DNA of 64,000 nucleotides, taken from NCBI GenBank assembly GCA_036125855.1, contig JAYZTT010000001.1:7917-71916 (forward strand), given 5' to 3'. This DNA is from Planctomycetota bacterium. Lineage in GTDB: Bacteria > Planctomycetota > UBA8108 > UBA1146. Positions 1 through 64,000 of this stretch are shown here, one piece after another (position 1 is the first letter of the stretch; every line of letters begins with the position of its first letter). The position numbers and the translations under genes are program-made. The notes under the pieces were generated by a model. The model saw nothing but the letters and a program-made list of their open reading frames with translations. It had not been told where the DNA came from and ran no database searches.

Positions 1-1
1 A

Positions 2-862
2 GAGTTTGGTTACCATTTCGGCATTTACAGCTCCGCCAATCTCAACTTTCCCGAGTTCCGTCAGACCGCCTTCGCTTCCGTAGCCGATTCACAGATCCAT
101 GATGATTACGGTGCCAACAAGCAGTTGGCTGACAAGATAACCTCGAAGGGGATCGTCTCGCTGATCGAGGGTGAAGGGCCCTGGTTTGGCTTCGCTTATT
201 TCCAGGCATCGCATCAACCCTACCGATACCCGGAAGAAGATGCGGTGTACGAGGTCAACGAGCATGACATCAATTACGCGACCCTGGGCCAGCAAACCAC
301 CGTCAATCATGACATGCTCGGTCAGTTCAAGAATAGCCTCCACTATGTCGACCGGCAGCTGGCACCGATCTTCGAGGCGTTGCAATCAACTGGAGCGGAC
401 AAGAACACCATCGTGATCATCGTAGGTGATCATGGCGAGGAGTTTGGTGAGCTCGGCTACTTCGGCCACAACGCCACCTTTTCGCGCTACCAGACTCAAA
501 CCTTCTGCGTGATGGCGATCCCTGGCATCCAGGGCAAGCGGATTACCCGCACCACCTGTCACTACGACATCGTTCCGACGATTTTCAATTACATCGGCTG
601 TCAGAATGACACCGAGATGTACAGTCATGGCCTGTCGATGATCGGCGATGAGGCTCACTCGTATCTGGTTCTGGCGACATGGGCGCGAGCGGCGGTCTAT
701 AGCGACCAGCGCTACCTGCAGACCGGATACCGCGGCGGCAACCTCGGCTTTGCCTTGTATGACGAATCCTGGAACGAGCTCTCGGAGTCGGACCCATTCA
801 GTCAACGACAACCGCAACTGCTCCAGTACCTGCTCGAAGACTCGCGCCTGTTCCGCCGCTAG
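2..862 (+). CDS. Sulfatase / alkaline-phosphatase-superfamily protein, C-terminal part (YejM / LTA-synthase-like). The 5' end lies outside the window.
   Basis: The frame of ORF 125..862 stays open back to nt 2 (EFGYHFGIYSSANLNF...). The motif TIVIIVGDHGEEFGELGYFGHNATFSRYQTQ resembles the metal-site region of membrane sulfatase-family transferases. Confidence 0.7.
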   Translation, partial: EFGYHFGIYSSANLNFPEFRQTAFASVADSQIHDDYGANKQLADKITSKGIVSLIEGEGPWFGFAYFQASHQPYRYPEEDAVYEVNEHDINYATLGQQTTVNHDMLGQFKNSLHYVDRQLAPIFEALQSTGADKNTIVIIVGDHGEEFGELGYFGHNATFSRYQTQTFCVMAIPGIQGKRITRTTCHYDIVPTIFNYIGCQNDTEMYSHGLSMIGDEAHSYLVLATWARAAVYSDQRYLQTGYRGGNLGFALYDESWNELSESDPFSQRQPQLLQYLLEDSRLFRR

Positions 863-888
863 CCCGACCAGAACCGACCACCATCGAT

Positions 889-2091
889 TCAGGCACCGTA
901 CTTGTCGAGGCGATCTGCGTGAGCCAGCAGTAGCGGCATCAGTTCCGGGCCGCGGATGGTTCCGATGTCACCGTAAACGCAACCGCGGTCGTGGAAGGGC
1001 ACGCCGCCAACCGGCAAGGCTCGTTGCGAGTGCACCAGCAGCGGCACCGGATGCCACGAGTGCTCCTTCATGGTGGTCGGAGTGGCGTGATCGCCGGTGA
1101 TGGCGATGACATCGAGACCGGCGGCCATGAAGGATGGCAACGCCGCATCGAAGGCCTCGATGGCCGCCACCTTGGCGGCGAAATCGCCGGAATGTCCGGC
1201 GGTGTCAGTGTCCTTGTGATGGACGAAGACAAAGTCGAAGCCACTTTCCAGCGCTCGGGTCAAGGCAGCCGCCTGATCGGCGAGATTCTCCCCGGCATCG
1301 AGTGGTTCCATGCCGACCAGCTGCGCAACGCCGCGATACATCGGATAGATGGCCAGTGCGCCACTCTTCAAGTGGTACAGCTGTTCAAAGGTCGGCACCG
1401 CGGGACGGGTCGAAAAGCCACGCAACAGCGCACTGTTGGCGACGGTTTCATCTTTGAGTGCAGCGGTCGCCTGTTGCAACCACTGGCTCGCCAGGGTTGC
1501 GGTTCTCCCGGAAGCGTCATCACGACCGGCAAACGGTAGCGGCGCACGACCTGTCAGCTGCGGATCGTTGTCGTTGACACCGGCCCCGAGACCATCCCCG
1601 GTGAGCACCCAGGTGAAGCGATGCTCCTTGCCCGGCAGTAGCTGCACCTTTGCGCCATCAACGGAGACCTGCTCCGACAACAGCTGACAGAGGCGCACGC
1701 ATTCGGCATCGGCAGGACGGCCAGCGCGACGATCGGTTACCAGACCGGCATCATCGATGGTGCAGAAGTTACCGCGCGCAGCGATCTCCCCCGGTGCCAG
1801 TGGATAACCACTACCGAGCGCCTCGAGCAGGCCGCGACCAAACTCCAGTTGCATCGGATCGTGGCCAAAGAGCGACAGATGGCCGGGGCCCGAACCGGGG
1901 GTGATGCCCGGTGGCAACAACTGAATCCGCCCGAGCGATGACCTGGTCGCCAGCTCATCGAGATGGGGAGTGGCTGCCGCTTCCAGTTCGGTAGCACCGT
2001 GGTCGGGGTGTGGCAAGCCGCCGAGACCATCGAGCACGAACAGACCGATGCGTCCGCCTTCACTGCGAACCAGGTGTTCCGGACAGCCCAT
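889..2091 (-). CDS. apgM: Cofactor-independent phosphoglycerate mutase, archaeal-type (ApgM family)
   Basis: N-terminus GRIGLFVLDGLGGLPH, PGITPGSGPGHLSLFGHDP, and C-terminal ITGDHATPT / HSWHPVPLL are typical of the metalloenzyme-superfamily ApgM. GGAGGAG RBS precedes the ATG at 2091. Confidence 0.85.
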   Translation of the reverse strand: MGCPEHLVRSEGGRIGLFVLDGLGGLPHPDHGATELEAAATPHLDELATRSSLGRIQLLPPGITPGSGPGHLSLFGHDPMQLEFGRGLLEALGSGYPLAPGEIAARGNFCTIDDAGLVTDRRAGRPADAECVRLCQLLSEQVSVDGAKVQLLPGKEHRFTWVLTGDGLGAGVNDNDPQLTGRAPLPFAGRDDASGRTATLASQWLQQATAALKDETVANSALLRGFSTRPAVPTFEQLYHLKSGALAIYPMYRGVAQLVGMEPLDAGENLADQAAALTRALESGFDFVFVHHKDTDTAGHSGDFAAKVAAIEAFDAALPSFMAAGLDVIAITGDHATPTTMKEHSWHPVPLLVHSQRALPVGGVPFHDRGCVYGDIGTIRGPELMPLLLAHADRLDKYGA

Positions 2092-2223
2092 CTCCTCCCC
2101 CTTCCGGCAGCATTGTCAGAGCCCGGAGGCGATCCGGCAAGGGATCCACCGACAAAGCCCCTCCACTTCCTCGCGTGTGTCGAGTCGGTTACCATCTGGC
2201 GTCGAAAAGGGGTTCCCACCGCG

Positions 2224-3402
2224 ATGACACCGATCTCATCACTCCATCTCAATACCGCCCGCAACTGGCGCGGAGGCGAACGGCAAACGCTGTTATTGCT
2301 CGAAGGCCTGCAACAGAGCGGCCATCGACCGACCCTGGTGTGCCCACCCGATTCGCCACTGGAAAATCGTGCTCAGACAGCGGGGATTGCCACCGAACCA
2401 CTCTCGCTGCGGGGGATCGGCGATCTGCTGCGATTTCGAAGCCTGATCGGTTCGCTGCAACCGCACGTCATCCATTATCACACCGCCCACGCCCACTCGA
2501 GTGGGCTGCTGGCGCGTCTCGGTCTGTTCAGCAGCGCCAAGACCATCGTCCATCGGCGCGTCGGTTTCTCGATCCATCGCAGCGGATTCCCAGGTCTGAC
2601 TCATTTCAAGTACGGTCGATCGGTCGATCGATTTGTCGTCAGCTCCCAGGAAATCCGCCAGGTTCTGATCAAAGATGGAATCTCCGCCGAGCGGATCGAG
2701 GTGGTCTACGACGGGGTGCCACCGATGCCGGCTGCCAGCAGTTCCTCGACCGAGATTCGAAATCGAATCGGTGTGCCAGCCGATGCGATGCTGCTGGGCT
2801 GTATCGGTTCTCTGTCGCCGGAAAAGGGGCAATACCATCTGCTCGAGGCGCTCCAGCTGCTGAAAGAACGAAAGCAGCCGATCCATCTGGTGCTGGTCGG
2901 TTGCGGCAAGGAAACCGATTCACTGCAACAGCGCGCACAACAGCTCGGCATCCGCGACCGGGTCCACCTGACCGGTTTCCAGCCACCGGAACAGATCAGC
3001 TCCTGGCTGGCTGCTTTCGATCTGTACATTCAACCGAGTCTCGCCGAAGGATTGTGTACCAGCATCCTCGATGCGCTGCAAAGTCAGCTACCGGTGGTCG
3101 CCAGTGCGGTCGGTGGCATCCCCGAGGTGATCGAGGATCGAATCACCGGGCGATTGGTCCCCCCTGCCGATGCAACGGCTCTCGCCACGACCATCGATGA
3201 ATTACTCGATGATGGATCGATGGCAGCGGAACTGGCCCAGGCGGGAGCAGCGAGAGCCCAGCAGCGGTTCAGCGCCAGTGCGATGATCGAAGGAATCCTG
3301 ACGGTACAAAACTCCTTGCTTCAAATCGACTCCCCGAACCTCGGTAGCGACCCGACATCCGAACAGAACAGCGCTCTCTGGAGCGAGGAGGTGATCGGTT
3401 GA
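2224..3402 (+). CDS. Glycosyltransferase family 4 (GT-B, GT1/GT4-like)
   Basis: Internal ATG at 2224 (MTPISSLHLNTARNWRGGERQTL...) removes a non-protein-like extension that is antisense to apgM. The C-terminal EGLCTSILDALQSQLPVVASAVGGIPEVIEDRITGRLV is the GT4 donor-binding signature. Confidence 0.85.
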   Translation: MTPISSLHLNTARNWRGGERQTLLLLEGLQQSGHRPTLVCPPDSPLENRAQTAGIATEPLSLRGIGDLLRFRSLIGSLQPHVIHYHTAHAHSSGLLARLGLFSSAKTIVHRRVGFSIHRSGFPGLTHFKYGRSVDRFVVSSQEIRQVLIKDGISAERIEVVYDGVPPMPAASSSSTEIRNRIGVPADAMLLGCIGSLSPEKGQYHLLEALQLLKERKQPIHLVLVGCGKETDSLQQRAQQLGIRDRVHLTGFQPPEQISSWLAAFDLYIQPSLAEGLCTSILDALQSQLPVVASAVGGIPEVIEDRITGRLVPPADATALATTIDELLDDGSMAAELAQAGAARAQQRFSASAMIEGILTVQNSLLQIDSPNLGSDPTSEQNSALWSEEVIG

Positions 3403-4178
3403 TTCCGATTCGTGACAGTGAGCCCAGTGGCATCACTCCCTATGTCACCATCGCCCTCGTCGTGATCAATGTTCTGGTGATGCTGATTCAGCTTGGCAGC
3501 GGACTCGAACAGAGCTTCGACTACGGTCTCAGGCCCGCTTACCTGGTCGGTTATCTCGAGGGAGAACCACGCATCTCGACAAACAATCCTCGCTGGGAGG
3601 ATCTAAATGATTTTTCGATCAATAATGTTATGGATATCAAACCCGATCGAACGATAGAAGTCGATCTGACCTTCGACAACTCGGTGTTGCCGCTGCTGCT
3701 ATCGATGTTTCTTCATGGTGGCATCTTACACTTGCTCGGCAACATGTGGTTCCTGTGGATCTTCGGCGACAACATCGAGGGCCGATTGGGTCATGTTCGT
3801 TATCTGCTCTTCTATCTGCTGTGCGGTGTGGCTGCAGGGCTTGCCCACACCATCCTGACACCGGACTCAACGACTCCCACCGTCGGAGCATCGGGAGCAG
3901 TGGCCGGCGCACTCGGTGCCTACTGGCTCTGCTTCCCTCACTCCAGGGTCACACTCTTCTACTGGTTCTATCTCTTGTTCGGTACCTTCGAACTGCGAGC
4001 CAGCTGGTTCCTCGGTCTGTGGGTTGGTCTCGATCTGGTGCGTGGATTAACCGCCAGCGGCGGCATGGTGGCAGTGTGGGCACATGTCGGAGGATTTGTC
4101 GCCGGTCTCGGATTGGTAATTCTTCTGACCCCACCAGGCAGGGAAACACGCCCCACTCGCTTCCGCATCATTCGCTGA
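3399..4178 (+). CDS. Rhomboid-family intramembrane serine protease
   Basis: HGGILHLLGNMWFLWIFG (the H..xxN region) and GASGAVAGALGAY (GxSG catalytic serine), with multiple TM segments. The TTG start overlaps the glycosyltransferase stop (TTGA). Confidence 0.85.
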   Translation: MIPIRDSEPSGITPYVTIALVVINVLVMLIQLGSGLEQSFDYGLRPAYLVGYLEGEPRISTNNPRWEDLNDFSINNVMDIKPDRTIEVDLTFDNSVLPLLLSMFLHGGILHLLGNMWFLWIFGDNIEGRLGHVRYLLFYLLCGVAAGLAHTILTPDSTTPTVGASGAVAGALGAYWLCFPHSRVTLFYWFYLLFGTFELRASWFLGLWVGLDLVRGLTASGGMVAVWAHVGGFVAGLGLVILLTPPGRETRPTRFRIIR

Positions 4179-4191
4179 GAAGGTCGACCTG

Positions 4192-7100
4192 CTAGCGCTG
4201 AAGTTTCCGATCAATCCGGTCGAGAAGAGTGGTCCGTTCCTGGTATTCCATCTCCTGCTCAAAGGAATGAGCGACCACTTCCTCCATCAAGCGGGAAGCT
4301 CGTTCCACTTTCCCTTCTTGATCAAGCAACATGGCGAGATAGAAACTGGCTCTCTTTTTATCGGGATGAGAAAAGGGAAGATCTGAGAAACCTTCCACAG
4401 CACGCTCTAGATATTCCAATCCCAGATCCAATTTGTCATTCAGTGTATACCAGAGACCCAATCGAGATCTTCCGACATGGGATTGATGATGATCATCACC
4501 ATAGTTCTCCACGATCACGGGAAGAACACTGTGCAAGATTTCCCCTGACTTTTGCATCTCCCCACGCTTTATCTGTAGCGCTGCGATGTGACTCTTGGAA
4601 GACAGAGAATGCAGAGCATTTTCCCCGTAGAGATTTACCTGGCGCATATTCGCTTCATTGATGGCAAGTTCTGATTCGAGATAGTTTCCTTTTTCAAACA
4701 AAATCTCGCCATGGAAGTAACAGAAGTGGATCGTTTGTGGGTGATTTGGTCCAAAGACTCTTTCACAAGTCTGCAATGCTTCTCGTGCCAACTCCTCTGA
4801 CTCCGCATATCTTCCGGTGATTCCATACAGGGTGATCAACTCGACGAATACCAACTGGGTTATTCTGTGCTCATCTCCCAATACTTCGCGTGCATCCCGC
4901 AATGCCTGGAGTAACAGTTCTTCGCCCTTGACGATGCGGTTCTCGCTATCCGTCATGTGCACCAAGGCTCCGCCATAGTTCGATAGCGCCTTGATCGTTA
5001 ATCGATTCTTGTCTCCGAAGGAATCGCGACGTACCTGATACACAAAGGAATACAGATCCGTAGCTTCCTGTAACTCATACAGTCTTGTTTTAATCACGGC
5101 CAAATCGCTCATCGCTTCCACGCGATCAAGATGGTCCTCTCCGGATACTGTTTTCATTTTTGAAATAGCAGTTTCCAGATATTCCATTGCCAATGGGAAG
5201 TCCCCCTGGCGACCTTTCAAATCTCCAAGATTGGCAAGAGCCCTCAATGTCTCGGGGTGATCTTCCCCGAACAGGTTACTTCTCTGCTGATATATTTCGT
5301 GATGAATGGGTTCAGACTCATCCAATTTCCCACGTTCTTTGATCAAATTGGCAAACTCTTCCAGAGATTGGAGGGTGTCACGGTCCTCCTTCCCCAACTC
5401 CTGCTGGCGAATCTCAAGTGCCGTTTGTTGGGGATCAACAGCACGCTCCAGCAGCCCCGTCTCCTTCATCAAGGTTGCCACGGTCTGGAGTAAACGAGCC
5501 TTGAGCTGTGGCTGGGTCGCGAATTGCTTTTCGATCGCATCGAGGGAACGCTGGAATAGATGCTCGTCGACCGTCTCCAGAGCCAAACCAGTAAAATCCA
5601 CACCCAGCATCATGTCCTGGTAAGACTCGATCATTCCGCTGGTCTCTTCTTGCCCTATGCCTCGCCTTTCCGCCGAACTGCTGATCTTCTTTTCCAGTCC
5701 TTCCCTCAGGGATTTCCCCATCTTGAAAGGGTTGATCGAGGCGAGTTGTTCCGACTGGAAATCTGTCACTTGCTGCAATTGTTCAGAACGTTGTTGTGCG
5801 ATTTTTGCGCTGGTATCAGCCTTTTGCTTCTGTTCGACAGCTATCGAGCGGGCCTCTTCAGCCTTGGATCGTTCCACCAGCGCCCAGCTGATCCCTGCCG
5901 TCAAGGCGATAAATACCAGCGCGGTAGCGGTCAGGGCCGCTCGATATCTCCGTTGAAACTTCCTGAAACGGTAACCGAGACTGGGCGGACGCGCCTGAAC
6001 CGGCTCATGTCCGACCAGGTGACGCTCCAGATCTGCCGCCAGATCAAGAGGCGTTTCGTAGCGGCGATCCCGTTTCTTTTCCAGCGCTTTCAGCACGATC
6101 CAATCGAGCTCGCTGCTCAGGAGCTGTGACATCCGTTTTGAATTGAGGCCCCTCGATTCCGCGACCGTTTCACTCGATCGCATCTCCATCGAGCTGAATC
6201 GCAAACTGGGTCGCAGTGGATCTTCCTGTTCGATCACGCGCAGTATTTCAAGATCTCCGATCTTCCTCAGATCGAATGGCCTGGTATCGACCAGCAACTC
6301 GTAAAGAATCACGCCGAGGGCATAGACATCGGTTTTGGTATCGATATCCGATCCACCACTGCGGGCTTGCTCGGGGCTCATGTACTCGAGGGTGCCCAGG
6401 ATCTGTCGTTGCTGAGTCACCACCGTCATCTCGGTCAGCGCACCACCGAGCGCCTTGGCAAGACCAAAATCGATGATCTTCGGTACTGCTTTTCCATCTT
6501 GCCGGGTGACGATGATGTTGGCGGGCTTGAGATCGCGATGGACCACCGACTTCGAGTGAGCATGCTGGATCCCTCGACATACCTGCTGAAATAACTGGAG
6601 ACGCTCCTCCAGGGACAAGCGCTCTTTCTGGCAATATGTGGTGATCGGCGTGCCATCGACATACTCCATGACGAAGTAGGGCTGTCCGTCTTCGGTCTGC
6701 CCGGAATCGATGACTCCCGCGATGTTGGGATGGTTCATCAGTGAAAGGGCGTTTTTCTCCGCGTCAAATCGAGCCAGAACCTGTTGCGTATCCATCCCCT
6801 TCTTGATGACCTTGAGAGCCACTTGTCGACGAACGTCACCGCGCTGCTCCGCTCGGTAGACAACGCCAAAGCCGCCCTCCCCTAACGATTCGAGGATGCG
6901 GTAAGGGCCAATCTGCTGGGCAAGATCGGAACCGGGCACCGTTGCGGTCGGGGGAGGTGGAGGATGGGATGCAACCGTCTCTGCACCGTTCGGATCGGGG
7001 GTGAACTCTATCGTCTCGATGTCTTGGGCAGTCGTTGACTCCGACTCATCGAGCAGCTTCTTGAGAACATCTCGCAGGCTCTGATGTTGAGGGTCATCGA

Positions 7101-7200
7101 GAAAGGCGCCGTCATCTTCCCAGCGACCTGGCTGATCTCTATGGGCCTGGAGTAACTCCTTCGCACGTTCCAGAGGTGCAGTGGCATCAGGATCAGACAT
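4192..7200 (-). CDS. Membrane Ser/Thr protein kinase with a C-terminal coiled-coil and TPR array
   Basis: Hanks kinase motifs LGEGGFGVVY, VALKVIK, HRDLKPANIIV, DFGLAKA and LEYMSPEQ. One TM segment (ALTATALVFIALTAGISWALV), then about 550 aa of TPR-like helical repeats. GAGGAA RBS. Confidence 0.9.
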   Translation of the reverse strand: MSDPDATAPLERAKELLQAHRDQPGRWEDDGAFLDDPQHQSLRDVLKKLLDESESTTAQDIETIEFTPDPNGAETVASHPPPPPTATVPGSDLAQQIGPYRILESLGEGGFGVVYRAEQRGDVRRQVALKVIKKGMDTQQVLARFDAEKNALSLMNHPNIAGVIDSGQTEDGQPYFVMEYVDGTPITTYCQKERLSLEERLQLFQQVCRGIQHAHSKSVVHRDLKPANIIVTRQDGKAVPKIIDFGLAKALGGALTEMTVVTQQRQILGTLEYMSPEQARSGGSDIDTKTDVYALGVILYELLVDTRPFDLRKIGDLEILRVIEQEDPLRPSLRFSSMEMRSSETVAESRGLNSKRMSQLLSSELDWIVLKALEKKRDRRYETPLDLAADLERHLVGHEPVQARPPSLGYRFRKFQRRYRAALTATALVFIALTAGISWALVERSKAEEARSIAVEQKQKADTSAKIAQQRSEQLQQVTDFQSEQLASINPFKMGKSLREGLEKKISSSAERRGIGQEETSGMIESYQDMMLGVDFTGLALETVDEHLFQRSLDAIEKQFATQPQLKARLLQTVATLMKETGLLERAVDPQQTALEIRQQELGKEDRDTLQSLEEFANLIKERGKLDESEPIHHEIYQQRSNLFGEDHPETLRALANLGDLKGRQGDFPLAMEYLETAISKMKTVSGEDHLDRVEAMSDLAVIKTRLYELQEATDLYSFVYQVRRDSFGDKNRLTIKALSNYGGALVHMTDSENRIVKGEELLLQALRDAREVLGDEHRITQLVFVELITLYGITGRYAESEELAREALQTCERVFGPNHPQTIHFCYFHGEILFEKGNYLESELAINEANMRQVNLYGENALHSLSSKSHIAALQIKRGEMQKSGEILHSVLPVIVENYGDDHHQSHVGRSRLGLWYTLNDKLDLGLEYLERAVEGFSDLPFSHPDKKRASFYLAMLLDQEGKVERASRLMEEVVAHSFEQEMEYQERTTLLDRIDRKLQR

Positions 7201-7280
7201 CTAGTGTTCCTCTATCAATACAGGTCAAGTTGCAGAACTGCAGCCCCACGATCATCATTCAGAGCCTACTGACTGACAGA

Positions 7281-7326
7281 TCATTTCAATAAACGGCGGC
7301 AGGAGAAATTGAATCTCCTACCGCCT
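7281..7326 (-). terminator. Possible rho-independent terminator after the dockerin-protein gene
   Basis: Imperfect hairpin GGCGGTAGGAGA-loop-TCTCCTGCCGCC (7295..7326), followed on the minus strand by GTTTATTGAAATG. Confidence 0.4.
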
Positions 7327-7353
7327 GCTCTTCCAGCTATCCTACAAATTTTA

Positions 7354-10047
7354 CTAACAGCCCGGCTCGTATTCACAAACAGTCAGACCGTCGTCGCTCG
7401 GATCTTCGCCACAACTCGTCGGTCCCGGAGTCTCCGGGCTTGGCCCACCGGAAAATAGCGCGGCAAGACCGTAGATCGGATCGGCGATATTGAGGGATCC
7501 ATCGTCGTTTTGATCGCAGGAGTCAGGGCAATCGCACGGTGCACCGCCAGAAAATAGTGCAGCCAACTGGAACACCTGATCCGCGATGTTGAAGGAACCA
7601 TCTTGGTTGGTATCTCCACGTCGGAACTGGGGCTGTAAGGGGCCACCACCGAGAGCGGTAACATATCGACCAGCAAGATCGTTCAGGTCACCATTGAAGC
7701 CGCCGAATTCCCAGGTCTGACAGAGCACCTTGCCACCACTATTGGTGTTGTAATAAATACCGGTGTTGTAAGTGTTGCCAGCATCACTCCAGATCACTGC
7801 CGTTTCACTACCGAGTGCATCAGTAGCACTGGGGTCAATCCGATCGGTAGAATCAGCTCCCCCTTGATCTTGAGTATAAGCAACTCCGACAAAATCACTT
7901 GTATCCAACCCATAGCCACTATCAGCACCGTTCATCGAAACGAACGATCCGTCGCCATCAAGAGCTCCATCGGCGACTCCGTCGATGGCAGCAAAACTGG
8001 GATCAATCCCGGCAATCCACTGGTCACTAGATTCGAAGTACAGGTGAATTCCAGCGGACTGTGCAGCCACTAAAATTTGCTGCTCTTCCGGTGACAGAAT
8101 CGTGCCCTCGGGGAAGGTTCCTCCGATGTACCAGACTCTTTGCACTGAAGAAACTGACGTATCGAGAACACAAGGTGGCGCAAACGAAGGCAGTCCATCA
8201 ATCAGCAAGGTATCGAGGCCCAGCGATTGCAATGCGGTCTGCAATGCACCGCCACTATCGACGAGTCCTGAAGGGCCTTCTGCTCGGATGATCAAGTCGG
8301 TAACAAGAAGACTACTTGCTATCGGCACCGAGGTAGCAGCGGAAGCGATGTTGGATGTCAATCCGCAACCGCCGGATGAACCGATCACCTCATATAGATT
8401 GTTACCCGGAGAAGGATTCAAAACCGTATAGTTGGTCCCGGCGACGCCACTGGCGATGGAAACGCCATTTTCACGGACTTCATAACTATCGTAAACGGGG
8501 CCCGCGGCATTCCATGTCAATTCCACTTGCTCCAGAGCACAATCATAGGCGGCGGAAAGGTCAGCCACCGGAGCCAAATTCAAATTCAGGCTCCCCGGTC
8601 CTGCGTCGTATGCGAACCCACTCACTCGAACGAGATAATTATTTCCGGCAAACCCCTGAAATGTCAGGCTGTCGGCATGACCACATACATTGTTATCTGA
8701 ACAGGAAGGACTGGCGGTTCCATTGACCGGAACCAGAGCGGAACAATCGCCCGTGATTCCCCCATCCAGGACCTCGATCTGAGTATCGTGAAGAGTTCCA
8801 CAAGTATCCACTTCGAAGGTGCCGTCACAGCCCGGTGTGAAGATGTACCAGGCATCCGGGGCAGGGTTGAAGGGCCCATTGCCACAGGTTGTCGGGGCAC
8901 TGCTGTCGTAGACAGCATGGGTGGTGTCGAAATCGGTGGAAGTTCCGAGATCAATCGCAATCGCACCGGTACAGAAATCGTTGTCGATGTTGTCACAATG
9001 CATCACTCCCCGATTGATACTCCAGGTTGATGTCGCAGCGAGACAATTTCCGACCAACTGATATTCATGGATTCCAGGATCCACAGCGAGATCGATGTAT
9101 TCAGTAGCATCACCTGCCAGGTCTGCAATGGCCACTCCATCGCGAAGAACGGTGATTCCATTGACATATCCACCAGATTGAAAAGTAGTCCAGCTCAAAG
9201 TCACCGAGTTGGTACTGCAATCAGAAACGGTAGTCAGAACATCAAAGGGGCAACAATCACCACAGCCACCGGGAATCTCCACAGCAACATCATCCCAGTA
9301 GTATTCACCGGCGATCGGCTGGAAACCGTTGTTCCACAAATCGAGCGCAGCAACCTGTAACTCTCCCCCTGGGCCCGCCCAGATATTGTCATCCATGATC
9401 AGTTGGTTGTCGTAATACGCATCGTAGGTATTGTTCGCCAGATCTACCTCAACACGAACCTCTACCCACTGATCAAACACTGGTTGGACAAATACTCTGG
9501 AACCAGTGATTCCTGCGGTTCCTCCGATATCAACCACAACACCAGTACCAAAGGCCGTATCGTCCATCAAAATCTGCGCCGACCAGTTTTTTGGACCTTC
9601 GTGACTGTATTTGTTGAGCAGAATCAAATTGACTTGGCCATCGCTGACGCCGGGGACAGGAGTGGGCTGATAGACAGAAGCACGCAACGTCACCTGACCC
9701 TGATTCAGGCCATTGAACATACGAACCATGTCATGGCCAATGCCACTACTGCTATCGACTCCGAGCTGGAGCGAATTGGTTCCGCCAGGTGTGGCATTAT
9801 TGGTATCGACAACGGTACCGCTCCAGGAAGGAATTTGATCCCAGGAGGCCCAGGGTCCCTGACCGTTGAGCAAGGATCCTGCGTTGTAGCCTTCAAAATC
9901 ATCGAAATAGATATCCTGAGAATATGAAACCCCCGCCGGACAGAGGATCAACAGGACCACCGATGTCATCATCAATGAGAAACACTTCGAACGACACGAC
10001 GCTGGCTGGAAACGACCGACACACGGCTCGAACATAAACATACACAC
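7354..10047 (-). CDS. Secreted multidomain protein with an N-terminal LamG/concanavalin-like region, Cys-rich and FN3-like modules, and a C-terminal duplicated dockerin-like (EF-hand) module
   Basis: Hydrophobic signal segment MMTSVVLLILCPAGVSYSQ. The C-terminus carries two Ca-loop repeats, DTNQDGSFNIAD..LAALFSGG and DQNDDGSLNIAD..LAALFSGG. The exact start is uncertain (several Met between 9970 and 10047). Confidence 0.75.
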   Translation of the reverse strand: MCMFMFEPCVGRFQPASCRSKCFSLMMTSVVLLILCPAGVSYSQDIYFDDFEGYNAGSLLNGQGPWASWDQIPSWSGTVVDTNNATPGGTNSLQLGVDSSSGIGHDMVRMFNGLNQGQVTLRASVYQPTPVPGVSDGQVNLILLNKYSHEGPKNWSAQILMDDTAFGTGVVVDIGGTAGITGSRVFVQPVFDQWVEVRVEVDLANNTYDAYYDNQLIMDDNIWAGPGGELQVAALDLWNNGFQPIAGEYYWDDVAVEIPGGCGDCCPFDVLTTVSDCSTNSVTLSWTTFQSGGYVNGITVLRDGVAIADLAGDATEYIDLAVDPGIHEYQLVGNCLAATSTWSINRGVMHCDNIDNDFCTGAIAIDLGTSTDFDTTHAVYDSSAPTTCGNGPFNPAPDAWYIFTPGCDGTFEVDTCGTLHDTQIEVLDGGITGDCSALVPVNGTASPSCSDNNVCGHADSLTFQGFAGNNYLVRVSGFAYDAGPGSLNLNLAPVADLSAAYDCALEQVELTWNAAGPVYDSYEVRENGVSIASGVAGTNYTVLNPSPGNNLYEVIGSSGGCGLTSNIASAATSVPIASSLLVTDLIIRAEGPSGLVDSGGALQTALQSLGLDTLLIDGLPSFAPPCVLDTSVSSVQRVWYIGGTFPEGTILSPEEQQILVAAQSAGIHLYFESSDQWIAGIDPSFAAIDGVADGALDGDGSFVSMNGADSGYGLDTSDFVGVAYTQDQGGADSTDRIDPSATDALGSETAVIWSDAGNTYNTGIYYNTNSGGKVLCQTWEFGGFNGDLNDLAGRYVTALGGGPLQPQFRRGDTNQDGSFNIADQVFQLAALFSGGAPCDCPDSCDQNDDGSLNIADPIYGLAALFSGGPSPETPGPTSCGEDPSDDGLTVCEYEPGC

Positions 10048-10392
10048 TCTCCCTCAATATACTGGTCTCGAACTGAATATCCGCTGCAGAAGGTTCAAGC
10101 AGCAGCAATCAGGCAATAAAGCACCCGAAACAGAACGATAAATAAACCTGCCATTTGTGTATAAACACACAGAGACGGCTTAAATTAAACCCATTGCATT
10201 CATGCATAGCAAGAAAATTAGAGTTTGTCAGACATTCCTGAGTGTACAGATCTTGAGATTCTGTAACTCACCTTCATCATGGGAGTTACTGATTCGACTA
10301 TCGTTGGTGTTGCAGTTCCAGCTCGAGGATCAGTACTCTCCGCACGCGGGAACCATGCAATTTGCTCAACCCGGAGATATCGAGGATTCAAA

Positions 10393-11034
10393 ATGTCTTT
10401 GGCTCTGGTGAACACCTCTGATCCCGCAACGTGGTTGCCGTGGATCGTTTTCCCACTGGTCGGGGCGTTGATCGGTTGGACCACCAACTGGTTGGCGGTC
10501 AAGATGTTGTTTCGGCCTCGAAAGCCTCGTGGTATCGGGCCACTGCGTTTCCAGGGTGTGGTGCCTCGTCGTCACAAGGACCTGGCCGACAACATCGCCG
10601 AAACGGTACAGGAAGAGCTGATCTCTGCCGAGGACATCGCGCAGCTGGTTCAAAAACTGGCCACCAGCGATGCCATCCGTTCCAGGCTCAAGAGTCGCAT
10701 CGACCAGTTGATCGAGGAGCAATTGCAGAGCTTCGGTCCGATGGTCGCCGCATTTCTACCCGCCGACCTGGTCGATAAGATCCGTACCCGCATCGAGAAG
10801 GAAGTGTTCTCGTTTGTCGAGGAACTGGGCGACGACCTGCAGGACACCCTCGGCCAGCAGCTCGATCTGAAACAGAAGGTGCGCGACCGCATCCTCGCCT
10901 TTGAACTCGATCAGATGGAGCGCCTGGTCCTACGAGTGGCTAAAAAAGAACTACGCCATATCGAACTTCTCGGTGGAGTACTCGGATTCATCGTTGGACT
11001 GGTCGAGGCGGGATTGTTGCAACTCTGGAACTAG
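10393..11034 (+). CDS. DUF445-family membrane protein
   Basis: WLPWIVFPLVGALIGWTTNWLAVKMLFRPRKPRGIGPLRFQGVVPRRHKDLADNIAETV is the characteristic DUF445 N-terminus. The ATG at 10393 is preferred over the upstream ORF start at 10279. Confidence 0.75.
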   Translation: MSLALVNTSDPATWLPWIVFPLVGALIGWTTNWLAVKMLFRPRKPRGIGPLRFQGVVPRRHKDLADNIAETVQEELISAEDIAQLVQKLATSDAIRSRLKSRIDQLIEEQLQSFGPMVAAFLPADLVDKIRTRIEKEVFSFVEELGDDLQDTLGQQLDLKQKVRDRILAFELDQMERLVLRVAKKELRHIELLGGVLGFIVGLVEAGLLQLWN

Positions 11035-11153
11035 TGACTTCCTCATTATGGACAGCACCGGGTCGCCACGACCAACTCCCGCCAGTCTTCGTTTTCGGAT
11101 ACAATTTGGATGCCCCGCAGCAGACTCGCCTGTGCACGCAAGAAGGAGCACCG

Positions 11154-11483
11154 ATGTCCGGTTTCTACTCCCATGACAAGTGGACCAGGATCCGTGAACG
11201 GGGCTATCTTCGATTTCTCATCTTCCGTTCCATTCCAATTTATGGTCTCCCCATCATTTTCGGAAGCCGACTGGTCAGAGATTTCTACAACGCAACCTTC
11301 AACGATATCCCACTGGATTGGGGAAAATTCTTTTCCATGCTGCCGGAACTGCTCGTCCTGGGAATCCTGCTAGGAATATTATTTGGTACCTTCGATTACA
11401 GTCGAATGGAACGGCTCTACTACAAAGAAGAACGAGAGAGCGAGAAGGCCAACTCGTCAGGAGAGATTCAAGACCTCATCTAG
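11154..11483 (+). CDS. Small hypothetical membrane protein (about 2 TM)
   Basis: ATG at 11154 preceded by AGAAGGAG. Hydrophobic segments FLIFRSIPIYGLPIIFG and LLVLGILLGILFGTF. No recognisable family. Confidence 0.5.
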   Translation: MSGFYSHDKWTRIRERGYLRFLIFRSIPIYGLPIIFGSRLVRDFYNATFNDIPLDWGKFFSMLPELLVLGILLGILFGTFDYSRMERLYYKEERESEKANSSGEIQDLI

Positions 11484-11499
11484 CTTCGCAAATCGTTCT

Positions 11500-11913
11500 T
11501 CAGAAACTCTTGAACACCTTGGCAATGCCGGGGCCTTCGACATGCATCTGGAACTCATTGAAGTAGCCCCACGGGGTGTGATGGATCTGGTAACCGACTG
11601 ACTCGAGGCGCTCGCCGACCTCGGTGATGATCTCCCTGGAGATTTCGGCATCGGCGCGTTGCTCGGCCAGGTGCGCAAAGGAGTGCAGCACCACCTGTTC
11701 GACCTCGACCTTTCGGGCATGCCACTTGAGATTCTTGATGGTCTTGCGCACGACGGTGGCACGGTCTTCGACGTCATGAGGTTCGACATGGAGCCAGGCG
11801 AGCACCGCCCCACCGGAGACGGTCTCCTCATCTTCTCGTTCCTGTTCCGTCTCCAGATTGCGCGTATGGGTCCGAAACCAGAATTCCCGGACATGCAGCA
11901 TCAGCATCTTCAT
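11500..11913 (-). CDS. Stand-alone homologue of the archaeal-type threonyl-tRNA synthetase editing domain (tRNA-Thr-ED / DTD-like fold)
   Basis: [13 protein letters not shown]..., [10 protein letters not shown] and [25 protein letters not shown] align by eye with the Pyrococcus ThrRS N-terminal editing domain ([10 protein letters not shown]..., [32 protein letters not shown]). Confidence 0.65.
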   Translation of the reverse strand: [137 protein letters not shown]

Positions 11914-12059
11914 GGCGAAATCTTGCCTCCAGAGCCCTCTCACGTCCAGATCCGGCCATCAGAATACTGGTTAGAGTTTAGCCATATCTGGTAAATCACT
12001 CCCGGAACCGATACCATGTGGATAGAACCTAGCCACTTTTCGTCCCAGAAAGAGGTTTC

Positions 12060-15000
12060 GTGCCGAGTCCGACCCCCGATGCGCTGCTCAATCACCGCTA
12101 CCGTCTCGATGTACAGATCGGGCGCGGAGGGATGGGTGATGTGTGGCGGGCCCGCGATGAGGCCAGAGATGGTTCTCCGGTGGCGGTCAAGATGATGCCG
12201 GAGGGTCTCGATGAGACCGATCGTCGGCGCTTCGAACGAGAAGTCCGGGTCCTCCAGGAAATCTCCCACGCCCATGTCGTTCCCCTGCTCGATGTCGGCT
12301 GGAGCGGCGATGCACTGTTCTATGTGATGGAGTATGTCAGTCCACTTTCTCTGGAAGATGTCCTGCAGGCTCATCCAGGCGGCCTGCCGGCAAAACACTG
12401 GAAGTGGTTGATCGAAAGAGCCGCAGAAATTCTGGATGCCCTGTCCCATCTCCATCACAAGCGCCTGGTGCACCGCGATGTAAAACCGAGCAACATCTTG
12501 CTGCGGTTTGCCGATCAGACCGCCACCGATGGCGGTGACTGGCCCCATCTGGATGAGAGCAGTGCACTTCTGGCCGACCTCGGATTGGTGGCTCGGGCCG
12601 ATGCACAGAGTGCCCTGACCCAGAGTGCGCTGGGTACCCCCCAGTACATGGCACCAGAACAAATTGAAAGCCCGACCGCTGTCGATGAACGAAGCGACCT
12701 GTGGTCGGTGGGTGTGCTGCTGTACCGAGGTCTTGCCGGCCGACTGCCCTACACACGCCTCAGTGATGCGCTGTCCAGGAAAGATCCTGAACCCCTGAAA
12801 AACGTGCCAGATGTGATCCGGGATGCGATCGCATCGCTGATGCAATTCGAACCCCATCGACGGCCCCCGGATGCCAACCATGCCGCTTCCCTGTTACGGG
12901 GAGCCATCGAAACCGGACCGGGAACGATTCCCGCCATCCGTACCTCGCGCCGTGCCATGCCCGCCTTCACCGGTAGAGACTCAGCACGGCATACGATGCT
13001 GGAAGCGGCGCGACAGGCCGCTCGGGGTGAAGGTTGCTGGGTCCATCTCGAAGGAGAACGAGGCCACGGCAAGACCTGGTTGGTGAGTCGCTCTGATTTC
13101 CGCTCCCGGGCCCTGGTCGAGGAACAACTGCAACACTACAGCGCTCCCTTCGACGGAAGAGAACCCCACTCTGGATTCCGATTGCTGCTACATCAGGTGT
13201 TGAGTCACATCGAAAGAAACAGCGGTCCACAGCATGCCGTCGAAGCCCTCGGTCGCTGGGGTGCCCACCTGGCCACCGCATTTCCAAGGCTTTGTGGTCA
13301 GGGCTGGATCGAAGGTTGTCCGGCCATCGAGGATTCACCACCTCCCGAGATCATCCAGGAACGGGTTTTCGAATCGGTGGTTCAGGCTCTATGCGCCGAT
13401 GCAGAAGTGGAGCCGCGTACCCTGGTACTGGAAGATCTTCATTACTGCGACGAGTTTGACATCGAACTTCTTCGTCGATTGATCCTCTCTTCGATGGAAC
13501 TTCCGGTGCTGGTCCTCACGACCGGTCGCCCCATCGCCTCGGTACGCCTCCAGAACCTGGCAAGACTACGCAATGAAATTGAAGTGGAAGATCGCTTCCG
13601 ACTGGTTCCGGTCGAACCGTTCGAAATTTCTGAGAGCGTAGATTTACTTCGGTCGATGTTGATTCCGGATGTACCCCTGACCGAAGAACTGTCGCAAGCT
13701 CTGCACCAGAGAAGTAATGGTGTCCCGCTGATTCTGGTGCAACTTCTCGGTTCCCTGTGGAGTCGCGATGCGATCCAGTTTAAATCGGGAAAATGGACCA
13801 CCGAAGATGAAGGACTCGCCGATTTACCGGTACCAGAAGCAGCCAGGAGCCACTTCCTTCAACTGCTGGAGGAACTGACAGCACCCCAGCGAAGAGTTCT
13901 CGACGTCGCTTCCGTGATGACCGGCCTGGTTGATTTTGATGTCTTGCTGGAAGCCAGTGGAATCGACGAATTTGAACTCGATGGACACGCTCGGATCCTG
14001 GTTCGCAATGGCATCCTCCAGGAGGAACAGGGCGGATACCGCTGGGGGCACAGCTGGGAACAGGAAACGGTAAGAGCGGAACTGACTCAACCGATGCTGC
14101 GCCGGCTCAATCTGCGGCTCGGAAAAATCCTGGAGCAACGATATTCCGCGGAAGAAGCACCGGTTCAGGCGATCGCCGAACACTTCTCCCTCGGCGGCGA
14201 CCAGGAAAAGGGACTGCAGTGGTTGCTCAAGGCTGCTGATCGGGCGGAAGCGGCCTGGGCTCATGATCGTGCACTTGAGCTGTGCGAACGGGCACTGACC
14301 AGCGCGCCCGATGACGATGCCCGGCGTGAACTACTGGGCCGCATCGGTGATCTCCGCCTGCGCACCGGTGATCCGGCGGGCGGCAGGCAGGCCTTCACCC
14401 AGGCGATGGGATTATGGACCGCCATCGAAGGACGACTCCTTGCCGACTCGGAAAAGACCTCCGATGAGGAACTGGGACGATACACCTCTCTCGTACAGCG
14501 TATCGGAGAGGCACAGATGCACGCCGGCGAGTACCAGGATGCGCTGGCGAACTTCCACAAAGCGCACAATCTTGCCGAGGCCGCACAGATGCCTCATCTG
14601 ATGGCTCTTTCCCTGTGTCGACAGGGCGCTGTCCACGCCTTCGCCGATGATCTGACCGCCGCAAAAGCAGCCTACGAGGGAGCGGTCGATCTCTGTCAGA
14701 AAAATACCGATCTCGATCATCCGCATGTGGTGGCGCTCATCGGTCTTGCTTCCATCGATCGGCGAATGGGAATGCTAGAAAGTGCTCTCTCTCGCTGCGA
14801 TAAAGCACTCCCGCGCGCAGAGAAGATCGACAATCCGATGCAACTGGCGGGACTGTGGGGACAGCGGGGAACTCTGTTTCAAAACCTGGGGCGCACCGAG
14901 GAGGCGATCAATGCCTACGATAAATCTCGTTCCCTGCGCCAGGAATCTGGAGATCGGCGGGGGCTCGCCATCACCATGATGAATCTGGGACGAATTCTGG

Positions 15001-15851
15001 TCAACATCGGTGACGTCCAGCGCGGCCAGGAGGAACTGGAGCGGTCACTGGAACTGTTCCGCGAAACAGGAGATTTGCAGGGACGGGTCCTGACACTCGG
15101 TAATCTCGGTAGTCTGCGCTTCCATCGAGGGGACCATAAATCAGCGCGTGAGATCCTGCTTGAATACCTGGAAATCTCGCGCGGTCATTCTCTCAAACGA
15201 CCGGAAGCCGATGCCCTGATCAGCCTCGGCATGCTCGAACTGGAACGACATCAGATCGATGACGCCAGTACTTACCTGCAACAAGGGCTCGAGGCGTTTC
15301 AGGCGGCGGGCGATTTACAGGGAACCCTCCACGCACAGGTCCAGGAGTCGCGTGCCGCCGGTCGACGAGGCGATCCAGAAATCGCCCTGAAGGTGGCACA
15401 GGAAGTGGCCAAGGAAGCTCGAGCAGCAAAGGGTATTCCGATCCTGGTCGAGGCTTTACGGATCCAATCAGAAGCTCTCCGGGACCTCAATCAACTCGAA
15501 GAAGCCCTCTCGAAAATCGAAGAGGCTCTGGAGTTGTGTCGAGATCAACGGCTCCCCTATGCAGAGGGTTGCTGCTGGCGAACTCTTGGAAAAGTTCAGA
15601 GAGACCGAGGATTCGAATGGGCCGACCGCGCAGGGGTCGCCTTCGAGAAGGCAGAAAAGGTATTTGAAGCCAACGGTGCTCGACACGCCCTGGCGGTCAC
15701 CCGAAGAGAGTTCGCCTCGTTCCTGCTGCTGGTCGAGGAGCCTCAACTGGCGTTGGAGCAGCTTCAGAGTGCCCTCACCATCTTTGATGAGCTGGATTGT
15801 TCTGAAGAGAAGAAACTGACGGAAAACATCCGAGAGAGCATTGAACAGTAG
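12060..15851 (+). CDS. Ser/Thr protein kinase fused to a P-loop AAA/STAND-type ATPase and a long TPR array (PknK-like architecture)
   Basis: Kinase motifs IGRGGMGDVW, VAVKMM, HRDVKPSNILL, DLGLVA and GTPQYMAPEQ. P-loop GERGHGKTW. More than 500 aa of TPR-like repeats. GTG start. Confidence 0.9.
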   Translation: MPSPTPDALLNHRYRLDVQIGRGGMGDVWRARDEARDGSPVAVKMMPEGLDETDRRRFEREVRVLQEISHAHVVPLLDVGWSGDALFYVMEYVSPLSLEDVLQAHPGGLPAKHWKWLIERAAEILDALSHLHHKRLVHRDVKPSNILLRFADQTATDGGDWPHLDESSALLADLGLVARADAQSALTQSALGTPQYMAPEQIESPTAVDERSDLWSVGVLLYRGLAGRLPYTRLSDALSRKDPEPLKNVPDVIRDAIASLMQFEPHRRPPDANHAASLLRGAIETGPGTIPAIRTSRRAMPAFTGRDSARHTMLEAARQAARGEGCWVHLEGERGHGKTWLVSRSDFRSRALVEEQLQHYSAPFDGREPHSGFRLLLHQVLSHIERNSGPQHAVEALGRWGAHLATAFPRLCGQGWIEGCPAIEDSPPPEIIQERVFESVVQALCADAEVEPRTLVLEDLHYCDEFDIELLRRLILSSMELPVLVLTTGRPIASVRLQNLARLRNEIEVEDRFRLVPVEPFEISESVDLLRSMLIPDVPLTEELSQALHQRSNGVPLILVQLLGSLWSRDAIQFKSGKWTTEDEGLADLPVPEAARSHFLQLLEELTAPQRRVLDVASVMTGLVDFDVLLEASGIDEFELDGHARILVRNGILQEEQGGYRWGHSWEQETVRAELTQPMLRRLNLRLGKILEQRYSAEEAPVQAIAEHFSLGGDQEKGLQWLLKAADRAEAAWAHDRALELCERALTSAPDDDARRELLGRIGDLRLRTGDPAGGRQAFTQAMGLWTAIEGRLLADSEKTSDEELGRYTSLVQRIGEAQMHAGEYQDALANFHKAHNLAEAAQMPHLMALSLCRQGAVHAFADDLTAAKAAYEGAVDLCQKNTDLDHPHVVALIGLASIDRRMGMLESALSRCDKALPRAEKIDNPMQLAGLWGQRGTLFQNLGRTEEAINAYDKSRSLRQESGDRRGLAITMMNLGRILVNIGDVQRGQEELERSLELFRETGDLQGRVLTLGNLGSLRFHRGDHKSAREILLEYLEISRGHSLKRPEADALISLGMLELERHQIDDASTYLQQGLEAFQAAGDLQGTLHAQVQESRAAGRRGDPEIALKVAQEVAKEARAAKGIPILVEALRIQSEALRDLNQLEEALSKIEEALELCRDQRLPYAEGCCWRTLGKVQRDRGFEWADRAGVAFEKAEKVFEANGARHALAVTRREFASFLLLVEEPQLALEQLQSALTIFDELDCSEEKKLTENIRESIEQ

Positions 15852-15860
15852 GAGATCACG

Positions 15861-17606
15861 ATGGAGAAACTAGACTACAGGGTACGAGCGGTACTGGCTC
15901 GCATTCGAAGTACTCTGGATCGTTTCAGCCTCAGGCTGGAGGTCGACTGGAACTACGATGTTCAACAAGTGCTCGAAGAAATTCTGGCTCTTGCCGTCGG
16001 CGAACTGGAGTTTGGTGACGGTAGTCCGGTCGACCGAGCGCTACTGATCACACAGGACTTGCAGGGAGGAAGACTGGAAACAGGTGCCGGCTGGAGCTCG
16101 CAGGATGATGATCGCACCTTCAGTCGCACCATCGTCGAGGAAACGATCCGGGGCGGGGTTCCGGTTCTGTGTGGAGATGCACTGGATGATGATCGCTTCC
16201 GATCTTCCGAGAGTCTCAGTGGGTTCGATGTGCTGACGCTGCTTTCTGTCCCGCTGAAGGCCGGAGACGAAGTGATCGGTGCTCTCTACATTGAACGGCG
16301 CGATGCTCGCCATCTGTTTGGTGAACGTGATCAACTCTTCGCTGAAGCCCTCGCTGAAACGATCTCACCGCTGATTCGTACCGCAGTGATCCATCAGAAT
16401 CACGTCAGGGAACTTCGCGATCTGCGATCCCGTAACGAAACCTCTTCGCGAATGGGACGGATCATCGGACAATCCAGTTCACTGATTCGTACCCTCGATC
16501 TGGCGAAAACCGCAGCAGGTCTTGATCGAACCGTTTTGATCACCGGAGAATCTGGGGTCGGCAAGGAACTGCTGGCCAGAGCGATTCATGATCAATCGCA
16601 CCGGGCACAGAAACCATTCGTCGTGGTCGATTGCTCGGGGCTCTCGGAAACACTGCTGGAAAGTGAGCTGTTTGGTCACGTCAAGGGAGCGTTCACCGGA
16701 GCCAGTTCCGACAAGATCGGCGCTTTCGAGGCTGCTGATGGTGGCACAGTATTCCTCGACGAAATCAGCGATGCCACTTCCCCGATGCAGCAACTCCTGA
16801 GGAGAGTTCTGCAGGAGGGAGAGGTCCGCAAAGTTGGTGATCGTCAGTGGCACAAGGTCGATGTCCGGGTCCTCTGCGCCACAAACCGTGACCTGACCAT
16901 CGAGGTGGAAGAAGGGCGTTTCCTCCACGACCTCTATCACAGGATGCACGAGTTTCCGCTGCGACTTCCACCATTGAGGGAACGGCGCGAGGACATTCCG
17001 CTCCTGGCCGAGAACTTTGTGGCGCAGTTTGGTGAAACAAAAAATCCACCGATCCTTTCCATCTCCCCCGATGCCCTGGCCATACTGGCTGCTCGAGAGT
17101 GGCGCGCGAATAATGTCAGAGAACTGAGAAATGTGATCCGTCTCTGCGTCGATCTCGCACCGGGCCCGGTGGTCGATACCGAGGTGCTCTCCCGTGTCTT
17201 TGATGTACGTGGAGAATCCCAGGGTGAAACGCAGTCGATTCCAGAAGTGACCTTCGCCAGCGGTTCCCTGGTCAAGCTCGATCGAGCGGGATTCGCCGAC
17301 CTGATCCGATCAACCCCGGAGCAAGCGAAGAAGGACGAACGTCCCTGGGCGATGCTCCAGAAGGAGTTTGGTGGCACCCTGATCACCGAGACGTTGCGAC
17401 AGACCCGCTGGAAACTACGACCTGCAGCAAGGATTCTCGGCATTTCGCCGGTCAAGCTGCGGCAAGATTTCCGCTCATGGATCGAATACTTGCTCTATGA
17501 GAATCAAGGCGATCAGGCGCAGGTGGCCTCCCGACTCGACATGCCAGAGGCTATCCTGGTCAAGAAGCTCGATGATCTGGGATTTGATGACCAGGACCCT
17601 GTGTAG
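15861..17606 (+). CDS. Sigma-54-dependent transcriptional activator (GAF sensor + AAA+ + Fis-type HTH)
   Basis: Walker A GESGVGKELLARAIH, sigma-54 contact loop GHVKGAFTGA, Walker B GGTVFLDEI, NVRELRN, and a C-terminal HTH (AARILGISPVKLRQ). AGGAGA RBS. Starts 9 nt after the kinase stop. Confidence 0.9.
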   Translation: MEKLDYRVRAVLARIRSTLDRFSLRLEVDWNYDVQQVLEEILALAVGELEFGDGSPVDRALLITQDLQGGRLETGAGWSSQDDDRTFSRTIVEETIRGGVPVLCGDALDDDRFRSSESLSGFDVLTLLSVPLKAGDEVIGALYIERRDARHLFGERDQLFAEALAETISPLIRTAVIHQNHVRELRDLRSRNETSSRMGRIIGQSSSLIRTLDLAKTAAGLDRTVLITGESGVGKELLARAIHDQSHRAQKPFVVVDCSGLSETLLESELFGHVKGAFTGASSDKIGAFEAADGGTVFLDEISDATSPMQQLLRRVLQEGEVRKVGDRQWHKVDVRVLCATNRDLTIEVEEGRFLHDLYHRMHEFPLRLPPLRERREDIPLLAENFVAQFGETKNPPILSISPDALAILAAREWRANNVRELRNVIRLCVDLAPGPVVDTEVLSRVFDVRGESQGETQSIPEVTFASGSLVKLDRAGFADLIRSTPEQAKKDERPWAMLQKEFGGTLITETLRQTRWKLRPAARILGISPVKLRQDFRSWIEYLLYENQGDQAQVASRLDMPEAILVKKLDDLGFDDQDPV

Positions 17607-17617
17607 AGGAGACTGAA

Positions 17618-17908
17618 TTGAAAGTCGGAATCATCCGAGCCGAGTTACAGGTACCCGGTTCTCGTTCGCTCAAGGAAAAAAGGCATGCCATCCGAAGCCT
17701 CAAGGATCGCCTGCACTCCACCTTCCGGGTGTCAGTGGCGGAAGTCGATCACCAGGACATGCTCCAGAGTGCAGCCCTGGGTGTCGCCTTCGTCGCTTCC
17801 GATGGCAAGAACGCAGAATCCAGGATGACCAAGCTGGTCGATTTTATCGAAAACTTCACCGGCGCCGTCGTGCTGTCCATCGATAAGGAAATCCTGCACG
17901 AACAGTGA
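17618..17908 (+). CDS. DUF503 (YlxP-like) family protein
   Basis: MKVGIIRAELQVPGSRSLKEKRHAIRSLKDRL... is the typical DUF503 N-terminus. TTG start with GAGGAG RBS. Confidence 0.75.
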   Translation: MKVGIIRAELQVPGSRSLKEKRHAIRSLKDRLHSTFRVSVAEVDHQDMLQSAALGVAFVASDGKNAESRMTKLVDFIENFTGAVVLSIDKEILHEQ

Positions 17909-17953
17909 TACAACTGGGTAGCAGTTCCCGAGCAGCAGACCCGGAGGAGGCAA

Positions 17954-19468
17954 ATGTTGAAGATCGAAGCGATGGGTCACTCCACGTTCCTGGCCACTCT
18001 CACGAGGGAAGATGGAAGCGACTTTCGTCTGCTGGCGGATCCGTGGCTCGATGATCATGTGATCGGAGATGTCGGAGGCCGCTTCCCGCGGGTTCGTGCC
18101 GACTGGTCACAGATCGGCTCCATCGATGCCATCTGGATCTCCCACTCTCACACCGATCACCTGTGCCCCTATTCTCTGCTGGATCTCCACCGGCAGCTCG
18201 AGAATTCCCCCGCGCTGCTGATCCCCTCGAGCCTCGCCTACCTGGAACAGATCTTCACCGAGTTTCTACCGGGCTGGCCCGTCACCGTCATCGAACAGGA
18301 TACTGCTGTCGATCTTGGCGGAATCCGTGCTCGTGCCTTCTTCAATCTCCGGCAACAGGCCACCAACGAAGATGATTGCATGATCTTGCTGCTCGATAAT
18401 GGCCGCGAGGCAATCCTCTCCGAAGCAGATGCCGTGTTGCCGCTGGAAGAACCTGAAATACGAGAGCTGATTGGCGGAATGCTACTCGATGCCGGTCCCG
18501 ACCAGCGGGTGTTCCTGACCACCCGTAACGAACTGGAAGCCACGATGGCCAGTGTCGATGCACCCGATCGAGAATCACGTCTGCAAGTGGTTTCCGAGCA
18601 GCGAAATGAGACGACGCAACTGGCAGAGGCTGAAATCATTCCCAATGGTGCCGAATCATGCCCGTGGCAAGCTGAAGGCACCGTGCGCATCGTCATCGGT
18701 CAGGGCATCACGCTACCCCATACCCTTCCAGCAGAGACTTTTAGCGCCTGGAATCGCGTGATGTTTCCGATCCGCCTGGAGGATCGAGTTCGTATCGAAC
18801 AGCAAGCGGCACTGCGCGAAGGCCTACCGTTGCAAATTCTGGCATTACACGGCGGAGAGTGTGTCGTCGTTGAGCAGGGAACCGCTCAACTAGCGGGGCA
18901 AATTGCCGGATTGGAGATTCTCGATCAGGAACCGCAACGCTTCTTCGATGGCGATACCGAGATCTACGCCGATTTCCCGGTGGCACCGTTGCGAAATGAA
19001 TCCCGAGAACCGGAAGCTCAACACCAGCAAGTACTCCATTATCTACAACAGCGCTATCTGCCCTACCTGATCGGACAGAGGCAACCCGCCATCGAGCACC
19101 GAATCTCTCACTACGGCGGAAGCTATCGAGTGAGAGTCCGCTACGGCACTGTCGATTCGTGGACTCCCAGAGATTACGTCATCGGATTTGAAAATCTCCG
19201 ATTTGTCGAAGGAGTAGTTGAGGGTGACGCCCAGGAAGAGTACTGGGCCAATGACCTCGACGATTATTTCCAGGGAGTTGCCGACGACTTCACGACTTTT
19301 TGTCGTACCTTCCCCGGCGGCGACAATCATGAGTTCTGGGATTGTTTAGGGATGCCATTTTTGAATGACGATCTGGTCGCAAAGAAAATCCGGTATCACT
19401 TCCAACGAGCTCGAGCTGGTGAAAGTGCAGAGTCGTTCATCGCTCCACTCTGGGATTTCACTCACTAG
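17954..19468 (+). CDS. Metallo-beta-lactamase-fold protein with a roughly 250-aa C-terminal extension of unknown function
   Basis: IWISHSHTDHLCPYS (HxHxDH motif). GGAGGAGG RBS. Confidence 0.75.
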   Translation: MLKIEAMGHSTFLATLTREDGSDFRLLADPWLDDHVIGDVGGRFPRVRADWSQIGSIDAIWISHSHTDHLCPYSLLDLHRQLENSPALLIPSSLAYLEQIFTEFLPGWPVTVIEQDTAVDLGGIRARAFFNLRQQATNEDDCMILLLDNGREAILSEADAVLPLEEPEIRELIGGMLLDAGPDQRVFLTTRNELEATMASVDAPDRESRLQVVSEQRNETTQLAEAEIIPNGAESCPWQAEGTVRIVIGQGITLPHTLPAETFSAWNRVMFPIRLEDRVRIEQQAALREGLPLQILALHGGECVVVEQGTAQLAGQIAGLEILDQEPQRFFDGDTEIYADFPVAPLRNESREPEAQHQQVLHYLQQRYLPYLIGQRQPAIEHRISHYGGSYRVRVRYGTVDSWTPRDYVIGFENLRFVEGVVEGDAQEEYWANDLDDYFQGVADDFTTFCRTFPGGDNHEFWDCLGMPFLNDDLVAKKIRYHFQRARAGESAESFIAPLWDFTH

Positions 19469-19475
19469 AGTAACC

Positions 19476-20618
19476 TCAGGCCTCCAGCAAGTGTCTGGCG
19501 ATGATCAGGCGCTGGATCTGATTGGTTCCCTCGTAGATCTGCATCACCTTGGCATCGCGCATCAATTTTTCTACCGGATACTCTTTTGAATATCCGTAGC
19601 CGCCGAACACCTGCACCGCATCGGTGGCCGCTTTCATCGCAATGTCACCGGCAAAACATTTGGCCATCGAGCACTGCTTGGTGTTTCGTTGCCCCTGATC
19701 GATCATCCACGCTGATTGCCAGGTCAACAGTCGAGCCGCTTCCACATCCTTGGCGATGTCCGCCAGGATGAACTGGATCGCCTGCTGTCGGGCGATCGGC
19801 TTGCCAAAGGCTCTACGCTCCAGCGAATAACGAGTCGCCTCCTCCAGCGCTCTGCGGCCCACCCCCACCGCCGAGGCCGCCACTCCCGGGCGGGTCCGGT
19901 CAAAGGTACGCATGGCGATCCGAAATCCTTGACCTTCTGTGCCGATCCGATTGGCGGCCGGGATCTCCACGTCCTGAAAACTGATGAAGACGGTATTGGA
20001 TGCCCGTTGCCCCATCATGTCTTCTTTCTTACCCATCTCGATTCCTGGTGCATCGGCTGGCACCACGAAACAGGTAATCCCTTCGTAACCACTACCGGGA
20101 TCGGTGGTGGCAAAAAGGGTGAAGTATCGCGCCTGAGAGCCCCCCGACACCCATGCCTTGTTGCCGTTGAGAATGTATGAATCACCCTTGCGTACGGCGG
20201 AAGTGCTCAGTGAAGCGGCATCACTGCCCGCGTCCGGTTCCGACAAGCAGTAGGAAGCGGTGCAATGCTCAGAAGTTAACATTCCAAGCCACTTCTTCTT
20301 CTGGTCCTCATCGCCACCGATCTGGATCGGTACCGAAGAGAGATTGTTGACGGTCATGCTGATCGCCATTCCCGAACAACCGAAGGCCAGCTCCTCGGTG
20401 ATGAGAGCCTCCTCCATGTGGCCCAGAGATCCTCCGCCATACTGGTCATCGATGGTGACATTCAGTAAACCGAGCTCAAAGGCCTGGGCAGCGATGGCTG
20501 TGGGATACTCACCGGTACGGTCGTGGTGCTCTGCCACCGGAATGATCTCGTTTGCGACAAATTCTCGGGTCATGTCGACCAGCATCCGCTGTTCGTCAGA
20601 GAGCTCAAAGGATACCAT
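19476..20618 (-). CDS. Acyl-CoA dehydrogenase (short/medium-chain type)
   Basis: Start at the internal ATG (MVSFELSDEQRMLVDMTREFV...). C-terminal QIYEGTNQIQRLIIARHLL. The upstream 100 codons of the ORF are non-protein-like. Confidence 0.9.
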   Translation of the reverse strand: MVSFELSDEQRMLVDMTREFVANEIIPVAEHHDRTGEYPTAIAAQAFELGLLNVTIDDQYGGGSLGHMEEALITEELAFGCSGMAISMTVNNLSSVPIQIGGDEDQKKKWLGMLTSEHCTASYCLSEPDAGSDAASLSTSAVRKGDSYILNGNKAWVSGGSQARYFTLFATTDPGSGYEGITCFVVPADAPGIEMGKKEDMMGQRASNTVFISFQDVEIPAANRIGTEGQGFRIAMRTFDRTRPGVAASAVGVGRRALEEATRYSLERRAFGKPIARQQAIQFILADIAKDVEAARLLTWQSAWMIDQGQRNTKQCSMAKCFAGDIAMKAATDAVQVFGGYGYSKEYPVEKLMRDAKVMQIYEGTNQIQRLIIARHLLEA

Positions 20619-20772
20619 CGGGTGCCTTTCCAGCAGCAGGCCCATATCCGGCAAAAAGTCGAGCAAGAGCAGACTGATACCGCTCTCTGCGGTACTTTGT
20701 CTGCTGGGAGCGCAAGGCGCAAGAGCCAGTGGCCTGGTCACTGAGGGAAGTACATTTCGAGAGGAAAAACGG

Positions 20773-21846
20773 TTGGCGAAGGTACTGGTGGCGATGAGCG
20801 GTGGGGTTGACTCCAGCGTTGCTGCCCAATTACTGAAGGAGGAAGGGCACGAAGTGATCGGTGCCTTCCTGCGTCTCGGCGATGGAGGCCAGGCGGCCGA
20901 AAAGAGCCGCGCTTGCTGCACCGTTGAAGATGCGATCGATGCTCGACGTGTTGCCGATCGCCTCGAAATCCCCTTCTACTCTTTCAACTACGCCGAGCAG
21001 TTTCGAAAGATCATCGATTATTTTGTCGATGAGTACCGGGATGGGCGAACACCCAACCCGTGCGCCCGCTGCAACCAGTGGATCAAGTTTGACGTTTTTC
21101 ATGATCTGGCTCGTGATCTCGGAGCGGAATTCGTGGCCACCGGTCATTACGCAAGAGTATTACAAGCCGATGACGGGCCACGATTGGCGCGAGGACTCGA
21201 CCTCGATAAGGACCAGTCCTATTTTCTCGCCACGGTTCCCTACTCGGTATTGAGAGAATGTCTGTTCCCGGTTGGAGATCTTCGCAAGCCAGAAGTACGC
21301 GATATCGCGGGCTCTGCTGAACTCCCCGTCGTTCATAAAGCTGAGAGCCAAGAAATTTGCTTTGTCCCGGCAAACGATTACCGCCGTGTGATTCGCAAGG
21401 AAGCTCCCGAAAGTTTGCTGGAGGGAGACATCGTCGATGAATCCGGGGACAAGCTTGGTACTCATGAAGGCTATGCGGCCTATACCGTCGGCCAGCGACG
21501 TGGCCTGGGTATCGCCGCCACGGAACCTCGATACGTCGTTCGCACCGAACGCGAGACCAATCAAGTGGTGCTCGGCCCCCGTGACTCCTTGCTGGAAACG
21601 AAATTCTGCATATCGGAAATGAACTGGCTACAACCGGAAGTACCGCAGCTACCGTTGCGTTGCACGGTTCAAATCCGCCATGGAGGTACACCTCAAGCTT
21701 GTACGGCCCAGAGCTGCACCATCGATGATCAAGAGTTGATCGAGGTCATTCTGGATGAGCCGATCTTTGCCATTGCTGCAGGACAAGTGGCGGCTCTTTA
21801 TGATGGAGATGTTGTTCTCGGGGGCGGTTGGATCGAGAAGATCTGA
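20773..21846 (+). CDS. mnmA: tRNA 2-thiouridine(34) synthase MnmA
   Basis: PP-loop VAMSGGVDSSVAA, NPCARCN, and GHYAR. TTG start at 20773 after GAGGA. The long upstream part of ORF 20260.. is antisense to the dehydrogenase gene. Confidence 0.88.
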   Translation: MAKVLVAMSGGVDSSVAAQLLKEEGHEVIGAFLRLGDGGQAAEKSRACCTVEDAIDARRVADRLEIPFYSFNYAEQFRKIIDYFVDEYRDGRTPNPCARCNQWIKFDVFHDLARDLGAEFVATGHYARVLQADDGPRLARGLDLDKDQSYFLATVPYSVLRECLFPVGDLRKPEVRDIAGSAELPVVHKAESQEICFVPANDYRRVIRKEAPESLLEGDIVDESGDKLGTHEGYAAYTVGQRRGLGIAATEPRYVVRTERETNQVVLGPRDSLLETKFCISEMNWLQPEVPQLPLRCTVQIRHGGTPQACTAQSCTIDDQELIEVILDEPIFAIAAGQVAALYDGDVVLGGGWIEKI

Positions 21847-21882
21847 TCGGGAGTAGCTTTTTCCCTGCTGAAGAAAAAGAGT

Positions 21883-21916
21883 GTCGGGACCCTACCGGGT
21901 CCCGACCCTCTTTTAA
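21883..21916. terminator. Bidirectional rho-independent terminator between convergent mnmA and the giant surface-protein gene
   Basis: Perfect 10-bp stem GTCGGGACCC-TACC-GGGTCCCGAC, flanked by an A-run (GAAGAAAAAGAG) upstream and a T-run (CTCTTTTAATTT) downstream. Confidence 0.65.
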
Positions 21917-21921
21917 TTTCG

Positions 21922-24900
21922 CTAGTCAGATTCCAGGACCTCTACGGTTCCAGATGATTGCTCCGGCACCATCGATTCGGCATCGACAACAACGACTGTT
22001 CCGATAGCCGGCGTCCCCAGCGTGTCACAGAAATCTACCGTGGTGGTGCCCACGGCCAGTCCCTCGTAGGTCGCCAGATTGAGCTCGTATCCGAACCCAG
22101 GCGACAGCGAGAAGGAAGATGTGAAACTGATCACCACTCCGACGGTAAATCCATCCGGATGTACCTGAATGATGTTGAAGTCGGGCGACGAACCATTATT
22201 CATCAAGGCAATATCAGCGCCGTCATTGACCTCGAAGATGTTCAACCTAGCAGAGTCATGACAAACTCCAAAACTCCATGCCTGGACATCAGCACCATTA
22301 TTATCAAAGGTGATCGAGACCGTACCCGTGCCAGCCTCCTGCAAGGAAACATCCGATGCTCGTATGAGATAGTCGGGAGGCACTGTCACGTGAATACAAC
22401 TGGCACAACTCATCGAGCCAGTTCCACCTGGTCCTGTCACGACCAACGTCACCGTGTAATCACCCTCCTGGGTGTAGGTGTGCGTCGGACTCTGAATCGC
22501 TGACACGGCACCATCTCCAAAGTCCCACAGCCAGTTATCAATCGGCCCGATCGATGTATCTATGAAATTGACTGCCAGGTTGTAGTTACCACTCATCGGA
22601 GTCGCAATGAAACTGGCCACTGGAGCCGGATCGTTCACCGTGATGCTGAAGGAGCCAGCACCGATATTCCCTGAGTTGTCAACAGCGGTGTAGGTCACCT
22701 CGGTGACACCTACCGGGAACAGATCTCCGGGGAGATGAGTGCTGGTGAATGAAAGCACAGCACAGTTGTCACTGGCGAGTGGCTCATCCCAGATCACGAT
22801 TGCATCGCTCTGGCCAGTGTCTGCCGTCACGGTGATCTCTGTTGGCATTCCGGTGATGGCAGGTGCGACGGTATCCTCGACCGTCACCAGGAAGGAACTC
22901 ATCGAAGTGTTTCCGTTACCATCCGTGGCGGTATAGGTCACAAGGGTCGCTCCGACTGCGAAGCTATCACCCGGTGAATGATCCCCTGTTAACATCACAG
23001 TACCGCAGTTATCGGTCGCCATCGGATCTGGCCAGCTTGCTACTGCACTACAACTATCGGTGGTGTCCTCCAGCAAGATATCGGCGGGCATGCCCAGTAT
23101 GCTGGGATCTTCCTCATCGGAAACGGTAACAACAAACGAAATCGAGGAGCTGTTACTACTGGCGTCTGTCGCGGTGTAAGTCACCGTGGTCGACCCGATT
23201 GGGAAACTGTCTCCTGAATCGAAGTTGCTGGAAAGAGACACTGATCCACAGTTATCGGCTGGGATCGGATCACTCCACATCGCTGTCGCGGTGCACAGGC
23301 CTTGATCCGTGGTCAAATCCAGTGCAGCAGGAATTCCCGAGATGCCTGGAGCCTCGTCATCATGGATCGTAACGGTGAATGATCCGGTTGTAGAATTCCC
23401 CGAGGTATCACTCGCGGTATAGGTCACAACCGTATCGCCAAGTGGGAAAACAGTTCCGCTTGGTAAGTTGCTCGACAGGGTCAAAACTCCGCAGTTATCA
23501 CTGGCGGTCGGTTCCTGCCAGAACACCGAAGCACTACAAAGACCCGGCTCGGTATCCATCGTGACCTGGTCGGGCAATCCTGAAAGTGTCGGTTCTTCCG
23601 CATCAATCACCGTAACGGAGAAGGTATCCATCATCATGTTGCCGGTGTCATCGACAGCCATGTAGATCACCGTGGTAGTTCCCTGCTGGAAGGTAGCACC
23701 GGAGGCATAATCACCACTGATGAGCGCTCCAGGACAGTTATCGGTCACGGACGGCTCAGCCCACGTTGCAACTGCACTGCACTTTCCCGGATCCGTTTCC
23801 AGGATCAGGTCAGTGGACAATCCGACAATGGCGGGATCCTCGTTATCCTCGACCGTGATGGTGAAGGAACGAATCGAGCTGTTGCCGCTACCATCGAGTG
23901 CCGTGTAGGTCACCGTAGTAACACCAAGTGGGAAACTATCGCCGCTGCTGTGATCACTGCTCAGATCGGCCACAGCACAGTTATCAAGTCCAACAGGCTC
24001 GGACCAGGTCGCAGTAGCCCCGCACAACCCGGGATCTGTACTCAGGAGCATATCATTCGGTACTGCGGAGATCGTTGGAGCCTCTGTATCGGTGACGCTA
24101 ATCGAGAAGGACATCGAGCTCGTATTGCCGCTATTGTCGGTAGCGGTAAAGCTCACAAGCGTCGTTCCCACTTCAAACCTGTCTCCCGGGGAGTAGTCAC
24201 TCGTCAGGGTACTACCCCCGCAATTATCCGTCGCGATCGGATCAAGCCAGAAGTGCATCGCATCACAAGATCCATTGTCATTTTCCAGTACTACGTCCAT
24301 CGGCATCTGAGAGATCTGGGGATCTTCGATGTCACTGACCGTCACGGTGAACATATCCATCAGCATGTTTCCGCTCGAGTCGATGGCCATGTAGATCACC
24401 GTAGTGGTACCCAGTGAATAGAAATCGCCTGAACTGTGATCGCCATTGAGAGTCACCCCAGCGCAGTTATCTGTCGCGAGCGGTTCATCCCAGTTCACCA
24501 CGGCACCGCAGGAACCTGGATCATTCTCCAGGAACAGATCAGCGGGCATTCCGGAAAGTGCTGGATCCTCGGTATCGGCCACGGTGATCAGGAAAGAAGC
24601 CGTGGCACTATTACCACTGTCATCCATCACCGTGTAGGTAACCTGAGTCGTGCCCTGAGGAAAGCTATCGCCACTGCTGTAATCACTCGTCAGATCCAGG
24701 GCAGCGCAATTGTCTGTCGCCAGTGGAAGTGACCAGGTTGCCATTGCACTGCAACTACCCGGATCGTTCTCCAGCACCTGGTCCGATGGCATCAACAAGA
24801 TGAGGGGAGATTCAGTATCATTCACCGTCACCGTGAAGCTCAGCGAACTACTGTTTCCACTGGAATCGGTTGCAGTGTAGGTCACCGTCGTTGTACCCAC

Positions 24901-26694
24901 GTCAAAAATCTCGCCAGGAGTATGGTCACTGCTCAGTGTTACTCCAGAACAGTTATCCGTCACCATGGGATCTGCCCACATATGCTGAGCACCGCACATT
25001 CCGGCGTCATTACCAATTACTACGCCCATCGGCATCTGGGAAATCACCGGCTCTTCGGTATCGATAACGGTCACGCTAAACGAATCGGTACTGGTGTTGC
25101 CACTCGCATCGGTAGCCGTAAAGGTAACGGTTGTCGTTCCGAAGGAAAAACTCGCTCCCGAAGCATGGTCAGCGGAAAGGGTAACTCCTGGACAGTTGTC
25201 AGCGGCCGCTGGAAGGTCCCAGAGATGGATCGTATCGCACGATCCTTCAGCAGCGGAGAGAGTCGCGTCTGCAGGGATGTCGGCCAGAACAGGAGCTTCC
25301 AGGTCCTCTACCGTGATGGTGAAAGAACTGGAAGTACTATTACCAGCGGCATCCGTTGCCGTGTAGGTCACAACGGTAGAACCGAGAGGGAATGTATCTC
25401 CCGAGCTGAAGTCACCCGTTAAATCAGCCAGGCGAGCGTTGTCGGTTGCGCTCGGTTCATCCCAGGTGGCTACTGCCTGACAGGTCGCCGGATCGGTAGC
25501 GAGTGTCATATCAGCCGGCATATCAAAAATCACCGGCGCTTCGACATCGATCACGGTGATGCAAGATTGACAAATTGCTGTATCGGTTCCACCAGGACCC
25601 GTGACCAGCAAGGACACGGTGTAGATACCGGGCTGCTGATAAAGGTGAACCGGATTCAATTCAGTTGATTGATTATCAGCGCCACTGCCTGGATCCCCGA
25701 AATCCCATAGTCTGGAGTCGATGGCACCAGTTGAAAGATCAGACAATTGAACCGTCAACGGACCATCGCCCGAGGTGGGATTTGCACTGAACTCTGCTAC
25801 CGGCGGAGCATCGATGACCGTGATGCACGCATCACATACCATCGTGTCGCTTCCACCGGGACCGGTCACCAGCAATGAGACTGTATAGACCCCTGCCTCG
25901 GTGTAAAGATGACCTGGATTCAGCTCATCTGAAGTAGCACCATCGCCGAAGTCCCACAAACGGGAAGTGATGACACCGGTAGAGGCATCGGTAAAGGTGA
26001 CCAGTAAATCTTCAACTCCACTGGTCGGATCCATATCGAACCCAGCCGTTGGTGGCGGATCCAGCACCTCGATGCAGGAATCACATGTCGAGGTATCGGT
26101 TCCTCCCGGACCGGTGACCGTCAAGCTCACCGTGTAAATTCCAGCCAACGTGTAAAGGTGGGAAGGATTCAATTCGGTTGAAGTGGCTCCATCCCCAAAA
26201 TCCCACAACCGGCCATCGATGGGACCTGTTGAATCGTCGGTGAATTGAACAAGGAGATCGTAAGTACCACTTGTAGGATCCATCTGGAAGTTGGCAGCAG
26301 GAGGGGGTGCCGTTACGACAATGCAAGAGTCGCAGACGAAAGTATCTTTTCCCACTGGCCCGGTCACGGTCAAGGAAACGGCGTACTCACCACTTTCAGT
26401 GTAGGTATGAGAGGGATCTTGCTCTGTCGAAGTGGTCCCATCACCGAAATCCCACAGATAGGAATCGATGTCACCCGTCGAGGTGTCGGTAAAAACCACC
26501 TCGAGATCGTAGGTTCCACTGGTTGGCGTAGCGTCAAAGCTCGCAACCGGGGCCACCTGAACGTCTGCGCTACCTCCACCACCACCACAACCAGCGGTGA
26601 ACAGGGTGAGTAACACAGCTAAAGACAAGAATAGAGAGCCGCGACCCACACCCGTCACAGAGAATGAAAGATTAGTGTTCATTCCGTACCTCAT
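21922..26694 (-). CDS. Giant cell-surface protein with signal/lipoprotein-like N-terminus, 4 PKD domains, 12 HYR repeats, 1 PKD domain and a C-terminal cohesin-like domain
   Basis: N-terminus SLFLSLAVLLTLFTAGCGGGGGS. PKD signature WDFGDG...YTVSLTVTGPGG occurs 5 times. The roughly 81-aa HYR unit (..P.D....D.G.C.A...W..P.ATDNC......S....G..F..G.T.VTYTA.D.SGN...SF.VTV.D) occurs 12 times. Candidate starts are GTG 26709, ATG 26694 and ATG 26682. Confidence 0.9.
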   Translation of the reverse strand: MRYGMNTNLSFSVTGVGRGSLFLSLAVLLTLFTAGCGGGGGSADVQVAPVASFDATPTSGTYDLEVVFTDTSTGDIDSYLWDFGDGTTSTEQDPSHTYTESGEYAVSLTVTGPVGKDTFVCDSCIVVTAPPPAANFQMDPTSGTYDLLVQFTDDSTGPIDGRLWDFGDGATSTELNPSHLYTLAGIYTVSLTVTGPGGTDTSTCDSCIEVLDPPPTAGFDMDPTSGVEDLLVTFTDASTGVITSRLWDFGDGATSDELNPGHLYTEAGVYTVSLLVTGPGGSDTMVCDACITVIDAPPVAEFSANPTSGDGPLTVQLSDLSTGAIDSRLWDFGDPGSGADNQSTELNPVHLYQQPGIYTVSLLVTGPGGTDTAICQSCITVIDVEAPVIFDMPADMTLATDPATCQAVATWDEPSATDNARLADLTGDFSSGDTFPLGSTVVTYTATDAAGNSTSSSFTITVEDLEAPVLADIPADATLSAAEGSCDTIHLWDLPAAADNCPGVTLSADHASGASFSFGTTTVTFTATDASGNTSTDSFSVTVIDTEEPVISQMPMGVVIGNDAGMCGAQHMWADPMVTDNCSGVTLSSDHTPGEIFDVGTTTVTYTATDSSGNSSSLSFTVTVNDTESPLILLMPSDQVLENDPGSCSAMATWSLPLATDNCAALDLTSDYSSGDSFPQGTTQVTYTVMDDSGNSATASFLITVADTEDPALSGMPADLFLENDPGSCGAVVNWDEPLATDNCAGVTLNGDHSSGDFYSLGTTTVIYMAIDSSGNMLMDMFTVTVSDIEDPQISQMPMDVVLENDNGSCDAMHFWLDPIATDNCGGSTLTSDYSPGDRFEVGTTLVSFTATDNSGNTSSMSFSISVTDTEAPTISAVPNDMLLSTDPGLCGATATWSEPVGLDNCAVADLSSDHSSGDSFPLGVTTVTYTALDGSGNSSIRSFTITVEDNEDPAIVGLSTDLILETDPGKCSAVATWAEPSVTDNCPGALISGDYASGATFQQGTTTVIYMAVDDTGNMMMDTFSVTVIDAEEPTLSGLPDQVTMDTEPGLCSASVFWQEPTASDNCGVLTLSSNLPSGTVFPLGDTVVTYTASDTSGNSTTGSFTVTIHDDEAPGISGIPAALDLTTDQGLCTATAMWSDPIPADNCGSVSLSSNFDSGDSFPIGSTTVTYTATDASSNSSSISFVVTVSDEEDPSILGMPADILLEDTTDSCSAVASWPDPMATDNCGTVMLTGDHSPGDSFAVGATLVTYTATDGNGNTSMSSFLVTVEDTVAPAITGMPTEITVTADTGQSDAIVIWDEPLASDNCAVLSFTSTHLPGDLFPVGVTEVTYTAVDNSGNIGAGSFSITVNDPAPVASFIATPMSGNYNLAVNFIDTSIGPIDNWLWDFGDGAVSAIQSPTHTYTQEGDYTVTLVVTGPGGTGSMSCASCIHVTVPPDYLIRASDVSLQEAGTGTVSITFDNNGADVQAWSFGVCHDSARLNIFEVNDGADIALMNNGSSPDFNIIQVHPDGFTVGVVISFTSSFSLSPGFGYELNLATYEGLAVGTTTVDFCDTLGTPAIGTVVVVDAESMVPEQSSGTVEVLESD
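22630..25542 (-). repeat. Intragenic tandem array of 12 HYR-domain coding units (about 243 nt each)
   Basis: Counted from the translated protein (aa about 390-1360). The repeat boundaries E/D-x-P-x-I/L recur every roughly 81 aa. Confidence 0.8.
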
Positions 26695-26710
26695 AGACTT
26701 TCCCACCACT

Positions 26711-26730
26711 CCGATTTTTGGAAAAATCGG
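26711..26730. promoter_or_regulatory. Perfect 9-bp inverted repeat in the leader of the giant surface-protein gene (possible operator or 5' hairpin)
   Basis: CCGATTTTT-GG-AAAAATCGG read directly from the sequence. It lies 2-29 nt upstream of the candidate start codons. Confidence 0.35.
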
Positions 26731-27068
26731 AATGCACTCATCAAGGTCAATGTGGAACGAGAGAAGTTCCCCCTTGAAAACCAGACCCCTTTACCGCTTT
26801 CCCCGAAACTGTGAGGGAGGTCCTGCACTCACAACTCGCTATCTATCGATATGTGGTCTCAGGCCCTCATCCGTCTATAATTTTCTGGAGGCATGCGTAG
26901 GAACGGCGCAGATGATAATTATTCAGGTCTAGTCAGAAGAGTTCGGTGTGCCTTGATAATCGATCAGAATGGATCAACAGGAATTGATGATCAGAGGATC
27001 GGTTCTTGAGAGGGATGGACAGTCTGATGGAACGAAAGATCGCCGAAATGTAGCCCAGATCGGCTCAA

Positions 27069-28037
27069 TCAGCGTCTTCGCTTGGCCATGATCTGATCGG
27101 CGAACTGCTGTAATTGTTCCGTGATGGTCTTTACCCCGTTTGCGGTGATCTTGTCACGTGTACTTTCGACCATTTGAACGAAATGAGCACGCTCTTCCGG
27201 TTGAACCGGGCATCCGATGTTGCCTTCGGGGCCATCACCAGTGACCAAAGCCTTGCCAGTAGAATCCAGAATCACCATCCAGGGGATTCCACCGCGATCC
27301 GTTCCACGCAAACGCCTGGCCACTTCCTTGCCATTGCTCATCCGATCAACATCAATTTTGAGATCGATATAATCACGAGCCATTACTTCCGCAACTTTTT
27401 GGGTCCCGAGGAACTCCTCGAGTCTGCCGCACCATCCTCACCACGGCGCTCCCAGGTGAACCAGCACCTTACGACCGTCCTTTTTTGCCTGTTCCAGGGC
27501 AGCTGCAAGTTCCTTTTCGGCATCCTGAGGAGGAGCCTTCTTTGATTGCAGAAAGGCCTCGACCTTGGCACTGTCGTGATGATCGTCTTTCTCAAGATCT
27601 CCGGTGTTCTGGTTCGCCACGACGGCTCCATTGCCATCGAGAATCGTCAGATAAGGAACACCTTTCTTCTTCAAAGAAGCTCCATACTTGTTGACGATGT
27701 CGATGTTCTTATCGAAGCGCCCGATATCGACCTTGACCAGCTCGTATTCGTATCGAACCGTGCGAGCTACAGTTCGGTCTTTCTTGAAGAACTCATCGAG
27801 CTTGACACACCAACCACACCAGTTGCCACCGTACACGACCAACACACGCGTGTTGTTTTTCCTGGCTCGAGCCACTGCTTTCTCGATATCGGCCGATGCG
27901 TTCGCCTCGACATCATAGACGGCAATCACTTGTTTTTTGGGTTTGCTGGGTTCCGTTTCCTGACCCATCACGGGTACCTCGAATACCAGCAGGGTCAAAA
28001 TCACCACCAGTGACAATGCATGGATGTGGTTTTTCAT
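27069..28037 (-). CDS. Secreted tandem thioredoxin-fold protein with an in-frame UGA at 27438..27440 (candidate selenocysteine, UxxC). The ORF track splits it into 27438..28037 and 27069..27383.
   Basis: Signal peptide MKNHIHALSLVVILTLLVFEVPVMG. Domain 1 has GNWCGWCVKLDEFF. Domain 2 reads GAPW-TGA-GWCGRLEEFL in the same frame, and that frame continues without further stops into ORF 27069..27383. Confidence 0.6.
27405..27422 (-). promoter_or_regulatory. SECIS-like hairpin downstream of the in-frame UGA
   Basis: The mRNA CUCGAGG-AGUU-CCUCGGG forms a 7-bp stem (one G-U pair) with a GU-containing tetraloop. It starts 15 nt after the UGA. Confidence 0.4.
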
Positions 28038-28231
28038 CGATGAGTTCCCCGATCAATCTCTCATGAGTCCCTGAAGGTCCAGGCAAACGAAGGTACGGTC
28101 AATGTACTCTCCGGACCTCGATCAGGATAGAATTATTAAAGTGCGCCGGAAATCTGTCAGAGGATCCTATGCGCTGGCATGAACAGGCTTCTTCGAGGAT
28201 GCTACCCCAGACCAGAGAGGACTGAGGACCG

Positions 28232-28717
28232 ATGGATGATCGCTGGATCCGTGAACAAATTGACAACTGGGTCTCCGATTTTCTCATCGACGATGCCGGT
28301 GACCGTGTCGATTCAACTCTTGCGCCTCACGCTCAGGCGGTCCTGGTCACCTTCCTCCGTCATGCCTGCTCGGTTCGACAGATCAAACCGGAAGCCATCG
28401 AGGAACAAGACGTCCGCGCAGGACTTCTCGATGGTCTTCGTTCCCTGGCGATCCCCGAACCGGTGCAAGGTCAGGTCGCACAACTGGTCGGTGATTTTCT
28501 GGCTGACCTTCAACGAAGGGGACGACTTGCCGATGGAGAATCGCATCAGCGTCTGGTGCAGGCGCTAAATGATGGCTTCATGCGGGGTCAGCGAGGTGAA
28601 GTGGAATCGATCGACCGGGTTGCATCCAAGATTGGTCGCAATGATCCTTGTCCCTGTGGAAGCGGGCGTAAATACAAGCAGTGCTGTCTCAATCTCCTGG
28701 GAGACGGCTCAAAATAG
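28232..28717 (+). CDS. SEC-C motif-containing protein (function unknown)
   Basis: The C-terminal [16 protein letters not shown] is the SecA-type metal-binding SEC-C motif. GAGGA RBS. Confidence 0.7.
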
Positions 28718-28728
28718 CGGAGGTTTCA

Positions 28729-29112
28729 TTGGAAAAGGTAATCGGTATCGGAGGAGTGTTTATTCGTGCACGCGATCCGGTTCTGCTGGCGAGCTGGTAC
28801 AAAGAACACCTGGGTCTTGCCATCGAGGAGGAGTGGAACGGTGCCATCTTGCCGGGCCTTGATCGAGTCGAAAAAGGTACCGGAGGCATCTGGAGCGCTT
28901 TCCCGCAGGATACAAATTACTTCGGCTCCGATCAGAACCAGTTCATGATCAATTTCCGGGTCGCTGATCGCGATGCGATGCTGGCACAGCTGAGGGCCGC
29001 TGACTGCAACGTCGATGAAAAAACCGAGGATAGCGAATATGGCCATTTCGGCTGGGTCACCGATCCGGAAGGAAACCGAGTAGAACTGTGGCAAGCGCCG
29101 ACCACCTCATGA
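28729..29112 (+). CDS. VOC / glyoxalase-bleomycin-resistance family protein
   Basis: IGIGGVFIRARDPVLLASWYKEHLGL and GHFGWVTDPEGNRVELW are typical of the VOC fold. TTG at 28729 after GCGGAGG is preferred over the GTG at 28681, which overlaps the previous gene. Confidence 0.7.
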   Translation: MEKVIGIGGVFIRARDPVLLASWYKEHLGLAIEEEWNGAILPGLDRVEKGTGGIWSAFPQDTNYFGSDQNQFMINFRVADRDAMLAQLRAADCNVDEKTEDSEYGHFGWVTDPEGNRVELWQAPTTS

Positions 29113-29129
29113 CCTCAGGAGACATCTGA

Positions 29130-30611
29130 ATGAGAATCAACGTCGTAAGACTCATCGTCCTCGTCCTGGCAACAATTTCTGGACCGAGCCAGCAGCTAGT
29201 CGGACAGGAAACCGCTGGTGACAGACGGCCGAATATTCTCATCGCCATCGCTGACGATTGGGGCTGGCCTCATGCCGGCGCATATCAGGATCCAGTGGTA
29301 AAAACTCCCACCTTTGACCGACTCGCTGCAGAAGGAGCTGTATTTCACCACGCCTATGTCTCCTCACCCTCCTGCACACCGTCTCGCGGAGCCATCCTGA
29401 CCGGACAGTGGCACTGGAGACTGGAGGGAGCAGGGAATCTATGGAGCGTTTTCCCCGACAAGTTCGAAACCTATCCGGAACTCCTCGCCCGTGCTGGTTA
29501 CGTGATTGGTTCGAAGAGTAAGGCCTGGGGTCCTGGGCGAACCGAAACAGCTTCTCGTCAACCGGCAGGCCCGTCGAGCAAATCTCCCGATCCTCAGGCA
29601 TTACGTGACTTCATAGAAACCGTTCCCGACGGACAACCCTGGTGTTTCTGGCTTGGAAGTCATGATCCCCATCGAGGCTTTATCAAGGACTCGGGCGCAA
29701 AGAGCGGCATCGATCTGTCGAAGATCAAATTGTTTGGACACTTTCCAGATTGTGCCGAGATTCGTGGTGATGTCGCTGACTATTACCTGGAAGTGCAACG
29801 CTTTGATCGTGTCGTCGGGCAAGCCATCGCCGACCTCGAAGCCATCGGCCAGCTCGACAACACACTCATCGTCATGACGGGTGATCACGGCATGCCGTTT
29901 CCGCGCTGTAAAAGCAATAACTACGACAGTGGTGCTCGTGTTCCTCTGGCGATTCGTTGGCCTGGAGGAGTGAAGGCTGGAACCGTGGTGAACGATTTCG
30001 TCAGCCTCGTCGACCTGGCCCCTACCTTCTGCCAGGCAGGTGACGTGGCTCTGCTGGAAGATTTCTCCGGAACCAGTCTGCTGCCACTGCTTGGTGACAA
30101 AAATACCACCGACCGAAGTTACGTCATTCATGGGAAGGAACGTCACGTTCCGGCGCAGGAAACTCCGAATATGGGTGGCTACCCGACTCGCGCGATACGC
30201 ACCCACGACTTTCTGTACCTTCATAATTTCTACCCTGATCGCTGGCCTGCGGGAACTCCCGACCATGAGAAGGCTGCCTTACGCAACGCCTGGCTGGCAG
30301 ACTGTGATAATGGCCCCACCAAGAGTTACATCGTTCAGAACCGGGACAAGGATGCGGCTCATCGTCTCTTCTACCAGCTGTCCTTTGGCAAGCGTCCCGC
30401 CGATGAACTTTACGACCTGAAAAAGGATCCGGATCAACTGGTCAATGTCGCCGAGGATTCGCAATACCAGGAAACTCTCGAACGGTTAAAGAATCGCCTG
30501 TTTGCCGAGTTGAAAAAAACTGGCGATCCACGAGTTACCGGAGAGGGGCCTGACTTTGACCAGTTCCCCTACCTCGGCGGCGCACCTCGATTCCCGGGAT
30601 CAAATCGATAG
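29130..30611 (+). CDS. Secreted sulfatase (formylglycine-dependent, Cys type)
   Basis: Signal peptide. ADDWGW, the FGly motif SPSCTPSRGAILTG, and MTGDHGMPFPRCK. AGGAGA RBS. Confidence 0.9.
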   Translation: MRINVVRLIVLVLATISGPSQQLVGQETAGDRRPNILIAIADDWGWPHAGAYQDPVVKTPTFDRLAAEGAVFHHAYVSSPSCTPSRGAILTGQWHWRLEGAGNLWSVFPDKFETYPELLARAGYVIGSKSKAWGPGRTETASRQPAGPSSKSPDPQALRDFIETVPDGQPWCFWLGSHDPHRGFIKDSGAKSGIDLSKIKLFGHFPDCAEIRGDVADYYLEVQRFDRVVGQAIADLEAIGQLDNTLIVMTGDHGMPFPRCKSNNYDSGARVPLAIRWPGGVKAGTVVNDFVSLVDLAPTFCQAGDVALLEDFSGTSLLPLLGDKNTTDRSYVIHGKERHVPAQETPNMGGYPTRAIRTHDFLYLHNFYPDRWPAGTPDHEKAALRNAWLADCDNGPTKSYIVQNRDKDAAHRLFYQLSFGKRPADELYDLKKDPDQLVNVAEDSQYQETLERLKNRLFAELKKTGDPRVTGEGPDFDQFPYLGGAPRFPGSNR

Positions 30612-30614
30612 AGG

Positions 30615-31202
30615 TCAGGACCTCAACTGATAAACCAGCGGCAGATCCAGAGTCGATGGAATCGCCTGGCCATTCCTAGTGGCGGGAATGAAGAGAAGAG
30701 ATTCAGCGCTTCGGAGAGCCGCCCGATCGAGCAGTCGGTAACCGCTACTACGGATCACCTGCACCGATTCCACCTGTCCAGTGCTGGAGATCTGTAGCCG
30801 TAACAGCACCTCTCCCTCCTGACCCCGCCGACGACTTTCACGAGGGTAAATCGGCTTCCACTCGACGGCCAGTTTCGCCACCTGGGATGTCTCGACGATC
30901 ACCTCCGGCTGCGGTTCTGGTTCTGGCTGCGGTTCTGGTTCTGGCTGTGGTTCTGGTTCTGGCTGTGGCTCTGGTTCTGGCTGCGGTTCTGGTTCTGGCT
31001 GCGGTTCTGGCTGCGGCTCTGGTTCTGGCTGCGGCTGCGGTGTCGCCTCTGGAGGCGGTACTGGTTTCGGGGTCGGCTTCTCGGCGACGGCAGGAATGCG
31101 CGGTTCCCAGCGGATCTCGAAAGAGGGGACCACCGCCACCGGATCAGGAGAGTCCTGCCGTGGAGAGTCGAGTAGAATCACGGACAACCCCATCGCCACC
31201 AT
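30615..31202 (-). CDS. tonB: TonB-family energy transducer. The true N-terminus probably extends to about 31262 through a non-canonical start.
   Basis: Pro-rich (PEPQ)n spacer and a C-terminal TonB domain ([45 protein letters not shown]). The in-frame sequence upstream of the first ATG encodes the expected TM anchor with an SxxxH motif ([13 protein letters not shown]). Confidence 0.8.
30907..31040 (-). repeat. Tandem 12/18-nt repeat (GGCTGCGGTTCTGGTTCT-like) encoding the (PEPQ)n spacer of TonB
   Basis: Read directly. About 7 near-identical units with C/T wobble differences. Confidence 0.85.
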
Positions 31203-31255
31203 CGCGTGAAGAAGGACGGAACAGAACAGGGGTAAGACTCGTGTTGCCGGTCCTT

Positions 31256-33361
31256 TTAGAATCGGGCCTCCACTCCGGTCACGATACTAGCGCCTGGCTC
31301 GTTACTGCCGGAACCATGCAGACGATAATCGACATCTCCAATATTGGTCGCTCCAGCATACCAGTGCCATCGTTCACTTGCCTGCCAGCGACCGTGTAAA
31401 TCGATCACAGCATAGCCGGGAGTCCCTCCTGGTGGGATTCGCTGGATATCGGCCAGATCCCTGGAAGAGAGTTTGTCCTGGTTTCCCGCCACGGTAAGCG
31501 ATGCCTCCAGCGAGAAATTCTGCACCGGCTGGTAACGGAGAGTCCCCCTTGCCATCGCCGGAGCCAGACGCGACAGCGGCTGTTCCTCCACGACCCCGGG
31601 GGCGACCGGCGCTTCCACCTCTCCCGTGATCCACGACAGAGAGAAACTGCTGCTCCAGCGCTCATCCCACTGGCGTACCATCCGCAAATCAAAGCCACTG
31701 GCCTGACCGGCTCCAGAGTTTTCCTTGGTGACAATCGGATCCCCATCGGCGTTGACCTCTCCGGTGGGAAAACGGGTCACCAGATCATCCAGCAACGAAT
31801 GCCAGAGAACCGCCTCACCTCTCCATTGATCGAAAATGAAATCGACTCCCACCTCGGCGGTCAAAAAGTGCTCTGGATCGAGGCCGGGAGCAGGAATCTC
31901 TGCCTCACCACTGAGGCCCACATCGAAGCGAGTCAGATCCGACAGATTCGGAGCACGAAATGCCTGTGACAATCCACCAAAGAAGCGCAGATCCTCCTCC
32001 TTGTGATAGATGCCGCGGACACTGCCGATGAAATCAGACCACTGGTCCTCGATGGGACCGATCACGTCGGCATCGGATGGATCGGGATCGACCTGACGGG
32101 CATCCACCCTGGCTCGAGTCCAGCGACCGCCCAGCACCACTGATGTTCGGTCATCGATGGAGATGGTGTCCTGTAGATAGGCACCAAATAGCTGGTAGGT
32201 CGAATCATCAGCGACGGGCCCTCGTGGTCGTACCTCCAGCACCGTCCCGTCCTGATCAAATTCAGTGTAGTGCGAATCGACCGATTCGTGGGTGAAGTCG
32301 AATCCCGTCGAAATCTCGCCCCAGCGGGTGATCCCATCCCAGGTGTAGGACAGACCCAGCGCCTCGTCTTCAAATCCCTGAACTCGTTGACGACCATTAC
32401 TGCGAATGCGGTCCTCTTCGTCGGTAATCTGTTGCCGGGAGATGGTCCATTCGGATTGAGAATCTCCATCATGGTACTGACGTAGTCGGAAGTAGATCAG
32501 ATCCCGTCCCCCATCGATATCACGCTGCAGATCGGTACCGGACTGGAGGCCATGCCAATTGCTACCGAAGATGGTCGAGTGAGTACGCGGAACATCCTCT
32601 TGACGATGGTGCTGGATGCCTACCATCAGATCGAGCTCAGGACCCAGATGGGAAACCAGCGACAAATCGCCACTCCACTCCCGGTATCCGCTATTCTCCT
32701 GCAGACCTTCACTTCTCCCCGCCACGAAATCATCATAGTCGCGATAACTTGCGCCAAAACGAATCGCGTAATCTTCTCGAATCTGAATCTGCTCGATGCG
32801 ACTGACCGAGGACCTTTCTGCCGATGCATAACGTTGCATGAAACGCGTCTCATCCATCGGTACAGGACCTGGCTCAACGCTGCGGCTCGTCAGTGCTATC
32901 GTACCCCCCGCCGCATCGCTGCCGTGAAGCACGGAACCTGGACCGAAGATCACCTCGGCAGCGCCAAGCGAAAGAGGATCAATCAGGGAAAGGTACTGGT
33001 TCGGCCCTGATCGGAAGGTTGAATTGTTGAGTCGTATCCCGTCGATCAGGATCAGGGTCCGGAATCCTGTTTGGCCGCGTAGATACGGTGACATCTGTCC
33101 ATAGGAGGTTCGCTGGAGATGGATCGCCGGTTCGTGGTCCATATGATCACCGATGGTACGAGCCTCCAGTGGCGATCGTTTATCGCTATCGATCAAACCG
33201 ATCCGGAACCGGGACGACTCCTCCACATCGAGACGGCTGGCGGTGATGATCACCTCCTCCAGCACATCGGATGGCGCGGGATCCTGATCCTGGAGTGAGG
33301 AGCCCGACAGAGGAATCAGAATCAATAGATGCAGAAACAAAGCTCTGAACCTTTCAAACAA
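31256..33361 (-). CDS. TonB-dependent outer-membrane receptor
   Basis: Plug-domain start [13 protein letters not shown], beta-barrel-type sequence throughout, and a C-terminal ...TGVEARF. The TTG at 33361 gives signal peptide (M)[19 protein letters not shown] and avoids overlap with the upstream gene. The ORF-track ATG at 33481 is the alternative start. Confidence 0.85.
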
Positions 33362-33386
33362 ACCTGACGAGAGCCAGGCCAGGTCT

Positions 33387-33998
33387 TCAAGAAACGCCAC
33401 TCTCCTGTTCGAGGATTCGTTCCGCGATATTCCGATGATGCTGGGTATGAATCCGCGCAAACCGTAGCCATTGCCAGGCACCCAGTTCCCCTACCGCATG
33501 ATGGGTGAGAACCAGTCCTCTCGAATCAATCTCGTCGAGGCGAGGGGCAACCTCCTGCCACCCGCCAAGTACATCTTGTCGTAGCTGTTCAAGTGCATCT
33601 GCGCCGGGATCCTCTCGGGGGATCACGAAATCAGGTGCGGTCGCCTTCCCCAGTGGGATTTTTCCGCTCGATAACACCATCAAACCCGCATCATTGAGCC
33701 CATCGGTGCTTTCCTGGCCACGTCCAATTCCCAGCATCCGGACCGCCTTCAGATTCAGCTGATCGGCCAGCAATAGATGGTCCAGTTGCTGTCCCACTGA
33801 CCAGGCAGAAATCTTCTCCTGTCGCTGATTCAGACATTCCTGGCTGCAGGTCCACCGTTCCAGTGATTCGATGAGGGACAGGAACTTCTCAAGATCATCG
33901 GGCTCGATTCCAACGGCACGAGGATTCAACAAACCTCCTGAAAAAAACGGGAGCGGCCGGATCTGCTGCGATCCGACCGCTCCCGCGAAAAACCTCAC
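33387..33998 (-). CDS. DinB-family (DinB_2-like) four-helix-bundle protein
   Basis: WSVGQQLDHLLLAD near the first helix and HTQHHRNIAERIL at the C-terminus (His-triad pattern). GTG start, with the exact start uncertain. Confidence 0.55.
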   Translation of the reverse strand: MRFFAGAVGSQQIRPLPFFSGGLLNPRAVGIEPDDLEKFLSLIESLERWTCSQECLNQRQEKISAWSVGQQLDHLLLADQLNLKAVRMLGIGRGQESTDGLNDAGLMVLSSGKIPLGKATAPDFVIPREDPGADALEQLRQDVLGGWQEVAPRLDEIDSRGLVLTHHAVGELGAWQWLRFARIHTQHHRNIAERILEQESGVS

Positions 33999-34004
33999 GA
34001 CGAA

Positions 34005-37000
34005 CTAGAATCCAGGCAAGAGCAGATCGTCATCGGTGGCGCCGGGCGATCCTGGCATTTCGGCAGTACCAGTGGTCCGAGTACTGGTCGCTCCAGTTCC
34101 CGTCACCTGCTGGCCGTAGGTGAAGCCGTTCAGCAGGCGCACCGCATCGCCATTTTCGTCGACACAGACCAACCAGACACGAACCTGGAAACGCTCACCG
34201 TCTCCATTGAGTCCATCGTCTGCCAGCCCTTGCATCCAGGGACCCACTTCGTAGCGCAGGTGCGTTTGAGCCGAAGGATCGCCGACACAGGGGTCGATCC
34301 CCTCCGGAGATGGTGACCCGGAATTGTTGGTGTACTCGCGAACACAGTGGAACACTCCGGTCGTGGTCTGGTCGGCAGCAAACTCCGAGGGAGGTGCCTG
34401 GATCTCATTCCACAACCACGGCTTGGCGTCGGCATAGATTCCATCCAGAGCACTGTTGGCGGTCTGCCCGGTGCCGCCGGACGGAGGATCGATGCGAGGA
34501 GCCGCCAGCGGATCGCCCGGCAAACTGGCGTCATTGCTGGGACTCAATGCAGGCTGATCATCAACGGTCACCACCTGATACCAGTTGAAGTGATGTCCTC
34601 CGAAGGCTGCCGCGGCAGCACCCAGGTCTCCACCCATTCCAAAGGTCTCGAACACCGCTTCCACCGGCGAGTTCGCATCGCCGGTTTCTGAGATCGTGAT
34701 GGTGCCCATCAGTGTTTCGCCCGATGAGATGGAGATCTGTTTTTCGGCAAGATCGAGAATCGGGGGATCGAGCCCGCCAGCGACCGTTCCTCCATTGAGA
34801 ATCAAGATCGATTTGCCAGCATTCTGCACCCAGAACCGCTCGCCAAACTGCATGCTGGCTCCGACGTCGCCGAGAGGATCGGCAAAGGCGCCGTGATCAC
34901 CCGCGATGTAGTGCGTGGCCCCTCCGGCATGCAGACCGAGTGGATACACCTTCTGGATACCGCCGCCGAGAGGATTCCCCGACAACTCCGGTCGACCCAG
35001 CGATCCGATCCGTTCCATCGGTATGGTACCGCCCAGATAGGACGGTTCCACGATGCCAACATAGGTCCCTGGATCCCCGGCGCCGTTGGGTAGATCGGTA
35101 ACAGGCGTACCGACCATGGTGGCGTAAAGTCCTGTTCCGAGGCTATCGATGGGTACCACGGTGTCAGGGAGCCAGACACCAAAGCTGTTGTCAGCGGTCG
35201 GCTTCCCGCCCACCACCACTCCCATGTGAATCGGTACCCGTTCTGCGGCACGACGGATGTGATTGATCGGATCGATGGCATCTGCCACCGAGGAGATGAC
35301 ATTCAGAGCCTGTTCAGCTCTGGTACTGCCCTGCACCAGGCCCTCTCCGGCAAAGAAGTTGAGCAATCTCGGGTTATAGATCGGCGAGTTCTCTAGCATC
35401 TTTGGCAGACCACCGCCGGTAACATTCAACTCAGCACTGGAGATGTAGCCCTCCGGCATCGCGCTGAGGAAGGTGGTCCCGATCAAACCGCCCAGAGACT
35501 GTCCGACATAGTGGATTTCATCGGTGAAATCGTTGGCAAGCCCATCTCCGTCGAGATCCCAGTCGGGAATCGTTGCTGTCAGCAACGCAAGATCACAAAC
35601 CGCCTGCATCCAGACCGATCTGGAACTGATGAGACTCGGGAAATTGAGGAAGTATTCACCGCTGGGCTCGGGGATTCCGTCGCCGATGGCATATCCATCT
35701 TCATCAATACCTGTCGGTTCACCGGTATCGTTATCGAGCAGATCGATGCCGAAAGTTCTTTCTTCACCGGCTAAAGCAAAAATGCCTTCCGGCCCTGCAA
35801 AAAGCGGATTCGCGGTGACCGTGCCATGCAACGGTGCGTCCATCGACACAACCGCATAACCGAGTCCACATAACAGAGAGGTAAAGGCTGCTGCATCGAA
35901 ACGACTACGCGTAATTCCGTGCTGGAAAATGACTACCGGCCAGGGTGGCGGAGGAGATGCCAGCACCGAAGGGTCAGGAGTTGATATCAATACCGGGACC
36001 TCATGCTCTCCCTGGGCCAGAGGTACCGGATTGTATCGGGTGGTATGAGCTGCATTGGCCGCTGGCGGACTGGAGCTCTGGTAGACCACGCCACCGTTTT
36101 TCCAGTAGCCGGTCACCGCATCGGTCCACCCCTCGGGCCCTGAACCATCTCCCGGAAAGTAAGTCGGCAAGGTGATGGTCGCCTGGGTCATCAGGGCATT
36201 GTAGGGAAGGGAGTCGACACTGGAGATGACACCGACCGCCACCAGGTAATCTCCCACCGTACCGAGACCCGGAACCGAAACGCCCGGGGTCGTGGTAGCA
36301 GGCGCTTGCGCCAGGGTAGCAGCCACTGCTCCATCCAGGACGTCGGTGACGCTCTGACAGGTGAAGGAATTGACCACAACCACCGAATCGGGATCGATCC
36401 CGGCCCCTGCTAGCAGCGACAGGCTCTGTCCGACAACGGCTCCCATGGCGTTGGCAAATCCATCGGTAGAGGCGTTTCCGGTATTCTCCGGAATGCCACT
36501 GGCCATCCGTTCAAATTGATCGGAACGGATCACCGCATTACCGCGGAAATCCTCGACTCCGTTGGTCACGGCGACCATCACACCTCGTGACAGGCCTCCG
36601 AGCGAGACATTGTCGGAAGCAGGCCAAGGTCTCTTTGGTTTGACCATGATCTGAAATCCAACGCTTTTGGTCAGACTGACCGCATAATCAGAATCTGCCT
36701 GGAACTCTCGAATGATGCTGACCGGTAGAGCGACCGGGGCACCAACCGAATTGAATGAATCAGAGGGTGGACTGATCGCCACTTCAAACACCCGTACCGT
36801 TCGCCCCCCGAGAACACTGGCGGCATTGAGATTATGGGTGAAGTCGACCTGCATCGGCATCGTGGTCGAGAAACCATCGAGGAATCCCTGAGCGACCAGC
36901 ACGTCACCGGTATCGGTAACATCGGGAGCCGAAGGAATGATCGGAGTATTGGTGACTGTGGCTCCAGGAGCACCGGCCACCTCAAGTGCCATCTCATTGA

Positions 37001-37163
37001 GAGCTGCGTAGGTGATGAATAGATCCGAAGGATAGGGAACCGAGAAGGCTCCGGTCGAGAACTCCGCCTCTGTCGGCGGAGGAGTTAGTGTGAACTTTTT
37101 GTTGTTGCAACCCGAGATCCCGATGGTGATCGAGACGCAGATCATGAGCAAAATTCGACTCAT
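34005..37163 (-). CDS. Large lipoprotein with an alpha/beta-hydrolase (lipase/esterase-like) core
   Basis: Lipobox MSRILLMICVSITIGISGC. VVIFQHGITRSRFD...MDAPLHG and the nucleophile elbow HYVGQSLGGLIG (GxSxG). The overall layout resembles bacterial extracellular lipases with a long N-terminal domain. GGGAGGA RBS. Confidence 0.75.
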   Translation of the reverse strand: MSRILLMICVSITIGISGCNNKKFTLTPPPTEAEFSTGAFSVPYPSDLFITYAALNEMALEVAGAPGATVTNTPIIPSAPDVTDTGDVLVAQGFLDGFSTTMPMQVDFTHNLNAASVLGGRTVRVFEVAISPPSDSFNSVGAPVALPVSIIREFQADSDYAVSLTKSVGFQIMVKPKRPWPASDNVSLGGLSRGVMVAVTNGVEDFRGNAVIRSDQFERMASGIPENTGNASTDGFANAMGAVVGQSLSLLAGAGIDPDSVVVVNSFTCQSVTDVLDGAVAATLAQAPATTTPGVSVPGLGTVGDYLVAVGVISSVDSLPYNALMTQATITLPTYFPGDGSGPEGWTDAVTGYWKNGGVVYQSSSPPAANAAHTTRYNPVPLAQGEHEVPVLISTPDPSVLASPPPPWPVVIFQHGITRSRFDAAAFTSLLCGLGYAVVSMDAPLHGTVTANPLFAGPEGIFALAGEERTFGIDLLDNDTGEPTGIDEDGYAIGDGIPEPSGEYFLNFPSLISSRSVWMQAVCDLALLTATIPDWDLDGDGLANDFTDEIHYVGQSLGGLIGTTFLSAMPEGYISSAELNVTGGGLPKMLENSPIYNPRLLNFFAGEGLVQGSTRAEQALNVISSVADAIDPINHIRRAAERVPIHMGVVVGGKPTADNSFGVWLPDTVVPIDSLGTGLYATMVGTPVTDLPNGAGDPGTYVGIVEPSYLGGTIPMERIGSLGRPELSGNPLGGGIQKVYPLGLHAGGATHYIAGDHGAFADPLGDVGASMQFGERFWVQNAGKSILILNGGTVAGGLDPPILDLAEKQISISSGETLMGTITISETGDANSPVEAVFETFGMGGDLGAAAAAFGGHHFNWYQVVTVDDQPALSPSNDASLPGDPLAAPRIDPPSGGTGQTANSALDGIYADAKPWLWNEIQAPPSEFAADQTTTGVFHCVREYTNNSGSPSPEGIDPCVGDPSAQTHLRYEVGPWMQGLADDGLNGDGERFQVRVWLVCVDENGDAVRLLNGFTYGQQVTGTGATSTRTTGTAEMPGSPGATDDDLLLPGF

Positions 37164-37341
37164 GTATATCCTCCCGTGGATGTTTACTTACACGCTAATT
37201 TTCTGAACTGGACCCCTGTGGAACCACCCCCGGTAAGACCGATCAAAAACACCCCAAATCAGTCACCCTCAAGGAGTTGCTCCAGCGGTGCAGCCTACCA
37301 CAGGGACGCCCCAGATGGTCTACGAGACCCCCGTACAAATG

Positions 37342-37806
37342 TCAATCATCGGTCACCCCCCGAAACCGGTTCCAGGAGCCCAGATGGGCTTCCTGAAGGC
37401 GGCGCATCTGCTCCGCCTCCTGCGGATCCAGATCGTCATGGCCCAGCAGATGCAGGAGACCATGCACCACGTACAGGTGAACTTCCCGTAAGGGGCCGAA
37501 ATTGTGTTCAGAGGCCTGCTTCAGGGCGGTATCGGTCGAGATCACAATTTCGCCGTCGACCAGTTCAGCGATCGTTTCCTCCAGTGGAAATGTGATCACA
37601 TCGGTTGCCGTTGGATCGTCCATGAACTCACCATGGAGTTGAGCGATGCGTTCGTCATCGACGAAGCAGATTCCGACACGGCCACCATGGTTCTCGCGCC
37701 TCAGCACGAAGCGGACCAGGTCTTCGACCTGCTGATGATCGATGGAGATCGCCTCCTGGAGATCCTGAATCTCAACCTCCACCGAGAAACCAGGATCGTC
37801 GGTCAT
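37342..37806 (-). CDS. ybeY: rRNA maturation endoribonuclease YbeY
   Basis: The zinc motif HGLLHLLGHDD. ATGA overlap with the upstream gene. Confidence 0.9.
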   Translation of the reverse strand: MTDDPGFSVEVEIQDLQEAISIDHQQVEDLVRFVLRRENHGGRVGICFVDDERIAQLHGEFMDDPTATDVITFPLEETIAELVDGEIVISTDTALKQASEHNFGPLREVHLYVVHGLLHLLGHDDLDPQEAEQMRRLQEAHLGSWNRFRGVTDD

Positions 37807-39431
37807 GAGCGACGAGTCGTCACGGTAGAATCGGGCGCCGAATCGGACGGAGATTCGCTCGATGAGGATTTCGTACCGTCAGAATCGACAGCCTCGTTGT
37901 TCGAGTTATTCCCCACTTCCGTGGGGTACTTGACTCGTCCATGATGAATCGCAGTGAGAACACGAACAAATGCATCTTCAATTCGGTGCAGATCACTCAT
38001 CGTCAGTTCACACTCGTCTAGCTGCCCCTCCTGAGAGCGGGCTTGAACGATGTTTCGGACATGCTGGCGCACTCGCGCTGGAGTCGGATCAGAAAGGGTT
38101 CGGGAAGAAGCCTCCACGCCATCAGCGAGCATCAATATGCCTGCCTCACTGAATGTCGGGCGTGGTCCAGGATAACGAAATGCTTCTCGAGTACGATCCG
38201 CTTCCTCTTCATCGACTTGCTGCGCCTTCTTGTTGAAGAAGAACTCAACCACGGAGGTTCCATGGTGCATCGGAATCATGTCGACGATCGGGGTCGGAAG
38301 GTGCTCTTCCTCAGCGATCCTCATCCCGTCCTTCACGTGGGCGATGACAACCAGTCGTGACATCTCCGGAGAGAGACGATCATGAACATTTTCGCCGCCC
38401 TGCATGTTCTCGACAAAGTAACCAGGCTTCATCATCTTGCCGATATCGTGGTAGAGAGCACCTACGCGACACAGTAACCCGTTAGCACCGATGCTGTCGG
38501 CGGCTTCCTCTGCCAGTTGCCCGACCATCAGTGAATGCTGGAAAGATCCCGGTGCCAGCAATGAAAACTCATTGAGAAGTGGCCGATGAGTGTCCGCCAG
38601 TTCCATCAATCTGATTTCAGTGAGTACGTCAAACCACTTCTCGAGGAATGGCAGCGCGCTGGTGATCAACACTCCTGCAGCAACGCCTCCCACCAGACTC
38701 CACAACGCATCTTGTAATGGAGCTGAAGTCAGCAAGCTATTCAGGGTGAGACCTCTGAAAGCGATGGGGTTCAGAAGCAGAGTCGAAACTGCCTGGGTAA
38801 GACCAGCAAGAAAACCGACGGTCAAGATTCGAGTACGAGACCGAACTCGCTGAACTCCCTGGATCGCCACAAGGATTCCAAGAAATTGCGCCACGGCCAT
38901 CGCTACCTGATTGATCTCAGGAAGTCGGATTTGAACCATCAGCGCAGTGATGGCGATCGCTACCAGTGACACCAGCACGGCTCGGTTGATCCTCAACAAG
39001 AACCCGAGAACCATCCCCAGTAACGGAACCGGCAGCAACATCACGGAAACATCGGGCCGCTGAAGGATTACCCAGTTAGCCACCAGGAAACCGTTGAGGA
39101 GCAAGAAGGTGCGACCTATCTGAAGATCTCGCCGTTCCCGATCATGCCGCTGAGCTCGAGCCAGCAGCAGCGCTCCGGCAAAAATCAGGACCACGTAGGC
39201 CAGAAGTTCGCCCCACTCCCAGAGCGAAATGCCCGTCAGCAGGGAAGTCTCGTAACTCTTCCAGCCAACCAGGAAGGTGGCGGCCAGTACCTGGATCAAC
39301 AGAATCAGATAATGGCCAAGTCGCCGCGACGATGCCTCGTCACTGGCGATCTGGCTCGACCGAGTCTGTCGTCTGCCGAAAGAGAGCCGCTGCCAGGTCT
39401 TGCCACCTGAGCGCGCTCGCGCCTTCGCCAT
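37803..39431 (-). CDS. pgpH: 7TM-HD membrane phosphohydrolase (PgpH/YqfF family)
   Basis: Seven hydrophobic segments followed by the HD domain HSLMVGQLAEEAA...GALYHDIGK. The conserved phoH-pgpH-ybeY gene order. Start taken at the internal ATG 39431 (MAKARARSGG...). Confidence 0.85.
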   Translation of the reverse strand: MAKARARSGGKTWQRLSFGRRQTRSSQIASDEASSRRLGHYLILLIQVLAATFLVGWKSYETSLLTGISLWEWGELLAYVVLIFAGALLLARAQRHDRERRDLQIGRTFLLLNGFLVANWVILQRPDVSVMLLPVPLLGMVLGFLLRINRAVLVSLVAIAITALMVQIRLPEINQVAMAVAQFLGILVAIQGVQRVRSRTRILTVGFLAGLTQAVSTLLLNPIAFRGLTLNSLLTSAPLQDALWSLVGGVAAGVLITSALPFLEKWFDVLTEIRLMELADTHRPLLNEFSLLAPGSFQHSLMVGQLAEEAADSIGANGLLCRVGALYHDIGKMMKPGYFVENMQGGENVHDRLSPEMSRLVVIAHVKDGMRIAEEEHLPTPIVDMIPMHHGTSVVEFFFNKKAQQVDEEEADRTREAFRYPGPRPTFSEAGILMLADGVEASSRTLSDPTPARVRQHVRNIVQARSQEGQLDECELTMSDLHRIEDAFVRVLTAIHHGRVKYPTEVGNNSNNEAVDSDGTKSSSSESPSDSAPDSTVTTRRS

Positions 39432-39611
39432 GGTACCCCTTTCACCCGGATCACTCCGGGCACTCTGCGATCGAATCGGATCGCAGCAAGGAGCCATTTT
39501 CGGAGGAAACCATCGATCTGTCCAAGGGAAGACGGATCATCTGGCCAAAGAGTTTCGAGAAATATCGGGGAATTAGTCCGTAACTCCATACACAGAAGAC
39601 CGTTATAGAAT

Positions 39612-40595
39612 TTAACTAGAACTTCCTTCATGACGTTCATAAGCATTCACAATACCGGTCACCAGGCGGTTTCTGACAATATCGGAAGTTCCGAGCTCGA
39701 CCCAGGCCAGCCCCTCCACCGAACCGAGCACCCGGCGGGCGTGAAGCAAACCAGACGGCTGCCCCTTGGGAAGGTCGAGCTGGGTCGGATCGCCGGTCAC
39801 CACAATCTTCGATCGAGCGCCCATCCGCGTCAGAAACATCTTCATCTGCGCTGGCGTGGTGTTCTGGGCTTCATCGAGGATGATGAATGCCTGATTGAGA
39901 GTTCGGCCCCTCATGTAGGCCAGCGGCACAATCTCGATGATCTCTCGATCGCTGTATCGACGAACCTGATCGTAATCCAGCATCTCATGAAGAGCGTCAT
40001 ACAGCGGTCGCAGATAGGGATTCACCTTCTGCTGAAAATCTCCCGGTAGAAATCCCAGTTTCTCACCCGCCTCGACTGCCGGTCGGCTCAGGATGAGCTT
40101 ACGGACGAGGCCCGCCTTGAGAGCTTGCACCGCGGTCCTCACCGCCAGGTAAGTCTTACCCGTACCTGCCGGTCCCAGTGCCATCACGATGTCATTTTCC
40201 GCCATCGCCTTGAGGTATTGTGCTTGCCCCTCCGATTTGGCGATTTTTCTGAGATCGACGGGATCACTCCCCTGATCGCTCGTCGAGGAATCGCGTCTCG
40301 ATCCCTTTTCGGAAACCACCGTTGCGCTCTCCGCAACGTCCTGGTAATGGACCAGAGCATCATCGAGTTCTTCCTCAGGTGATGAGGAACCGTTCATTCG
40401 ATGAGCCGTCAGCATCCGCTCTACTGCTTTCTGGGCGGCACTTACTCCTTGTTCAGAACCATTCAGATGGAGGATTCGACCCCTCGCCGAAGCATCGATG
40501 GTAAATCCATCTCGGATCTTCCGTAGATGAATGTCACGAACTCCGAGAATCTCCTGAGCTTCTTCGTCGTCATGAAATTGAATCGAAATTTGCAA
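39612..40595 (-). CDS. phoH: PhoH-family ATPase (YbeZ-like)
   Basis: Walker A GPAGTGKTYLAV, FIILDEAQN, and VVTGDPTQLDLP. TTG start. Confidence 0.9.
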   Translation of the reverse strand: MQISIQFHDDEEAQEILGVRDIHLRKIRDGFTIDASARGRILHLNGSEQGVSAAQKAVERMLTAHRMNGSSSPEEELDDALVHYQDVAESATVVSEKGSRRDSSTSDQGSDPVDLRKIAKSEGQAQYLKAMAENDIVMALGPAGTGKTYLAVRTAVQALKAGLVRKLILSRPAVEAGEKLGFLPGDFQQKVNPYLRPLYDALHEMLDYDQVRRYSDREIIEIVPLAYMRGRTLNQAFIILDEAQNTTPAQMKMFLTRMGARSKIVVTGDPTQLDLPKGQPSGLLHARRVLGSVEGLAWVELGTSDIVRNRLVTGIVNAYERHEGSSS

Positions 40596-40609
40596 CTATT
40601 TTGCTCCGC

Positions 40610-41446
40610 TCATCCGTTCAAGACGGTTCGAACCAGTAACAAGGTAGGCACTGCCAGTAGCATGCTATCGACCATGTCCAGCGCACCTCCAAGACCAGGG
40701 ATGAGATTCCCCGAATCCTTGCGACCGGCAGCTCGTTTCATCGCCGATTCCTGAAGATCAGCAAACTGACCGACCAGCGCCATCAGGACGCCCAGGAAAA
40801 TCCCCTGGCCACCTGACAGTGTCTCACTACCCAGCCAAAGCGCATAAACGAATCCAATCGCTGCAGCAGACAGGGCTCCACCGATCAGACCCTCCCAGGT
40901 TTTCTTGGGGCTCACTGGATGCAGCGGTGTTCGCCCCAGCGCCCTCCCCGTGAAATAGGCTCCCGTATCGGAACCCTTGACCATCAGAAGCCCAAGGAGG
41001 ACCGCATGGATCCCCAGAGGATCGGTCTCGGCCAGAATCAATACCGTCATGGTGGGGATCGCCAACCAGATCGCCGTCAGGATGGCGGTGATCGATCCCA
41101 GCCAGGGAGATCGATGCTCCACTTTCATGCCGGTGATCAGCATCGATCCGAGAAACAGCGGGATTCCCAGCAAGATCACAGCCCGTAGAAGCGGATCATC
41201 GCATTTCGACAGGTACGACCAGCCCCCCAGGTAAACTAGCAGATAGACACTGACACCGACCCACTTGCGCCAGGCCCCACCCTCACGAAACGAAAGCGCC
41301 TCGATGCATGCCGCCAGACCAAACAGTAAAGAAAGTGCCACGAGACCGTAGCCACCGGTCCAGTTCTGCTGGTCAGACACCAGTAACGCGATGGAAACCA
41401 GGAAGATCGGTCCACCCCACCGGATTCGATCTCCAAGACCCTTCAT
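40610..41446 (-). CDS. cdsA: Phosphatidate cytidylyltransferase
   Basis: A polytopic membrane protein carrying the CDS signature SAMKRAAGRKDSGNLIPGLGGALDMVDS. Confidence 0.88.
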   Translation of the reverse strand: MKGLGDRIRWGGPIFLVSIALLVSDQQNWTGGYGLVALSLLFGLAACIEALSFREGGAWRKWVGVSVYLLVYLGGWSYLSKCDDPLLRAVILLGIPLFLGSMLITGMKVEHRSPWLGSITAILTAIWLAIPTMTVLILAETDPLGIHAVLLGLLMVKGSDTGAYFTGRALGRTPLHPVSPKKTWEGLIGGALSAAAIGFVYALWLGSETLSGGQGIFLGVLMALVGQFADLQESAMKRAAGRKDSGNLIPGLGGALDMVDSMLLAVPTLLLVRTVLNG

Positions 41447-42249
41447 GCATCACCTTTCGGAGAACCAGATGGTATCGAACCGAAGCGGCGAATCCGGCGA
41501 GCATACTCGGCAAGAGCAGAATCCAGTTGTTCCTCTGAAAAGTCTGGCCAGAGCACCGGTGTGAAATAGAGCTCAGCGTATGAACTTTGCCACAGCAGGA
41601 AGTTAGAAATTCGAATCTCCCCACCAGTCCGGATGAGCAAATCCAGATCAGACATCTCGGACTCGTAAAGATGCTGGCTCACCAAACTCTCTCGATCTGT
41701 TCCGGTTTGCTCGCGCACATCTACTTCTGCATGACAAATCGAATCAAGTGCATCGGCGATCTCTGCTCGTCCACCATAATTGATGGCCAAACGTAACACC
41801 ATTCCCCGATTGCCAGCGGTCTCTGTGACCACCTGAGATATCGTGTCCTGTGTCTCTTGAGGTAAAGAGTGGAGCCTGCCAATCGCCCTGAACTGCACTT
41901 GCATCCGTTGCAGTTCTTCGCGCTCTTGACGTAGATGCTGGACCAGAAGTTCCATCAAGAAGGCGATTTCTTCGCTCGAACGGTGAATATAATTCTCTGT
42001 CGAAAGTGCGTAACAGGTTAACTCCGAAATCCCTCGTTCATCGGCAGTACGGATGATCTGACGGAGGGCATTGGCTCCCTGGGAGTGACCTTCGGTTCGA
42101 GGTAGATTGCGGTCCTCGGCCCACCGCCCATTGCCGTCCATGATGAATCCGACGTGATGCGGGACGAGATCGCGGTGTTGAGCCGACCGAACTTCCGATT
42201 CATCGCCCACCGAGGAATTCCTGGAGCGGGAATCCTCGATCGAACTCAC
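41443..42249 (-). CDS. uppS: Isoprenyl transferase / undecaprenyl-diphosphate synthase
   Basis: HVGFIMDGNGRWA, YALSTENY, and RTGGEIRISNFLLWQSSYAELYF. GTGA overlap with purA. Confidence 0.9.
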   Translation of the reverse strand: MSSIEDSRSRNSSVGDESEVRSAQHRDLVPHHVGFIMDGNGRWAEDRNLPRTEGHSQGANALRQIIRTADERGISELTCYALSTENYIHRSSEEIAFLMELLVQHLRQEREELQRMQVQFRAIGRLHSLPQETQDTISQVVTETAGNRGMVLRLAINYGGRAEIADALDSICHAEVDVREQTGTDRESLVSQHLYESEMSDLDLLIRTGGEIRISNFLLWQSSYAELYFTPVLWPDFSEEQLDSALAEYARRIRRFGSIPSGSPKGDA

Positions 42250-43499
42250 GCGAGCTCCCCCTCCATCTGGAAAGGCGAAAAGAGGCAGACCTCGTCGCGG
42301 CGCTTGCCGGTCGACAGGATCGATACGGGAATTCCAGTCGCCGACTCCAGACGCTCCATGAAGGGACGCATCGACTGTTCATCGCAGACCTGCCAGCCAG
42401 GCCACTGCTCGATCACTGGCTCGAGAGCCTCCAGCTCGGCGATGCTGAAGGGAAGCGACTCCAGCAACTCGCCGTTCAGACGGTAGCCGGTAACCACTGG
42501 AATCGTATCCCTGCCACTGAGGACATCGGCTTTGGTCAGGGCATAGGAATCGAGATCGTTCACATCGACTGCAAAACGCAACGCCGGAATGTCGAGCCAG
42601 CCCACTCGACGGGGACGACCTGTTGTGGTTCCAAACTCACCGCCGGCCTCCCGTAGCCAATCGGCATCCTCTCCCTCGATTTCGGAAGGGAATGGTCCTT
42701 CACCGACCCGTGTGCAATACGCCTTGGTCACTCCGATCACATGATCGATCTTGCGCGGTGAGAAACCACTGCCAGGACCAACGCCAAGGAAGGAAGGACT
42801 GGAGGATGTGACGAATGGGTAGGTACCAAAATCGATATCGAGCAGACACCCCTGGGCACCTTCAAAAAGCAACTTTTGACCAGCGGCATGCATCTCGAGC
42901 AACAATCGTCCAGTATCGGTAACCTGACTGCCGAGGCGGTCGCGCAAGACACGGCAGATTTCCACACCCTCGGCAGCTACCTGCTCGGGTACCCCCAGTG
43001 CAACGGCGCGTTCGGTGAGACGCTCTACCAGTTCACCCTCGACAAAACCGGGTTGAACGATATCGCCCATCCGAATCCCGTGACGACCGAACTTGTCCTG
43101 GTAGGTAGGACCGATGCCACGCAGGGTCGTCCCAATCGGGTTGCTCGCCTGCTGCTCGTTGATCCGCTCCACCGCACCATGGTGAGGCAAGACGATGTGT
43201 GCGCGATCAGAGATCCAGATGCGTGAAATCGCGTCTGCTGGCAGTTCTTCCACTTCATCGAGCAGCTTGATCGGCTCGATCACCATGCCATTTCCGAGTA
43301 TCGCCTGGATACCACCATGCAAGATGCCGGTAGGGATGTGGTGCAGCACGTGACGAACATCTTCGATATAGACCGTGTGTCCCGCGTTGGCGCCGCCCTG
43401 GTAACGGACCACGGCATCGGCATCCCGCGCCAGTACGTCAACGATCTTGCCTTTGCCTTCATCGCCCCAGTTCAGGCCGACAACACAGAGGTGCTGCAT
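42246..43499 (-). CDS. purA: Adenylosuccinate synthase
   Basis: GLNWGDEGKGKIVD, GIGPTYQDK, and TTGRPRRVGWLD. Confidence 0.95.
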   Translation of the reverse strand: MQHLCVVGLNWGDEGKGKIVDVLARDADAVVRYQGGANAGHTVYIEDVRHVLHHIPTGILHGGIQAILGNGMVIEPIKLLDEVEELPADAISRIWISDRAHIVLPHHGAVERINEQQASNPIGTTLRGIGPTYQDKFGRHGIRMGDIVQPGFVEGELVERLTERAVALGVPEQVAAEGVEICRVLRDRLGSQVTDTGRLLLEMHAAGQKLLFEGAQGCLLDIDFGTYPFVTSSSPSFLGVGPGSGFSPRKIDHVIGVTKAYCTRVGEGPFPSEIEGEDADWLREAGGEFGTTTGRPRRVGWLDIPALRFAVDVNDLDSYALTKADVLSGRDTIPVVTGYRLNGELLESLPFSIAELEALEPVIEQWPGWQVCDEQSMRPFMERLESATGIPVSILSTGKRRDEVCLFSPFQMEGELA

Positions 43500-43514
43500 C
43501 CAGACTCTCCCGTC

Positions 43515-44801
43515 TTAACGAGCACCAGCCACATCGGCCGGTGTGATTTCAGTTAATCCACCCATGTACGGCACTAACACCTCGGGAATTCGAATCGTAC
43601 CATCCGCTCTCTGGTTATTCTCAAGTATCGCAATCAGCACCCTGGGAGTCGCAATCGCCGTATTGTTGAGCGTATGACAGAAATACACCTTACCATCGTT
43701 TCCGCGATATCTCAGGTCCATCCGACGAGACTGGTAATCATAAAATCTCGAAGCGCTGTGGGTCTCTCCCCAGCCTCGCGAAGGCATCCACGCTTCAATA
43801 TCGAACTTACGGACCTGCCCCATTCCCAGGTCGCCGGTACAGACGTCAACCACCCGGTACGGGATCTCCATCGCCTGCAAGATCTCCTCGGCATTATCCC
43901 GAATGAACTCGTGATGCTGGATCGATTCTTCCTCGTCAGATTTGCCGATGATGACCTGCTCTACCTTGTTGAACTGATGGATTCTGTAGAGCCCACGGGT
44001 ATCTCTACCGGCAGCACCTGCTTCTCGTCTGTAACATGTGGACCAGCCACAGTAGCGTAACGGCAACTGATCTTCCTCGAGGATCTCTCCCGAGTGAAAG
44101 GCTGTAACCGGCACCTCGCTGGTTCCTGTCAGGTACAGATCATCGCGCGGAATTTCATAGGTTTGCTCTTCACCGCCAGGGAAGTATGCCGTTCCGAACA
44201 GAGGTTCGTACTTCACCATCGTCGGGACGATCATCGGGGTGAACCCGCGCTGGATGACATGATCCAGTGCGAATCGTAACACCGCCAGCTCAAGTACCGC
44301 TCCAGCGCCCTTCAAGATGTAGGTCTGGGAGCCGGCAAGTTTTGAAGCGCGCGGGAAATCAACGATGTCGAGATCTTGTCCCAGCTCGACATGGTCCTTC
44401 GGCTCAAAATCAAACTCGGGGATCGTTCCCACCACTCTCAACTCGACATTGTCACTGTCATCGGTTCCGACCGGGACATCGGCTGCCGCCGGCATCGGAA
44501 CGCAGGCGTGGATGGCATCCAGCTCTTTCACGACAGTCTTCAACTCGTCTCCGAGTGATTTGATTCGTTCTGCTACCTCTCCCATCCGGGCGATCGCCTG
44601 TTGCTTGGCATCCCCTTCGAGAGTTGCGATCTCTTTTCCGGCATTCTTCTGTTCATGCCTCAGTTGTTCCTGCTCGGTCAGCAGACCCTTGCGTTGGTCA
44701 TCGAGCTCGATCAAGCGATCAAGATCTACCTCCACTCTCTTGTCGGAGGCACCTTGGCGAACTCGATCCAGTTCAGCCCGGATAAACTTGAAGTCGAGCA
44801 T
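43515..44801 (-). CDS. serS: Seryl-tRNA synthetase
   Basis: Start at the ATG 44801 (MLDFKFIRAELDRV...) after AGGAG. Class II motifs YLTGTSEVP, CYRREAGAAGRDTRGLYRIHQFNKVE, and GETHSASRF. Confidence 0.93.
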   Translation of the reverse strand: MLDFKFIRAELDRVRQGASDKRVEVDLDRLIELDDQRKGLLTEQEQLRHEQKNAGKEIATLEGDAKQQAIARMGEVAERIKSLGDELKTVVKELDAIHACVPMPAAADVPVGTDDSDNVELRVVGTIPEFDFEPKDHVELGQDLDIVDFPRASKLAGSQTYILKGAGAVLELAVLRFALDHVIQRGFTPMIVPTMVKYEPLFGTAYFPGGEEQTYEIPRDDLYLTGTSEVPVTAFHSGEILEEDQLPLRYCGWSTCYRREAGAAGRDTRGLYRIHQFNKVEQVIIGKSDEEESIQHHEFIRDNAEEILQAMEIPYRVVDVCTGDLGMGQVRKFDIEAWMPSRGWGETHSASRFYDYQSRRMDLRYRGNDGKVYFCHTLNNTAIATPRVLIAILENNQRADGTIRIPEVLVPYMGGLTEITPADVAGAR

Positions 44802-44901
44802 TGGAACTCCTAGGGGAAGCATCCTTGCACCCTGACCTCTGGAGCAAGGTTCCCGCCGAGCGAGGATAGACCCCCGACCGCATCTCTTCAATCGAGCCAG
44901 C

Positions 44902-46701
44902 TCAGGGAGATCGAGAAGTTCCGATGGCGACCTTGACCGCCTCGACTCCCAGTTGACTCCATCGAGCCAGTTCAACGGTAGCCTGCCGCTGAAGATCCTG
45001 GTCGTGCTCCAGGGATCCGAGCAGGGCCGGCACCAGCACTTCCTGGGCTGCGATCAGATCGCCGCTGTGGGCCAGCTCACGGGCTTCCTGCAGGGTGGCA
45101 TCGAATCTTGCGCGGGCGATGTGGCTCGCCAGTTGTTCCAGTTCACGGTCGAAGGAACCGAGAATTCGATGCCGGGCCTGGTCGATCTCGGCCTGGGTGA
45201 TGGGGAGACCACCGCGTCCAGGATCGGACGGGCTGAGCTCGAGGGAGAGCTCGATCGACTGGCCGATCTCACGGCCTCTGTCGTCGATCAGCCATACCGG
45301 AAGGGTGCCACTGACGCGACAGCGCTCACCGGAATAGCCCGGTACCCACTCTTGCCAGACTCCCCGTGAGCGTTGGCCGGCACTCTCGGAGAGACGTCGA
45401 GAGATCCGCCACGCTTCCGAGCCGTGGAACGAAAGTCGCGCAGATATCAATATCGCTTTCTGAGGCGGTGCTTGAAGCCACAGGGCAGCCAGTCGCTGGA
45501 TGTCATCGATCAGCAACTCCCAGCGCTTCACATCCGCGATATGCGCGGGTGATCGGGTCCAGCGTCTCCCGACCTCACCGAAGTGGACGGAAGGAAACCG
45601 GAACTCCTCTTCCCTCGAGATCGACAGGGTCGGATTCCCTGCGATCAACAGGGTGACATCGTTGCCTGGAGATGGAATCGGTAGATTCCCTCGAATGATC
45701 AGCGGGCGAAGGGGTCGAGTGATTTGTTCGCGCAGTTTCCCCAGCTTCTCTGCCACCGGCTCCCCTTCCTCGAGGAGTCGAGCCAGCTGTAACAAGGCGG
45801 TACTGGATTGCCGTGCATCGAGTAACTCGGCAGCGTTGTGCGCGAGACAATCTCGAGCCCACTGGCCCATTTCCATCGCCAGCAAATCATCGGGACAGAT
45901 CTCTCTCAGCTGTTGCAACAGTTGCAGGACTGACGAGGGCTCGTCGCGATCTCGGGCTCCTCTCAGTTCAGAACGGATCCTCGCAACAATTCGTTTCTTG
46001 AGGGAAGACACGTCCTGAGCCAGGACACGATCACCAGGGTATCGCCTAGTCAATGGCTCCAGCATGCTCAGGGCGGCCACTTCATCGCCAGCCATCAACA
46101 GCTGTTCTGCTTCCTGAAAAACCGCGTCGCAATCGGTCCGGCGATCGATCTTTCGGCGCCAGCGATCAAGAACCTGCCTGACCTTTCCAGGAGGCTCGAT
46201 TCCTGCAGCGATACATACGACCGGAATCCGCTGCAAACGAGAATAGATTACTTCCATCGCAACGGAGCCGCCGTAACGGTCAAGGACTGCCAATCGATCT
46301 CGTAAATGGCGCCAGCATCGATCACGAAGATGGTGACTGAATGACTGGGAAGAATCGAGCAGTTGCTCGGGCCTGGCAAGCTCACGTTGTGGACCGGTCA
46401 ACAGCAGTAGTTCAAGAAACGCATCTTCCCAGCGAGACTGGAGGTAGGCACGATGAATAATCGAGATCCGCTGGCGATCATCCTGGTCGACGATGGGGAG
46501 GTCGCTGGCGGCTAGCTGCTGGGCATACACCGGTGTCATCCGGGACGGAGAGATTCCGCTTCCCAGAAGTAAGACGAAAATGAAGAATACACACATCCAG
46601 TTGCGCACTGATTGACCCCATCGGCAGACTCCCCGGATCGCGCGAGGAGCAAGGACTGGCAAACTGGAATCCGGACGAACCGGACCCCAGAAGCCTATCA
46701 T
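44902..46701 (-). CDS. Hypothetical protein with an N-terminal signal/anchor; no recognisable family
   Basis: A long uninterrupted ORF in the operon frame. Hydrophobic N-terminus MCVFFIFVLLLGSG. An Arg/Leu-rich helical sequence. The start is either 46701 or 46596. Confidence 0.6.
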   Translation of the reverse strand: MIGFWGPVRPDSSLPVLAPRAIRGVCRWGQSVRNWMCVFFIFVLLLGSGISPSRMTPVYAQQLAASDLPIVDQDDRQRISIIHRAYLQSRWEDAFLELLLLTGPQRELARPEQLLDSSQSFSHHLRDRCWRHLRDRLAVLDRYGGSVAMEVIYSRLQRIPVVCIAAGIEPPGKVRQVLDRWRRKIDRRTDCDAVFQEAEQLLMAGDEVAALSMLEPLTRRYPGDRVLAQDVSSLKKRIVARIRSELRGARDRDEPSSVLQLLQQLREICPDDLLAMEMGQWARDCLAHNAAELLDARQSSTALLQLARLLEEGEPVAEKLGKLREQITRPLRPLIIRGNLPIPSPGNDVTLLIAGNPTLSISREEEFRFPSVHFGEVGRRWTRSPAHIADVKRWELLIDDIQRLAALWLQAPPQKAILISARLSFHGSEAWRISRRLSESAGQRSRGVWQEWVPGYSGERCRVSGTLPVWLIDDRGREIGQSIELSLELSPSDPGRGGLPITQAEIDQARHRILGSFDRELEQLASHIARARFDATLQEARELAHSGDLIAAQEVLVPALLGSLEHDQDLQRQATVELARWSQLGVEAVKVAIGTSRSP

Positions 46702-46719
46702 CCCGCCCCAGATGGTGTC

Positions 46720-47862
46720 CTACGCAGGAGCCTCGTCACCGACCCCTGCTGCCGAGATGGCCCCCTCCAGAACCGTGTCAGGGCCCATTTCTCGCCGATG
46801 GAAGCAGCGGATCTCCTGTGCCAGTTCCATCCGAGAAATCCCTTCTCCGCCGACCGGGCCCGGGGCTGACCGGCCTCCCACCAGCTTCGGTGCAATCAGG
46901 ATCTGAACCCGATCCACCAGAGCCGCATCGAGGAACCGCCCATGAGTCTCTGATCCGCCCTCAACCAGCAAATTCTGAATCCCTCTGCGACCCAGATCCT
47001 GCAGGATCTCGGTGATCCACATCACACCTTCCGATGCGGCAACAGACACCACTTCCGCACCGCACCGCCGCAACTCCTGAGCCGGGTCGGTGTCCGCCGA
47101 TTCGCTGGCGCAATAGATCAATACGGTTCCCTGCTCACTGAATAGCCGGGACTCCACGGGAGTCCTGCAACGAGGATCGATGACGACACGTACCGGTTCC
47201 GGTTCTTGTTCGGTACCGGTCGTCAGGCGCGGATCGTCTGCCAGAACCGTTCCGATTCCAACCAGGATCGCATCCACTTCACTTCGCGCGGCCCGGGTGG
47301 CTACTCGCGTCGATTCTGAAGTGATCCATTTCGAATCGCCACCGGCGCAGGCGATCCTGCCATCCGCAGTCATCGCCCACTTTGCCGTTACCAGGGGACG
47401 ACCGTGCCGGAGGTGACAGAGATACGGGGCAATCAACCACTTGCCCTGTTGTGCAAGAACACCTCTCACCACCTCGATCCCGGCGCTCTCCAGTCGCTGG
47501 TAACCCTGTCCCGATGTCACCGGATTGGGATCGTCAGCAGAAACGATGACGCGGGCGATTTCAGCCTCGATGATCGAATCAGCACAGGGAGGAGTTTTGC
47601 CATGATGGCCACACGGTTCGAGGGTGACGTATAGATCAGCACCCTTGCACTCGACTCCTGCTTCCTCGGCAGCAGCAAGGCAGTTCACCTCGGCATGTGG
47701 TCCGCCATGTTTCTGATGCCATCCTTCGATCCAGTGCTGATCTCCTTGCTTTGGCACCAGCACCGCGCCGACCGGTGGATTCGGAGCTACCATCCCCAGA
47801 CCCTTGCGAGCGATCTCGAGAGCCCGAGCCATTGCCAGGGGATCAGGGAAGCTGGAATTCAT
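46720..47862 (-). CDS. ribD: Bifunctional riboflavin biosynthesis protein RibD (deaminase/reductase)
   Basis: The deaminase zinc motifs HAEVNCL and TLEPCGHHGKTPPC, plus the reductase half. The ATG at 47862 overlaps the miaB stop (TGATG). Confidence 0.9.
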   Translation of the reverse strand: MNSSFPDPLAMARALEIARKGLGMVAPNPPVGAVLVPKQGDQHWIEGWHQKHGGPHAEVNCLAAAEEAGVECKGADLYVTLEPCGHHGKTPPCADSIIEAEIARVIVSADDPNPVTSGQGYQRLESAGIEVVRGVLAQQGKWLIAPYLCHLRHGRPLVTAKWAMTADGRIACAGGDSKWITSESTRVATRAARSEVDAILVGIGTVLADDPRLTTGTEQEPEPVRVVIDPRCRTPVESRLFSEQGTVLIYCASESADTDPAQELRRCGAEVVSVAASEGVMWITEILQDLGRRGIQNLLVEGGSETHGRFLDAALVDRVQILIAPKLVGGRSAPGPVGGEGISRMELAQEIRCFHRREMGPDTVLEGAISAAGVGDEAPA

Positions 47863-49271
47863 CAGGGACTGCAAGGCAGGATCGGACTGGATTGTGGTCC
47901 TGCGACCCTGGCTCCATAGAGTGTTGCCGAAGAAGCTCGATCCACTTCCACCACCACAAAAGAGCCGGCGGATTCATCACTCTGGGCATCCCAGATGACG
48001 GTTCGATGATCGCGAGCTCGTCCCGCCCAGCGCGTGGAATCAGACTTCGAGGGTCCCTCCGCCAGCACTTCCACCTGCCGACCCACGAATCGCAGATTGC
48101 GAGCTTCGCCCTGCTTAGACAACGCCTCGAGCAACTGATGATTGCGCTCCTTCTTCACCTCGAGAGGGATGTCATCGATCATCTGGCCGGCACTGGCAGT
48201 CCCCGGACGAGGCGAATACTGGAAAACATATCCATGATCGAAGCCAACCTCATCGACCAGAGACAGACTCTCCTCGAACTGAGCATCGGTTTCCCCTGGA
48301 AACCCGACGATGAAATCTGTCGCCAGGGTGATATCGGGGATTTGCTGCCGCAGTCTATCGATGACCTGCAGGTAAAATGAACGGTCATAGGTCCGTTTCA
48401 TCCGAGCGAGAACTTCATCGCAGCCGGACTGAACAGGAAGATGCAGGTAGTCCATGACCTTTGAACACTCTGCCATCGCCTGGATCAACTTGGGTCGAAG
48501 GAATCTCGGGTGAGAAGTGATGAAGTGGCAGCGTTCGATTCCATCGATCTCCTCGACACCGCGTAGAAGTGTGTCGAGACCGACTCCTGCTCCAAGCCGT
48601 TTGCCGTACGAGTTGACCGTCTGCCCCAGAAACGTGATCTCGCGAACCCCGGTATCTGCGAGACGACGAACTTCATCGAGGATCTCTTCTGGAGCTCTCG
48701 AAACTTCTTTTCCCCGAGTGGTAGGAACGATGCAGTAGGTACAAACCATGTCACACCCACGCATGACTGACACATAAGCATGCCACGGATTGGGTCCGAG
48801 ATTACGTTGACGAACAAACTCAAGGGGCGAGTCCATCTCGGTTGCCAGCAAGACTTCTTTCGACCCCCTGGCCTCATCGATCAGCTCAGGTAACCGATCA
48901 AAATCTCGAGTTCCGATGATGAGATCGATCCATGGCGCACGCTCGGTCAGCGCGTCTTGCTTGTGCTGAGCAACACAGCCGGTCAAACCGAGAATCAGAT
49001 CCGGCTCCTCTTTTTTCCTTCTCTTGAAACCTGTCATCCTCATGACAGCACGCTCTTCTGCTCGCTCACGAACGGAGCAAGTGTTGTAGAGAATCACTCC
49101 CGCCTCGTCAGGGTCGTGGACCAGGTGGTAACCCTTATGCAACAAGCCTTCGAGCATCAGCTCGGCATCTAACTTGTTCATCTGGCAACCAAACACCTCG
49201 AAGTAAACCTTTCGATCCTTGGGAACCCCGGGAGCGATCGGTTCTATCTTCATCGGATATGTCGGTTTCAA
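47862..49271 (-). CDS. miaB: tRNA-2-methylthio-N6-dimethylallyladenosine synthase MiaB (radical SAM)
   Basis: FEVFGCQMN, the radical-SAM cluster MRGCDMVCTYCIVP, and a TRAM-like C-terminus. TTG start after AGGAGGAAA. Confidence 0.92.
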   Translation of the reverse strand: MKPTYPMKIEPIAPGVPKDRKVYFEVFGCQMNKLDAELMLEGLLHKGYHLVHDPDEAGVILYNTCSVRERAEERAVMRMTGFKRRKKEEPDLILGLTGCVAQHKQDALTERAPWIDLIIGTRDFDRLPELIDEARGSKEVLLATEMDSPLEFVRQRNLGPNPWHAYVSVMRGCDMVCTYCIVPTTRGKEVSRAPEEILDEVRRLADTGVREITFLGQTVNSYGKRLGAGVGLDTLLRGVEEIDGIERCHFITSHPRFLRPKLIQAMAECSKVMDYLHLPVQSGCDEVLARMKRTYDRSFYLQVIDRLRQQIPDITLATDFIVGFPGETDAQFEESLSLVDEVGFDHGYVFQYSPRPGTASAGQMIDDIPLEVKKERNHQLLEALSKQGEARNLRFVGRQVEVLAEGPSKSDSTRWAGRARDHRTVIWDAQSDESAGSFVVVEVDRASSATLYGARVAGPQSSPILPCSP

Positions 49272-49358
49272 GGTTTCCTCCTGACCGGATCGCTCCGGAG
49301 ATGTCCGATCTGGATGGTAGGAACCGCTGACTTGCGGGTCAACACGACCCGTGAGGAT

Positions 49359-50987
49359 CTATCGAGACTGCCAGGGGGAGAAATAGCCAAGTAGCAGCCT
49401 TGCCAGCAGAAACAGGGCCATCGCGGCGCACAGGAATGCCCACCAGGGCATGCTGGAAACGAATAAAATCACCGAGCAGATCAGCAATGCTGAGGTGAGA
49501 ATCCCCTCCACCAGGCGCCGACTGGAGAGATCGATTCTCTTCGAGAGGCGGTCCAGGCCGACAATCTCCGATTCGACTCGCAGTCTTCCACGAGTCGCCT
49601 TGCGCAGAGCATCAGAGACCAGGTCGGGCAATTCACCCAGGGTCTCGATTCCATCTATTGTCTGGTCAGCAGCTCGGCGGATGACGCTCTCGGCGCTGAC
49701 CTGCTCTCGCATCAACTCAATCAGTAGCGGTTCCAGTTCACTGGCCGTATCAAACCCTGGATCCAATTTTTCGGTCAACCCCTCGAGAAGAACCAGGGAA
49801 CGAGTCATCCGGACAAACCCCGGAGCAATCTCTATTCTGTGCTCCGTCGCAATATCGATGATGCTCTTGAGAAGTGCGGGCAGATCTACATCGGAAATTT
49901 TCAAACCCACATAGGGATCCAACCGATTGGCAATCGACTGTGTCAGTGCAAAAGAATCCGCATCGCCGTGACAGTACCCGACGTGAAGAACCTGCTGTGA
50001 AAGTTCTTCGTAATCCCTTTCCACCAGAGCTTTCAGCATCTTCGACAAACGCCAGCGAAGCTCCTTGGTCAGCAATCCGGTGAGACCGAAATCGATCCAG
50101 CATAAACGACCGTCTGGTTGCAAAATGATGTTGGAAGGATGCGGATCACCGTGAAACTGGCCGTGCCTGAAAATCATGGTGAACAGAGACCGAGCACAAG
50201 ATCGCACCACTTCTCTTCTTTGATCCTCCTTCAGTTCTGCACGCCCGAGAGGGACCCCATCGATCCAGTCCATGACCAGAACCTCACGACTGGAAACGGA
50301 TCCATAAGTATTCGGGATCAGCATTTCCTCATCGCCGGAGAAGGCCAGACGGATCCTGTCGATGGAATTACGCTCGAAATTGAAATTGATCTCGTTGTCG
50401 AGGGCATGGCGCAACTCCCGTACTACACCGTGTGGATCAAAACCGCCCGATTCGGGCTGCCTCGCCAGAGCCTCGGCAAACTGATCGAGCAGACCCAGAT
50501 CGCGGCTGATCAATTTTTCAATACCCGGCTTCCGGATCTTGATCGCCACTCGATGACCATCCAGGGTCATTCCACGATACACCTGGGCGATGGAAGCACT
50601 GGCGACCGGTTGCTCATCGATCTGACGGAAGCACTCGGAAATTTTCCTTCCCAGTGACTCCTCCAGCACCACCTTGATCTGGTCAAATGGAATCGGATCG
50701 ACGTCATCACGCAAGCGTTCCATCTCTCTCACCAGATGGTGAGGAAAGATGTCTGGACGACTTGCAATCAACTGTCCCAGTTTGATGTAGAGCGGACCGA
50801 GGTCTTGCAGGGCCAGTCGAAGACTCCTGGGAAATGAACTTTCAGGCCGAGCTCTACCTCCAAATAAACGAACTCGCACACCGGAACCGAGTCGAGAAGC
50901 GAGATCACCAAGACCGTGACGTGCCAGGATCAGGGAGATGTCCTTGAGGCGAGGTAGATTCCTCAGGGTGCGCAGAGGTTTCACCAC
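49359..50987 (-). CDS. ABC1/UbiB-family atypical kinase
   Basis: ASASIAQVYRG...VAIKIRKPG, HGDPHPSNI, and two C-terminal TM segments. GTG start after AGGAGA. Confidence 0.88.
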   Translation of the reverse strand: MVKPLRTLRNLPRLKDISLILARHGLGDLASRLGSGVRVRLFGGRARPESSFPRSLRLALQDLGPLYIKLGQLIASRPDIFPHHLVREMERLRDDVDPIPFDQIKVVLEESLGRKISECFRQIDEQPVASASIAQVYRGMTLDGHRVAIKIRKPGIEKLISRDLGLLDQFAEALARQPESGGFDPHGVVRELRHALDNEINFNFERNSIDRIRLAFSGDEEMLIPNTYGSVSSREVLVMDWIDGVPLGRAELKEDQRREVVRSCARSLFTMIFRHGQFHGDPHPSNIILQPDGRLCWIDFGLTGLLTKELRWRLSKMLKALVERDYEELSQQVLHVGYCHGDADSFALTQSIANRLDPYVGLKISDVDLPALLKSIIDIATEHRIEIAPGFVRMTRSLVLLEGLTEKLDPGFDTASELEPLLIELMREQVSAESVIRRAADQTIDGIETLGELPDLVSDALRKATRGRLRVESEIVGLDRLSKRIDLSSRRLVEGILTSALLICSVILFVSSMPWWAFLCAAMALFLLARLLLGYFSPWQSR

Positions 50988-50996
50988 CGGGATCTC

Positions 50997-51311
50997 CTAT
51001 CCGGAACCACAGCGCTTCTCCAGCTCCTCGACGCGGGCAACAAGCTGGTCATAATCTTCACGACTGACCGGTGTCACCTTTTGCAGACGGTACAGGATTT
51101 CATCGGAGAGGCTTCTGTCAGCGCTCGTCTGGTCAGACTCCGATCCCGCTTCTACAGCCGTGGAACGTTTCCACGCCTTCAAGACCGCTTGCGCCTGATC
51201 CCGGGTAATCGTGCCGTCTTCTACCAGATCATCGACAGCAGAATGCAGGCCCGATCGGGCTCGTTCGATGGCATCCAGGCCGGCATGGATCCATTGTCGT
51301 ACCGCATCCAT
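50997..51311 (-). CDS. Small helical protein, hypothetical (phasin-like appearance, unverified)
   Basis: A 104-aa ORF with a GAGAGG RBS and predicted helical/acidic character. It lies immediately upstream of the ubiB-like gene. Confidence 0.55.
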   Translation of the reverse strand: MDAVRQWIHAGLDAIERARSGLHSAVDDLVEDGTITRDQAQAVLKAWKRSTAVEAGSESDQTSADRSLSDEILYRLQKVTPVSREDYDQLVARVEELEKRCGSG

Positions 51312-51395
51312 GATCGATACCTCTCATTCACTGACGGTTCCGCATCGTAGCGGATTGGTCGGCAGTGATCGAGCGGGGGGGACAATTGCTGAGTG

Positions 51396-51434
51396 GATAA
51401 AAAATAGGGAGTCCGTTGAGAATCAACGGACTCC
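51396..51434 (-). terminator. Strong rho-independent terminator (minus strand), 230 nt downstream of the nearest upstream stop codon
   Basis: A perfect 12-bp stem GGAGTCCGTTGA-TTC-TCAACGGACTCC, followed on the minus strand by CTATTTTTTATC. Confidence 0.65.
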
Positions 51435-51667
51435 GCGGGAAAGGGGGGGGAGTGCAAATTGTTGTGAGGTCTGCTCTGAAGGAGAACCTCGAGAGAACTC
51501 TAGCAATCGCTGGGCCAACTAAATGAAGAAAGACATAAATGCCACAATGCATTTATTTGTATAGGGTTACAAGATTACAGCGAGCTGCCACAACTGCCTC
51601 AAGAGGCCGCAACAGTTACCGACCCGGCACAATTACCGGGTCTCAATTCCCGCCCCCCCGATTTGAC

Positions 51668-52744
51668 TCAGGCGGTCAGAACCCTGCCGAGAGCCTCCAG
51701 GGCCGGTTCAAGCTGATCGACCGGCAGTCCAAAACCGATCCGAACATGGTCCGGTGCACCAAAGAAATGCCCCGGCGTGAGATTCACATCGTGCTCCAGA
51801 CACCTGCGTCGGAACTCCACAGCGTCCGATCCGTAACCGGAGGGAACCCTGGGGAAGCACACCAGGCCGCCAGCGGGGGCAACCAACGACAGCGGGTGCT
51901 TCTCGAGCCAGTCAGAAAACAGGTCCCAGCCGTCACTGGCAAACTTGCAGCCCCTTTGTCGTAACGGCTCCCATCGGCCCATTGCAGCCCGAGCCACCTG
52001 ATCGGTCAGACAGGAGTTATGAAGAGTCGTGGAGTCGAAAACGCAACGAGCACGATCCACCAGATCGGGACCACCGAAGCCCCAACCAAATCGCACCTGA
52101 GAAATCCCGTGTACCTTGTTGAGTCCTCCGATGCTCACAATCGATGGATGAAGGCGAGAAAGTGGACCCGGATCGGGATCGAGGAACGGACGATACATCT
52201 CGTCGACAAGCACATGGCAATCAAGCCGATCGCAGATGGAGACGATCCCCTGTTCTTCCTCTCTGGATAACTGTACTCCACTTGGATTGTGTAGATTGGT
52301 AATCAGAAGCAAGTTCGCACCGTGTTGCTCGATGATCTGAGCCAGACGATCCACATCGATGCGATATTGATCCTCGAAACGACGCTCAAAGGGAACTGTC
52401 CGGGCTCCCACCACCGACAGGGCATCGACAACGGGAAGGTAACCTGGCACCTCATGAACCACCGTGCCACCAGGCCCTGCCAGTGCCGCAGCAAAGCAAA
52501 AGTGTGCATGGGAAGCACTGGAAGCGAGCAGGATTCCCTCGGGATCGAGGCCCCACATAGCGGCCAGTGAATCCATCACCTCGCTCGGACCATAGGGTGT
52601 GAATTCGAACAGCTCGAGTGTCGCAGGATCGAGACCGATCTGTTCCCAGCTAACGGGAGGAACGGCACTCATCGTCAGTCTGTGCTTTCCGATCCGCCCC
52701 TCTGATTTGGCCCATCGGATGTAGGGGACCCGGGAGAGTTCCAT
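51668..52744 (-). CDS. Class I/II pyridoxal-phosphate-dependent aminotransferase
   Basis: LITNLHNPSGV, VLVDEMYRPF, and the PLP-lysine region SIGGLNKVHGISQVRFGW. Start at the ATG 52744 (MELSRVPYIRWAK...), with the alternative ATG at 52672. Confidence 0.8.
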   Translation of the reverse strand: MELSRVPYIRWAKSEGRIGKHRLTMSAVPPVSWEQIGLDPATLELFEFTPYGPSEVMDSLAAMWGLDPEGILLASSASHAHFCFAAALAGPGGTVVHEVPGYLPVVDALSVVGARTVPFERRFEDQYRIDVDRLAQIIEQHGANLLLITNLHNPSGVQLSREEEQGIVSICDRLDCHVLVDEMYRPFLDPDPGPLSRLHPSIVSIGGLNKVHGISQVRFGWGFGGPDLVDRARCVFDSTTLHNSCLTDQVARAAMGRWEPLRQRGCKFASDGWDLFSDWLEKHPLSLVAPAGGLVCFPRVPSGYGSDAVEFRRRCLEHDVNLTPGHFFGAPDHVRIGFGLPVDQLEPALEALGRVLTA

Positions 52745-53760
52745 CTCTGTTCCTCTTCTTCTTGTTTCATCTGGCGTAACCGAGCTCTGCGACGAAATCT
52801 CTGTACTACCGCGGCGATCACCACCAACAGCGCAAGTCCTCGCCACGACAGCAGGAGATCGAGCAGCAATCCAAAAACCACGTCAGACTCGGCCAGTTCC
52901 TGTTGCCATTGTTCCGTCGCCTCGTCAATGGTAAAGCCTGAAACTCGCTCAAACGCCTCTGCCCAGGGAACTCCTTTTTGACAATGATCCAGGATCCTGG
53001 CGTGCAAATCCTCTCCCCAGCGACGTCTGGTCCAGTCTATGAACAACAGTGCCTCGGCATAGAGTAACGAGGCACTGTAGTGATCGGCTGGCAGGTGCTT
53101 CTCCAGATCGGTGATGGAAAGTAACGAGCGATTTCGAGCCAGCAAGATCAACGCGTGGCGTGTCGAGGGATCGGGATACTGTCTGGCCACCGACTGGGCG
53201 ATCCCCTCGTGAACCCATCTCGGTAGCACTCCCCCGGCCTCCGACAGAACCAGATGTGCCAGTTCATGAACGACCGTGGCACTACCCTTGCCTGGCTGGC
53301 GGATCAGATACTGCAGGTCGATGATGGCGATCCCCTTCTGCGACAGCGCCACCGCCGGGACCCAGGCAGGAACCGCCTCGGCACCGAGCTCAGCGAGTGC
53401 AGCATTGAGACCGGTTTGTCCGGCAACCAGCACCAGCAAGGGTCGTCTGCCGGAGTCAGAACCGAGCCAGGTCCGCAGTTCCAGCAGGGCACTCGAGACT
53501 CTCTCCTGTAACGGTTCGGAGGGATCTGCCAGGCCAGGGGCAACGGCCCAGATATGGGTCGGAGTCTCGAGCCTGCGGTACTTGGTGAAGATGTCCTGCT
53601 GGCCAGGTAACGAGCTGGCCAGGCTCGTCAGAGCAGCCACCAGCAACACCGAGGCGAACGGAGTCAAAACACGTCTGGCTGTCGGCAGATCTGGTATCAC
53701 GTGTCTCCTCGATGAAGAAGGGGCGTGGAACTGTAAGTTCCACGCCCCTGCATGATCCAT
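52675..53760 (-). CDS. Membrane-anchored HExxH metallopeptidase-like protein (peptidase-MA-like)
   Basis: N-terminal signal/anchor. VVHELAHLVL plus WVHEGIAQ (a gluzincin pattern). A C-terminal TM (GLALLVVIAAVV) and a basic tail. The start is uncertain (53760 or 53811). Confidence 0.65.
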   Translation of the reverse strand: MDHAGAWNLQFHAPSSSRRHVIPDLPTARRVLTPFASVLLVAALTSLASSLPGQQDIFTKYRRLETPTHIWAVAPGLADPSEPLQERVSSALLELRTWLGSDSGRRPLLVLVAGQTGLNAALAELGAEAVPAWVPAVALSQKGIAIIDLQYLIRQPGKGSATVVHELAHLVLSEAGGVLPRWVHEGIAQSVARQYPDPSTRHALILLARNRSLLSITDLEKHLPADHYSASLLYAEALLFIDWTRRRWGEDLHARILDHCQKGVPWAEAFERVSGFTIDEATEQWQQELAESDVVFGLLLDLLLSWRGLALLVVIAAVVQRFRRRARLRQMKQEEEEQRWNSPGSPTSDGPNQRGGSESTD

Positions 53761-53777
53761 TCTGTGGAAGCGAAACG

Positions 53778-54971
53778 CTAGACACTCTCCGAGAGTGCGG
53801 CGACCAGGCAACCCTTGGAAACGCTGTACAGCGGATCCTCGGCAAGACGGATCTCTTTGATATCGAGAGGGAACTGGATCTTCTCGAATTCCTGCTGGAA
53901 GACCTCGGTGAAGCCTCCGATCATGCTGGTTCCACCAGCACAGACGATGCTCACTGGCTCGGGGAAGCTAGGCATCGAGGAGGAGGATTCGAAGCGCTCT
54001 TTGATGTTCTTCAGGGTGTAGGAGATCAGGTTGCGGTAGTAGATCTCAACCGCTTCTTCTTCGCGTCCCTGAGGATTGGCGAGATCGATACCCTTCTCCT
54101 TGAGGCCACATGCGCGGGAAGAACTGATTCCCAGCACGTGAGCCACGTTGCGGTCGATCCAGTCTCCGCCACGGGTGGTGGAGAAGGAAAGAGCCGGAAT
54201 CGACTTGTAGGAAACACAGACATTGAACATTCCGCCACCACAGGAGATTCCGATACCGGTGAAATCATCCTCGGCGAGTTCGGAGAAGACCACAGCGTGT
54301 CCCTCGACCAGCGGCTTCGGATCGTATCCAAGACCCTTCAGCAATCCGCCGAAGACTCCCTGGTGGTAAACAACATTCATCTCGGCATCAATCGGCTCTG
54401 CTGGAACCGAGAAGTAACAGTTTTCACCCTGCTGCTTCGGCTGGCCGAGCAGAGTTTCGAGCAGCATTCTCTCGATGGGCAGCGCATCGGTCTCATCCGG
54501 GCTGATCATGCCGTCCTTCATCGGACGACGGGTGTTGCGATTGAAGATGTTGGCGAGTTCAAACGCCGGATCACCAACAACCACCATGCGATTGTTGACC
54601 ACGACATACTGAACACCGAGGCGAGTCAGCATGTTGCGTGTGTAGTCGTCACAATCGATGTCGATGAAGGCATTACGCTGAATCTTGAGATTCACGTTGC
54701 CGGTGCTGTCCTGGAAAGAAGAGACGAGATTCGCGGTACCCACGTCCAATCCACGTCCCTGCGCCACTGCTGCGTTTGAAGAATCTGAAGCAGTGTTTAC
54801 TGGTGTGGTGGCAGGAACATCTGTGGAATCCTTCACCGGATAGTTAACTGCATTCAAAGCGTTGGCTTCTTCAACACCAAATACAACTTCTTTCTTCTGG
54901 TCCTTATCGACATTCGCGGCAGGACCATTGCTATCGAAGTTGTCACGGGCGTAGTCTGCGTAATCTCCCAT
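53778..54971 (-). CDS. Divergent actin-like ATPase of the MreB lineage with a roughly 70-aa N-terminal extension
   Basis: Phosphate-1 GLDVGTANLV, the MreB-type RRPMKDGMIS, phosphate-2 GIGISCGGGMFNVCV, and the adenosine motif VCAGGTSMIGGF. No mreC/mreD genes are adjacent. Confidence 0.75.
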   Translation of the reverse strand: MGDYADYARDNFDSNGPAANVDKDQKKEVVFGVEEANALNAVNYPVKDSTDVPATTPVNTASDSSNAAVAQGRGLDVGTANLVSSFQDSTGNVNLKIQRNAFIDIDCDDYTRNMLTRLGVQYVVVNNRMVVVGDPAFELANIFNRNTRRPMKDGMISPDETDALPIERMLLETLLGQPKQQGENCYFSVPAEPIDAEMNVVYHQGVFGGLLKGLGYDPKPLVEGHAVVFSELAEDDFTGIGISCGGGMFNVCVSYKSIPALSFSTTRGGDWIDRNVAHVLGISSSRACGLKEKGIDLANPQGREEEAVEIYYRNLISYTLKNIKERFESSSSMPSFPEPVSIVCAGGTSMIGGFTEVFQQEFEKIQFPLDIKEIRLAEDPLYSVSKGCLVAALSESV

Positions 54972-54977
54972 GCCCCG

Positions 54978-55670
54978 TTACTCCGTTTCCTTCTGAAGGC
55001 CTCGCAATTTTGCCAGATTGGCAGCGATTCCTCCCGCTTTCGCGTTTTTGACCTCGATCTGCTCGAGGTTATTTTCTAATTCTTCTTCCGCCGGTTTTGA
55101 AAAGATCGCAACGAGCGCCTCTTCCGACGGAACTTCTTGTACTTGTGATGAGGATCCACCGGATCCTTTCGCAACCTTGCTAGCGAGGGCATCGATGCTC
55201 TTCTGGATTCCCTCGATCTGATCTCCCGTTGCACTGGTGGGCTCGGTTCGAGCGTCTTCGAGGGCTTCCTTGACAACGGAACGAAGCTGGTCGGAGTCCA
55301 GATTGCTCGACGGCTCGCTACTATGATGTTGCGCTTCCTGGAGCTTTTCCTGCAGATCAACAGCCTGCTCACGAAGCGTGTGAATACGCTTCTCGTACTT
55401 CTCCTGCTGCTTTTCTTGCTCGGATTTACGCGCTTTCACCAGGCGAGTGAATTCACTTCTGGCTTCATCGCGAATCCTGTCACGATCTTCTTCATTGATC
55501 TCGCTGAGACGTTCCTCGACCACATTCTGGACCGCCTCGTCAATGAGATTGAGCACAGCGGCTTTATCGAGGACGTTGACGGTCCTGTGCCCTCTGCGAG
55601 CAAGTTCATCGATGGCCACGGTACTGGTTCGCTTTTTTAGTGCGTCCGGCACATCAAATGTATGACTCAT
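54978..55670 (-). CDS. Acidic coiled-coil protein, hypothetical
   Basis: Start at the ATG 55670 (MSHTFDVPDALKK...). A long heptad-like E/K/Q/R-rich centre (EDRDRIRDEARSEF...EQEKQQEKYEKRIHTLREQAVDLQEKLQEAQ). It ends 6 nt before the actin-like gene. Confidence 0.65.
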   Translation of the reverse strand: MSHTFDVPDALKKRTSTVAIDELARRGHRTVNVLDKAAVLNLIDEAVQNVVEERLSEINEEDRDRIRDEARSEFTRLVKARKSEQEKQQEKYEKRIHTLREQAVDLQEKLQEAQHHSSEPSSNLDSDQLRSVVKEALEDARTEPTSATGDQIEGIQKSIDALASKVAKGSGGSSSQVQEVPSEEALVAIFSKPAEEELENNLEQIEVKNAKAGGIAANLAKLRGLQKETE

Positions 55671-55888
55671 CCGGCCATCCGTCCTTGAGGCACTCCATCG
55701 CGAAATCCGCTCAGGATCTTGCAACTCGATGCCAGACGATCCATGTCACGGATCGATCCGATTACGAAGGCCCCCAATGGAGGCCAAGAAGAGTAGCATC
55801 GGGTGTGAAAAGGCGGCAAACCGGCAAATGGGGCGAGAGAAGGGGAAAGGTCCTCAGAGGCTGCTCGTGCTCAGCAATCGGTGATTCT

Positions 55889-56596
55889 CTAGCCCTCGGC
55901 GTCGATCATCTTCTGGGCATAGAGACGGATTCGGGACTCGGCGGCCTTTCGATCCCTGCTCGACAGCTTGGTGCCGTATTGCTCCATCATCTGGAGCAGT
56001 GTGGTTCGAGCACTGCCATAATCTCCCAGCGCCACATAGATCTGCTGAAGGTCCCAGTACTGCTTGGGATGCTGATAAGCAACGGCGGTGTTCCGGAGGT
56101 GAACCTCCATATCTCGCTGCGCCAGTCGTAGCCACCGGTTGGCCAGCGATTTGGCCTCGATTCGCCGACGTAGCAGCCCCTCCTCCGGCTTCAAACCCTC
56201 GTCCTCGAGCGGAGTGCACTCCTGATCCAGAATCGCATAAATATACTGGTACCCATCGGCAACTCGCTTGCGAATTTCAAATCTCTCGAGACGAGGCTGG
56301 AGTGAATCGGTGCTCAGCTTCACCGCTTCATCGAGCAAATCGGCTGCTTCTTCGTATTTCTTGATACTGGCCTGGATACTATCGAAATCCTCGGTATCGA
56401 CCGAATCCATCACTTCTCGAACGATGCGAGCTGCCTGTTCCCGATTCTTGGTAATTGTCTGGGCGGCCTCGATGGCGTCGAAATCACCGGAGTCATTGCC
56501 ACCTGGTGAAGTGGCGCAACTGACGAGGCTCCCCAGCAGACCCACCATCAATATCGTTTGAATCCCATAACGCAGCGGACTCTTCTGCACTCGCAT
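55889..56596 (-). CDS. Helical lipoprotein, hypothetical
   Basis: MRVQKSPLRYGIQTILMVGLLGSLVSC (lipobox LVSC). GGGAGA RBS before the ATG 56596. An all-helical, TPR-like C-terminal half. Confidence 0.65.
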   Translation of the reverse strand: MRVQKSPLRYGIQTILMVGLLGSLVSCATSPGGNDSGDFDAIEAAQTITKNREQAARIVREVMDSVDTEDFDSIQASIKKYEEAADLLDEAVKLSTDSLQPRLERFEIRKRVADGYQYIYAILDQECTPLEDEGLKPEEGLLRRRIEAKSLANRWLRLAQRDMEVHLRNTAVAYQHPKQYWDLQQIYVALGDYGSARTTLLQMMEQYGTKLSSRDRKAAESRIRLYAQKMIDAEG

Positions 56597-56713
56597 CAAA
56601 TCTCCCATCGACGGATCCAGTCAAAAAGCTCGACTGGATAGTCTAATAGCATTACTCGAGAAAGGAAGGCTCATCGGGCTCGCACTCGATCAGATTGGTT
56701 CATCACGGTCAGC

Positions 56714-58273
56714 TCAATCGATCTCCTCCGTCGGTATCAGGGCACTAATCCCATCTTCACGAGTTTTCACAAGATGCTCTCGATGACGATCGATCAGTAC
56801 CTTGCCCGGCGGAAATCCTTTCGGTTTTCTGACATTTTTTGCCTCGGTCCAGTGAACCACCTGGGTTCCTGGTCCCCTCCAGCCTGACAGACGAGCAGCG
56901 ATGAACGCTGCATCATCGATACTTTCGGGAGAGGCAACCTTGCCCGGCTGCAGACGCAGGATCACGTGTGCGCCAGGCCTTCCGGCTACATGGAAAAACA
57001 AATCGTTACCACGAGCTGTTCGAATGCTCAATTCATCGTTTTCGCGAGCACTTCTCCCGGCAAGAATCGTCAATCCTTCGCGACTCCTGAAGGTCTTGAA
57101 CCGCACCTTGACTTCTTGCTTGCTGGTACGGGCACCGGTTTTCTTGAGCCCTGCACCTGGCCTGACCTTGCCGTGTTTTCGAACCAGTTCCTGCGCAAGC
57201 TGGCACCACTGCAGTACTGGCTCATCCGAGCTCGAGTGATCATCATTCAGTTCGGACCCTGCTGTAATCGCTTGCTCGACCGCATCGAGAGTGGCAATGG
57301 TATCCATCTTCCTATCAGTGAGAATCGTAATCGACCGCTTCCCCTTACGCGCACGACGAAAATAACGCTCTACATTTTCCTGCGGAGATCGGTCTGCCTC
57401 CAGATCGATCTCCACCAGGGGAGCTCCCTCCTGGTACCAATCCTGCACCTCTACCTTTTCCATTCCACGACGTAGTGACGGCAGATTGCCTTTCAGCAAC
57501 TCTCCTTTTTTTTGCCATTGCTCCCAGTTGAGAGACTTCTCCAGATCAGACTCCAGTTTCTGGAGTCGGCGTGTCATCGTCTTGCGAATGCGCCTCAATC
57601 TCTGCTCATGACCACGGATCAAGGCAGCGAATAATCGTGATTGCTCCTGTTGTTCCAGCCGCGGAGCCAACCATCGATGAAGCGGAGCTTCGCCCTCCCT
57701 CTCTTCGACTGGAATCAGTTGAATCGGATCGAAGGGTATCGTGGCGGAGGTCTCCCCCGGGCGATTCGATGATGCAAAATCGGGAGACTTACCGGGGAGG
57801 TAACGATCTCCCCTGGAGACTCCTCCCCTACCGGTCACCAGCAGGATGCGACGATTACTTCCCTCGGTGATCAACAGCCGTCCCTGGCGACCAAATAGCT
57901 CTGCGATCAGCTCTCGATAATTTTTTGAACCCCTGGGAGCAGACAGAACCAATCGCATCACACGGTCCTGACCGGGCTGATCGACCTTTTCGATACGAGC
58001 TCCAGAGATCAACTCGCGCAACGATTCGGCCAGCTCGCTGGGACGGGGAGGTGCCTCAGGCGGATTTTCCCAGAGAACCATCCTCGAGGTGCCCGGATGG
58101 AGAGAGATGAGAAGATGACGACGACGCGCCCCGGACCCGATGACGATACGGAGATTACCGTTGGGACCATCGAAGATTTTTCCGATACGCTCGCCGTTGA
58201 TCAGCTCTTCGAGCTCAGCGACAAGTCGCGCGATTTCCTCTACTCGAAGGCCTTGGGGAGCGGAGAGATTCAC
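56714..58273 (-). CDS. NFACT-family protein (FbpA/RqcH-like, DUF814 C-terminal domain)
   Basis: A central coiled coil and the NFACT-R signature ILAGRSARENDELSIRTARGNDLFFHVAGRPGAHVILR. GTG start. Confidence 0.85.
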   Translation of the reverse strand: MNLSAPQGLRVEEIARLVAELEELINGERIGKIFDGPNGNLRIVIGSGARRRHLLISLHPGTSRMVLWENPPEAPPRPSELAESLRELISGARIEKVDQPGQDRVMRLVLSAPRGSKNYRELIAELFGRQGRLLITEGSNRRILLVTGRGGVSRGDRYLPGKSPDFASSNRPGETSATIPFDPIQLIPVEEREGEAPLHRWLAPRLEQQEQSRLFAALIRGHEQRLRRIRKTMTRRLQKLESDLEKSLNWEQWQKKGELLKGNLPSLRRGMEKVEVQDWYQEGAPLVEIDLEADRSPQENVERYFRRARKGKRSITILTDRKMDTIATLDAVEQAITAGSELNDDHSSSDEPVLQWCQLAQELVRKHGKVRPGAGLKKTGARTSKQEVKVRFKTFRSREGLTILAGRSARENDELSIRTARGNDLFFHVAGRPGAHVILRLQPGKVASPESIDDAAFIAARLSGWRGPGTQVVHWTEAKNVRKPKGFPPGKVLIDRHREHLVKTREDGISALIPTEEID

Positions 58274-58328
58274 GTTTTCATTTCATCCCACCGCAACGAA
58301 AAGTTCCACTGATCGTCAGGGAACTTCT

Positions 58329-58781
58329 TCACTCCGCTGCGTTCCAGCGATCGTCTATCAAATCATATTGATGGAGATCTGTAGAATCGAAGAACAGCTC
58401 GAGCTCACGTTGAGCTGCTTCAGGACTATCGGAGCCATGAACCAGATTGAAGCCATTCGAAATGCCGAAATCACCGCGAATGGTCCCCGCATCGGCATCA
58501 CAGCCGAAGGTAGCTCCCATCAGCTTACGACAGACACTGATCGCCTTGTTGCCCTCCAGTGCCAGCGCAACAACCGGTCCCGATGTCATGAATCCAACCA
58601 GACCTTCATAGAAAGGCTTGCCCTGATGGGCCTCGTAATGGGTGGCGGCCAGTTCGTCACTGATCTGCATCAATCTCATGCCGATCACCTTGAGGCCCTT
58701 CCGTTCGAATCTCTCGATGATGGGCCCTACCAGGCGTCTCTGAACGGCATCTGGCTTGAGGAGGATGAGCGTGCGCTCCAT
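58329..58781 (-). CDS. ndk: Nucleoside-diphosphate kinase
   Basis: MERTLILLKPDAVQRRLVG, and NLVHGSDS (the active-site His). Confidence 0.95.
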   Translation of the reverse strand: MERTLILLKPDAVQRRLVGPIIERFERKGLKVIGMRLMQISDELAATHYEAHQGKPFYEGLVGFMTSGPVVALALEGNKAISVCRKLMGATFGCDADAGTIRGDFGISNGFNLVHGSDSPEAAQRELELFFDSTDLHQYDLIDDRWNAAE

Positions 58782-59002
58782 CGTTCCATTCCTTCCCTCA
58801 GGGGTTAATTACCCCCGGATGGTATGCTTCTTCGCGGCAGGATCTATTTCCAATCAGATCCTGGGGGGATTTTCCGGAATCGAAAAAGATCCCGGAAACC
58901 TGGCCCGACGTGGGAACGGTCCCGACGTCCCGTAGCAGTAGATTCTCGCGTCTGGATTGCCGATTTCCAGTAGATCGGGCCAGGCGAAACGGAGGTCGTG
59001 CG

Positions 59003-60571
59003 ATGGAGTCCGCCCGGGAAGCCCAGCATCCTGCCGCATTACGCGAAATTCTGGCGCTGAAGGATGCACCTTCTCTCGACCACATTCCGCTCATCCTGGC
59101 TGAAATCGACTCGTTGGAGGCATTTCAGCCGTTCATGGACCTGCTGGTGGAAACCTCTGGGTCGGAGCGAGCCTTCCTGCTGCACAAGCAATCCGACGAC
59201 AGCTGGAACTGTCTGCTGGCTCGAAATCTGGATGGCGAAACGATTCGCCAGCCACTCGACAAGATCCTGTGGCCCTTGCTCGATAGAGCTCGCCAGCAGA
59301 AGGAACCATGGAATTGCTCCGATGTGGCCAGTCTTCCTGACCGAGAACGGTGGGATCGTGAACACCTCCCCCGCATACAATCGGTCCATATCGTCCCGCT
59401 CGGAGCCGAACACTATCTCTACATCGACCATCGCTTTCAGGCACTCAACGCCAATGCTGTAGAAGATCCCCTGATGGCAATTGCAACGATGGCGATGCAG
59501 TACGCCATCGCTCAGTCAGGTCACAAAGATGCGCAAGAAAAATCTCGAGCGCACACCAGATCCTCTGCTGATGGTCCTGCGACCGATTCAAACCCTAGCG
59601 CCAGGGAATCAAGCAAGGGTGAGATCATCGGAAAACATCCTGATCTGATCGCGATGAAAAAACTCATCGATCGAGTGGCTGATAGTAACGCCCCGATTCT
59701 GATCACCGGTGAAAGTGGAACCGGAAAAGAACTCGCTGCACGATTGATTCACGACAAGAGCAGCCGGTCTTCGCGCCGATTCGTCAGTGAAAATTGTGGC
59801 GCCATCGCTGAAAGCCTGCTGGAGACCGAGCTGTTTGGCTGCGTCGAGGGAGCTTACACCGGAGCTACAAAAGACCGACTCGGAATATTTGAACAGGCTA
59901 ACGGCGGCACGATTTTCCTGGATGAGATTGGTGATACCTCCCCCGGTCTACAGAAGAAACTGCTCAGGGTCATCCAGGAAAAGGTACTGAGACGCGTTGG
60001 TGGCCAGGAACTGATCGAGGTCGATGTGAGAATCGTATCCGCCACCAATCGAGATCTTGCAAGGGAAGTGAAGGATCGAAATTTCCGTGAAGATCTCTAT
60101 TACCGCCTGAATGTGATCAATGTTCACCTGCCACCGCTACGAGATCGGGGGCAAGACATCGAATTGCTGGCACAACACTTCCTCGATCAGATCAACCGCC
60201 AACAGGGCACGAGCCAGCAGCTCAACGATGATCTGATCTCGGCTCTGAACCGTCACCGCTGGCCCGGCAACATCCGCGAACTCCAGAATGAGATCCGGCG
60301 TGTACATGCCTTATCCGATGAGGTGCTCGATGCGGCCCAGCTGGCCCTCAACGGGCCCCAGCAGCAGTCCAAAAGCAGCGCGATGATCGATCTGGATCGG
60401 GTCAGAGAAGCCGGCTCTCTGAAGAAAGCCATCGAGAAGCTGGAGGCGGAGTGGATCGAACAGGCGCTGAAACGCTTCCAGGGCAACAAGGGCCAGGTAT
60501 GCCAGTGGCTTGGAATTCCAAAAACTACACTCTATGCCAAGATGCGTAGATACGGCCTCGCCAGCGACTGA
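59003..60571 (+). CDS. Sigma-54-dependent transcriptional activator (GAF-like N-domain + AAA+ + Fis HTH) with a GAYTGA loop variant
   Basis: The ATG at 59003 after GGAGG. GESGTGKELAARLIH, GCVEGAYTGA, GGTIFLDEI, NIRELQN, and the HTH QVCQWLGIPKTTLYAKMRRYGL. Confidence 0.9.
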   Translation: MESAREAQHPAALREILALKDAPSLDHIPLILAEIDSLEAFQPFMDLLVETSGSERAFLLHKQSDDSWNCLLARNLDGETIRQPLDKILWPLLDRARQQKEPWNCSDVASLPDRERWDREHLPRIQSVHIVPLGAEHYLYIDHRFQALNANAVEDPLMAIATMAMQYAIAQSGHKDAQEKSRAHTRSSADGPATDSNPSARESSKGEIIGKHPDLIAMKKLIDRVADSNAPILITGESGTGKELAARLIHDKSSRSSRRFVSENCGAIAESLLETELFGCVEGAYTGATKDRLGIFEQANGGTIFLDEIGDTSPGLQKKLLRVIQEKVLRRVGGQELIEVDVRIVSATNRDLAREVKDRNFREDLYYRLNVINVHLPPLRDRGQDIELLAQHFLDQINRQQGTSQQLNDDLISALNRHRWPGNIRELQNEIRRVHALSDEVLDAAQLALNGPQQQSKSSAMIDLDRVREAGSLKKAIEKLEAEWIEQALKRFQGNKGQVCQWLGIPKTTLYAKMRRYGLASD

Positions 60572-60764
60572 TCGACGCTTCGATTTTTCTGTTCCATTCC
60601 TGGACAGCTGATCCCAGATTCGAACTTGCACCGGCGCGCAGCCCCCCCCGATCTGCACTCCTGCTCCCAACCGTGAGCTTTCCCTGCGGGCCCGATTATT
60701 GCCACTGTCTTGCCGAATCAGGATCAGAACCAACCCACCTGGGTGACGGATCAGGAGGCGCATC

Positions 60765-62414
60765 GTGAAGCCGTTCCAGGATCGATTAGAAAAACTATTG
60801 AAGACGATCTCGGGCCAGAATTCGGTCCAGTTCACAGAGATTGTCAAAATCCTTCCCGAGTTAGCCAGCCATGAAAAGAAACTGGAAAAGGTACGTGCTC
60901 TGGTCACCGAACTGGGCTGCGAAATTACCGGAACCCCGGGACAAGAGGACATTCCTGCAGATCTCGACAGTGCTGAGTTCAACGAAGAGGAAGCCAAGGA
61001 AGCGGAGAAGGAGATCGAAGCCGATCTGAAAACAGCTGCCGAGGCGGAAGATATGGCCGTCAAGGCGCTCGATGACCCGATCCGCATGTACTTCTCCCAG
61101 ATGGCTGCGATTCCCCTTCTGACCCGCGACGAAGAGATCCTCTACGCCAAGGAGATTGAACAGAGCCAGAAGGAACTGGTGCGTCATCTCTACCAGACTT
61201 CCCTCGGTCAATCAGAAGCACTTCTGTTGCTGGAGCAAATCTCGAACCAAACTCGTCTCGTCGAGAAGAGTCTCGATCTCACCCTGTCACGAAAAGGAGA
61301 TCGCCACGCATTCTTCGATCGTTTGCATAAAGAACTTCCGAAGATGCACTCTCTTTTCGAGGCCAACACACATGAATCTCTCGCCCTGGAAGATCTTTCT
61401 CTGTCCGATGTAACAGAGCGGCCAAAGATGGAGAAGCGACTTCACAACCGGATTCTACGGCTGGCAAGAATGCTCGAGTCGTACCAGGTAAAGATGAAGT
61501 ACGTCAGCCGGTGGCAGGAAAAGATCGCCAATCTTGGATTGAAACTGGAGGAGGTGATCGTCGGTCTGAGAATCCGGAACAAGAGAACCATCGCCACCGA
61601 ATTCGATGAGATCAATGAAGCAATCCTCGAACCATACCCGGCCTTCATCGAGCGTGGACGAGAGATCACTGTTCAGTTCAAGCGTTATGCCAGTGCCAAG
61701 GGCAGCCTTTCATCCGGAAACCTGCGCCTGGTCGTCAGTGTTGCGAAGAAATACAGAGGTAGAGGACTCACCTTTCTCGATCTGATCCAGGAGGGAAACA
61801 CCGGCTTGATGCGTGCTTGTGAAAAGTACGAGTACCGTAAGGGCTACAAGTTCTCGACCTACGCAACCTGGTGGATCCGCCAGGCGATCAGTCGAGCCAT
61901 CGCCGAAAAATCCCGCATGGTCCGCCTGCCCGTCTACATGTCAGAAACGATGAGCAAGCTCGGCGGAATCAGTCGCGAGTACCTGCAGAAAACAGGAAAA
62001 AGGCCGGATCTTCACGAAATTGCCAAGGAACTGGAAGTCCCGGAAGAAGAACTGCAAGCGATGATCCGATTGAGCAGATCTCCCGTTTCACTCTCGACTC
62101 CGGTAGGACCCGAGGAAGATTCAACATTCGGTGACTTCATAGAAGATCACCGTTTCACTTCTCCTTCCGAAACGATCTCAGCTGAGGCATTAAAAGGTCG
62201 GATGGGACATGTCCTGGAAACCCTGAGCCTCCGCGAGCGAGAGGTCATCAAGATGCGATTTGGGATCGGTAGAGATGACACTTACACCCTGGAAGAGCTG
62301 GGCAAGAAGTTCAAGGTTACGCGTGAACGCATCCGGCAGATCGAGATCCGTGCACTGAAGAAACTTCGCCATCCAGTTCGGTCCAGAAATCTGGAAGGTT
62401 TCCTGGACGAGTAA
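60765..62414 (+). CDS. rpoD: Primary RNA polymerase sigma factor (sigma-70)
   Basis: Region 2 [41 protein letters not shown], and region 4 [33 protein letters not shown] start after AGGAGG. Confidence 0.95.
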
Positions 62415-62456
62415 CCACGGCCGATTCAACACAAGAAATCACAAGAGAGCCGGAGT

Positions 62457-62493
62457 CTGACTCGCGCCCCCCCGTCGCTCCGACGGGAGTCAG
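62457..62493. terminator. Compound hairpin between convergent rpoD and a hypothetical gene (probable terminator)
   Basis: CTGACTC pairs with GAGTCAG, and CCGTCG pairs with CGACGG, around the loop CTC. There is an 8-nt 5' bulge that contains a C7 run. A T-rich tail (TCTCTTTTCATTT) follows a few nt downstream. Confidence 0.45.
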
Positions 62494-62514
62494 GATCCGT
62501 CTCTTTTCATTTAT

Positions 62515-63081
62515 CTATACCTTACCCATCACCCAGCGCGCTCGGATGAAATCGACTCCACCGATACTCACTCCCCCCTCAAACAGCCCTTTTCCATCAG
62601 CTAGCTTTTGCACCTGTTGAGCTCTCAGATGCAGAGTCCCCGGAACAATCATCTCTGATTCCACTTCCAGGGTCTCGATCTCCAGGACTTGAGGAATTTG
62701 CTGCCCTTCACTGGTCTGCCAGACCCTCGGAATCACCGAGGCTGGAGCGGACTCCGATAAGATTACCACCAGAGCTAACTGCTCCAGAGCAGACATGGCG
62801 GTGGTAGAAGGAAAGACAAAAGTGTTTTTTTCTCCAACCCGATGCACATCTCCATTGGAAACAGCCTTCTGGGCTATCGCCATCTCTCCGGGCTGCAGAG
62901 AATGAATCCGATCCAGCAGTATACGATCCTTGTCGATCGGCAAGAGTTGACGCAGATCCTCCGCATCCAGGGATAACACCCCGTCCGCAATCGATCGATG
63001 CTGGTCCCAGCGCAACCCATCCCCGTTCATCGCCAAAATTACCTCGTACACTTTCCTTAGGTCGTTCAATATCGAAATCAA
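62515..63081 (-). CDS. Hypothetical protein
   Basis: A 188-aa ORF convergent with rpoD. No recognisable motifs. The start is uncertain (TTG 63081 or ATG 63030). Confidence 0.5.
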   Translation of the reverse strand: MISILNDLRKVYEVILAMNGDGLRWDQHRSIADGVLSLDAEDLRQLLPIDKDRILLDRIHSLQPGEMAIAQKAVSNGDVHRVGEKNTFVFPSTTAMSALEQLALVVILSESAPASVIPRVWQTSEGQQIPQVLEIETLEVESEMIVPGTLHLRAQQVQKLADGKGLFEGGVSIGGVDFIRARWVMGKV

Positions 63082-63182
63082 AAGAGATGGAGCCGATGGA
63101 TGGTCAGGCCCCTCTCAGGTAGTCTGACCTAACCTGGGAGGATAGCATCCCCTTTCCAGCGACTGAATAGGAGCTCAACAGC

Positions 63183-63884
63183 GTGAACTTGCCTTTCCCC
63201 GAAAAAAACCTCTCTGCCAATAGCCTCAAGTGTTCCTTCGGTGAGCTGGATCTCGATCTCGACGTGCCGACCGGAGTCTGGAATCCGACCCCCAATGGAG
63301 TCCTCCTGGGCCAGCAGCTGGAATCGATGGATTTCACTGGCGAGAGTATCCTCGAACTGGGGACCGGCTGCGGTGTGCATGCCATCGTGCTTGGCCTGAG
63401 GGGCGCGCGGGAGATGCTGCTGACCGACATCGACGATGAAATCCTGTCACACGCCAAGCACAATCTCGACAAGCACGGAGTCGATACCAAGACTCGATTT
63501 CTGGTAGCCGATTGGATCCAGGTGGAAGCATCTGGCTACGATACCCTCGTTGCCAATCCTCCCTACTGTGTCGCGGGAACAACATATCGTCGCTATTTCA
63601 TCGACACTTTGATTCTGGAAGCCCACAAATTGCTACGTCCGGGTGGTCGAATACTATTCATTCACTCGACGATGGCGGACTCTCCACGGACCATTCGCCT
63701 GATGGAAGATTGCGGAATGTCGGTTCGAATTCTTGCTGAGAAGGACTTTCCCTTCCGCAATTATTATTTTGACGATCCGTCATTTTTGCTCGAGATGGCA
63801 AAGATTCCAGGCTCCTACACCATCAGAGATGGCGTCCACCATGAGAGATTGATGGTCTTCGAAGGTACCCTTCCCGAAGCCTAG
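63183..63884 (+). CDS. Class I SAM-dependent methyltransferase (HemK/PrmC-like, NPPY type)
   Basis: The SAM motif I ILELGTGCGVHAIVL and the catalytic LVANPPY. GTG start after AGGAG. Confidence 0.8.
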   Translation: MNLPFPEKNLSANSLKCSFGELDLDLDVPTGVWNPTPNGVLLGQQLESMDFTGESILELGTGCGVHAIVLGLRGAREMLLTDIDDEILSHAKHNLDKHGVDTKTRFLVADWIQVEASGYDTLVANPPYCVAGTTYRRYFIDTLILEAHKLLRPGGRILFIHSTMADSPRTIRLMEDCGMSVRILAEKDFPFRNYYFDDPSFLLEMAKIPGSYTIRDGVHHERLMVFEGTLPEA

Positions 63885-64000
63885 GGCATCACCGTATTGC
63901 CATCGCAGATCACCGTTGCAGCTTGCTCCAGTTCGGGCGACAGGAACCGGTCTCCCTTTTTCCGCGGGATCAATTTCCGAATCGCTTGAATCCTCTTCTC
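63881..64000 (-). CDS. 3' end of an unidentified gene that continues beyond the window
   Basis: The minus-strand frame is open from nt 64000 to the TAG at 63881..63883 (...EKRIQAIRKLIPRKKGDRFLSPELEQAATVICDGNTVMP*). It overlaps the methyltransferase stop by 4 nt. Confidence 0.3.
   Translation of the reverse strand, partial: EKRIQAIRKLIPRKKGDRFLSPELEQAATVICDGNTVMP

Follow-up and report, generated by a model that had tools for sequence, protein, structure and literature searches.

Two open reading frames follow one another on the minus strand of the 64-kb stretch of Planctomycetota DNA that we analysed (referred to as a whole as the window), and their arrangement raises the question of whether they are two genes or one. 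The first ORF (28037..27438) comprises 199 codons and ends in ...G-A-P-W-TGA, while the second (27383..27069) lies in the identical frame. A preliminary description of this DNA had stated that the two are parted only by the TGA and 18 sense codons, which was found to be exact upon re-reading the coordinates; none of these bridging codons (27437..27384) is ATG, GTG or TTG. As argued below from sequence comparisons, the two ORFs at 27069..28037 are very probably one gene that gene callers split at the UGA. We also hold it to be highly likely that this single gene encodes a secreted two-domain thiol-disulfide oxidoreductase, with a candidate selenocysteine (Sec) at the attacking position of the second active site (Table 1).

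Table 1. Features of the locus, in window coordinates
Feature	Position	Strand	Basis or remark
Full read-through CDS	27069..28037	-	322 codons + terminal TGA (27071..27069); sequence, translation, selection on both halves
Putative Sec-type signal peptide or membrane anchor, MKNHIHALSLVVILTLLVFEVPVMG, ~25 codons	27963..28037	-	Read from sequence alone
Thioredoxin-like domain 1, residues 48-134	27636..27896	-	Pfam Thioredoxin_7
Thioredoxin-like domain 2, DsbH/DUF255-type, residues 161-313	27099..27557	-	Pfam Thioredox_DsbH; spans TGA
In-frame TGA, codon 200, proposed Sec codon	27438..27440	-	First position of U-G-W-C motif (27440..27429)
18 bridging codons, TGA to ATG of second ORF	27384..27437	-	Rest of active-site helix, GWCGRLEEFLGTQKVAEV
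SECIS-like hairpin	27405..27422	-	5' arm 27422..27416, CUCGAGG; loop 27415..27412, AGUU; 3' arm 27411..27405, CCUCGGG

Read through the TGA, the frame specifies 322 residues in the order signal peptide, thioredoxin (Trx)-like domain 1, linker and Trx-like domain 2. This layout had been proposed at the outset, and Pfam supported it for both domains: Thioredoxin_7 (PF13899) matched domain 1 with E = 1.3e-25 (89.8 bits, cutoff 27) and Thioredox_DsbH (PF03190) matched domain 2 with E = 2.1e-17 (64 bits, cutoff 27), while Thioredoxin_2 (PF13098) also matched the read-through protein (4.7e-12). Codon 200 falls inside one Pfam domain, not between two. The putative signal peptide shows a basic N-terminus, a hydrophobic core and small residues preceding Q26; an equivalent hydrophobic N-terminus is present in all orthologues compared, and the segment is disordered in the AlphaFold model of the homologue P0003. 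The active site of domain 1, CGWC (27818..27807, in the context GGNWCGWCVKLDEFF), has Cys in every locus examined, and the corresponding motif of domain 2 reads GAPW[TGA]GWCGRLEEFL. The two motifs are in tandem as described earlier, the TGA (27440..27438) standing opposite the first catalytic Cys of domain 1 (Cys74, TGT at 27818..27816).

Structural information was taken from the P0003 model (pLDDT 89, pTM 0.81), which represents a Cys homologue 56% identical to the window protein and displays two complete Trx folds. In this model both motifs, including the active site of domain 2, lie at the start of helix alpha1. Taken by itself, the second ORF would have neither helix alpha0 nor strand beta1 and would be missing the active site together with most of alpha1, which bears out the claim that this ORF alone misses its first strand and its active site. 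Among solved structures, domain 1 matched PDB 3fk8 (phmmer, E = 4e-16), and domain 2 matched 2kuc, 2ju5 and 3ira.

Purifying selection was found to cross the TGA. Both upstream and downstream of this codon, pN was 0.06-0.25 against a saturated pS of 0.6-0.8, and in the 18 bridging codons pN was 0.06-0.19 between lineages. In all relatives the frame stays open for ~122-126 codons past the TGA, the exception being a single contig (L011), and it is under selection at the protein level. That translation continues through the TGA is shown, as far as comparative data can tell, by this pattern of purifying selection on both halves, bridging codons included, in line with the read-through originally suggested.

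The other way to see the locus, as two separate genes, is the treatment given in every public annotation: translation would stop at the TGA, which ends more window ORFs than any other stop codon (19 of the 40), to give a 199-residue single-domain thioredoxin-like protein, and the downstream ORF would be translated independently. We regard this as very improbable, because the start-less bridging codons are under selection, the downstream ATG is not conserved, the TGA is fixed and a single domain spans it. The Met that opens the second ORF is in fact Leu in most orthologues, the orthologue alignment contains no conserved start codon for a separate downstream gene, and the start chosen by gene callers differs among genomes. 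Moreover, a real stop would be expected to drift like the terminal one, which is TGA, TAA or TAG in the relatives, whereas the internal TGA is kept in all of the more than 30 related Sec-form loci, found in independent marine Planctomycetota assemblies. The downstream piece would also be devoid of beta1 and of the active site, and the full-length Cys homologues are single proteins. Orthologues that all stop at this point, followed by an independent downstream gene, had been singled out in advance as the observation that would speak against read-through; they were not seen, as the frame stays open and the start is unconserved.

Assuming that the TGA is decoded, the residue at this position in relatives is informative. 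All 17 full-length homologues in the alignment carry Cys at position 200. Across the species-representative loci with a readable motif, codon 200 was TGC or TGT in 72 of 78, these being more distant homologues, and TGA in the other six (L021-L024, L026 and L092), so that the column holds either Cys or TGA and nothing else, the alternative that the preliminary description had left to be checked. Two more TGA forms, L120 and L131, came from metagenomes. Conserved residues border codon 200 on both sides, G-A-P-W before it and G-W-C after it, so the family displays the Sec/Cys pair used as a criterion for bacterial selenoproteins, namely an in-frame UGA opposite Cys between conserved flanks, and TGA-containing homologues occur in other organisms (the loci mentioned above). 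The interpretation of TGA-200 as a selenoprotein codon is strongly supported by the comparative evidence.

Since TGA is one base away from TGT or TGC, the codon could conceivably reflect an assembly or sequencing error, or a mutation in a decaying gene. Such an origin seems extremely improbable: the same TGA is found in more than 30 loci and in independent NCBI, ENA, JGI, Tara and Logan assemblies, the downstream domain is still under strong purifying selection although synonymous sites are saturated between loci, and there are no frameshifts or further stops except in contig L011. Whether the TGA was real had itself been flagged for checking; sequencing error is excluded because the identical TGA context recurs in independent assemblies, including the Logan assembly of run SRR26496207 (L181).

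Downstream of the UGA, the mRNA could form the hairpin CUCGAGG-AGUU-CCUCGGG, which begins 15 nt past the UGA, with the loop beginning 22 nt past it. The stem includes one G-U pair; its length of 7 bp, the GU-containing loop and the 15-nt distance, in the range expected for a SECIS, were all exactly as first reported. Published criteria for bacterial SECIS (bSECIS) elements (PMC13188914) comprise a loop of 3-9 nt, an upper stem of 4-16 bp, a G in the first two loop positions, a UGA-loop spacing of 16-37 nt and an MFE of -7.5 kcal/mol or lower. The hairpin agrees with this model on every count: it has a loop of 4 nt (with G at position 2, then U), a stem of 7 bp, a spacing of 22 nt and an MFE of -9.7 to -10.8 kcal/mol. 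Folded alone, it gave z ~ -2.2; however, within 41-101-nt contexts z was ~0, no better than for shuffled sequence, and the folding energy of the whole region did not separate Sec forms (-18.3 kcal/mol) from Cys forms (-17.5 kcal/mol). Consequently, thermodynamics alone was dropped as evidence: the predicted hairpin is not compelling by itself, and the case for it rests on comparative data. Rfam returned no SECIS or other relevant family, either for the whole window at the gathering threshold or for 27250..27550 at a permissive one.

Nucleotide invariance was read from a 903-nt codon alignment of 10 relatives with 44-85% protein identity, in which 27% of the nucleotide columns do not vary. The gene's longest stretch free of any variation is the 16-nt core of the hairpin, CTCGAGGAGTTCCTCG (27422..27407); the second longest, TGGTGAGG, surrounds the TGA, and none of the rest exceeds 5 nt. 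Gene-wide, 161 columns hold an amino acid that is both invariant and degenerate; only 16 of them (~10%) keep the same codon, and five of these 16 are the consecutive hairpin codons +6 to +10, CTC GAG GAG TTC CTC. Judging from these five codons with invariant synonymous sites, the hairpin is constrained at the RNA level. The conserved peptide LEEFL explains part of the nucleotide conservation, but not that of the synonymous sites. At its base, the stem varies in a compatible manner (U-G to U-A, or a bulged U with a G-C pair added). All 13 Sec forms, a set that includes many close relatives, showed a correctly positioned hairpin with a stem of 6 bp or more and a G-first loop, versus 14 of the 72 Cys forms. 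In the nearest Cys version the stem is only 5 bp long, the energy is -6.6 kcal/mol and the loop has no G.

Two of the TGA forms, L092 and L131, are each placed among Cys forms. Both have the TGA in the identical codon, each within a peptide and next to a hairpin of its own: GACGGCCA-GUU-UGGCCGUU in L092 (loop 25 nt downstream, -11.6 kcal/mol) and GCC.GGCU-GGA-AGCC.GGC in L131 (loop 17 nt downstream, -9.1 kcal/mol). A metagenome search seeded with L092 retrieved no close relatives of that lineage, the further Sec forms that it yielded being L120 and L131. Because most Sec-form loci are close relatives, the independent Sec lineages number three only. The best explanation of their distribution would be that the Sec form derives from a Cys ancestor and that the same site was replaced in at least two further lineages. 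The family would then represent a compact natural experiment in Cys-to-Sec evolution, with one codon, three changes, each with its own hairpin formed by the sequence that encodes the active-site helix, and a Cys control domain in the same polypeptide.

The evolutionary evidence speaks for continued translation and RNA constraint and is silent on which residue is inserted. Accordingly, one may ask whether the UGA is read with a standard amino acid, through a near-cognate Trp, Cys or Arg tRNA or a suppressor, the hairpin being a generic stimulator instead of a SelB-binding SECIS; the hairpin is indeed small and matched no Rfam model. Nor was Sec machinery found: selA, selB, selD and tRNA-Sec were not detected in the 64-kb window or in any fetched locus, ARAGORN detecting no tRNA-Sec in either, and tblastn with E. 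coli SelA, SelD and SelB gave only generic GTPase matches, in L031 and L033. These queries were approximate, and those for SelA and SelD had no positive control; a firmer negative is the lack of sel genes among the 40 window ORFs as annotated with Pfam. On the other hand, some related Planctomycetes possess full selA/selB/selD sets, and these same organisms also bear split-ORF thioredoxin-like selenoprotein candidates (PMC4807772). The TGA stands exactly at the nucleophilic Cys of the CxxC motif, and Cys was replaced there three times independently, as expected for Sec; Trp or Arg at codon 200 would destroy the redox site, whereas inefficient near-cognate insertion of Cys would bring no advantage over a TGC codon. 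Finally, in each of the three lineages the hairpin conforms to the bSECIS rules for spacing and for G in the loop. Overall, decoding with a standard amino acid strikes us as distinctly unlikely, and under the Sec reading this uncultured lineage would probably use selenium.

A reassigned genetic code was also considered and rejected, because TGA acts as an ordinary stop in the window, as the count of 19 out of 40 ORFs attests. A mechanical scan for TGA-split ORFs revealed no other credible selenoprotein in the window. There are no gene neighbours conserved across the family, and hence a pathway partner cannot be named; synteny with a SEC-C protein, a glyoxalase, a sulfatase and a PKD/HYR giant protein is confined to the close clade.

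In terms of known systems, it is a well-supported but fairly ordinary conclusion that the predicted protein is a new case of the UxxC thioredoxin-fold class of bacterial selenoproteins, the commonest kind in marine bacteria (PMC2398784). It shares several features with that class: a Trx fold in which Sec takes the first Cys position of CxxC, a SECIS hairpin within the coding sequence and immediately 3' of the UGA, a large excess of Cys homologues over Sec forms, and a marine setting. It differs in having two tandem Thioredoxin_7/DsbH-type domains, with Sec in the second only. Its assignment to the class, of which WP_011366075.1 is a representative in print, is based on these shared features. 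The protein falls under no curated family model, and none of the NCBIfam selenoprotein models reaches its cutoff. Two curated selenoprotein families with a Thioredoxin_7 or DsbD-gamma-like domain, the Trx7/PDZ domain-containing (seleno)protein NF041199 (17.1 bits, cutoff 300) and the TsoB rhodanese/DsbD-fusion NF045694 (59.5 bits, cutoff 805), gave weak partial matches limited to the Trx-like part, and the window protein has no PDZ, rhodanese or membrane part.

Both domains resemble, in fold and motif type, DsbH (a periplasmic disulfide reductase of Chlamydia; PF03190, NF043050, PDB 2ju5) and the gamma domain of DsbD. The structures 2ju5, 3ira and 7tkv were matched by sequence and structure, and a periplasmic location is predicted. 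However, the score against the DsbH equivalog NF043050 was 60.5 bits (cutoff 190), DsbH being single-domain and the window protein two-domain, and that against DsbD NF001419 was 40.1 bits (cutoff 330), with only the Trx-like part matching. The window protein is a tandem duplication with Sec and has no membrane domain. The best solved relative of domain 1 is the above-mentioned 3fk8, a structural-genomics entry from Xylella fastidiosa labelled 'disulphide isomerase' (Foldseek target TM-score 0.85, rmsd 2.1 A, 31% identity), which is a single domain with a Cys-type CxxC and an uncharacterised function. Eukaryotic protein disulfide isomerases (PDIs) are likewise secreted as a single polypeptide in which two Trx-fold domains are redox-active, but the window protein has no b/b' domains and its domain arrangement differs, because PDI-type two-domain structures could not be superposed (Foldseek rmsd 9-17 A, TM-scores 0.2-0.36).

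The prediction that standard pipelines would mis-annotate the gene proved right, since it is split in every public record examined. All contain a 198-220-aa ORF and most also a separate 72-108-aa ORF without Pfam match, and the labels are truncated "thioredoxin family" or "hypothetical" protein. Filed in this way, the half of this conserved periplasmic redox enzyme that bears the active site escapes notice in the genomes of marine Planctomycetota. The current understanding of selenoproteins is left unchanged by this gene.

As for the mechanism, we propose that when the ribosome reaches UGA-200, SelB with Sec-tRNA(Sec) would bind the hairpin 15 nt downstream and deliver Sec in competition with release factor 2. 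The 122 further codons are then translated, as the selection pattern shows, and the product would be exported to the periplasm via the signal peptide. There, domain 1 would act as a CGWC dithiol and domain 2 as a UGWC selenol-thiol pair cycling via a selenenylsulfide. We infer a periplasmic redox role because both domains are homologous to periplasmic disulfide reductases/isomerases of the DsbH and DsbD-gamma type.

A more speculative possibility, which we consider unlikely, is that the gene is a selenium-dependent switch with two outputs. When selenium or SelB is scarce, termination at the UGA would free a 199-residue CGWC oxidoreductase that functions with its single domain, and when selenium suffices, read-through would append the Sec-containing second domain. 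The idea rests on the placement of the UGA past a complete domain 1; if it is true, two further observations would together point to a position prone to acquire a switch of this kind. The replacement of Cys by Sec recurred at the domain 2 site in three lineages and never occurred in domain 1. In some Cys forms, the sequence coding for LE[ED]FL already makes most of the hairpin.

When the minus strand of positions 26900..28200 was read, the ATG at 28037 opened a 199-codon ORF running up to a TGA (27440..27438) that immediately follows the residues G-A-P-W. Beyond this codon, 122 further codons continue in frame, with no stop until the TGA at 27071..27069; the ATG of the second, mechanically called ORF (27383) lies 18 sense codons past the internal TGA. 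This is the single split frame proposed in a preliminary description, whose two tandem thioredoxin-like domains, with CGWC in the first and TGA-GWC in the second, were likewise recovered by Pfam and by translation (see the table). The read-through product would have 322 residues and a hydrophobic N-terminus, and one domain model, Thioredox_DsbH/DUF255, crosses the TGA. A reassigned genetic code is excluded, because in this genome TGA serves as an ordinary stop, at which 19 of 40 window ORFs end.

Features of the read-through gene (residues of the 322-residue product, or window positions)
Feature	Location	Strand	Source or remark
Domain-1 motif, GGNW-CGWC-VKLDEFF	residues 70-84	(-)	translation
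Domain-2 motif, GAPW-[TGA]GWC-GRLEEFL	residues 196-210	(-)	translation
Thioredoxin_7	residues 48-134	(-)	Pfam
Thioredox_DsbH/DUF255	residues 161-313	(-)	Pfam
SECIS-like hairpin, CUCGAGG/AGUU/CCUCGGG	27422..27405	(-)	begins 15 nt past UGA

The closest relatives found by protein search (74-99% identity) are all 198-220 residues long and end where the window ORF ends; those at 42-57% identity, from Planctomycetota/Phycisphaerae MAGs, are mostly of 305-376 residues and comprise both domains. In the DNA of the truncated relatives (20 loci, L001-L020, from NCBI, ENA, JGI, Tara and Logan assemblies), the homologous codon was TGA in 20/20 cases, and the frame past it stayed open for ~123 codons except in contig L011, which has an additional stop. 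The terminal stop is not fixed among these loci, being TGA, TAA or TAG. The exact window ORF, with the same TGA context, was recovered again from run SRR26496207, assembled independently (L181), and GCA_965662215.1 and SRR28397355 contain a relative at 99%. This excludes both a sequencing error and a nonsense mutation of recent origin.

Two of these loci showed peculiarities. L011 (3001-3850) carries its extra in-frame TGA 81 codons past the Sec codon, so that its read-through product has 282 residues. The nearly identical NCBI locus L012 has the full read-through, but many N's, and the extra TGA in L011 is probably an assembly error. In the ENA contig L017 (1202-2152), a 93-residue downstream ORF occurs in two copies (1202-1483 and 1871-2152) with a fragment of the MnmA C-terminal domain between them, a pattern that looks like either a local duplication or an artefact of assembly.

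Synonymous sites are saturated between six diverged lineages (pS 0.6-0.8) and non-synonymous differences are few, with pN of 0.07-0.16 upstream of the TGA and 0.11-0.25 downstream. The 18 bridging codons (27437..27384), which contain no possible start codon, are also constrained (pN 0.06-0.19). Furthermore, most orthologues have Leu in place of the initial Met of the second ORF, and the start chosen by gene callers for the downstream ORF varies between genomes. The part after the TGA is translated as a continuation of the upstream frame rather than as an independent gene.

The TGA had been described as occupying the position of the first catalytic Cys, giving a UxxC motif, and indeed Cys is invariant at positions 200 and 203 when 17 full-length homologues are aligned. 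Scanning one genome per species yielded 80 loci, 78 of them with a readable domain-2 motif, whose first codon was TGC/TGT in 72 and TGA in six (L021-L024, L026 and L092). The first residue of the domain-1 motif was Cys wherever that motif was found.

In a neighbour-joining tree, the window sequence, L001-L024 and L026 form one Sec clade nested inside Cys forms; L092 is placed elsewhere, amid Cys forms. The nearest relatives of the metagenome contig L120 (44% identity) are the main Sec clade, and its hairpin is identical. The nearest relatives of L131 are Cys forms (55-61% identity). In L092 and L131 this codon is likewise TGA, and the peptides and hairpins that come after it are different ones: GACGGCCA-GUU-UGGCCGUU in L092 (8 bp, loop 25 nt past the UGA, -11.6 kcal/mol) and GCC.GGCU-GGA-AGCC.GGC in L131 (loop 17 nt past the UGA, -9.1 kcal/mol). 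A TGA and a G-first small-loop hairpin at SECIS distance thus occur together in each of three lineages.

Within the Sec clade, L120 (1115 and upstream) is also the member that diverges most: its domain 1 has CGWS in place of CGWC, so that the resolving Cys is gone, and domain 2 retains UGWC. A Phycisphaerales homologue (L083:3001-4407) has three thioredoxin-like domains, two NWCPWC copies of the domain-1 type and then APWCPWC, and the number of domains in the family is therefore not fixed at two.

The 7-bp hairpin noted earlier 15 nt after the UGA was found with the same sequence and position. The bacterial SECIS model prescribes an apical loop of 3-9 nt on a stem of 4-16 bp, G as the first or second loop nucleotide (with G or U usually coming next), a UGA-to-loop distance of 16-37 nt and an MFE of -7.5 kcal/mol or lower (PMC13188914). 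The window hairpin agrees on 4/4 counts (loop AGUU, 7-bp stem, 22-nt spacing, and -9.7 to -10.8 kcal/mol in isolation, z about -2.2). Folded in contexts of 41-101 nt, the region has no advantage over shuffled sequence; folding energy by itself says little, and the evidence is mainly comparative.

Among seven sequences from the six diverged lineages, an identical codon was kept in 16 (10%) of the 161 codon columns with an invariant, degenerate amino acid, and five of these 16 are the consecutive hairpin-forming codons +6 to +10 past the TGA (CTC GAG GAG TTC CTC). When the alignment (903 nt) was extended to ten clade members, the most distant sharing 44% protein identity with the window, 27% of nucleotide columns were invariant; the longest invariant run was the 16-mer CTCGAGGAGTTCCTCG at 27422..27407, the second-longest was TGGTGAGG, around the TGA, and all remaining runs were of at most 5 nt. 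At the stem base, U-G interchanges with U-A across relatives, GGC variants show a bulged U plus an extra G-C pair, and L026 and L120 add an eighth base pair. A suitably placed hairpin of at least 6 bp with a G-first loop was scored in 13/13 Sec forms, many closely related to one another, versus 14/72 Cys forms. The Cys sequence nearest to that of the window (L038, CUCGAGGAUUUCCUCG) forms only 5 bp (-6.6 kcal/mol) with a loop lacking G, and no hairpin is formed by LEDWM, the commonest type among Cys forms.

We consider it very likely that the gene encodes a true selenoprotein and has a functional SECIS, and we infer that the inserted residue is Sec. The main surviving rival, read-through of the UGA with no Sec inserted, seems improbable, as the redox motif is kept intact by Sec or Cys alone, and Cys could be had at no cost from a TGC codon. 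Genes for SelA, SelB, SelD or tRNA-Sec were found neither within the window nor in any fetched locus. Sec decoding in this lineage is plausible, since some Planctomycetes carry the complete machinery and split-ORF "thiol-disulfide isomerase-like thioredoxin" selenoprotein candidates are listed for this group (PMC4807772). The seryl-tRNA synthetase at 43515..44975 (-), which also charges tRNA-Sec, is a housekeeping enzyme, and its presence does not point to the Sec trait.

Within the thioredoxin fold, both domains fall into the Thioredoxin_7/DsbH branch. Among solved structures, the best relative of domain 1 is the Xylella "disulphide isomerase" 3fk8 (E 4e-16), and domain 2 matches 2kuc, DsbH (2ju5) and 3ira. 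As a stand-in for the window protein, we predicted the structure of a Cys homologue (P0003, 56% identity), obtaining two complete Trx folds (pLDDT 89, pTM 0.81). In its domain 2, helix 178-191, strand 195-201 and CGWC 205-208, at the beginning of helix 206-216, all come before the position that corresponds to the Met of the second ORF. The model thus agrees with the earlier suggestion that this ORF alone would lack the first strand and the active site. Foldseek returned 3fk8 (TM-score 0.85 on target) and confirmed DsbH-type domains, whereas PDI-type two-domain proteins superposed poorly (rmsd 9-17 Å). No NCBIfam model scored at cutoff (DsbH, 60.5 vs 190; DsbD, 40 vs 330; TsoB, 59.5 vs 805; Trx7/PDZ selenoprotein, 17 vs 300).

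No gene neighbour was found to be conserved across the family, so function rests on domain homology, from which a secreted or periplasmic thiol-disulfide reductase or isomerase is the most likely assignment. In such an enzyme, Sec200 would make the nucleophilic attack and Cys203 would resolve. Only within the close clade are a SEC-C protein, a glyoxalase and a sulfatase found on one side and, in most members, a giant PKD/HYR protein on the other. In the window, the latter is the immediate downstream neighbour (21922..26709, -), a 1595-residue PKD and HYR repeat protein with a lipoprotein-like N-terminus; it adjoins the gene in L001-L012, L019-L020 and L182 and is missing in L015-L018, where other genes are directly next.

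That UxxC thioredoxin-like selenoproteins are an established class, as previously stated, accords with the literature: UxxC thioredoxin-fold proteins are the largest prokaryotic selenoprotein class and are plentiful in marine metagenomes (PMC2398784, PMC13188914, PMC1794560). Evolution of Sec from a redox-active Cys has already been described (PMC1794560). The features by which the field recognizes such genes (PMC12013277), namely a Sec/Cys pair, a structure resembling a SECIS, and homologues with TGA as well as with Cys, are all found here, and the gene is best seen as encoding a new UxxC thioredoxin-fold selenoprotein, possibly of a new subfamily. Mildly distinctive are the tandem of a Cys and a Sec domain, the threefold origin of the change at one codon, never in domain 1, and the hairpins being made up of active-site-helix codons. 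The gene is of value as a sound correction of the annotation and as a neat case of evolution, though it will not surprise specialists.

Elsewhere in the window, the ORF at 53778..54971 (-) gives a full-length match to Pfam 'Volactin' (PF25216, E 2e-87); the two ORFs after it (54978..55724 and 55889..56608) match nothing in Pfam. Two large Ser/Thr protein kinases are fused to TPR arrays (4192..7200, -, and 12060..15851, +), the second with an additional AAA_16 ATPase domain. ORFs of 897 residues (7354..10047, -) and 599 residues (44902..46701, -) match no Pfam family at E <= 1e-5. The MnmA ORF (20260..21846, +) is mechanically listed at 528 residues, with its Pfam domain from residue 174, and its 5' part overlaps an acyl-CoA dehydrogenase ORF on the opposite strand (19476..20921, -); because orthologues are called at 350-410 residues, its true start is probably near 20780.

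Follow-up and report, generated by a model that had tools for sequence, protein, structure and literature searches.

In the ParM/ParR system, the C-terminal helix of the adaptor docks on the actin-like filament. Volactins form another family of actin-like proteins; work on them has until now been confined to salt-loving archaea. In Haloferax volcanii, volactin (VolA) assembles into filaments that are dynamic and touch the membrane at their tips, and it takes part in a cell-shape transition (PMC10869688). Its gene, HVO_2015, adjoins that of the CdpA-like protein HVO_2016, and volactin was detected by mass spectrometry in a CdpA pull-down with a log2FC of 2.5 and p = 0.06 (PMC12126565). Actins with coiled-coil partners are also known from magnetosome positioning, namely MamK with MamJ and Mad28 with coiled-coil Mad proteins; of the latter, Mad25 was found to interact with Mad28 in a two-hybrid assay (PMC12748827, PMC12713370). 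The present locus differs from the haloarchaeal volactin systems in having a bacterial host of the Planctomycetota, and it couples a volactin-family gene to that of a candidate adaptor.

The window, a stretch of 64,000 nucleotides, comes from the genome of a marine planctomycete. Within it, three tightly packed genes on the minus strand encode an acidic helical protein, an actin-fold protein and a membrane-bound HExxH peptidase (Table 1). The TAA stop codon of the first gene is followed after 6 nt by the ATG of the actin gene, with a GGAG element 9 nt 5' of this ATG, and the TAG stop of the actin gene lies 17 nt before the ATG of the peptidase gene. Both gaps had been given in an initial annotation of this DNA and agree with the ORF coordinates. 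Co-expression of the candidate adaptor and the actin is the best explanation of this arrangement, and translational coupling is probably the means. The neighbouring genes are ndk and those for an NFACT-family protein, a TPR-like lipoprotein and an aminotransferase. The actin gene has a normal GC content and sits within a stable ndk-NFACT-...-aminotransferase gene order; the locus is chromosomal and single-copy, with stable synteny and without a mobile-element setting. No mreC, mreD, rodA or pbp2 was found near the actin gene, no peptidoglycan-synthesis genes near the locus and no magnetosome genes in the window. The intergenic region 5' of the adaptor gene is the probable promoter region of the operon; a consensus sigma-70 promoter was not found in it, and scans for promoters and terminators gave chance-level results.

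Table 1. Features of the volactin-adaptor locus (window coordinates)
Feature	Position	Strand	Basis
Volactin-family actin-like protein, 397 aa	53778..54971	-	PF25216, AF2, Foldseek, identity, tree
Phosphate-2 loop GIGISCGGGMFNV of the actin, residues ~233-245	54237..54275 (within a few codons)	-	hhalign and alignment
Candidate volactin adaptor, 230 aa	54978..55670	-	Synteny, AF2, co-occurrence
Adaptor N-terminal domain, aa 1-92	55395..55670	-	Conserved L23, G27, V31, V33, I43, A46, V47 (alignments)
Adaptor C-terminal basic amphipathic helix GGIAANLAKLRGLQKETE	54981..55034	-	Motif Phi-x-x-L-[KR]-x-[LM]-[KRQ]-[KGQ]
Peptidase_MA_2 (HExxH) protein	52675..53760	-	Pfam PF13485
Intergenic region 5' of the adaptor gene, 218 nt	55671..55888	.	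No other large gap between the genes
TPR-like putative lipoprotein, 239 aa	55889..56608	-	Weak TPR matches only

Judged by its sequence, the actin-fold protein belongs to the Volactin family (PF25216) and is neither an MreB nor a MamK. It matches the Pfam profile with 294 bits (E 2.2e-87; gathering cut-off 35 bits) over positions 3-321 of 321, the same family along its full length as Haloferax VolA. Scores against MreB_Mbl (PF06723; 13.3 bits, cut-off 27) and the NCBIfam MamK model (NF040964; 27 bits, cut-off 400) both stay under the cut-off. Over residues 72-395 it shares 40-43% identity (E 1e-73 to 1e-77) with haloarchaeal volactin homologues from Haloarcula, Halogeometricum and Natrinema, a comparison set reached via haloarchaeal megaplasmids; these homologues score 436-447 bits on PF25216. 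In an IQ-TREE phylogeny the protein falls inside a volactin clade of bacterial, archaeal and phage sequences that is split from MreB, MamK and Hsp70 with support of 99/99, in a tree whose bootstrap did not fully converge, that leaves the deep order inside the volactin clade unsettled and in which the row ALPx_G016a, a spurious ORF, is to be disregarded. The branch between the Volactin family and MreB/MamK is long and well supported. The initial annotation had described a divergent actin encoded apart from any mreBCD genes, and the profile scores and the neighbouring genes bear this out; its label of "MreB-lineage" is imprecise in view of the PF25216 membership and this branch.

Among 41 relatives, 37 carry the actin gene in single copy, with 70-90% identity in the core, and 36 have a canonical mreB (TIGR00904 above 470 bits, range 470-493), all five same-genus genomes among them. 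Since the same-genus relatives possess canonical mreB, the volactin gene is no replacement for MreB. The tight grouping with housekeeping MreB that would have told against the initial annotation is absent from the tree. The idea that the genome of the window biologically lacks MreB was rejected, as all same-genus relatives have the gene and the metagenome-assembled genome is only 79% complete. A separate gene of the same genome scores 388 bits on the NCBIfam MamK model (cut-off 400) and encodes a MamK-like actin; the lineage has a volactin in addition to canonical MreB and a MamK-like actin. The actin gene is best explained as chromosomal and inherited vertically, and its product as a member of the Volactin family, which also has haloarchaeal and huge-phage members. 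The initial annotation had raised the possibility of a new cytoskeletal or positioning module made of an actin and a coiled-coil protein. The actin family has a name already and is therefore not new, whereas no description of the bacterial pair or of its adaptor was found in the literature searched. The only planctomycete candidates for a described volactin or actin found there were saltatorellin, which is MamK-like, and a lokiactin-like protein from 'Ca. Uab amorphum', and both are different proteins.

A homologue of the adaptor is encoded directly 5' of the actin gene on the same strand in all 16 class-level loci and in 73 of 80 species loci, usually with an overlap or a gap of less than 20 nt. 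The N-terminal domain of the adaptor (N-domain) is present in 89 of the 93 Planctomycetota genomes with a strong volactin match (Fisher p = 1e-40, shared ancestry uncorrected). Eight representative proteins carry the N-domain and the actin in a single chain, with a linker between them; these natural fusions are metagenomic gene calls, some of which could be frameshift artefacts. A dedicated, translationally adjacent helical partner, as the initial annotation had it, is borne out by these counts, and the synteny on which it had made its case depend is kept throughout the class and in a large part of the phylum. No partner was detectable beside the divergent volactins of Planctomycetaceae such as that of Polystyrenella, which as query in a word-based search returned only six close matches. 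Taken from gene order and sequence, the adaptor and the actin probably constitute a bacterial filament-plus-adaptor system.

The adaptor has a pI of 5.1 and contains 20% Asp and Glu; its ATG start agrees with an MSxxFDV start conserved in the homologues. It comprises the N-domain (~aa 1-92), a long helix or coiled coil (aa 60-117) and shorter helices; a linker rich in Gly and Ser leads to the C-terminal helix. The AF2 model is all-helical, with low confidence in the linker. Searches of Pfam, NCBIfam, PHROG and PDB profiles, together with Foldseek on the AF2 model, yielded nothing beyond weak coiled-coil noise, and neither a transmembrane (TM) segment nor a match to DUF7139 was found in the protein. 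The N-domain is also present in the proteins encoded 5' of MamK-like actins at all seven loci checked, and the C-terminal helix motif is absent from these proteins.

The strict form of the helix motif occurs in 52 of 73 partner tails and near-variants of it in most others, against a background of 4 in 1469 tails of other ORFs. It is missing from all eight natural fusions. A similar motif is found once in each of three haloarchaeal DUF7139 proteins (4-TM, CdpA-like) encoded 5' of volactins and in one ORF 5' of a huge-phage volactin; the motif is short, its three archaeal occurrences are in homologous proteins and thus not independent, and only one occurrence is from a phage.

On these grounds we propose, with a probability of roughly 0.6, that the locus encodes a chromosomal filament-plus-adaptor module in which the C-terminal helix of the adaptor docks on the filament. 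The actin would polymerise into cytoplasmic filaments; the adaptor would bind them through its conserved basic amphipathic helix, as the C-terminal helix of ParR does on ParM; and the coiled coil and N-domain would connect the filament to a cellular target. The likeness to ParM/ParR, an actin-like protein with a dedicated small adaptor carrying a C-terminal helix, would be one of working and is not one of family membership, and the same holds for MamK/MamJ and AlfA/AlfB.

A C-terminal basic amphipathic helix after a flexible linker is also a classic layout for membrane targeting. The helix might then be a membrane-targeting sequence, as in MinD and FtsA, with the N-domain binding the actin and the filaments being anchored to the cytoplasmic membrane. 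The position of the helix at the extreme C-terminus, its basic and amphipathic character and the Gly/Ser-rich, low-confidence linker before it all suit such a role, and so does the association of the N-domain with both volactins and MamK-like actins, which fits a domain recognising the shared actin fold. The membrane contacts of the Haloferax filament tips point in the same direction (PMC10869688). However, the motif recurs in the haloarchaeal 4-TM neighbours, where a membrane-targeting helix would be redundant, and the hydrophobic face of the helix is built only of Leu, Val and Ala, without aromatic residues. Moreover, the fusions retain the N-domain and lose the helix, a pattern more readily understood if the covalent link substitutes for a docking helix. 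We consider such a membrane tether rather unlikely, and docking of the helix on the filament is preferred.

The combination of actin and adaptor could also be read as a DNA segregation system like ParM/ParR or haloarchaeal salactin, in which the adaptor N-domain would bind DNA and chromosomes would be pushed or pulled by the filament. Omnitrophota relatives have volactin genes behind a gene for a ParA-type ATPase, and salactin, another haloarchaeal actin, is cited in PMC10869688 as aiding DNA partitioning. Nevertheless, segregation seems improbable here. No DNA-binding family was detected in the adaptor by Pfam, NCBIfam or other profile searches, and iteron-like or centromere-like repeat arrays are absent 5' of the operon, where only chance-level repeats of 9-11 nt occur. 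The planctomycete actin is of another family than ParM and the gene order is opposite to parM-parR. The pair is chromosomal, single-copy, syntenic and off mobile elements, with a conservation like that of housekeeping genes, and Haloferax volactin acts on cell shape and not on segregation (PMC10869688).

The peptidase gene brings in the envelope. Its product matches Peptidase_MA_2 with 52.9 bits. A hydrophobic anchor or signal occupies the N-terminus and a TM helix the C-terminal part, and the short tail on the cytoplasmic side is first basic and then acidic. Every homologue retains the HExxH motif, and conservation extends to the tail (RRRxxLxxM..EE). The gene lies 3' of the actin gene in 15 of the 16 class loci and in 41 of the 80 species loci. 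Judging from this sequence and its conservation, the peptidase, facing the periplasm, is likely to be a membrane-side partner in this class. An MreB-like filament might position a periplasmic metallopeptidase to act in budding or in growth of the cell wall or envelope, with the coiled-coil protein as a regulator rather than a cargo adaptor. The frequent linkage and the conserved HExxH and cytoplasmic tail after the last TM helix speak for such a guide, but more distant lineages keep the adaptor-actin pair without a peptidase gene 3' of it, the lineage retains canonical MreB and the neighbourhood is devoid of peptidoglycan-synthesis genes, so that we regard it as no more probable than a role in segregation. 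The peptidase linkage is confined to one large clade, and the polybasic tail could simply follow the positive-inside rule.

The phosphate-2 loop of the actin is unusual. The initial annotation had credited the protein with all of the actin-fold nucleotide motifs, and indeed GLDVGTANLV, RRPMKDGMIS, GIGISCGGGMFNV and CAGGTSMIGGF are all present; the third, however, is non-canonical, with S-C-G-G-G-M in place of the D-x-G-G-G-T of MreB and MamK. Ser243 and Met248 occupy the positions of the Asp and Thr, and hhalign pairs ISCGGGM of the actin with VDIGAGT of the MamK-like protein from the same genome. Both residues are conserved at 90% or more in a broad alignment of the actins, and the haloarchaeal homologues likewise have Ser and Met (S-F-G-A-G-M), the common pattern being S-x-G-[AG]-G-M. 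The replacement of Asp and Thr by Ser and Met across the family suggests that nucleotide hydrolysis may be unusual.

The AF2 model of the actin (pLDDT 86, pTM 0.82) comprises an actin-fold core at residues ~72-395. Residues 1-65 form a low-complexity extension predicted to be disordered (pLDDT <50), in agreement with the N-terminal extension of roughly 70 aa noted earlier. This disordered extension of ~65 aa and the membrane metallopeptidase gene that follows distinguish the planctomycete actin from haloarchaeal volactin. The best Foldseek matches are MamK in its filament conformation (5LJV, TM 0.76) and MreB (TM ~0.69), at 16-20% identity, with BeeR, EutJ and Hsp70 also among the structural matches; no close viral structure was found in BFVD. 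The resemblance to MreB extends to the fold and to recognisable phosphate-1 and adenosine motifs, but the identity is only 16-19%, the phosphate-2 loop is different and the mreCD, rodA and pbp2 genes are not nearby, canonical MreB being encoded elsewhere in relatives. MamK is the top structural match and the MamK-like actin of the lineage has an upstream partner sharing the adaptor N-domain, but the profile score and the lack of magnetosome genes set the protein apart from it. A non-polymerising actin-fold ATPase, either chaperone-like or enzyme-activating and with the helical protein as its cofactor, could be imagined from the missing Asp and Thr and from the matches to EutJ and Hsp70, yet it is highly improbable given that the top structural matches (MamK, MreB, BeeR) are filament formers, that the type member of the family forms filaments in vivo (PMC10869688) and that the haloarchaeal homologues have the same S...M loop.

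The haloarchaeal volactin loci resemble the present one in having, immediately 5' and on the same strand, a gene whose product has, in a cytoplasmic part, a short motif of the type L-[KR]-x-L-[KR]. They differ in the partner itself, which is a soluble coiled-coil protein with an N-domain of its own in the planctomycete and a 4-TM DUF7139 protein in haloarchaea. At the level of sequence, a putative docking motif connects the members of one cytoskeletal family from bacteria, archaea and phages. It is tempting to speculate, although we hold this only tentatively, that volactins in Bacteria, Archaea and huge phages share one ancient mode of coupling, in which an upstream-encoded basic amphipathic helix (Phi-x-x-L-[KR]-x-[LM]-[KRQ]) would dock on the filament and exchangeable heads would choose the target, the planctomycete head also serving the MamK-like actin in a modular multi-actin cytoskeleton. 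In haloarchaea the head would be a 4-TM anchor; in Planctomycetota it would be a soluble N-domain together with a coiled coil.

Cell division in Planctomycetota does without FtsZ and in many of them takes the form of budding; the organisers of their growth and division are not well understood. A single-copy actin that is 70-90% identical across orders and comes with a dedicated adaptor is a testable candidate part of this machinery, and the adaptor would be the first candidate volactin-binding factor. Should the shared mode of coupling hold true, a multi-actin cytoskeleton could be what directs budding, division or growth of the envelope in these FtsZ-less cells.

The upstream helical lipoprotein reported in the initial annotation is indeed present, but it is kept beside the pair in closer relatives only and was for this reason rejected as a core part of the module. 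It adjoins the pair in 9 of the 16 loci, once on the opposite strand.

Four co-oriented minus-strand ORFs, for a TPR-like putative lipoprotein, a helical protein, an actin-fold protein and an HExxH protein, form the gene string (see the table below). The module is followed by an aminotransferase gene and preceded by ndk and a gene of the NFACT family (RqcH/FbpA-like). The order of these two upstream genes is kept across the class, indicating a stable chromosomal neighbourhood, and the GC content of the module region is ordinary for the window. A 218-nt gap lies ahead of the helical-protein gene. Both tight junctions of the initial annotation could be read directly: TAA, 6 nt and ATG before the actin (with GGAG 9 nt before this ATG), and TAG, 17 nt and ATG before the peptidase.

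Positions of the genes and segments discussed (window positions unless a locus is named)
Feature	Position	Strand	Basis
TPR-like putative lipoprotein, 239 aa	55889-56608	minus	ORF call
Helical protein (partner), 230 aa	54978-55670	minus	ORF call
Actin-fold protein, 397 aa	53778-54971	minus	ORF call
HExxH protein, 361 aa	52675-53760	minus	ORF call
Peptidase_MA tail past the last TM helix	52675-52850		
ndk and NFACT-family gene	56714-58781		
Second actin pair, own genome, contig C24	L002:226-2514		
409-aa protein of the second pair	L002:226-1455		

The actin motifs quoted in the initial annotation are all present in the 397-aa protein, which matches the Pfam family Volactin (PF25216) over profile positions 3-321 of 321 (294 bits, E 2e-87). 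MreB_Mbl of Pfam reaches only 13 bits and NCBIfam MamK (cut-off 400) 27 bits; a PDB sequence search gave no match. In the AF2 model, residues 66-397 are confident (mean pLDDT 86, pTM 0.82) while residues 1-65 are disordered. Foldseek placed MamK at the top (5LJV, filament form, TM 0.76), followed by MreB (TM ~0.69) and BeeR; sequence identity was 16-20% throughout. In tblastn, residues 72-395 are 40-43% identical to proteins of Haloarcula, Halogeometricum and Natrinema, which are encoded on large replicons and score 436-447 bits on PF25216. Two uncultured phages, LR745208 (485 kb, locus L135) and LR756511 (595 kb, L136), encode volactin-family proteins 40% and 32% identical to the actin; the former scores 232 bits on PF25216, and a PHROG search returned no family for either. 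In a maximum-likelihood tree, the window actin falls in a clade with further Planctomycetota, Omnitrophota, haloarchaeal and phage sequences, and canonical MreB, the MamK-like protein and Hsp70 lie outside it (support for the split 99/99). Branching order inside the clade is poorly resolved for the most part, and one row of the tree is a spurious ORF. Membership in the volactin family is well supported. This family already has a name, and its single characterised member from archaea is the Haloferax volcanii volactin, which forms dynamic filaments spanning the cytoplasm with tips touching the membrane and promotes the rod-to-disk transition (PMC10869688). The family proteins collected here (P0121-P0265) have many architectures, including tandem double actins (P0121, P0122) and about 12 proteins of ~700 aa with ~350 aa inserted centrally into the actin fold, at around profile position 189. 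Tandem duplication of volactin genes is seen in some Planctomycetota (loci L130, L131).

The phosphate-2 loop of the actin is altered. Profile-profile alignment sets its I-S-C-G-G-G-M opposite V-D-I-G-A-G-T of the genome's own MamK-like protein, so that Ser243 and Met248 stand in place of the phosphate-2 Asp and Thr of MreB and MamK. Both are conserved at 90% or more in a 32-sequence family alignment, and Asp76, Gly78, Thr79, Glu223 and Gly346/Gly347 are retained. The three haloarchaeal homologues have S-F-G-A-G-M, whereas D-F-G-A-G-T is given for the Haloferax volactin in the machine-read text of a published motif table (PMC10869688, supplementary Figure 8b); the difference may be real or may stem from text extraction or alignment.

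The window's genome, a 2.8-Mb MAG of 79% completeness, has one volactin gene, and proteins near-identical to the window actin carry Planctomycetota labels. The family was found in 37 of 41 relatives, essentially single-copy; in a phylum-wide sample of 301 genomes, 113 scored above cut-off. Identity of 70-90% in the actin core among many Planctomycetota indicates strong purifying selection. No canonical MreB was found in the 79% complete MAG itself; since genuine MreB (TIGR00904, 470-493 bits) is present in 36 of the 41 relatives, including all five same-genus genomes, incompleteness best explains this absence. With MreB, the volactin-type actin and a MamK-family protein (388 bits in the own genome), the lineage has at least three actin-like systems. 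In Planctomycetaceae such as Polystyrenella longa, the volactins sit on long branches and no partner could be detected. The complete partner-actin-peptidase block also occurs, at 83% protein identity to that of the window, in a MAG with the label 'Bacillota bacterium' (QNYK01000064.1, locus L048), which probably reflects mislabelling or mis-binning.

Linkage of the helical partner to the actin is well supported, and the pairing described in the initial annotation holds well beyond this genome. A partner homologue lies immediately upstream of the actin, overlapping or within a few nucleotides, in 16/16 loci from seven families of the class. In a scan with one genome per species, the partner gene precedes the actin gene in the same orientation in 73 of 80 loci. 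Among the other seven, two have less than 200 nt of upstream sequence and three are Omnitrophota, whose layout differs. In the Omnitrophota MAG loci L095, L107 and L118, two volactin genes (330 aa and ~490 aa) come after the genes for a ParA/Soj-type ATPase and a ~270-aa unannotated protein. The partner consists of an N-terminal domain of ~90 aa (N-domain; L23, G27, V31, V33, I43, A46 and V47 nearly invariant), a coiled coil whose length varies widely (whole partners range from 141 to 625 aa), a Gly/Ser-rich linker and a C-terminal helix, GGIAANLAKLRGLQKETE in the window. Nothing similar was found in Pfam, NCBIfam, PHROGs or PDB, and literature searches gave no description of bacterial volactin members or of the adaptor. 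An N-domain profile finds matches in 89/93 genomes with a strong volactin match versus 37/208 others (Fisher p = 1e-40, with related genomes not being independent samples). Eight proteins, as 50%-identity cluster representatives, join N-domain, linker and actin in a single chain. In one family (loci L125, L126 and L149; genomes G185 and G155) the volactin domain is the C-terminus of a ~820-aa ORF and the gene for an N-domain protein with the C-terminal end ALDALKKLKGKG lies ~90 kb away; the adaptor is unlinked there, yet the motif is kept.

That C-terminal motif, in its strict form [LVIM]xxL[KR]x[LVM][KRQ][KGQRS] sought in the last 45 residues, occurs in 52 of 73 partner tails, with near-variants in most others, against 4 of 1469 other ORF tails of the same loci. 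It was found in none of the eight fusions. The simplest reading is that the helix would be a tether, dispensable once both proteins are covalently joined. Each of the three haloarchaeal volactin genes is preceded by a same-strand gene for a ~300-aa protein in which a four-TM DUF7139 domain is accompanied by an acidic linker and the motif matches exactly once (VNGLRGLRG, VDGLRQLQG, VAGLKGLKG). In Haloferax, the CdpA-like protein HVO_2016 adjoins volactin, and volactin is among the CdpA pull-down mass-spectrometry proteins (log2FC 2.5, p = 0.06) (PMC12126565). In phage LR745208, an ORF overlapping the volactin gene start ends ...MGALKAVRKK.... These matches across domains are suggestive but few.

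The second N-domain match of the own genome is the 409-aa coiled-coil protein, encoded 3 nt upstream of the MamK-like actin (NCBIfam MamK 388 bits, BeeR 219 bits). An N-domain protein precedes the MamK-like actin in 7/7 loci (own genome and six others), and the motif was not found in these proteins. The N-domain therefore accompanies two actin families, and the C-terminal motif is specific to volactin partners, which fits a putative modular adaptor with a common head and a filament-specific tail. The head itself may recognise the actin fold, a point in favour of the foremost alternative, in which the N-domain binds actin and the helix is a membrane-targeting sequence; we regard this alternative as rather unlikely.

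We favour, at a probability of about 0.6, a chromosomal filament-plus-adaptor module whose genes are co-translated. The volactin-type actin would form a filament on which the adaptor's C-terminal helix would dock, by analogy with ParR on ParM, while the coiled coil and N-domain would connect it to a target. We infer polymerisation, the helix-filament contact and the cellular role. The bacterial pair would belong to a known kind of system, in which an actin-like filament works with an adaptor of its own. A DNA-segregation system is improbable, as repeats, a DNA-binding domain and a mobile context were not found.

The peptidase gene follows the actin in 15 of 16 class loci, the sixteenth contig ending too early to tell, and in 41 of the 80 species loci, mostly those of closer relatives. 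It is plausible that the membrane HExxH peptidase would serve as membrane-side partner of the filament-plus-adaptor module in this class. That the actin is instead an MreB-like guide placing the peptidase in envelope remodelling appears doubtful, and a non-polymerising ATPase is very improbable. The cytoplasmic tail of the peptidase has a conserved RRRxxLxxM..EE; this polybasic L-x-x-M stretch and the acidic run after it (RRRARLRQMKQEEEE) loosely resemble the adaptor's docking motif, and could be a further point of contact with the filament or simply follow from the positive-inside rule.
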